From Candidatus Thorarchaeota archaeon (GTDB lineage Archaea > Asgardarchaeota > Heimdallarchaeia > Heimdallarchaeales > Heimdallarchaeaceae), in contig JBHLQZ010000009.1 in the NCBI GenBank assembly GCA_048883065.1, positions 1-23,479 of the forward strand: 23,479 nt of DNA, in the 5' to 3' direction. The number at the start of each line of letters is the position of its first letter. The stretch's first letter is position 1. A program made the position numbers and the translations under genes. The notes under the pieces are model-generated. The model ran no database searches, was not told where the DNA came from, and worked only from the letters and a program-made list of their open reading frames with translations. This document shows, piece by piece, positions 1 to 23,479 of the stretch.

Positions 1-98
1 TTGTTCTCTATAAGACGATTTGTTGTAACTATTTCCTTTGAATGAGGAGCCATGAGTTCTATCTGAATCACGTGTTGTCGTAAATGTCACCTTTTTAG

Positions 99-179
99 TT
101 ATTTCTTCTTAGGAGCAGTTTTAGGTTTTTGACTTGTTGCAGCTTTTTTCTTAGCTGGTTTTTTCTTTGATTTAGACAT
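99..179 (-). CDS. hypothetical 26-aa lysine-rich basic micro-protein
   Basis: My own minus-strand translation: ATG at 179-177, MSKSKKKPAKKKAATSQKPKTAPKKK, TAA at 101-99. A GAGGT Shine-Dalgarno-like motif lies 7 nt upstream and overlaps the TGA stop of the preceding acidic micro-ORF (TGAGGTATAAAAAATG). The ORF is too short for the supplied ORF track. Confidence 0.35.
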   Translation of the reverse strand: MSKSKKKPAKKKAATSQKPKTAPKKK

Positions 180-189
180 TTTTTATACC

Positions 190-306
190 TCAATATTCAT
201 CTTCTTGGTCTTCATACCAGTCTTCTTCATCTTCGTACCAGTCTTCTTCCTGGTCTTCTTCTTCCCATTCTTCATCAATGGGTTGCTTTTTATCCTTTGG
301 ATCCAT
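190..306 (-). CDS. hypothetical 38-aa extremely acidic micro-protein with W/Y-punctuated Asp/Glu repeats
   Basis: My own minus-strand translation: ATG at 306-304, MDPKDKKQPIDEEWEEEDQEEDWYEDEEDWYEDQEDEY, TGA at 192-190. The EEDWYED unit repeats internally, and the DNA motif taccagtcttcttc occurs twice. A weak GGAG lies about 11 nt upstream. The ORF sits directly upstream of the basic micro-ORF and appears coupled to it. Confidence 0.35.
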   Translation of the reverse strand: MDPKDKKQPIDEEWEEEDQEEDWYEDEEDWYEDQEDEY

Positions 307-518
307 TATGATCGTAACTCCGGATTTTTTGTTTGCTTCATCCCTCAATCTCAATTGTGAAGAAACATCTTCAAGATGAGATGATTAGGCAAAAAATGGA
401 TTTTGAATCTGGGATATAAAGATTTCTATGGTTATAATTTTCTTCAAAAAAGAGATAAAATTTTTAGTTAATTTTTCTCATAAAAGAATCTTCATCTTTA
501 GGTTATTTTTTACTAAAA

Positions 519-1262
519 ATGAAAAGTTTATATTCGAAAAATTATGATAAAAATTATTGGTGGAAAATATTGAAATTTCAACTAAATCGAAAAAAAGAAT
601 GGGGTTTTTTTATTAATCCTAACAACTTTCAAATTGGTGAGTTGAAAGGAGAAATCCCCAATGGGTACTTCATTATTCTTCGAAGAAGAGAATTTGAGGA
701 TTCAATTGGAAAAAGTGTAATAAGAAATCTCTATGGATTAATTTCTAAAGATAATGTTAACTATTTATCAAAGAAGGAAATGGCTTTGAGATTATCAGAG
801 AGATGTGCACAGTTCATTCTAAAAAACAATAAACTTCCTCCTAAAGTTTCCATTGAAAAAAAACCAAAGGAAAAAAAACCAATAGAATTAGCATTTGGTT
901 TTAGCAAGTATGATGTGTTTCATTTGAAAATTGCAGAGGAAATGTTGAATGGAAAAAATCCTAAGACAGTATTAGAAAAAATTATTGAATCTACAAGTAA
1001 GAATTTATATGAAATGGAAATGGAGAAAATCTGGAAAATTGAATATGCACCAAATGGTAGATCCTTATGTAAAAAATGTAAAAGACAAATCAAAGAGAAA
1101 GAGATTAGATTAGGAGAACCATATTACAGTGACGAAAACCTTATTTTTCAATGGAATCATCTGAATTGTATAAATCTATCAAAATTGAATCGAAATATGG
1201 TAACAGGATTAGATGATATAGATGAAACAGACAAAAGAAGAATTGAAAAAAAACTCAAATGA
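519..1262 (+). CDS. hypothetical protein with a C-terminal PARP-type zinc finger (zf-PARP) domain
   Basis: 247-aa ORF. Residues about 172-246, WKIEYAPNGRSLCKKCKRQIKEKEIRLGEPYYSDENLIFQWNHLNCINLSKLNRNMVTGLDDIDETDKRRIEKKL, fit the zf-PARP pattern as I remember it (EYAkSGRaxCKxCxxxIxKxxlRlG...WxHxxC...i.G.d.L). The ligands are C184, C187, H214 and C217 (codons at nt 1068, 1077, 1158, 1167). I do not recognise the N-terminal 170 aa. Confidence 0.75.
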   Translation: MKSLYSKNYDKNYWWKILKFQLNRKKEWGFFINPNNFQIGELKGEIPNGYFIILRRREFEDSIGKSVIRNLYGLISKDNVNYLSKKEMALRLSERCAQFILKNNKLPPKVSIEKKPKEKKPIELAFGFSKYDVFHLKIAEEMLNGKNPKTVLEKIIESTSKNLYEMEMEKIWKIEYAPNGRSLCKKCKRQIKEKEIRLGEPYYSDENLIFQWNHLNCINLSKLNRNMVTGLDDIDETDKRRIEKKLK

Positions 1263-1322
1263 TTCTTAGACTATTGATTTATCTCGAAAAAGACTTTTAT
1301 CTTATTATTTTATTCTTATCTC

Positions 1323-2528
1323 ATGCAAGCATCTAGAAGTAACAAAAGTACCTCAAAAAAGAAATCAAGAAAAAGAAAACTTGTTATATTCCGAGGGAAG
1401 ATAAAACAACTTCTAATTGCGGTCTTAATATTAGTTATATTTTGGATAATAGGATTAATTGTTTTTTATGGAATTGAAATAGATAGAAGCTTCTCAAATA
1501 TAGTTCTAGTATCTTTACTATTAAGAGAAGGGGCAGATACAATTTTTTACTCGATTTATAGATTCCTTTTTCCTTTGCTATTTGAGCTTCTTATATTAAG
1601 TATTGTAGTTTCGTTCTTGTTAGAATACTATAGCTTTGATCCAGTTGATCGAGCAAGGAAACTTGTTAAACGTCAATCCGATCACTCTGTAGTATTGGGT
1701 TATAACCACCTTGGAGAGAGAATTGTAGAATTTTTACGTGAACATAAACAACCCTATGTATTAGTCGAACAAGAAAAGGAATTGATTGATGAACTGATTA
1801 GTTTAGGACAACCAGTGGTTGTGGGCGATTATACAAGTGATGATATAATTGAATTATCTGGGATTAAGAAAAGCAAAGAAATTTTTTGCGTTTCAAGTAA
1901 CTTACGTAGTTCTTTAATTGCTGCAGAGAAGGCAAGAGAACTTAACAAAAACTGTAAATTGTATATGAGGATGTTTGATGAGCATTTTAGGGAATTTCTA
2001 GAAGGGGATCCTTGGGATGCTTATACTTTCTCAACTTCAGGTTGGATCATGGAGTCAATAAAAGAATGGACAAAAGGTATCGATGGATCAGTAGTTATTT
2101 TGGGAAATGATTCTACTGTTAAAAGAATAATTCAATACATAGGAGAAGAATTGAAGAAGGAAATTTATGTTATTGACCCTATAATTGATCCTGATTTATT
2201 TGAACTTGATACTATACAAGTTTATAATGATAAAATTAAATATCTTGAAAGTTTAGAGGATCTCTGCAATCTTAAAAATGTTTCACAAGTGTATATTTGT
2301 TGGAATAAAGAAGAACTATTTTCTGATGCAATATTACTGACTAAAGCATTGAAACAAAAATATTCCCAAATAACTGTTTATGTTCGAATGTTTGATGAGG
2401 AATTAGCAAGAATTGCTAAGATTTTAGATGCCATTCCTTTTTCTACTTCAGCTTATGCTTTTAAGATGTTACAAAAAGAAGTGGACATGGATTCAGGAAT
2501 TTCTCTAATTAAAGAAAAAAAATCTTGA
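1323..2528 (+). CDS. membrane protein with two cytoplasmic RCK/TrkA-N-like Rossmann domains; no recognisable K+ selectivity filter
   Basis: 401-aa ORF with a basic N-terminus followed by hydrophobic helices (LLIAVLILVIFWIIGLIVFYGI; LFPLLFELLILSIVVSFLL). Two Rossmann-like segments follow, starting VVLGYNHLGERIVEFLREHKQPYVLVEQ and VVILGNDSTVKRIIQYIGEELKKEIYVIDP, each ending in a MFDE motif. No TxGYG-type pore signature is visible. Confidence 0.55.
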   Translation: MQASRSNKSTSKKKSRKRKLVIFRGKIKQLLIAVLILVIFWIIGLIVFYGIEIDRSFSNIVLVSLLLREGADTIFYSIYRFLFPLLFELLILSIVVSFLLEYYSFDPVDRARKLVKRQSDHSVVLGYNHLGERIVEFLREHKQPYVLVEQEKELIDELISLGQPVVVGDYTSDDIIELSGIKKSKEIFCVSSNLRSSLIAAEKARELNKNCKLYMRMFDEHFREFLEGDPWDAYTFSTSGWIMESIKEWTKGIDGSVVILGNDSTVKRIIQYIGEELKKEIYVIDPIIDPDLFELDTIQVYNDKIKYLESLEDLCNLKNVSQVYICWNKEELFSDAILLTKALKQKYSQITVYVRMFDEELARIAKILDAIPFSTSAYAFKMLQKEVDMDSGISLIKEKKS

Positions 2529-2537
2529 GAATATTGC

Positions 2538-3014
2538 ATGTACCCTCAAAGTTTAAAAATTCAAAAGAATAGATTAGTCAGAATGTCATCAAAATCTACT
2601 GAAAATACAAGAAAAGGATTCAAGTTTGCTTTAATCTTATTTGGTATATTAGAAATTGGGGGAGTAATTACAGGACTAGTGTTTATTTTTTCATCTTTTG
2701 CTGATATTGGAAGCGGTGGTGGTGTTGATTTAGATAAGATGTGGATTGGTAATTACATTTTATTTGGTGTTGCTGGTGCACTTCCTTTGCTTGGAATGCC
2801 TATATTGTTTGCTTTTGTAAATTCAAAAAGGAAAACCATTGCTTCGGCTGTTACAAATATGAGGAAGAATCTAATTGGTCCTTTTGCTCCAGATTATACT
2901 GCTTCAGGTATCAAAAAACCTAGGTTTTGTGAGTATTGTGGATTTGAAGTAAGAACTGGAGAAAGAGAGTGCCCAGAATGTGGTGGTCCAGTTAGAACGC
3001 TTAAAGGATATTAA
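2538..3014 (+). CDS. membrane protein with a C-terminal zinc-ribbon
   Basis: 158-aa ORF starting 9 nt after the preceding gene. It has two hydrophobic helices (FKFALILFGILEIGGVITGLVFIF; ILFGVAGALPLLGMPILFAFV) and a C-terminal CxxC-x10-CxxC motif (CEYCGFEVRTGERECPECG). An internal start at Met16 is possible. Confidence 0.55.
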   Translation: MYPQSLKIQKNRLVRMSSKSTENTRKGFKFALILFGILEIGGVITGLVFIFSSFADIGSGGGVDLDKMWIGNYILFGVAGALPLLGMPILFAFVNSKRKTIASAVTNMRKNLIGPFAPDYTASGIKKPRFCEYCGFEVRTGERECPECGGPVRTLKGY

Positions 3015-3189
3015 AGTTTTTTTAACTTTTATTTTCTTCTATCTGGAATCTCTAATCTAAAACCTTGTAAATACTTACTAGCTGTTTCATTTGCGTGAAA
3101 TATTTTAAATATAAGCAGAAGAATCTATCCTTTAATTCCAGCTAAATCAATTAATCTACTAGATGTAGTGTAAAGTTTGGTGGATAAAT

Positions 3190-4404
3190 ATGACAAAATA
3201 TTTCAAAAAATGTAATCGATATTTTCGTTTTGGAGAACCCACTATTGCTAAAGCTGCAGGTTATTATCCATATTTTCATCCTATTACTGGTGAACAAAAT
3301 CCTGTTGTTATAATGGATGATAACAAGGAAACAATCATGTGTGGGAGTAATAATTATCTTGGTATGACTTCTCATCCAAAAGTGAAGGAGGCTGCTAAAG
3401 CAGCAATTGATGAGTATGGTGTTGGTTCAACAGGTTCAAGGTTACTTAATGGCACAATGGAGATTCATTTGGAATTAGAAGAAAGACTAGCCAAATTTGT
3501 TGGTACAGAAGATTGTGTTGTTTATTCTACTGGAATGCAAGCAAATCTAGGTACTCTATCGGCTCTGCTTTCAGAAGAAGATGAGTGGGTAGTCTCTGAT
3601 CAATGTAATCACGCATCAATTATAGATGGAATTAGATTAGGTAAGAATAAGGCAGAAAATAAAAAAATCTACAAACATAATAATATGGAAGATTTTGAGA
3701 AATGTATAAGAGAGGTGCCAAAAGGAAAAGCATTGATTGTTACTGATGGAGTCTTTAGTATGGAAGGCGCGATTGCAAAACTTGATACCATAGTAGATTT
3801 AGCGGAAGAAAGAGATGCTGGAGTTTATGTGGATGATGCTCACGCTGTAGGAGTCATTGGACCCTATGGTAGGGGGACTGCAAATCATTTTGACATTCTA
3901 GATAAAGTAGATGTTACAATGGGAACTTTTTCCAAAACCTTTGCTACAGTTGGTGGATACGTAGCAACGGATAAGAAAATCTGTAACTGGTTGCGTCATA
4001 AAGCTAGAGCTTTTATTTTCTCAGCAAGCCCACCTCCTGCTACTTGTGCAACAGTATTAGCTATATTAGATTTAATTGAAAACGATGAATCTTACAAAAA
4101 CAGATTAACTGAAATAGGAAATAAAATGAGAAAAGGTTTATCAGACATGGGATATGACACAGGTCCTTCAGAAACACCTATCGTTCCTTTGATAATTGGG
4201 GGGATTAAAAAAACCATGAACTTCTTCATGGATTTATATAACCATAAACCTGTGGGAATATTTACTAATCCTGTAATGGCTCCTGCAACTCAAGAAGGAA
4301 GAGAGTTGGTTAGAACTTCGTATATGGCAACCATGACTGATGAAGTACTAGATCAAGCATTAGAAATCTTTGAAAAAGTTGGAAGAAAAGCGAAAATAAT
4401 TTAA
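3190..4404 (+). CDS. PLP-dependent alpha-oxoamine synthase (BioF/Kbl/SPT family), closest in motif pattern to serine palmitoyltransferase
   Basis: 404-aa ORF. A GGTGGA Shine-Dalgarno-like motif lies 5 nt upstream of the ATG. Family motifs: SNNYLGM, GSTGSRLLNGT, VYSTGMQANLG, DDAHAVG, GPYGRG, the PLP-lysine motif GTFSKTF (K249, nt 3934-3936), and FIFSASPPPA. Confidence 0.9.
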   Translation: MTKYFKKCNRYFRFGEPTIAKAAGYYPYFHPITGEQNPVVIMDDNKETIMCGSNNYLGMTSHPKVKEAAKAAIDEYGVGSTGSRLLNGTMEIHLELEERLAKFVGTEDCVVYSTGMQANLGTLSALLSEEDEWVVSDQCNHASIIDGIRLGKNKAENKKIYKHNNMEDFEKCIREVPKGKALIVTDGVFSMEGAIAKLDTIVDLAEERDAGVYVDDAHAVGVIGPYGRGTANHFDILDKVDVTMGTFSKTFATVGGYVATDKKICNWLRHKARAFIFSASPPPATCATVLAILDLIENDESYKNRLTEIGNKMRKGLSDMGYDTGPSETPIVPLIIGGIKKTMNFFMDLYNHKPVGIFTNPVMAPATQEGRELVRTSYMATMTDEVLDQALEIFEKVGRKAKII

Positions 4405-4413
4405 TGTTTTGAC

Positions 4414-5283
4414 TTATTCTAAATCTATCCAGAATTCTTTTTCTGGATGTTCTTTTTCTTCACTTAATCTTTTATCTATCCAACAGAAATCACAATAATA
4501 ATTTCCAATCATAATTGTTTTTTCTCTTGTTAAGCTAAAATTCTTATTCATTCTTTTTGTAGTATGAAAATCGTGATAGCACAGAACGTAATATGCTAAT
4601 TCTTTATCATAATTAGCATCAAAGTCCTTTAAAGCTTCTTGAATCATACATTTATTTATTTTCACTCCAATTTTCCCCTCTTCTTGTTTAAAAGCAACAT
4701 AGTTGTGTGTATATTTGTATTCCTTTTCATGTAACTCAATTATCTCTTCCACATACTCCATTGTGGGGGGAGCTAGTTCTTTACTTTCATAAATAAAATC
4801 AATATATTTCTTATAAAATTCAATTGCTTTCTCTCTTTGCATGAAATCTTTGAGTGCGATTGCAATTAGATAGGTTGGGACGATTATTCCCTTTGTTCTG
4901 TCAAATAATTTTACTCTTAACTTTGTCCCGCGTTTGGAGAAATGATATTTGTTAAGATCAAGTGAGAGTTTAATAACTTCTATAAGCTTACTTTGTAACA
5001 ATCGAAAGAAATCTAGTATAACTAAATCCTTTCCTTTTTGTTTTAATCTGTAGTTTCTAAGTAATGAAAAAACAGCAGCAGAAACTTCTTCTTCTCTTTT
5101 AATTATTTCAGATAACCTTTTTCCCAAAGCTCTAATATATGGTAGAAAATAATCAGGATAGTTTTCAGCTAAATACTCTAAGAACGAGTTGAAATGCAAA
5201 AGAATAGTGTTTACAAGATTCTTTAAATTAAGATCTATCTCTAAGTTCTCATTATAATCATCGTTTCTTTCGAGTATAATCAC
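4414..5283 (-). CDS. hypothetical protein, possibly L-2-amino-thiazoline-4-carboxylic acid hydrolase-like (ATC-hydrolase family)
   Basis: 289-aa ORF with a GTG start. The C-terminal segment INKCMIQEALKDFDANYDKELAYYVLCYHDFHTTKRMNKNFSLTREKTIMIGNYYCDFCW resembles the C...C.D......R..T...G..CDF pattern I remember for that family. I do not recognise the N-terminal two thirds. Confidence 0.4.
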   Translation of the reverse strand: MIILERNDDYNENLEIDLNLKNLVNTILLHFNSFLEYLAENYPDYFLPYIRALGKRLSEIIKREEEVSAAVFSLLRNYRLKQKGKDLVILDFFRLLQSKLIEVIKLSLDLNKYHFSKRGTKLRVKLFDRTKGIIVPTYLIAIALKDFMQREKAIEFYKKYIDFIYESKELAPPTMEYVEEIIELHEKEYKYTHNYVAFKQEEGKIGVKINKCMIQEALKDFDANYDKELAYYVLCYHDFHTTKRMNKNFSLTREKTIMIGNYYCDFCWIDKRLSEEKEHPEKEFWIDLE

Positions 5284-5371
5284 AACAATAGTATTGTAAA
5301 AAACATTTAAAATCTTTATTAACCACCAAAATATGAAGTTGATTTTGCTTTGATTCTCATAAGAAGATACT

Positions 5372-6040
5372 TTAGAGCAGGACTATACTTCTTAGCATTT
5401 CTGCACAGTCTTCAATAAGATCAGAAGTTTCCTCTAGGTCTTTCATTGCATGGTCAAGGATTATTAAAGCACCAGCAGGAACTCCCTCTGTTTTGTTAGC
5501 TATCTGATATTTTAGTTCTCTATATTTATCATCTATTTTCGATTCAATACTATCTACTTTAGCTATATCCTCAATAAGTTGAGGGTGTTCAAGTTTGAAC
5601 ATATCATCAAACACTTTGATAAAAGCCTCGACTTCATCTACAAGGAGCTTAAAAATAGAATCTAATATTTTATTTACTCCTTTAGGAAAATCATGTTCAA
5701 TCAACAGTAATAAATTGTTTACACTTCTTTTTACGCTGCCAGCTGCTTTATCTGCTGTACGTATAAAGTTTAACAAATCAGCTCTTACATATTCAGGAGT
5801 TTGACCTTCTGATAACATGTCAATAATTTCGACTTCTACTTTGTCAGCTGTTTTTTCTTCTTGGTGTATGATCTCATACATGTTTCTTGCCGCATTTTCA
5901 TCTTTTTCAGTCCAGAATTTAAAGAAATCTTTGGATTTTATTATGCAACTGTTCACATGTACCAAATGGGTTCTTATTTTATCTAAAATTCGAGATTCTC
6001 TCCTTCTACTTAACCATTGTCTGAGCTCTTTAGTGTTCAT
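5372..6040 (-). CDS. DUF47 / PhoU-like (TIGR00153-type) putative transport regulator
   Basis: 222-aa all-helical ORF, a length typical of DUF47. The segment EEKTADKVEVEIIDML...PEYVRADLLNFIRTADKAAG fits the E..aD...i...L...p..R.Dl..l....D pattern of PhoU-divergent proteins. It is on the same strand as the ABC operon and 69 nt downstream of it. Confidence 0.55.
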   Translation of the reverse strand: MNTKELRQWLSRRRESRILDKIRTHLVHVNSCIIKSKDFFKFWTEKDENAARNMYEIIHQEEKTADKVEVEIIDMLSEGQTPEYVRADLLNFIRTADKAAGSVKRSVNNLLLLIEHDFPKGVNKILDSIFKLLVDEVEAFIKVFDDMFKLEHPQLIEDIAKVDSIESKIDDKYRELKYQIANKTEGVPAGALIILDHAMKDLEETSDLIEDCAEMLRSIVLL

Positions 6041-6109
6041 TTTAAATCCCCTCTACAACGGGAATATGCTTTTTTAGCTATTCCTTCTATTTTATAAAAA
6101 GTATTTGTT

Positions 6110-7216
6110 TTATTTATGCACATTTCTCTTACTCCTTATTTTTTGAAAAATTCTATAATCATCTTTATCTGTAGCAATCAACACTTCACTATTTTTTTCT
6201 AGTGGAATATCCTTTCCAATTAGTTCTTTTGCTTTAATAGAAATACCATTAACTAAAAGATCAATTTCGTAAAATTCCCCTATGCATTTTGAATTGAGTA
6301 TTGTTGCCTTTATAATATTATCATAATTGAGTACATCTTTTTCTGATATATGATATACATCCACTAATTCTGATGGTACTAGAGCAATCACTTCTTTCCC
6401 ATCTTGTAAATCAGTTTCAATTTTTAGTTTTGTTCCATTTTCATGAACCAGAAAGACATCTTTCTTTTTTCTTTCAACTTTTCCTTCAATTGTTGAAGAT
6501 TCTCCCAAAAAATTCGCAACATATAATGAAATTGGATTATTATACACTTCTTCAGGTGTTCCAATTTGTTCAATCTTCCCTTCCTTAAACACAGCAATTC
6601 TATCTGCAACACGCATTGCTTCATGAGTATCATGTGTTGCATGAATACAAGTAATTCCTAAATCCTTAACCAAATTTCTAAGCTCAATTTGAAGCATTTC
6701 TCTAATTTTGGCATCTAAAGCACGTAAAGGATCATCCATAACTAATAAATGTGCATTTGAAACTATAGCTCTAGCTAATGCAACTCGTTGTTTTTGTCCT
6801 CCACTGATTTCATCTGGATAATTCTGCTCTTTCCCTGAAATGTTAAGTAGTGTAAATAACTCTCTTGCAATCACTCTAGATTCATGCAGATTGAGATCTT
6901 TAACAATAGGTCCAAATAAAACATTTGATTCAACAGTCATCCTAGAAAATAGATTATATTCCTCAAAAACAAAACCTACATTTCTATCTTCTGCTTCGAC
7001 TTCAGATACATCTTCATCATCGAATAAAATAGCCCCACTTGAAGGTTTGAGTAATCCAGATACAAGATACATGGTCGTTGTTTTTCCTGAACCTGTTGGT
7101 CCTAATACTGCCAAATACTCCCCATCTTCTATTGTTAGATTAAGATCTTCTACACCTCTTCTACTACCATAGAATTTTGAGATATCTTTTAGTTGTACTT
7201 TAACCATTTCCATCAC
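6110..7216 (-). CDS. ABC transporter ATP-binding protein with a C-terminal TOBE/OB-like extension; Q-loop and Walker B positions are non-canonical
   Basis: 368-aa ORF. Walker A is GPTGSGKTT. The signature ISGGQ (nt 6794-6808) is canonical. Walker B is LLVMDD, with Asp162 at nt 6731-6733 where the catalytic Glu is expected. The Q-loop position reads VFEEY where VFQxY is expected. The H-loop is ATHD. The start is GTG at 7216 or ATG at 7213, and it overlaps the stop of the upstream ATPase gene. Confidence 0.9.
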   Translation of the reverse strand: MMEMVKVQLKDISKFYGSRRGVEDLNLTIEDGEYLAVLGPTGSGKTTTMYLVSGLLKPSSGAILFDDEDVSEVEAEDRNVGFVFEEYNLFSRMTVESNVLFGPIVKDLNLHESRVIARELFTLLNISGKEQNYPDEISGGQKQRVALARAIVSNAHLLVMDDPLRALDAKIREMLQIELRNLVKDLGITCIHATHDTHEAMRVADRIAVFKEGKIEQIGTPEEVYNNPISLYVANFLGESSTIEGKVERKKKDVFLVHENGTKLKIETDLQDGKEVIALVPSELVDVYHISEKDVLNYDNIIKATILNSKCIGEFYEIDLLVNGISIKAKELIGKDIPLEKNSEVLIATDKDDYRIFQKIRSKRNVHK

Positions 7217-8331
7217 ATCTCTAATGCTGAAGCTATACCACCTTTTGGATATTCATAGCAACGAGCATAATCAGGTTCAATTGTAATTATTACTTGTTCA
7301 TTTTCCTTGAAGTAAACAGGATGTTTTGCATGTATTTTTATTTCTATAATTTGTTGATTTTCTAATTTAACTCTGACTCTTCTTAAAAGTCCTAAAAATC
7401 GATCTTGAATGACATTTCCTAGAAGATAGTTATTCTCTTTATTGGATATTTTTCTCTCTGAATCATGCTTTTGGATTTGAAAGAATTCTCTTCTAACAGC
7501 TACAGCTACTCTCCTTCCTCTAGGGATTCCCATATTATGAACATCTATCACAGATTTTCCTACTCTAACTTTAGCTAATTGTTCTTCATCATCAACTATA
7601 ACTCCCTCAAGGAAATCTGATTCTCCTACGAAAAATGAACTGAAGATATGGTTTGGAGAGAACAACAAATCAGCTGGTGTTCCAAACTGAATAAGTTGAC
7701 CTTTGTTCATAACAGCTACTCTATCACTTAGAATCAGAGCTTCAGATTGATCATGTGTTACATGAATAGCTGTTAATTTTTCTCTTTTCACCAGTTCTCT
7801 AAGGAAATCTTGAAATTCTTCTCTAATCTTCTGATCCAAAGCACCTAGAGGTTCATCAAGTAATAATAGTTGAGCTTCTGCTGCGAGGACTCTTGCTAAA
7901 GCAGTTTTTTGCCAATCAGGAGCTGAAAGTGATTCAGGATATAAGTCTGCTTTATCATGAATCTGTACAGATTTTAATGCTTTTTCAACTAATTCTTCTA
8001 TTTCTTTTCTGGTTTTCCCCCTTACTGTAGGACCATACGCTGCATTTTCCCAAACTGTCATATGAGGAAATATTGCAAAATGTTGAAAGACAAATCCAAT
8101 ATTACGGTCTTGGATGGAAAGATTCTCCATAGCAACATTATCAAAAAAAATCTTACCTCTTGTTGGTAGTATAGTCCCTGCAAGGAGACGCAGAGTTGTT
8201 GTTTTTCCACACCCTGAGGGACCTATGAGTGAGATATACTCACCATCATTTATAATAAAACTAAGATCTTTTACAGCTTCGACTCTTTTATCAAAGATTT
8301 TTGTTACATGTTGGAAACGTACTTCAGTCAT
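7213..8331 (-). CDS. ABC transporter ATP-binding protein with a C-terminal TOBE/OB-like extension; the signature motif is degenerate
   Basis: 372-aa ORF. Walker A is GPSGCGKTT. The Q-loop VFQHFAIFPHMTV, Walker B LLLLDEPLGALD and H-loop VTHD are all canonical. The signature position reads LSAPDWQKTALARV (LSAPD at nt 7915-7929) where LSGGQ is expected. The ATG at 8331 overlaps the permease stop by 8 nt. Confidence 0.9.
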   Translation of the reverse strand: MTEVRFQHVTKIFDKRVEAVKDLSFIINDGEYISLIGPSGCGKTTTLRLLAGTILPTRGKIFFDNVAMENLSIQDRNIGFVFQHFAIFPHMTVWENAAYGPTVRGKTRKEIEELVEKALKSVQIHDKADLYPESLSAPDWQKTALARVLAAEAQLLLLDEPLGALDQKIREEFQDFLRELVKREKLTAIHVTHDQSEALILSDRVAVMNKGQLIQFGTPADLLFSPNHIFSSFFVGESDFLEGVIVDDEEQLAKVRVGKSVIDVHNMGIPRGRRVAVAVRREFFQIQKHDSERKISNKENNYLLGNVIQDRFLGLLRRVRVKLENQQIIEIKIHAKHPVYFKENEQVIITIEPDYARCYEYPKGGIASALEM

Positions 8332-10054
8332 TTTTATCCCTCTTTGTTATTGATCTAAGTATAATTAACATGATGAATGAAATCACAATGAGAATTGTAG
8401 CAGCAAAAGCTGCAGCTGGAAAAGTTGAAGCTTCAAAGAAATCCACTAAGAGAACAGGAATAGTTCTTTCTACACCCATACAGATTATTGTTGCTCCTGT
8501 TTCACTCATAGATCGAGTAAAAGTCATTATTGCAGCAGCTATAAGTCCATTTCTTAGGAAAGGCATTGTAACTTTTCTAAATGCCGTGAACTTAGAAGCA
8601 CCGAAAGAGACAGCTGCTTCATCATACATTGTTGGTATAGCATCAAATGATCCAATTAGAGGTCTTACACAATAGGAGTAAGTGAAGGAGATATGAGCAA
8701 TAATTATCATAGCAAATCCAGGTGAGAGTATATGCATACCATTTGAACCCCATAAGAAGAAGATACTAAAACCTAAAGCTGAGCTTGGAATTACTAAAGG
8801 AATATCAATTAATGAATCAAGAAATCCTTTCGCTTTTTTATTTCTCATTTTCGAAATTAGAAAAGCCATAGGTGTTGCTATTACTACATTGATTACAGTC
8901 ACAATTAGTGCTATTTCTAGTGACGTCACTAATGAATTAATGATGCTCGTGATTTTTTTATCAGGAGCTTGAAAAACCTGGTAAATCATACCAGCTTGTG
9001 GATCTCCTGAAAATGGAGATTTTCCCCACCATTGAAATAAGAAAATAATTACAAAAAGAGCAGGAATGAAAACTATTAGGAAGAAAATTACTAAAGATAA
9101 AGTATCTCTTGTTCTTGCAACCTTTTTAGAACTTAACTTTCTTTCAAATTTAGGAAAAACTTTATTCCATGGAAGCCCAACTTTTCGTGCAAAAAGCCTA
9201 ACCAAAGCAAGTAATAAAAGGCTAATCACAATAAGAATAAAAGCAAGAAAGGCTGTTGTAGGAATCTCTAATCCTTTCATCCAACTAACTATTACTACAG
9301 GAGCTGTTTGATAAACACCACTAACTATCAAAGTTGCTCCAGTTTCACCAAGTGATCTTGTAAAAGCAAGAACTGTACCAGCAAGCAATCCCTCTTTTAC
9401 CATTGGTAAAGAAATCATTCTTGCAATTGTAAATGGTGGTGCACCTAATGTTCTGCCAGCTTTTTCTAAATTCAAATCTAAATCCGATATAATGCCTTTT
9501 ATTGAACGAGTAACATATGGAAAAGTAAAAGCAACATGTGCAAGAATAATCAAGAGTATTCCTTGGGAGACAAATCCAACTTGAGAATTGTATAATTTAG
9601 AAATACCATTAGTTGTTCCCCAAAATAAGTAAATTGAGAATCCAAGTGCGCTAGTTGGAACTGCCATTGGCATGTCTACAAGAGTATCCAGAATATTTTT
9701 TCCTCTGAAATTGTATCTAGCCAAAATCCAAGCTATAGGAATTCCAACTATTATATCAAAGATTGTTACAATTGCAGCTATTTTTAATGAAAGCCCTATT
9801 GACCTTAACATTATTAGGAATGCTTCATTTCCTAAAATAGGATCATTAAATACTGTCTCATTAATCTCTCCCCAACTTAATAATATCTGAAATAGAAGAT
9901 AGATTATTGGTCCAAGAACTATTAAAACAAAAATTACAATGGTTAAAACTTTACCAATTGTTAACACATTATCTTTAGATAACCATTTTTCAGTTGAAAG
10001 TAATGCCTTTCTTAGTTTCACTTCAGTATCTAAATGTTGTTTTTCTGCAACCAT
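8324..10054 (-). CDS. fused two-domain ABC importer permease (two BPD_transp_1-type halves), ModB/CysTW-like
   Basis: 576-aa polytopic ORF. It has two EAA-loop regions (LEKAGRTLGAPPFTIARMISLPMVKEGLLAG and YDEAAVSFGASKFTAFRKVTMPFLRNGLIAAA). Each is followed by a motif like LAFTRSLGETGATLIVSG or MTFTRSMSETGATIICMG, which matches the LAFARSLGEFGAT motif I remember from E. coli ModB. The ATG directly abuts the stop of the binding-protein gene (TAGATG). Confidence 0.85.
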   Translation of the reverse strand: MVAEKQHLDTEVKLRKALLSTEKWLSKDNVLTIGKVLTIVIFVLIVLGPIIYLLFQILLSWGEINETVFNDPILGNEAFLIMLRSIGLSLKIAAIVTIFDIIVGIPIAWILARYNFRGKNILDTLVDMPMAVPTSALGFSIYLFWGTTNGISKLYNSQVGFVSQGILLIILAHVAFTFPYVTRSIKGIISDLDLNLEKAGRTLGAPPFTIARMISLPMVKEGLLAGTVLAFTRSLGETGATLIVSGVYQTAPVVIVSWMKGLEIPTTAFLAFILIVISLLLLALVRLFARKVGLPWNKVFPKFERKLSSKKVARTRDTLSLVIFFLIVFIPALFVIIFLFQWWGKSPFSGDPQAGMIYQVFQAPDKKITSIINSLVTSLEIALIVTVINVVIATPMAFLISKMRNKKAKGFLDSLIDIPLVIPSSALGFSIFFLWGSNGMHILSPGFAMIIIAHISFTYSYCVRPLIGSFDAIPTMYDEAAVSFGASKFTAFRKVTMPFLRNGLIAAAIMTFTRSMSETGATIICMGVERTIPVLLVDFFEASTFPAAAFAATILIVISFIMLIILRSITKRDKND

Positions 10055-11431
10055 CTATTTTTCCCTCCTTCTTCTGAGAACAGCAGTAATAACAAATAAG
10101 GTACCTATCATCAATGGTATCAAAATATATGCTTGAATTCCAACTTGCCAGTATTCTGAATCTTCAGCTTGTTCTAAAGTTGTAGCTCTTGTCTTAAGCC
10201 ACAAATCAGGGATTCTATCCAAAACTTCAGCATCAGTTGGTACATCAAATTTTGGTATGGTAATATTAAGACTGACCCCATTTTCAGATCTGAATATTTG
10301 CTGCATTTCTGCTATCATATCTGTATCATTAACAAGATTTTCATTACCCGGTCTAAAACCAAAGGGAACAGCTTGAAGTTGTCTTTCTTTACTTAAGAGA
10401 AAAGTTTCAAACTCTTGAGCTGCATATGCTTCATCTGCAGAAACCCAAGAAGCATTTAGATTTACAATTGGATGATCACTCCATAATGTTCCTTCTTCAG
10501 GATACACTGCAACTAGATTATCCCCCCATTTAGCTAGTGCTTCTCCATCTTTTGCAGTCTCAATAATAAGATTCTCATAAAGAATCATTACATTAATTTC
10601 TGAAGGTCCTAATTGCACTGCTTGTTTAGCAAGAAAACCAGTTGAAGTCCCATAAAGTACAGCTTTTGATTCAACTTTTTCAAGCCATTCTTGTATTGTT
10701 GCATTTTGCAAATCTACCATTTCAATCTGATTAGGAAGCTTTCTACTAGCTGCAGTTACTTCTAATAATACTGCCATGTAACCTGAATTGGATTCTTGAG
10801 CTGAGGTATGAGCTAATCTTAAATCCCCCTCTGCTAATGTGTATAAATCTGCCCAAGATGTGAAATTATTTAAATCTCTATAGCTTTGCCAAGAACCTAA
10901 GATTATAGGTGATGCAACTAAAGATTTCACTTGGTCTGTATCAATTATTGAATTTCCAAATTTCTTTTGCCACGCCCAATCAAAAAGAGGAACCCAAACA
11001 GAAGCTGCGGGACTCCATATTGCTGGTTTACTTTCGCCTGAAAGAATAGATAACATTGATGTTCGAGTTCCTAAAACCTCAAACTGTAATCTTACTTTTT
11101 TATCAGGATTTCTAGATGCAAACCATTCAGGAAAATCTGGAGCTATAGAATTTATCCAACCTTTTTTCTCACTAGTATAAAGAACATTCAAAACTATTTC
11201 GCCTTTCTTTCCCCCAAACTGAAGTTGCCGTACAACATCTAAAGCAACAACAGATAGAATCAAAATTAAAATAAAAACGATGGTTGGAATTTTTTTCTTC
11301 GCCAATTTTAATCCTCTTGATAGGAATGATATTGAAGTGATTTTTGATTTTAGTTTTTCATACTTATTATTAATATTATGCAAGTAACTTTCGATTTCCA
11401 TAAACAGATTCTTTATTGAATTATAACCCAT
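10055..11431 (-). CDS. ABC transporter substrate-binding protein (periplasmic-binding-protein fold, ModA/SBP_bac_11-like) with both N- and C-terminal membrane anchors
   Basis: 458-aa ORF. The N-terminal hydrophobic anchor is IPTIVFILILILSVVALDVV. The body carries motifs such as LSGESKPAIWSPAASVWVPL and SNSGYMAVLLEV, typical of type-2 solute-binding proteins of the anion/iron clan. The C-terminal helix and basic tail are YILIPLMIGTLFVITAVLRRRREK. It is the first gene of the operon. Confidence 0.7.
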   Translation of the reverse strand: MGYNSIKNLFMEIESYLHNINNKYEKLKSKITSISFLSRGLKLAKKKIPTIVFILILILSVVALDVVRQLQFGGKKGEIVLNVLYTSEKKGWINSIAPDFPEWFASRNPDKKVRLQFEVLGTRTSMLSILSGESKPAIWSPAASVWVPLFDWAWQKKFGNSIIDTDQVKSLVASPIILGSWQSYRDLNNFTSWADLYTLAEGDLRLAHTSAQESNSGYMAVLLEVTAASRKLPNQIEMVDLQNATIQEWLEKVESKAVLYGTSTGFLAKQAVQLGPSEINVMILYENLIIETAKDGEALAKWGDNLVAVYPEEGTLWSDHPIVNLNASWVSADEAYAAQEFETFLLSKERQLQAVPFGFRPGNENLVNDTDMIAEMQQIFRSENGVSLNITIPKFDVPTDAEVLDRIPDLWLKTRATTLEQAEDSEYWQVGIQAYILIPLMIGTLFVITAVLRRRREK

Positions 11432-11497
11432 AAAACGATAGGTTTATATTTGTAAGTGTTTAATAAATATTGAATAATAACCCAAAAGGTGAAAATA

Positions 11498-11842
11498 ATG
11501 TATAGATCAAGAAGATTTGGACCAGGATCAGGTTATGGTCGAGGTTTAGGTTATGGTAGGGGATGGGGAAGAGGATATGGAATAGGAGGAAGAAGATATT
11601 ATAGTCCTTATTGTGATTGGTTTCCAGACCTTCCAAGAGGTTGGTGGGCTATGCCAGAGTATCAATCAAGATTAAAGGACACAGGTTTTGTTCCACCACC
11701 AGAATCAGCAAGATGGGATCCTTATGGTGTTCCTAAAAGTCCAGAAGCAATTGATTATGAAATATCAATAGTAGAGAAACAAATTGAAAGTCTTAAAGAA
11801 GAAATCGAATACCTAAAATCATTAAGGAAACCAGCAAAATAG
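11498..11842 (+). CDS. DUF5320-like protein: Gly/Arg/Tyr-rich N-terminus plus a C-terminal coiled coil
   Basis: The ORF track starts at GTG 11489. I prefer ATG 11498 because AGGTGA lies 5 nt upstream of it. The sequence MYRSRRFGPGSGYGRGLGYGRGWGRGYGIGGRRYY, then ...LPRGWW..., then a heptad-like tail EKQIESLKEEIEYLKSLRK matches my memory of DUF5320 architecture (GRG-rich region, GW motif, C-terminal coiled coil). Confidence 0.6.
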   Translation: MYRSRRFGPGSGYGRGLGYGRGWGRGYGIGGRRYYSPYCDWFPDLPRGWWAMPEYQSRLKDTGFVPPPESARWDPYGVPKSPEAIDYEISIVEKQIESLKEEIEYLKSLRKPAK

Positions 11843-11858
11843 ATTCGTACTCAAAACC

Positions 11859-11877
11859 TTTTTAATTTCTTTTTTTT
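11859..11877 (+). terminator. oligo-T tracts (T5 and T8) after the DUF5320-like gene; possible archaeal-type terminator or attenuator
   Basis: T5 at 11859-11863 and T8 at 11870-11877 begin 17 nt after the TAG at 11840-11842. Archaeal RNA polymerase terminates at oligo-T. T-runs are common in AT-rich DNA, so this is weak evidence. Confidence 0.25.
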
Positions 11878-11900
11878 CATGATAGATATAGGTCTTCAAA

Positions 11901-12233
11901 ATGTCAGATCCAGAAGGGTATAGTTTCCAAAGAGGTGGAAGACATGGTCGGGGTAGAGGTCGGAGATATCATAGAGGGATAGGAAGACCACCTGTTTCTT
12001 ATCCTATAGACATAAACCGGAGGATCACTGAAGATCAAATTGCAATTGAATTGACTAGTTTTGAATTACAAATATTACAACTCTCTGATTTAGAAGGATT
12101 AACACAACAAGAAATCGCAGAGAAATTAAATATATCTCAAACATCTGTCTGGAGATATCTGAAATCAATTCGATTAAAATTAGCAGAAGCAATAAGTCAA
12201 CATAATCAGATTAATATTAAAATCATTGATTAG
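11901..12233 (+). CDS. DUF134-like HTH protein (sigma-70 region-4-like), atypical paralogue with an RG-rich N-terminus
   Basis: 110-aa ORF. The HTH core LTSFELQILQLSDLEGLTQQEIAEKLNISQTSVWRYLKSIRLKLAEAI fits the DUF134/UPF0251 pattern (L..dE.EalRL.D.egl.qeeaAe.mgvSr.T..r.l..AR.K.A.AL). The N-terminus is RGGRHGRGRGRRYHRGIGRPP in place of the usual Cys/FKP.G.P motif. Confidence 0.65.
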   Translation: MSDPEGYSFQRGGRHGRGRGRRYHRGIGRPPVSYPIDINRRITEDQIAIELTSFELQILQLSDLEGLTQQEIAEKLNISQTSVWRYLKSIRLKLAEAISQHNQINIKIID

Positions 12234-12284
12234 TATAAAGTGATATTTCTATATACTAATAATGTCCTATTCTTTTTAATAACT

Positions 12285-12302
12285 TATGAATAATTATTCA
12301 TA
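12285..12302. promoter_or_regulatory. 18-bp perfect palindrome TATGAATAATTATTCATA, candidate operator upstream of the canonical DUF134 gene
   Basis: I checked base by base: 12285-12293 (tatgaataa) is the exact reverse complement of 12294-12302 (ttattcata). It lies 39 nt upstream of ATG 12341 and immediately downstream of a TATA-like CTTTTTAATA (12272-12281). Confidence 0.4.
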
Positions 12303-12340
12303 CCTAAACATTTATTTAAGTAAAGAATAATTTGATTTTG

Positions 12341-12658
12341 ATGGTTCAAAAACGTAAATTAGAACGAAAATGCATTGATTATGAGAGTAATGTTTACAAA
12401 CCTATTGGAATCCCCATGAAGGATCTAAAGATTCAAAATTTAACAAAAGAAGAGGTTACAGCAATATATTATGCAGATTATATAGGGCTTAAGCAGAATG
12501 AATCTGCTGAGAAAATGGGAATATCTCAACCCTCTTTTAGTCGTGAGCTCAATATGGCTCACACTAAGATAGCATGTGCATTCTTTCATGGTTTTGCTAT
12601 ACAATTTGGATCTGGGCCATCTGAAAATTCTGATGAAAAAGAAAACGAAGTGAAATAA
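12341..12658 (+). CDS. DUF134 (UPF0251) family HTH protein, canonical paralogue
   Basis: The ORF track starts at TTG 12332. ATG 12341 is more likely (MVQKRKLERKCIDYESNVYKPIGIP...). The canonical N-terminal K-C-x-motif and YKPIGIP are present, followed by LTKEEVTAIYYADYIGLKQNESAEKMGISQPSFSRELNMAHTKIACAFFHGFAIQF. The stop overlaps the next ATG (TAATG at 12656-12660). Confidence 0.8.
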   Translation: MVQKRKLERKCIDYESNVYKPIGIPMKDLKIQNLTKEEVTAIYYADYIGLKQNESAEKMGISQPSFSRELNMAHTKIACAFFHGFAIQFGSGPSENSDEKENEVK

Positions 12659-12987
12659 TGAAAATTGCAATACCAATAATAGAAAAAAATGAAACAAGTC
12701 AGATGTCAGATAGATTTGGTAGATCTTCTTATTATCTGATTTATGATAGCGAAAGTTCAGAAATAGAAATAATTGATAATCCCGCAGTACAAGCTAGAGG
12801 AGGAGCGGGTATTCAAGCAGTTCAATTTCTAATTTCTCAAGATGTAAAAGCAGTAATAGCACCAGAAGTTGGTCCTAATGCATTCAAAGTTCTAAGAGGT
12901 TCAAATACTAGAATCTACAAAGGGATTAAAACCTCAGCTAAAGAACTAATTGAAAAATGGAAAAATAATGAATTAGATGAAATTTAG
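12658..12987 (+). CDS. NifX/NifB-C-terminal-like small protein (Nitro_FeMo-Co domain), Cys-free paralogue
   Basis: 109-aa ORF. MKIAIPIIEKNETSQMSDRFGRSSYYLIYDSESSEIEIIDNP...GAGIQAVQFLISQDVKAVIAPEVGPNAFKVLRGSNTRIY fits the MkIAvp......v..hFGra..f.iyd.......vi.n...........a..l...gv.vvi....G..a...L...gI.v pattern. It contains no cysteine. Confidence 0.85.
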   Translation: MKIAIPIIEKNETSQMSDRFGRSSYYLIYDSESSEIEIIDNPAVQARGGAGIQAVQFLISQDVKAVIAPEVGPNAFKVLRGSNTRIYKGIKTSAKELIEKWKNNELDEI

Positions 12988-12995
12988 GTGATGAA

Positions 12996-13343
12996 ATGAA
13001 ATATGCAATACCCTCACTTGGAGATAAAGGATTAGAAGATGAATTAGGTTATCATTTTGGTAGATCACCATTCTTTACAATATGGGATGATGAAACTAAT
13101 GAAATTGAAGTTATAGAAAATAGGAGTGATCATTTTGGAGGAAAAGGTCTTCCTGCAGAATTTTTAAAAGAGCACTGTAATGGTCTCATTTGTGGAGGAA
13201 TTGGATCTAGAGCAATATCTCTGTGTGCTCAACTAGGTTTAAGAGTTTTCGTTGGAGCAGAAGGAAAGATCAGTAAAGTTATTTCTGATTTTAAAGAAGG
13301 CAAATTACGAGAAGCAACCTCTGGTGATGGTTGTAAACATTAG
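12996..13343 (+). CDS. NifX/NifB-C-terminal-like small protein (Nitro_FeMo-Co domain), Cys-containing paralogue
   Basis: 115-aa ORF with AGGTGA 4 nt upstream of the ATG. The sequence is MKYAIPSLGDKGLEDELGYHFGRSPFFTIWDDETNEIEVIENRSDHFGG...LKEHCNGLICGGIGSRAISLCAQLGLRVFVG. It has four Cys, including a C-terminal GDGCKH. Confidence 0.85.
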   Translation: MKYAIPSLGDKGLEDELGYHFGRSPFFTIWDDETNEIEVIENRSDHFGGKGLPAEFLKEHCNGLICGGIGSRAISLCAQLGLRVFVGAEGKISKVISDFKEGKLREATSGDGCKH

Positions 13344-13356
13344 ATTAGTGACTGGA

Positions 13357-14193
13357 ATGGTTCAGATAGCCGTAGTTTCAGGGAAAGGTGGAACAGGTAA
13401 AACTTTGGTTGCAACGAGCTTAGCCTTATCGATTAACAATGTTCAACTCTTAGATGCAGATGTAGAAGAACCCAATAGTGCTTTGTTTCTATGTTATCGA
13501 GTTCAACCTATTGATAAAGCAGAGATTCCTGTCCCTGTTATAGATAAGGAAATATGTACTCACTGTGGAAAATGTAGTGATAGTTGTGAATATAATGCAC
13601 TCGCAAACCTACCTGGGGAAGTTCTTCTTTTCGAAAAAATATGTCATGGGTGTGGAGTATGTTCGGAAGTGTGTCCTGTTAATGCTATAACTGAAAGATA
13701 TAGACCAATTGGTACAATTTACTCAGGAAGAGAACAGAACCTTCTCTTTAACTATGGTGAACTTATTGTTGGTGAAGAGTTAGCTACACCAGTAATAACA
13801 AAATTAAAAGAGTTTGTTAAAGAAGATAGAGATTTTGTCATTTTTGATTCACCTCCTGGTTCTTCTTGCTCTATGGTTGAAACAGTGATTGATACTGATT
13901 TTGTTTTGTTGATAGGAGAACCCACACCATTTGGTCTTTCTGACATGAAAATTGTCGTGGAAACTCTTAGACAATTACATAAAAAATTTGGTGTAATAAT
14001 AAACAAGGATGGAATGGGAAATGAGGAAATGGTGGAATATTGTGAAAAAGAACAAATTGCCATTTTAATGAAAATACCTTTTGATTTGGAAATTGCAAGG
14101 CAATACTCTTTAGGTAAAACTTTGGTACAATCTTTTCCTAAATGGAAAAACGATTTTACACAACTTGCTCTAAAAATCAAGGAGATGGTATAA
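13357..14193 (+). CDS. MinD/ParA-class P-loop ATPase with an inserted 2x[4Fe-4S] ferredoxin module (COG1149-type)
   Basis: The ORF track begins at 13252, but that stretch overlaps the preceding gene. The in-frame ATG at 13357 gives MVQIAVVSGKGGTGKT (deviant Walker A KGGxGKT); ATG 13327 is an alternative. Cluster motifs are CTHCGKCSDSCEYNAL and CHGCGVCSEVCPVNAI. A Walker B-like FVIFDSPPG is present. Confidence 0.9.
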   Translation: MVQIAVVSGKGGTGKTLVATSLALSINNVQLLDADVEEPNSALFLCYRVQPIDKAEIPVPVIDKEICTHCGKCSDSCEYNALANLPGEVLLFEKICHGCGVCSEVCPVNAITERYRPIGTIYSGREQNLLFNYGELIVGEELATPVITKLKEFVKEDRDFVIFDSPPGSSCSMVETVIDTDFVLLIGEPTPFGLSDMKIVVETLRQLHKKFGVIINKDGMGNEEMVEYCEKEQIAILMKIPFDLEIARQYSLGKTLVQSFPKWKNDFTQLALKIKEMV

Positions 14194-14194
14194 T

Positions 14195-15097
14195 ATGGAA
14201 AAAAAGAGCAAGATAAAACAATTAACTGTAATTTCAGGAAAAGGAGGTACAGGCAAATCATCAATTATAGCTTCTTTAGCATATATTTTGAAAGAGAAAG
14301 TAATTCTTGCTGATGCAGATGTAGATGCAGCTGACTTGTATTTAATTTTTACACCTAAGGATTCATCTTCTCATGAATATTATGGTTTGAAAAAAGCTGA
14401 AATAGATCTTAATGTATGTACAAAATGTAATATATGCAGAGATTCTTGTAGATTTGATGCTATAGATCCTGATTTCTTTGTGCAACCATTCAAATGTGAA
14501 GGATGTAGCTTATGTTACCATGTATGCCCTGAATCTGCTGTAATGATGAAAGACCATGTTTCAGGTCATTATTTTATTTCTGATACTAGAATTGGAAAAA
14601 TGGTACATGCCAAACTTAAACCAGGCGAAGAGAGCTCCGGATTGCTTGTAGCAGAAGTAAGAAAAAAAGCTAATGAAGTTGCTAAGGAACTCAACAAAGA
14701 TCTTGTCCTAATTGATGGTTCTCCTGGAATAGGCTGTCCAGTAATTAGCTCAATTACAGGATCAGATTTAGCATTGGTTGTAACTGAACCAACAATTTCT
14801 GGAAAACACGACTTAGAGCGAGTCTTGAAACTTTTGGAGCAATTTCGAATAGGGAGTTATGTTATTGTTAACAAAACAGATATTAATTTAGAAATCACTC
14901 AAGAGATTGAAGAAATCTGTAAAGAAAAAACCCCAGTAATTGCAAATATCCCTCATAATCACATCTTTACAACTGCTATGATTGATCAAAAAACTGTAAT
15001 TGAAATGGAATCAAATACTAAGGAAGAAAAAGAAATACAAGAAACACTCTTCAAAATTGCAAAAACTATAGAAGAAAAATTACAAATAAAAAACTAG
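14195..15097 (+). CDS. MinD/ParA-class P-loop ATPase with an inserted 2x[4Fe-4S] ferredoxin module (COG1149-type), second paralogue
   Basis: 300-aa ORF starting 1 nt after the previous stop. The deviant Walker A is VISGKGGTGKSS. Cluster motifs are CTKCNICRDSCRFDAI and CEGCSLCYHVCPESAV. A Walker B-like LVLIDGSPGIG is present. Confidence 0.9.
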   Translation: MEKKSKIKQLTVISGKGGTGKSSIIASLAYILKEKVILADADVDAADLYLIFTPKDSSSHEYYGLKKAEIDLNVCTKCNICRDSCRFDAIDPDFFVQPFKCEGCSLCYHVCPESAVMMKDHVSGHYFISDTRIGKMVHAKLKPGEESSGLLVAEVRKKANEVAKELNKDLVLIDGSPGIGCPVISSITGSDLALVVTEPTISGKHDLERVLKLLEQFRIGSYVIVNKTDINLEITQEIEEICKEKTPVIANIPHNHIFTTAMIDQKTVIEMESNTKEEKEIQETLFKIAKTIEEKLQIKN

Positions 15098-15103
15098 TTT
15101 TTT
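15098..15103 (+). terminator. T6 tract immediately after the stop of the second MinD-ferredoxin gene
   Basis: tagTTTTTTc, with the stop at 15095-15097 and T6 at 15098-15103. It is followed by a 64-nt spacer before the MBL gene. Confidence 0.25.
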
Positions 15104-15167
15104 CATACGTTGATGTATTTTGGGTAAATTTAAAGAATAGCTACATTTAGTTTTAGAAGGATGATGC

Positions 15168-16025
15168 ATGAAGGTTAAAATTACAACTTTATATGATTCT
15201 CAATTTTTCAAATGGAGAAACTTTGGTGCATTTAATGGAGTATCTTTTCACATTTCAATAAATAAAGAACAGATAATTTCTGATTTAGGCTTGATAAGTT
15301 GGCGTTTAATTCGGAATATGAAGAATCTCAATGTAAATCCAGATGAGATTGATAAGGTTTTTCTAACTCATGGTCATATGGATCATGTTAGAGGTCTGAT
15401 CGGTCTCATTAGAGCTAGAACTATTTCAACTAAACTACCCGTATTTACTCATCCTGATGCATCAATACAAAGATATTCTTTTATTAAAAACAGAAAAATG
15501 TGGAATGCTGGTTTTCCTATATTTGAACCCGAAATAGAGGAAAAAATACAGTTTATATTTAATAAAAAGTCTATTCAAATTGCTCCTAATCTTTTCACTA
15601 CAGGAGAAATCTCTCTTGAGGAAAGAACCAATGTCCAGAATCTTTCTAGACATTATAAATGTAAAATAAATGATACATGGGGATTTGATTCAGTTATTGA
15701 TGATCAATCTTTAGTACTTCAGACTTCTGAAGGTCTTGTATTAATCACTGGTTGTTGTCATTCTGGATTGCTGAATACATGTAACAAAGCTAAGGAGCTG
15801 TTTAATGACGATATTCATGCTATAATTGGTGGAGTGCATATGGTTTTCGCCAATGAGGAGAAAGTTGAACAAGTTATTAATAACATTAAGCGAGAGCTCA
15901 GAAATCCGATATTATATCTTAATCATAGCACTGGAACTAAAGCAATTAGGATGATGAAGAAAGAATTTGGGGAGGAGAAAGTTAGAAATTGTTCCGTAGG
16001 TACAAAAATAAAATTCGATTTTTAG
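15168..16025 (+). CDS. metallo-beta-lactamase-fold protein (COG1237-like)
   Basis: 285-aa ORF. The HxHxDH motif is LTHGHMDHVRGL. The later motifs ITGCCHSGLLN and AIIGGVHM resemble the GCsHsGi.N / viGGfHl motifs I remember for the COG1237 MBL family. AAGGATGA lies upstream of the ATG. Confidence 0.7.
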   Translation: MKVKITTLYDSQFFKWRNFGAFNGVSFHISINKEQIISDLGLISWRLIRNMKNLNVNPDEIDKVFLTHGHMDHVRGLIGLIRARTISTKLPVFTHPDASIQRYSFIKNRKMWNAGFPIFEPEIEEKIQFIFNKKSIQIAPNLFTTGEISLEERTNVQNLSRHYKCKINDTWGFDSVIDDQSLVLQTSEGLVLITGCCHSGLLNTCNKAKELFNDDIHAIIGGVHMVFANEEKVEQVINNIKRELRNPILYLNHSTGTKAIRMMKKEFGEEKVRNCSVGTKIKFDF

Positions 16026-16042
16026 AAAAAAAAGGAAAAATC

Positions 16043-16711
16043 CTATTTTCCTACTTCTTGAAGAATAGCAGGAATTAGGTTTGGAAAATCTTCGTTTTCA
16101 TGTAATCCTGCATTTGGATCATCTGTAGCAATCACATTAAGTATAGCTACATCTGCACCATTGAAATATGCTGATCTTACATTTTGTGGTTCCAAACCCC
16201 CAGCAACAGAAATAAATGTATCATACTTTGAACGAACTTTTGAAATATCTTTGTAGCGTATAATACTCTTTACATCAGCTTCTTCATCTCTTCCTTTATG
16301 AATAACAACGAAATTAGGTCTATTTCTAAGAGGGAGGAGTCTTTTTAGTGGGTCAGTGACTCCCAACATATCTACCATAGAGTATATCCCATATCTAGCA
16401 CAATTAGCATTGAATAAATCTATAGTTATAGTTGGAGCTGAACCCATTACTGTAACTGCGTTAGCACCAGATTGACTAGCAAAAAGGATCTCTCTGACTG
16501 CGCCATCAGTTACTTTAAGATCAGCAACCACCATACCTTTCCACATTCTTCTTATCAATCTAATACCTGCAACTCCAGTTAGTTTTAGGTAGGGAGTCCC
16601 TGCTTCGATTATTATTCTAGGATCATAAGGAATCTGTGACAAAACTCGTCTTACTTGAGAAGCATCTCGATTGAATGCAATTTGTATATAGCGAGTATTG
16701 GGGTCGAGCAA
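16043..16711 (-). CDS. OMP-decarboxylase-suprafamily barrel, 3-hexulose-6-phosphate synthase-like
   Basis: 222-aa ORF. The motifs IQIAF, IIIEAGTP, VVADLKVTDG (the D-x-K-x-x-D signature), VVIHKGRDEE and ISVAGGL align with my memory of HPS/KGPDC sequences (LQVALD, IIEvGTP, fADmKtmDaG, HaGlD, vAGG). Confidence 0.6.
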   Translation of the reverse strand: MLDPNTRYIQIAFNRDASQVRRVLSQIPYDPRIIIEAGTPYLKLTGVAGIRLIRRMWKGMVVADLKVTDGAVREILFASQSGANAVTVMGSAPTITIDLFNANCARYGIYSMVDMLGVTDPLKRLLPLRNRPNFVVIHKGRDEEADVKSIIRYKDISKVRSKYDTFISVAGGLEPQNVRSAYFNGADVAILNVIATDDPNAGLHENEDFPNLIPAILQEVGK

Positions 16712-16722
16712 GTCTTTCCCTC

Positions 16723-17505
16723 TTATTTCTTAGTTTTCTTGACTACTTCTGATAATCCTTCAGAAAGATCATTTGGCATAAAAATAACAATCTTTTCACT
16801 TGGATCTTGGGCTATGTCTCTAATTGTTTGTAATGTTCTTAAAGTTAAAGCCCCTCTCTCTTCTGAGAGTTTTCTAGCTGCATCAGCTAGGTTTTTAGCA
16901 GCAATAAATTCTCCTTCAGATTGAATAATAACAGCTCGCTTTTCCCTTTCAGCTTCAGCTTGTTTAGCGAAAGCTCTTTTCATTTCCGCTGGCAATTCAA
17001 TTTCTTGAATTTTGATACTTTGAATGTCAATTCCCCATTCATTTGTTTCTTTGTCAACAATAGATCGAATGTCATTAGCAATCTGATCACGTTCAATTAA
17101 GACTTGATCTAGCTCCATAGTTCCCATTGTATCTCGTAAAGCTGCTTGAGTATATTGCCTCACAGCGTAGACATAATTCTCAATCTTGATAACTGCATCT
17201 GCCGGTCTCTCAACTTTAAAGTAGACAACAGTATTTGCTAATACAGGGATATTATCTTTTGTCATAACTTCTTGTCTGGGTATATCTTGAGTAATGATTC
17301 TCAAATCTACTTTCTTTGCTGATTCTATAATTGGTGTAACATAAACCAAACCAGGTCCTATGGTTCTCTTATAGTGTCCTAATCTAAAAACAACTAATCG
17401 TTCATATTCCATAGTTATTCTAATTCCTGCTAAAAGCAGAATAACAATAATTCCACCTATTACAGAACATACTGCTATTATTATTGTACTTACAAATGGT
17501 TCCAT
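16723..17505 (-). CDS. SPFH/band-7 (stomatin/prohibitin-like) membrane protein
   Basis: 260-aa ORF with an N-terminal TM helix (IIIAVCSVIGGIIVILLLAGI). Classic stomatin motifs follow: YERLVVFRLGHY, GPGLVYVTPIIE, DLRI, VMTKDNIPV, YFKVERP, ALRDTMG, and a C-terminal AEAEREKRAVIIQSEGE coiled region. Confidence 0.9.
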   Translation of the reverse strand: MEPFVSTIIIAVCSVIGGIIVILLLAGIRITMEYERLVVFRLGHYKRTIGPGLVYVTPIIESAKKVDLRIITQDIPRQEVMTKDNIPVLANTVVYFKVERPADAVIKIENYVYAVRQYTQAALRDTMGTMELDQVLIERDQIANDIRSIVDKETNEWGIDIQSIKIQEIELPAEMKRAFAKQAEAEREKRAVIIQSEGEFIAAKNLADAARKLSEERGALTLRTLQTIRDIAQDPSEKIVIFMPNDLSEGLSEVVKKTKK

Positions 17506-17614
17506 TTTTTCACCTAATTTTTAATTCTGGCTAAATGAATATTGATAGAAAGTATTAATTAAAGCTATCCCATTGTCTAAATATAGAAGAAATTAAAACT
17601 ATAGGTGTAATCTA

Positions 17615-17962
17615 TTGAATATCATAGAGAAATATCGTTTTGGTAAGATTGTTGTTAATGGAAAATCATTTTCTAAAGATTTAATTATCTTCCCAGATGA
17701 AATAAAATCAAAATGGTGGAGAAAACAGGGTCATTCTCTACATTTAGATGATTTGCTAATTCTTGATGAGAAAAAAATAGATGTTTTAGTTGTAGGTACA
17801 GGTGCATTTGGTAGAGTTAATGTTCCTGCTGATGTCATTCAGAAACTCAATGAAAGAGATATAGTAGTTATTGCTAAAAAAACCTCGGAAGCGGTAGAAG
17901 AATATAATAAACTAGCAAAAGAAAACAAGATTGTAGCTGCTGCACTCCATTTAAATTGCTAA
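17615..17962 (+). CDS. Mth938-like domain protein (DUF498/NDUFAF3-type fold family)
   Basis: 115-aa ORF with a TTG start. The sequence I..YRFGKIVVNGKSFSKDLIIFPDEI.SKWWRKQGHSLHLDDL......IDVLVVGTGAFGRVNVPADVIQKLNERDIVVI fits the family pattern (fG.i.i.G..y..DviV.p......W......H.l...dl.......pevLviGtG..g.l.v.......l...gi.v). Confidence 0.7.
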   Translation: MNIIEKYRFGKIVVNGKSFSKDLIIFPDEIKSKWWRKQGHSLHLDDLLILDEKKIDVLVVGTGAFGRVNVPADVIQKLNERDIVVIAKKTSEAVEEYNKLAKENKIVAAALHLNC

Positions 17963-18021
17963 AAATATTGTTTTAATCCTCAGAGTAGATTTTATAAATA
18001 TCTAATCTTTTGTACTAAACC

Positions 18022-18897
18022 ATGTCAGATTACGTTATTAAGCAATATCAAGAAGAATTTATTGAAGATCAATTTAAGGTAGGATCAGAAGTAGTTAAAG
18101 ATTGGAAGTTTTTTGGACAAACATCTGTTGAAGAACTTAAACAGTCCTACTCCCAAGAGGATTTTGACCCTGAAACAAGATTATACTGCTTTAAAGATGA
18201 GAAACTTGTAGGATTTTTAACAGCTGCAGTAAATGAAACAGAAGAAGAAAGATTTGGATTTCTAAGATTACCTTTTGTTTTACCAGAACATAAGGATGCA
18301 GAAGAATTACTGTTTAATGAGATAGTTGAGGTTTTTAAGAAAAAAGGAATTAAGAAGATAAGAGCTCAAGCTTCAAATCTTTGGGGGAATTCATTAGAAT
18401 TAGTCAAAAAATGGAATTTCGATAAGAAGGATGAGAACTTTTATGTTTACATAGCAGATTTAAAAGAGGTTGCAGTGGATAAAAACGACAAAATAGAAAT
18501 CCGATCTTTTGATTATGAAAAAGATGTAGAACCTATGGTAGAGATCTTTAAGGAAAAATATGGTTACACTGAAGAAGCAGCTAAACAGAATTTTGAAACC
18601 ATAAAGAATTTTGATAGAGTGATTGCACACTTAATTGTTCAAAAAGATGAGAATATAGTTGGGAGAGCTTTAGCTTATCTTACTGATGACCCCAAACTTG
18701 CGATTAATGGTTTCATGTTTGGAGATGATGATGTAAAGAAAGCTATGCTTTCAGAAATTATTGAAAAAAGTAAAGAAAAAGAAGTTGAAAAATTACAAAT
18801 GTTCTTCAACCTTCCAAACAAGCAACTTATCCCTGCATATGAGAAACTTGGTTTTAAGTTAGATGGAAAAGGAATTAATTTTGAGAAAGAAATCTAA
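18022..18897 (+). CDS. putative GNAT-family N-acetyltransferase (two-lobed)
   Basis: 291-aa ORF. GNAT-like segments include LVGFLTAAV...LRLPFVLPEHKDAEELLFNEIVEVFKKKGIKKIRAQASN and the C-terminal LIPAYEKLGFKL. No strict Q/RxxGxG/A motif was identified, so the assignment is tentative. Confidence 0.4.
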   Translation: MSDYVIKQYQEEFIEDQFKVGSEVVKDWKFFGQTSVEELKQSYSQEDFDPETRLYCFKDEKLVGFLTAAVNETEEERFGFLRLPFVLPEHKDAEELLFNEIVEVFKKKGIKKIRAQASNLWGNSLELVKKWNFDKKDENFYVYIADLKEVAVDKNDKIEIRSFDYEKDVEPMVEIFKEKYGYTEEAAKQNFETIKNFDRVIAHLIVQKDENIVGRALAYLTDDPKLAINGFMFGDDDVKKAMLSEIIEKSKEKEVEKLQMFFNLPNKQLIPAYEKLGFKLDGKGINFEKEI

Positions 18898-18911
18898 TTT
18901 TCTTTTTTTTC

Positions 18912-19244
18912 CTATTCTGGAATGCTTCTTGGAATATTGGGATCATCTTCTGCAGGAAACATTTTACCATTTCGACCTAAGGTTATTTGCTTTTTGTCTT
19001 GAAACATTTTACACCAACCATCCTCAATGGTAACAACATCTCCTACGTTATATTTTTCTCCTGTATCTGCACCCCATAGGGTTAATACTGTTGAATCTGT
19101 ATCATCAACCACTAAGATCTCCCAAACAAACAATGTTCGTCCTCTAGCTTCTACTTGACGCGGACCTTGTTTTGATATGATTCTTGCTTTAACTATATCA
19201 AAATTTTTTTCTGGTTCTAATTCTGCTATCTTCAAATTTATCAC
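18912..19244 (-). CDS. single-OB-fold single-stranded DNA-binding protein (crenarchaeal SSB / hSSB1-like), without a C-terminal tail
   Basis: 110-aa ORF with a GTG start. I.ELEP...FDIVKARIISKQGPRQVEARGRTLFVWEILVVDDTDSTVLTLWGADTGEKYNVGDVVTIEDGWCKMFQDKKQITLGRNGKM parallels my memory of Sulfolobus SSB (...[49 protein letters not shown]). Confidence 0.6.
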   Translation of the reverse strand: MINLKIAELEPEKNFDIVKARIISKQGPRQVEARGRTLFVWEILVVDDTDSTVLTLWGADTGEKYNVGDVVTIEDGWCKMFQDKKQITLGRNGKMFPAEDDPNIPRSIPE

Positions 19245-19301
19245 TTCTAACCGTATATTATATTTTCAAAATCACTCACACTTAAGTGTATCCCTACATT
19301 T

Positions 19302-19336
19302 AAAAAATTAATATATGCATCTCATTGGTGAGATGC
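19302..19336 (-). terminator. 8-bp stem / 4-nt loop hairpin followed by a U6 tract after the ketopantoate-reductase-like gene
   Basis: The plus strand reads gcatctca (19317-19324), ttgg, tgagatgc (19329-19336), a perfect inverted repeat that touches the TAG stop (19336-19338). On the minus-strand transcript a T6 run follows 9 nt later (plus-strand A6 at 19302-19307). Confidence 0.35.
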
Positions 19337-20373
19337 TAACTTAAAACTACTTGATTGTAGAGTTTCTTTATCAAACCTTTTGAAGGTTTTAATTCACCTT
19401 TCTCCAACTTTTTAATTGTGTCTATCAAAAGTTCATTAATAGGCATCTCTACGTTATACTCTTTTCCAAGCTCAACTACTTTTCCGTTTAGATAGTCGAT
19501 TTCAGTTGTTTTATTGTTTCTTATATCTTGTAAAGTTGAAACGATTGCATCTTTGTTTTCATGAGTCATTCTCATAACTACTGTTCGTGCTATACCAAAA
19601 CTGATTAAATCATAATTATAAAGCATCTCAGGATAAAGACGCCCTTGAAATGGATTAAGTTTTAAACCTAAAGCATCAACAACATGAACTAATTCCTTCC
19701 ATGTCCATAAAGCTAAAGTAAGACCAGAAACATCACCTGCAATTTCCCCAAGAGCAAAGTTACCAATAGCACATATTGGATTAATAGTGCAGTTAATCAT
19801 CACTTTCATCCACACGTCACTTATGATATTCTCAGAGATTGAGGTTGGAGCAATTTTATTAAGAGCTTTCAAAATAAATTCAGGAACTTCTCTACCTTTC
19901 TCTGGTGTCATTTCAGCTGTAAGTTTTCCCACAATTATATCGCCATCAGTAGTCTGAACAGCAACACCTTCATCTTCTAGAAGAACGTTGAAACCTATTA
20001 CACATGGATAAACATTTTCAAACTTAGTTTTATCAAAAATATCTTGAGCGACAAAACCATTTTGAAGTGAAACTATAGGAGTTTCTTTTGGTAATGTATC
20101 TTGTAATTCCTGAACAAAAGCTAAAGTAGGATTTGCTTTCAATGTTATAAAAAGTGCATCAGGTGTTAAATTACCGTTTTTAAGATCATCTACTGTTATA
20201 GCTTTTATTTTCGAGCTAAGGTTTCCCATATAACTCTTATATATTACAGGATTTTTCTTGAAATATTCTTTATGTCTTTCTCTTCCTAGAAGGAAAACCT
20301 CTGCATTTTCTTGAGAAATACTTGCTGCGACTGCACAACCAATGGCACCAGGACCTATAACTACAATTTTCAT
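19336..20373 (-). CDS. ketopantoate reductase (ApbA/PanE) family 2-oxoacid reductase
   Basis: 345-aa ORF. The N-terminal Rossmann motif is MKIVVIGPGAIGCAVA. The C-terminal family motif STLQDIRNNKTTEIDYLNGKVVELGKEYNVEMPINELL matches SmlqDl.rgr.TEid.lnG.vv..g...gv.tP.n. It starts 4 nt after the iorB stop. Confidence 0.8.
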   Translation of the reverse strand: MKIVVIGPGAIGCAVAASISQENAEVFLLGRERHKEYFKKNPVIYKSYMGNLSSKIKAITVDDLKNGNLTPDALFITLKANPTLAFVQELQDTLPKETPIVSLQNGFVAQDIFDKTKFENVYPCVIGFNVLLEDEGVAVQTTDGDIIVGKLTAEMTPEKGREVPEFILKALNKIAPTSISENIISDVWMKVMINCTINPICAIGNFALGEIAGDVSGLTLALWTWKELVHVVDALGLKLNPFQGRLYPEMLYNYDLISFGIARTVVMRMTHENKDAIVSTLQDIRNNKTTEIDYLNGKVVELGKEYNVEMPINELLIDTIKKLEKGELKPSKGLIKKLYNQVVLS

Positions 20374-20377
20374 ATTT

Positions 20378-21001
20378 TTACTCCACCTTCTTCATCCATT
20401 TCAGACCCTCTTTGAAAGCTTTTTTATTGACTTGTTTCAAGAGGATATTTCTACCTAGGTATTCCAAAACATACTCTTCAGCTTTATTTGTTGGTATCTC
20501 TAGTTCTGGGAATGTTGTCAAAATAGAGAAAACAGCAACATTAACAGGTTTTAGTTTAAATTTTACACTTGCTTCAAAGCCTAATGCGTCAAAAATATAA
20601 GTTTCGGAAGAATATTTTATTATCTCTCGATCAATATCTTCAGCATCTGGAAACATTTCTAAACCTAAATCAACTGTTGTTCTTATATCATATTTATTAG
20701 AAACTAGTACTTTGGGTTTTGTTTCTCTAGCTAAATAGAGATAACGTAAGGTCTCAAGTTTTTCTAATCCTATAATAATATCTACATCTTTAGCAGCAAA
20801 CAGAGGATTATCAGCTTCATTTATTCGAATGAAGGATTGTACCGATCCTCCCCTTTGAGATAAACCATGCATCTCATTGTAACACACTTTCTTTCCTAGC
20901 ATAAAGCTTGTGTTTGCTATCAGCTTTGCTAGAGTAATAACTCCCTGACCACCTAGACCAACAATTGCAATGTTTAATGTATTATTTTGTTTATCACTCA
21001 T
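20378..21001 (-). CDS. iorB: indolepyruvate:ferredoxin oxidoreductase beta subunit
   Basis: 207-aa ORF. The N-terminal IAIVGLGGQGVITLAKLI motif is typical of the OFOR gamma/IorB domain. Its size and its position 4 nt downstream of the alpha subunit gene match iorAB. Confidence 0.8.
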   Translation of the reverse strand: MSDKQNNTLNIAIVGLGGQGVITLAKLIANTSFMLGKKVCYNEMHGLSQRGGSVQSFIRINEADNPLFAAKDVDIIIGLEKLETLRYLYLARETKPKVLVSNKYDIRTTVDLGLEMFPDAEDIDREIIKYSSETYIFDALGFEASVKFKLKPVNVAVFSILTTFPELEIPTNKAEEYVLEYLGRNILLKQVNKKAFKEGLKWMKKVE

Positions 21002-21005
21002 TTGC

Positions 21006-22916
21006 TTACACCTTCTTTTTCTTTCGTGGAATTATTGCAGCTTGAGGACATACTCCTACACAAATATTACATGCTGTGCATGTATCTTCTTTTATGACCA
21101 TTTTACCGTCTTTTTTAATGATTGATGGGCATGAAAATTCAATAAAACATGTACCACACATATTGCAAAGCTCTTCATCGATATAAGGTGGTTCTCCTAA
21201 ATCCAAACTATGTCTATAGAGCTCTACTACACACTCACCATTAAAAATCACTACAGAAGGTCCTTCGAAAGCCATTGCTTCCCTAAATATCTTTGTATTT
21301 TCTTTAGTATCCTCAACTCTAATTGATCTCACCCATTCAACTCCTAATCCTCGGACTACTTGTTCAATATCTAGTTGTTTTTGTCCTTTTGCTTTTTTCT
21401 CGTCAGAGCTTGGAGTGGGTTGTCCACCGGTCATAGCAGTAAGAGAATTATTAAGAATCGCCACAGTAATGTTGTGATTATAAAGAACAGCATCAATAAG
21501 TGGAGGAATACCTGCATGAAAGAAAGTTCCATCACCGATTATTGCAACTACTGGTTTATCATTAGTTAATGAGAAACCTATAGCTGTTCCTATACTTGCT
21601 CCCATACATAACCAAAAATCTCCAACATCTACTGGAAACACTTGACCTAAAGCGTAACAACCTATATCAGAAGGGATAATATCAGTTGTTTTAGTTGCTC
21701 TTTTTATCGTATAGAATGCTCCTCTATGACAACAACCGTCACATAATCGTGGAAGTGTTCTTGGGATTAATTGATCTTCTCTTCCAAAAACATGTGCATA
21801 TGGAGATGGCTCTACAGGTTTGACCTTAAACACTTCTTCATTAATTGGATCCGTTGCTATCCTCTTGAAAGCTTCATCCAATACATCAGGTAAAATTCGA
21901 TTTTCTTCAGGAATAGCTAGTTGTTCTTTCCCAAATACTTTCAAATCTAGTTTATATCTACCTATTATGCTTAATACTTCACTTTCTAGATAACTTTCAA
22001 GTTCTTCAACAAAATAGATGTATTTGTATTTTTGAAGAATCTCAACAATTTGCTTTTCGTTTAAAGGATGAATAGCACTTATCTTAAGAATAGGAATATC
22101 TAACTTATTGAGATTTCTCATATATTCTACCATTGGATAAATTGCACCTTGAGTTATAATCAATTTATCAGACAATGATTCATTGTATTTAAGCTCATTA
22201 TATGCTTTAAAATCTTCATCTTCTCTGATTTGATCTAGATTAGCATGTAAACCTTTGTGCAAAACATATCTTGCTGGAATTGCATATTTCACATCTTTGA
22301 AGAAATCTCCCTTTTTTTCTAACTTCTCTTCAACAACTTTCATTCTAACTTCGGAAGTGTTTAATGAATTGAAGCTTGTTAATCGCACTATGAATATAGT
22401 GTTATACTTCTCTGATAACTCATAAGCTTGCACCATTGTATCTTTGATTTCCTGAGAAGTTGAAGGTTCCAAAATAGGTAGATGTGAGAATTTGCCCCAA
22501 AATCTAGAGTCTTGTTCATTTTGACTCGACAAACATCCTGGATCATCAACAACAACTACAACCATTCCTCCCTGAACGCCAAAATATGCTAGAGCCATTA
22601 AAGGATCAGATGCCACATTTAATCCAACATGTTTCATGATTACAGCTGAACGGACACCTGAAAGAGCTGCTGCTCCAGCTATCTCAAGAGCAACTTTTTC
22701 GTTAACAGAAAATTCAAAATAAAGTTGTCCTTTTTGATGTAATTTATACAATTGCATCTGAATTTCAGTACTAGGTGTTCCAGGATAAGCTGCAGTCAGA
22801 CCTACTTTAGCTTCAAGTAAACCTTGAACAACAGCTCTATTACCCATGAGTAATTGAACTACCTCACCTTCTCCTGATGCTCCTCCCTTATCAGTTTTAG
22901 AATCTACTGCTTTCAT
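21006..22916 (-). CDS. iorA: indolepyruvate:ferredoxin oxidoreductase alpha subunit
   Basis: 636-aa ORF. It has an N-terminal pyrimidine-binding domain (LMGNRAVVQGLLEAKV...AYPGTPSTEI), a TPP-binding GDGTFFHAG...LNNSLTAMTGGQ motif, and two C-terminal [4Fe-4S] motifs (CNMCGTCFIEFSCP and CTACNICVGVCPQAAI). Confidence 0.9.
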   Translation of the reverse strand: MKAVDSKTDKGGASGEGEVVQLLMGNRAVVQGLLEAKVGLTAAYPGTPSTEIQMQLYKLHQKGQLYFEFSVNEKVALEIAGAAALSGVRSAVIMKHVGLNVASDPLMALAYFGVQGGMVVVVVDDPGCLSSQNEQDSRFWGKFSHLPILEPSTSQEIKDTMVQAYELSEKYNTIFIVRLTSFNSLNTSEVRMKVVEEKLEKKGDFFKDVKYAIPARYVLHKGLHANLDQIREDEDFKAYNELKYNESLSDKLIITQGAIYPMVEYMRNLNKLDIPILKISAIHPLNEKQIVEILQKYKYIYFVEELESYLESEVLSIIGRYKLDLKVFGKEQLAIPEENRILPDVLDEAFKRIATDPINEEVFKVKPVEPSPYAHVFGREDQLIPRTLPRLCDGCCHRGAFYTIKRATKTTDIIPSDIGCYALGQVFPVDVGDFWLCMGASIGTAIGFSLTNDKPVVAIIGDGTFFHAGIPPLIDAVLYNHNITVAILNNSLTAMTGGQPTPSSDEKKAKGQKQLDIEQVVRGLGVEWVRSIRVEDTKENTKIFREAMAFEGPSVVIFNGECVVELYRHSLDLGEPPYIDEELCNMCGTCFIEFSCPSIIKKDGKMVIKEDTCTACNICVGVCPQAAIIPRKKKKV

Positions 22917-23047
22917 CTAGATGACCATTATAATAGTTATTATAGTTAATATCGTACTAATTATTTTATTAGAGATAACTCTATTTTGAACATGGTATTT
23001 TTAAAACTTTTGTCCGAAAAAATTAACAGATTAATAGTTTTACTCAA

Positions 23048-23479
23048 TTATTTCTTTAATTCTTCAATGATTTCTTTGATATTCCCAATCTTCTTTTCTA
23101 TCTGAGGATTACTTTCAAACTCTTCTAATACAACAAGAGCTTCTTCATAGTATGATAAAGCCCCAATCATATCTCCTCTATCTTTCAGTAATTCTCCTAT
23201 TTGTTGTAGATTCACAAAATGTATTCCATTATGCTTCTGTGTAAATTTTTCTCTATTTACAGATCCTTCTTGAAATTCTTTCAAATAATTAAGATTCTCC
23301 TTTAGAACTTCATCTGTGAACATTACATCATCATGTCCAGACAAGATAATCACAGGTTCTCTCGCTAAATACTCTTCTAATGTCGCAATATATTCAGATA
23401 TGTCCAAAATTCGAATGTAGGGGAGAGGAGTTTCGAGATTGTCTCCAACAAACAACACTTCATCGATATGATCGAAACA
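23048..23479 (-). CDS. C-terminal part of an MBL-fold-like metallohydrolase with a helical (TPR-like) tail; truncated by the window edge
   Basis: The reading frame stays open to nt 23479 (upstream codons read CFDHIDE before VLFVGDNLE), so the GVG-type start at 23458 in the ORF track is probably not the true start. LFVGDNL...VIILSGHDDVMFTDEVLKENLNYL resembles the lFtGDtlf...v.pGHg..tt...e...N segment of glyoxalase-II-type MBL proteins. Confidence 0.5.
   Translation of the reverse strand, partial: CFDHIDEVLFVGDNLETPLPYIRILDISEYIATLEEYLAREPVIILSGHDDVMFTDEVLKENLNYLKEFQEGSVNREKFTQKHNGIHFVNLQQIGELLKDRGDMIGALSYYEEALVVLEEFESNPQIEKKIGNIKEIIEELKK

Follow-up and report, generated by a model that had tools for sequence, protein, structure and literature searches.

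A gene cluster of very probable orange protein (orp) type in an Asgard archaeon

The plus-strand genes g1 to g8 lie within a 23.5-kb window, the whole stretch of DNA analysed here. We are highly confident that the cluster is an Asgard-archaeal orp-type (orange protein complex) system; for the explanation developed below, taken as a whole, we put the probability at roughly 0.55. The preliminary description had taken the gene combination for an undescribed one. In fact, the orp cluster has been described (Fievet 2011, as cited in PMC6345978) and is common in anaerobes, and an archaeal origin for it has already been proposed (PMC8359166). The present cluster thus adds an archaeal member to a known system. 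What is new is an apparently divergent DUF5320 protein (g1), an invariant switch-II cysteine in the register of Cys132 of NifH and a conserved palindrome, TGAATAATTATTCA.

Gene content of the cluster

An ORF check of the window recovered all eight plus-strand ORFs exactly where the preliminary description had placed them. The features are as follows:

11489-11842, plus strand: g1, small protein, apparently a divergent DUF5320
11901-12233, plus strand: g2, DUF134 helix-turn-helix (HTH) protein with RG-rich N-terminus (PF02001, E = 8e-10)
12287-12300, no strand: perfect 14-bp palindrome TGAATAATTATTCA, candidate operator of the core operon
12311-12318, plus strand: TATA-like box TTTATTTA, from sequence inspection; putative promoter element
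12341-12658, plus strand: g3, DUF134 HTH protein (PF02001, E = 1.7e-11); the ORF opens with TTG at 12332
12658-12987, plus strand: g4, Nitro_FeMo-Co protein (PF02579, E = 5.5e-22)
12996-13343, plus strand: g5, Nitro_FeMo-Co protein (PF02579, E = 1.1e-18)
13357-14193, plus strand: g6, SIMIBI ATPase, "U-type" (Pfam CbiA/ParA P-loop and Fer4)
14195-15097, plus strand: g7, SIMIBI ATPase, "D-type" (Pfam CbiA/ParA P-loop and Fer4)
15088-15103, plus strand: A6-CTAG-T6 palindrome spanning the g7 stop codon; putative terminator
15168-16025, plus strand: g8, metallo-beta-lactamase (MBL)-fold hydrolase (Lactamase_B, PF00753, E = 6.2e-8)

Pfam thus agrees with the original assignment of two DUF134 and two Nitro_FeMo-Co proteins, and several other early observations proved exact: the TAATG overlap at 12658 followed by gaps of 8, 13 and 1 nt; the deviant Walker A motif, SGKGGTGK[TS], in both ATPases; all four CxxCxxCxxxC motifs, two each in g6 and g7; and the T6 tract ahead of the MBL gene, which directly follows the g7 stop codon. 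As had also been stated, neither nitrogenase nor radical-SAM genes were found among the scanned window ORFs of at least 90 amino acids.

The ATPase pair and its relation to the orp system

Related loci were picked by similarity to g7, 84 sources yielding 67 tight ATPase pairs; the frequencies below are therefore conditional on the presence of a D-type ATPase. The 134 ATPases divide without exception into two ancient groups of orthologues in a fixed upstream/downstream order, the top 20 cross-locus matches of every one of them belonging to the same positional class. The upstream (U) class is orthologous to g6 in 67 of the 67 loci, and identity is about 32% within a locus versus about 62% for the best cross-locus match. 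The "paralogue pairs" of the preliminary description are not local duplicates but distinct orthologue groups of ancient origin. The heterodimeric arrangement that had been suggested for the ATPases fares better. The usual junction of the pair is a 4-nt overlap, and natural single-gene U-D fusions are plentiful, many bacteria having one. They occur in loci L041 and L073 and account for all 120 of the database matches listed, at about 600-835 amino acids; a model of the fusion has a pTM of 0.84. Given the two ancient groups in fixed order, the junction overlap and the natural fusions, g6 and g7 very probably form an obligate heterodimer.

Partial NCBIfam MrpORP matches to g4-g7 gave the first pointer to the orange protein (ORP). 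In Desulfovibrio vulgaris, the ORP complex consists of Orp3/4/5/8/9, with two [4Fe-4S] motifs in each of Orp3 and Orp4; Orp3 co-purifies with Orp4 and Orp8, Orp3-His pulling both down in an Fe-S-containing complex, and the apo complex receives Fe-S from MrpORP (PMC6345978). The genes are ordered orp5-orp4-orp3 and orp7-orp8-orp9 (PMC8359166, a study of OrpR and the orp genes). The Asgard cluster shares with this core the ferredoxin-insert ATPases of Orp3/Orp4 type and an orange protein of Orp8 type; g6 would be the equivalent of Orp4 and g7 that of Orp3. True MrpORP and OrpR genes in Desulfobacterota adjoin orthologues of g6/g7: six Mrp+NifX fusions scoring above the NCBIfam MrpORP equivalog cut-off lie next to U/D pairs, and the PAS protein encoded at the true orp locus L024 resembles OrpR and has Cys52, Cys61 and Cys65. 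On the other side, no Mrp/NBP35, IscU-like or Orp5-type Cys-rich gene is present in the 23.5-kb window, which therefore lacks a gene for the cluster donor.

The survey of gene neighbourhoods, which the preliminary description had recommended, showed that 61 of 67 loci have one or more NifX-like genes no further than 5 kb from the ATPase pair, and that 54 have two or more. Mrp-like and DUF134 genes each occur within that distance in 28 of the 67, IscU-like genes in 21 and MBL genes in 17, making these four recurring accessories. The early view of a functional unit connected with metalloclusters is supported.

Possible functions of the complex

Both g6 and g7 are MinD/ParA/NifH-class ATPases with an inserted 2x[4Fe-4S] ferredoxin domain (in g6, the CxxCxxCxxxC motifs span residues 67-77 and 96-106). 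Nine cysteines are conserved in each class, eight in the ferredoxin motifs and one in the sequence DxxPGxxC(P) of switch II. The latter (Cys171 in g6, Cys181 in g7) is invariant in both ATPases. Its distance from the Walker-B Asp, 7 residues, equals that in NifH and would put it in the register of NifH Cys132. Going by this register, the residue would be located at the dimer face. As the most likely function, we propose that g6/g7 and g4/g5 might constitute an ATP-gated carrier or insertion complex for Fe-S clusters or metalloclusters, a tentative scheme whose chances we judge to be slightly short of even. The two ATPases would form an ATP-sandwich heterodimer, each subunit bringing a ferredoxin insert and, at the dimer face, its switch-II Cys. 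By binding and hydrolysing nucleotide, the pair would gate electron flow through the inserts and/or the hand-over to client proteins of a cluster that sits on the NifX-like proteins g4/g5; this cluster would be Fe-S-based and possibly heterometallic.

An unlikely alternative is that the pair acts purely as a low-potential reductase driven by ATP, in the manner of the nitrogenase Fe protein or an "archerase", ATP pushing electrons via the g6/g7 inserts into a g4/g5 cofactor or an unlinked client with nothing being carried or inserted. Walker A, switch I and switch II are intact in both subunits, each of which has two ferredoxin clusters besides the cysteine in the NifH register. The g7 AF2 model (pLDDT 93.8) has MinD/FleN/FlhG as nearest solved folds, followed by BchL/NifH (TM about 0.55-0.60), and expression of the D. 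vulgaris orp genes is restricted to very low redox potential (PMC8359166). However, the equivalent of NifH Cys97 is not conserved in the g6/g7 classes, the Pfam Fer4_NifH match is below threshold, and a NifDK/BchNB-like catalytic partner is found in none of the surveyed loci; the frequent Mrp and IscU-like linkage favours cluster handling instead.

The carrier heterodimer that had been suggested for the two NifX-like proteins is a weaker proposal than the ATPase one, as g4 and g5 are of different subtypes. Subtype alignment places g4 with orange protein/MTH1175/TM1290 (motifs RFGR, GGAGxQ and GPNA), and its matches in the PDB are 1rdu (7.5e-20), 1eo1 (8e-18) and the D. gigas orange protein 2wfb (1.6e-7); the g4-type protein of L024 matches 2wfb at 3.2e-19. 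As g4 has no cysteine, any cluster must bind to it non-covalently. By the same alignment, g5 represents a second, PH0822/TM1816-like subtype, with Cys66 conserved and Cys113-x-His at the C-terminus; it matches 2yx6 (2.2e-14), and the PDB comparison gave no ORP structure match for it. The subtype of g4, together with the [S2MoS2CuS2MoS2] cluster bound by ORP homologues (PMC6345978), would also suit a system handling Mo/W as thiometalates, in which the NifX-like proteins, in common with the D. gigas orange protein, bind Mo/W-S(-Cu) species, whether to store or detoxify them or to supply Mo/W enzymes, and the ATPases drive loading or release. The divergent neighbour in the window is an ABC importer with an SBP_bac_11 binding protein, its fused permease scoring best against ModB/WtpB/CysT models and passing the ModB cut-off, and the Heimdall locus L001 has a tungsten-type AFOR gene about 3 kb away. 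Yet the permease score is a sum over two fused domains, and models of sulfate type come close to it. Of the 84 sources, this window alone has the transporter next to the cluster, the closest relative having a flavodoxin gene there and L086-88 unrelated permeases, and the genes that do recur nearby serve Fe-S biogenesis (Mrp, IscU-like) and are not Mo/W genes. We consider this reading less probable still.

A MinD-like positioning or cell-division system, with the ATPases as membrane- or pole-associated spatial regulators and the Fe-S inserts as redox sensors, as proposed for ORP in D. vulgaris, would accord with the top structural neighbours (MinD, FleN, FlhG), with the high hydrophobic moments of the g6 and g7 C-terminal helices, with the C-terminal amphipathic helix reported for Orp3/Orp4 and the polar MrpORP (PMC6345978, PMC4672049), and with the sole phenotype-based ORP annotation found, "putatively involved in cell division" (PMC6345978), but it is improbable, as matches to MinD models stay far short of the threshold (62 versus 201.75 bits), loci with Pfam-assigned genes contain no MinC or MinE partner, NifX-like linkage is near-universal and Mrp/IscU linkage frequent, and the model of g7 places its C-terminal helix within the fold with high confidence.

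Transcription units and accessory genes

Every Asgard locus examined has a DUF134 gene immediately 5' of its NifX-like genes, and g3 is the first gene of the core operon. Its start is most likely the ATG at 12341 rather than the TTG at 12332, as six loci share the ATGGTTCA start. The upstream DUF134 copy, g2, which also matches sigma-70 region 4-type HTH models, is confined to the closest relatives, being present in L001 and L085 and missing in L086-L088. Palindrome TGAATAATTATTCA recurs exactly at the equivalent position in L001, L085, L086 and L088, is degenerate in L087, and has no other exact occurrence in the 88 fetched loci; variants lie upstream of NifX-like genes in Thorarchaeota locus L052 and in metagenome loci L147, L169 and L182. 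By itself, the sequence is not statistically rare in an AT-rich window. The box TTTATTTA follows the palindrome at a distance of about 10 nt and precedes the probable g3 start by about 23 nt, and TATA-like blocks align in related loci. A conserved palindrome at the putative core promoter fits dedicated regulation of the core operon; to this extent the notion of "own DUF134 regulators" stands, DUF134 being one candidate for the binder. The palindrome at 12287-12300 may control the g3-g7 transcript via g3, perhaps g2, or an unlinked metal-dependent repressor. Sequence inspection found no T tract of at least 6 inside g3-g7, and the core transcript probably ends at the T6 of the A6-CTAG-T6 palindrome.

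The MBL protein g8 resembles COG1237 and carries an HGHMDH motif. Among solved structures it is best matched by 2p4z, a [quoted passage not shown] (E = 5.6e-23), and it also matches TM1679 (3.5e-20). In the closest relative, L085, an opposite-strand peptidase gene separates the MBL gene from the ATPases, and L001 and L086-88 have an alpha/beta hydrolase in its place. The gene had been counted as a cluster member; it is indeed a plus-strand neighbour but a loosely linked, separately transcribed accessory.

T5 and T8 tracts lie 3' of g1, which probably forms its own transcription unit. The N-terminus of the protein is RG-rich and its C-terminus a coiled coil; one invariant cysteine lies in the motif C-x3-P-x2-P-R-G-W-W. 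A word-indexed search retrieved 25 homologues, the named ones from Heimdall- or Lokiarchaeota MAGs, and only 23 matches came from a profile search across 1.84e9 representatives. The DUF5320 label originally attached to g1 fails directly, since no Pfam match is obtained at E <= 0.01 and the DUF5320 score is 13.6 bits against a threshold of 27, and holds only via intermediate sequences: nine of ten weaker profile matches tested match DUF5320, five of them above threshold, and share the motif. Comparison by hhalign gives 97% probability, confined to the coiled coil. Sequence similarity thus ties g1 to the family as a divergent DUF5320 protein. It may be an accessory partner of the ATPase/NifX-like complex; Rosetta-stone fusions join a DUF5320-like tail either to NifX or to a ferredoxin.

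Gene content and relation to the orp system

The preliminary description had listed eight plus-strand open reading frames between positions 11489 and 16025, and all of them are present. Their assignments are as follows (E-values in parentheses).

Genes of the cluster
11489-11842, plus strand: g1, predicted divergent DUF5320 protein; no match in Pfam or NCBIfam at E ≤ 0.01
11901-12233, plus strand: g2, DUF134 protein (8e-10)
12332-12658, plus strand: g3, DUF134 protein (1.7e-11)
12658-12987, plus strand: g4, Nitro_FeMo-Co (NifX-like) protein (5.5e-22)
12996-13343, plus strand: g5, Nitro_FeMo-Co (NifX-like) protein (1.1e-18)
13357-14193, plus strand: g6, ATPase with CbiA/ParA-type P-loop and 4Fe-4S ferredoxin matches
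14195-15097, plus strand: g7, ATPase with CbiA/ParA-type P-loop and 4Fe-4S ferredoxin matches
15168-16025, plus strand: g8, metallo-beta-lactamase fold (MBL) protein; best solved relative 2p4z (5.6e-23)

The junctions also agree with that description, with a TAATG overlap at 12658 followed by gaps of 8, 13 and 1 nt, and both g6 and g7 carry the deviant Walker A sequence (SGKGGTGK[TS]) and two CxxCxxCxxxC motifs. DUF134 (PF02001) scores 39.6 bits in g2 and 45.0 bits in g3 (Pfam gathering threshold 27), Nitro_FeMo-Co (PF02579) 78.3 bits in g4 and 67.8 bits in g5 (threshold 26.3) and Lactamase_B 33.2 bits in g8 (threshold 22.7). The g8 translation contains an HGHMDH sequence (motif HxHxDH) and belongs to the COG1237-like MBL superfamily. 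The locus is not a nitrogenase cluster: a Pfam and NCBIfam scan of window ORFs of at least 90 aa found no nitrogenase or radical-SAM gene, nifH/D/K/E/N and radical-SAM NifB included. Both NifX-like proteins fall clearly within PF02579, as do the NifX/NafY/NifB C-terminal domain and the proteins MTH1175, TM1290, PH0822 and TM1816, but g4 and g5 lie outside a nitrogenase context. Two antisense ORFs, one of 170 aa over g6/g7 (13752-14264, minus strand) and one of 85 aa over g3/g4 (12440-12697, minus strand), are low-complexity, Phe/Ser/Leu-rich opposite-strand translations of conserved genes and almost certainly not genes themselves.

Assignment of g1 relied on intermediate sequences. The protein scores 13.6 bits against DUF5320 (PF17253; E = 0.16), short of the Pfam gathering threshold of 27. 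A word-indexed search returned 25 homologues, the named ones from Heimdall- or Lokiarchaeota MAGs, and a g1-family profile run against 1.84 billion representatives gave only 23 matches. The weaker of these are full-length and have in common a C-x3-P-x2-P-R-x-W-W motif and a C-terminal coiled coil; nine of the ten profile matches tested hit DUF5320, five of them above threshold. Direct alignment of the g1 family to DUF5320 with hhalign gave 97% probability, over the coiled coil only. Since the intermediates match DUF5320 and carry the common motif, g1 is classed, on sequence grounds, as a divergent DUF5320 protein; an RG-rich N-terminus, the Cys/PRxWW motif and the C-terminal coiled coil make up the architecture common to both. 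DUF5320 genes recur in clusters with the ATPase pair, for example in Maridesulfovibrio (locus L064) and in a WOR-1 bacterium (L004). Fusions at L046:6069-6623 and L054:884-1363 place a DUF5320-like tail on a Nitro_FeMo-Co domain and on a 2x[4Fe-4S] ferredoxin, the tail of the Nitro_FeMo-Co fusion consisting of a DUF5320-like Gly/Met-rich linker and a coiled coil.

The preliminary description had considered that no biochemical function was assigned to this gene combination. The combination matches, however, that of the orp system described in Desulfovibrio. In D. vulgaris Hildenborough, the orange protein (ORP) complex comprises Orp3, Orp4, Orp5, Orp8 and Orp9. Orp3 and Orp4, ATPases that resemble each other, carry two [4Fe-4S] ferredoxin motifs apiece, Orp8 is homologous to orange protein, which holds a Mo-Cu sulfide cluster non-covalently, and Orp9 (MrpORP) is a fusion of an Mrp/NBP35 domain with a NifX-like domain (PMC6345978). 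Orp4 and Orp8 "systematically" co-purify with His-tagged Orp3 in an Fe-S-containing complex, and the apo Orp3-Orp4-Orp8 complex can be reloaded with clusters in vitro by MrpORP (PMC6345978). The genes lie in two operons, orp5-orp4-orp3 and orp7-orp8-orp9, which the sigma-54 activator OrpR (conserved cysteines Cys 52, 61 and 65) activates exclusively when the redox potential is very low; the system has already been proposed to stem from archaea (PMC8359166). For its cellular role the literature offers no more than "putatively involved in cell division" (PMC6345978), and our literature search found no later paper that settles it.

Several findings make it very probable that the window cluster is an orp-type system. 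The g6 and g7 proteins, 29-31% identical, form a diverged adjacent pair that matches the description of Orp3 and Orp4 (PMC6345978). At other loci, six Mrp+NifX fusions adjoining pairs of the same upstream (U, as g6) and downstream (D, as g7) ATPase classes score 501-557 bits with the NCBIfam MrpORP model, whose equivalog cut-off is 450 bits. Three of these loci (L013, L017 and L024, from Desulfobacterales) have fusions scoring 501-518 bits and ATPases of the same two classes as g6 and g7; L024 also encodes a PAS-domain, OrpR-like protein with cysteines at positions 52, 61 and 65. The window is thus tied to true orp loci through MrpORP fusions beside U/D pairs and through the OrpR-like protein. 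The same three loci served as orp reference in place of Maridesulfovibrio L064, which was rejected as the canonical locus, having neither orange protein nor Mrp within 8 kb. L064:6786-9516 represents a second locus type, with genes for DUF5320, U, D, CGGC-domain and zinc-ribbon proteins. Judging from operon order, and with the D. vulgaris proteins compared by description, Orp4 would be of U type and Orp3 of D type.

The window and Desulfovibrio systems have in common adjacent, diverged MinD/ParA-class ATPases with two [4Fe-4S] ferredoxin motifs each, belonging to the orthologue groups found beside true MrpORP and OrpR genes, a Nitro_FeMo-Co protein of the orange-protein type, an upstream gene for a small RG-rich protein and restriction to anaerobes. 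Unlike its Desulfovibrio counterpart, the window cluster has no MrpORP: no Mrp gene was found among the window ORFs scanned, and the MrpORP model (NF041136) gives only partial matches, on g4-g7, of 30-47 bits against a threshold of 450. Nor does any scanned window ORF encode a sigma-54 enhancer-binding protein of the OrpR type, as expected for an archaeon; a candidate palindromic operator and a TATA-like box are found instead of OrpR sites. The genes form one co-directional operon rather than two divergent ones and include a pair of DUF134 genes as well as a further NifX paralogue, of the Cys/His type. No small Cys-rich, Orp5-type ([2Fe-2S]) protein was found in the window, where the DUF5320-like g1 protein has a single Cys. 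Lack of Mrp, the two DUF134 genes, the divergent DUF5320 and the candidate operator are lineage-specific features of the cluster. The orp identity averts reporting the Asgard locus as a new system and links it to existing biochemistry, namely the complex of Orp3, Orp4 and Orp8 and its loading with clusters by MrpORP.

L013 (3951-4622) and L024 (6724-6927) encode a protein of 67-68 aa with an RG-rich N-terminus, six Cys and a CxCPxCG...CPKCG motif, which is possibly Orp5. A count of Orp5-like seed matches (33 loci) was discarded, as it probably includes low-complexity RG-rich matches to DUF5320 proteins. An IscU-like gene (GxCGDxM) sits between MrpORP and the ATPase pair in L013 (3951-4622) and L017 (4530-4994).

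Two ATPase classes and two NifX subtypes

Around g7 homologues the same core recurs, a pair of Nitro_FeMo-Co genes and then a pair of ferredoxin-insert ATPase genes. This arrangement is kept in Methanolobus, in a WOR-1 bacterium and in a Heimdall MAG, whose gene order agrees with that of the window all the way from g1 to g7. The neighbourhood survey proposed in the preliminary description covered 80 reference-genome loci, loci collected earlier and the window, 84 non-redundant sources in all, annotated with HMMs seeded from window proteins. ATPase classes were set by ferredoxin-motif count and Walker A signature, since the Mrp seed HMM came to match P-loop ATPases of every kind. In 67 of the 84 sources the two ATPase genes form a tight tandem pair, most commonly with a 4-nt overlap at the junction. 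In the remaining 17 the genes are fused into one (L041, L073), separated by an inserted gene, or present as copies truncated at contig ends or fragmented. The survey upheld the association with NifX-like genes, at least one stand-alone copy lying within 5 kb of the pair in 61/67 loci and at least two in 54/67. DUF134 and Mrp-like ATPase genes were each present within this distance in 28/67 loci and IscU-like scaffold genes in 21/67; linkage of g8-like MBL genes proved loose (17/67). The ATPase pair was seen in methanogens, Asgard archaea, Bathyarchaeia, Desulfobacterota, Chloroflexota, PVC bacteria and many candidate phyla.

For all 134 ATPases of the tandem pairs, the 20 best cross-locus matches stay within the same positional class. 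Identity is about 32% between the two copies within a locus, versus about 62% to the best cross-locus orthologue. These relationships indicate that what had been taken for a paralogue pair is, by sequence, two ancient orthologue groups, U and D, in a fixed order. Full-length fusions of the two, U then D, are abundant: all 120 database matches listed measure about 600-835 aa, and the named carriers among them are Kiritimatiellia, Verrucomicrobiota, Lentisphaeria, Victivallales and Krumholzibacteria.

Natural U-D fusions
L041:5033-6913: fusion gene at a surveyed locus
L073:153-1997: fusion gene at a surveyed locus
P0146-P0265: fusion proteins from the database

An AlphaFold model of one fusion, P0146, has a pTM of 0.84, with low confidence only in the ferredoxin inserts, which are cluster-less in the model. 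Both the fusions and this model lend indirect support to a physical complex of the Orp3-Orp4-Orp8 kind. Such natural fusions would be convenient targets for determining the structure of the heterodimer.

Walker A, switch I and switch II are intact in both classes, each of which has exactly nine conserved cysteines (of the 18 in total, 17 are invariant and one is conserved at 99%). Eight are in the ferredoxin motifs; the ninth lies 7 residues past the Walker-B Asp in D-x-x-P-G-x-x-C(-P), the switch-II stretch reading DFVIF-D-SPPGSS-C in g6 (Cys171) and DLVLI-D-GSPGIG-C in g7 (Cys181). In the corresponding stretch of NifH, which we take to be DFVFY-D-VLGDVV-C132, the cysteine falls in the same register. 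An hhalign comparison of the D-class profile with NifH covered just the C-terminal 56 columns, and a global alignment was broken by the ferredoxin insert. It is therefore the motif register that suggests a correspondence with Cys132, which is to be taken as a lead and not as a test. An equivalent of NifH Cys97 is conserved in neither class, and scores stay below threshold with Fer4_NifH (16-22 bits versus 25) and nifH TIGR01287 (24 bits versus 394). The predicted model of g7 (pLDDT 93.8) finds its nearest solved folds in MinD/FleN/FlhG and then in BchL/NifH, at TM values of only 0.53-0.60; no solved structure of the ferredoxin-insert subfamily was found.

In the archaeal alignment from which the subtypes were drawn, g4 and g5 belong to different NifX subtypes; a motif rule applied to all loci was too strict and left most proteins as "other". 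Proteins of the g4 type carry RFGR, GGAGxQ and GPNA motifs and lack a conserved Cys. Among solved structures, g4 itself is closest to TM1290 and MTH1175 and also matches 2wfb, the orange protein of D. gigas (1.6e-7), and the protein of the same subtype in the true orp locus L024, which has motifs in common with g4, matches 2wfb at 3.2e-19. The g4 protein thus qualifies as an Orp8-type, that is orange-protein-type, Nitro_FeMo-Co protein. Those of the g5 type carry HFGR, EHxGG and C-[GS]-G-[LI]-G; Cys66 is conserved among them, and they end in Cys-x-x-His or in a His-rich tail. The best matches to g5 itself are PH0822 and TM1816, and it has no ORP structure match. Of the two proteins, g5 alone has obvious covalent cluster ligands.

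Transcription units and a candidate operator

T tracts follow g1 (T5 and T8), g2 (T5) and, directly after the stop codon, g7 (T6), and no tract of six or more T's was found within g3-g7. Their placement suggests four putative transcription units: g1, g2, g3-g7 and g8. The MBL gene, which the preliminary description had counted as part of the cluster, is present but not tightly linked. In L085, which is the closest relative (84% identity), a peptidase gene on the opposite strand lies between it and the ATPase genes, and the Heimdall loci have an alpha/beta hydrolase in its place, so that g8 is best viewed as a loose accessory.

A perfect palindrome, TGAATAATTATTCA, is found at 12287-12300, upstream of g3; a TATA-like box follows it after about 10 nt. 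Four further Asgard loci have the identical 14-mer at the corresponding position and a fifth has a degenerate copy, and the intergenic DNA around it has diverged. Across 88 loci, or about 1 Mb, no further copy of the exact palindrome was found. It is not a statistical outlier within the window, 71 of 100 shuffles giving at least one match with three or fewer mismatches; its support therefore comes from positional conservation across loci. Two tandem variants, TGAATCAGTATTCA and TGAATCATTATTCA, lie directly upstream of a NifX-like gene in a Thorarchaeota locus (L052:6167-6204), with no DUF134 gene in between. A metagenome scan with a 16-mer placed the palindrome directly upstream of a NifX-like gene in 3 of 120 matches listed; the proteins of one of these three operons (L182) are only about 35% identical to the others. 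At L169:431-1298, a gene for a DtxR-family regulator (Fe_dep_repress and Fe_dep_repr_C) diverges from a Nitro_FeMo-Co gene, and the palindrome ATGAATAATTATTCAT is 8 nt from the regulator start codon. Given this divergent repressor near the palindrome, the protein binding the candidate operator could be DUF134 or a metal-dependent repressor. The L169 layout hints at metal-dependent control of NifX-like genes.

Possible functions

The preliminary interpretation, a heteromeric module linked to metalloclusters, holds and is better supported than it had been by the sequence-only reading; what does not survive is the notion of an undescribed system. As to mechanism, the reading we favour, with a probability of about 0.45, is that g6 and g7 would form an ATP-gated heterodimeric Fe-S ATPase working with NifX-family carriers, and that together these would retain an Fe-S-based cluster, reduce it or pass it on.

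Comparison with characterized ATPases bears on this mechanism. With Mrp/NBP35/ApbC and Nbp35-Cfd1, g6 and g7 share the ATPase superclass, a precedent for heterodimers (Nbp35-Cfd1), a likely role in Fe-S trafficking and a frequent neighbourhood, Mrp genes lying near the U/D pair in 28/67 loci. They differ in having ferredoxin inserts in place of the CXXC bridging motif and in scoring far under the ApbC and MrpORP cut-offs. With NifH, BchL/ChlL and CfbC they share the SIMIBI ATP-sandwich dimer fold, the deviant Walker A and, by prediction, an Fe-S centre on the face beside switch I/II. Nitrogenase-type Fe proteins, however, are homodimers with a single bridging [4Fe-4S] cluster, to which each subunit contributes Cys97 and Cys132, whereas g6 and g7 would form an obligate heterodimer with inserted 2x[4Fe-4S] ferredoxin domains, and lack the Cys97 equivalent, a NifDK-like partner and NifH scores above the Pfam and NCBIfam thresholds. 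One can speculate, though we think it rather unlikely, that U/D represents a third, very widespread nitrogenase-Fe-protein-like lineage, an obligate heterodimer whose ferredoxin inserts and paired switch-II cysteines would either supply low-potential electrons to a complex Fe-S or heterometal cluster on NifX-family carriers or build that cluster there. This would constitute a general, nitrogenase-independent cofactor-assembly pathway of anaerobes, kept in Asgard archaea and, in several uncultivated archaeal lineages, controlled through a conserved TGAAT-N4-ATTCA operator by DUF134 or a metal-dependent repressor. A rival reading, also unlikely, is that the pair is purely an ATP-driven reductase.

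Handling of Mo/W thiometalates is improbable. The clue that pointed to it is the divergent ABC importer encoded beside the cluster (5372-11431, minus strand; SBP_bac_11 binding protein, fused double permease, two ATPase genes and PhoU_div, DUF47), the fused permease of which scores best with ModB/WtpB/CysT models and passes the ModB cut-off. This adjacency, however, is peculiar to the window (1 of 84 sources), is absent even from close relatives and was set aside as a clue to function; the recurrent neighbours of the ATPase pair are the Fe-S biogenesis genes, Mrp and IscU-like. A MinD-like positioning role is very improbable, for although MinD/FleN/FlhG are the best structural matches to the P-loop core of the g7 model, the two ATPases have an insertion of about 75 residues (beta-hairpin and ferredoxin domain) after switch I and the extra switch-II Cys, score 54.6 and 62.3 bits with the MinD model TIGR01969 (cut-off 201.75), and have no MinC or MinE partner in the window or in loci with Pfam-annotated genes.

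Of the conserved gene clusters in strict anaerobes that lack a defined cellular function, the ORP module is among the most widely distributed. Should the cluster-assembly or insertion machine driven by ATP prove real, it would fill a gap in the maturation of complex metalloenzymes in anaerobes, archaea particularly. Testable handles from this analysis are the two ATPase orthologue groups and their natural fusions, the switch-II Cys that is invariant in both subunits and in register with NifH Cys132, the two NifX subtypes, only one of them with Cys/His ligands, the conserved candidate operator, and the genomic linkage to IscU and Mrp rather than Mo/W genes.

Elsewhere in the window, positions 519-1262 (plus strand) encode a protein of 247 aa whose C-terminus bears a PARP-type zinc finger (zf-PARP, 3e-13), and positions 20378-22916 (minus strand) an indolepyruvate-type 2-oxoacid:ferredoxin oxidoreductase (IorA/IorB-like). 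The interval 16043-18897, with OMPdecase/HUMPS-family, SPFH/Band_7, DUF498 and GNAT genes, is syntenic with L085:6713-9570.
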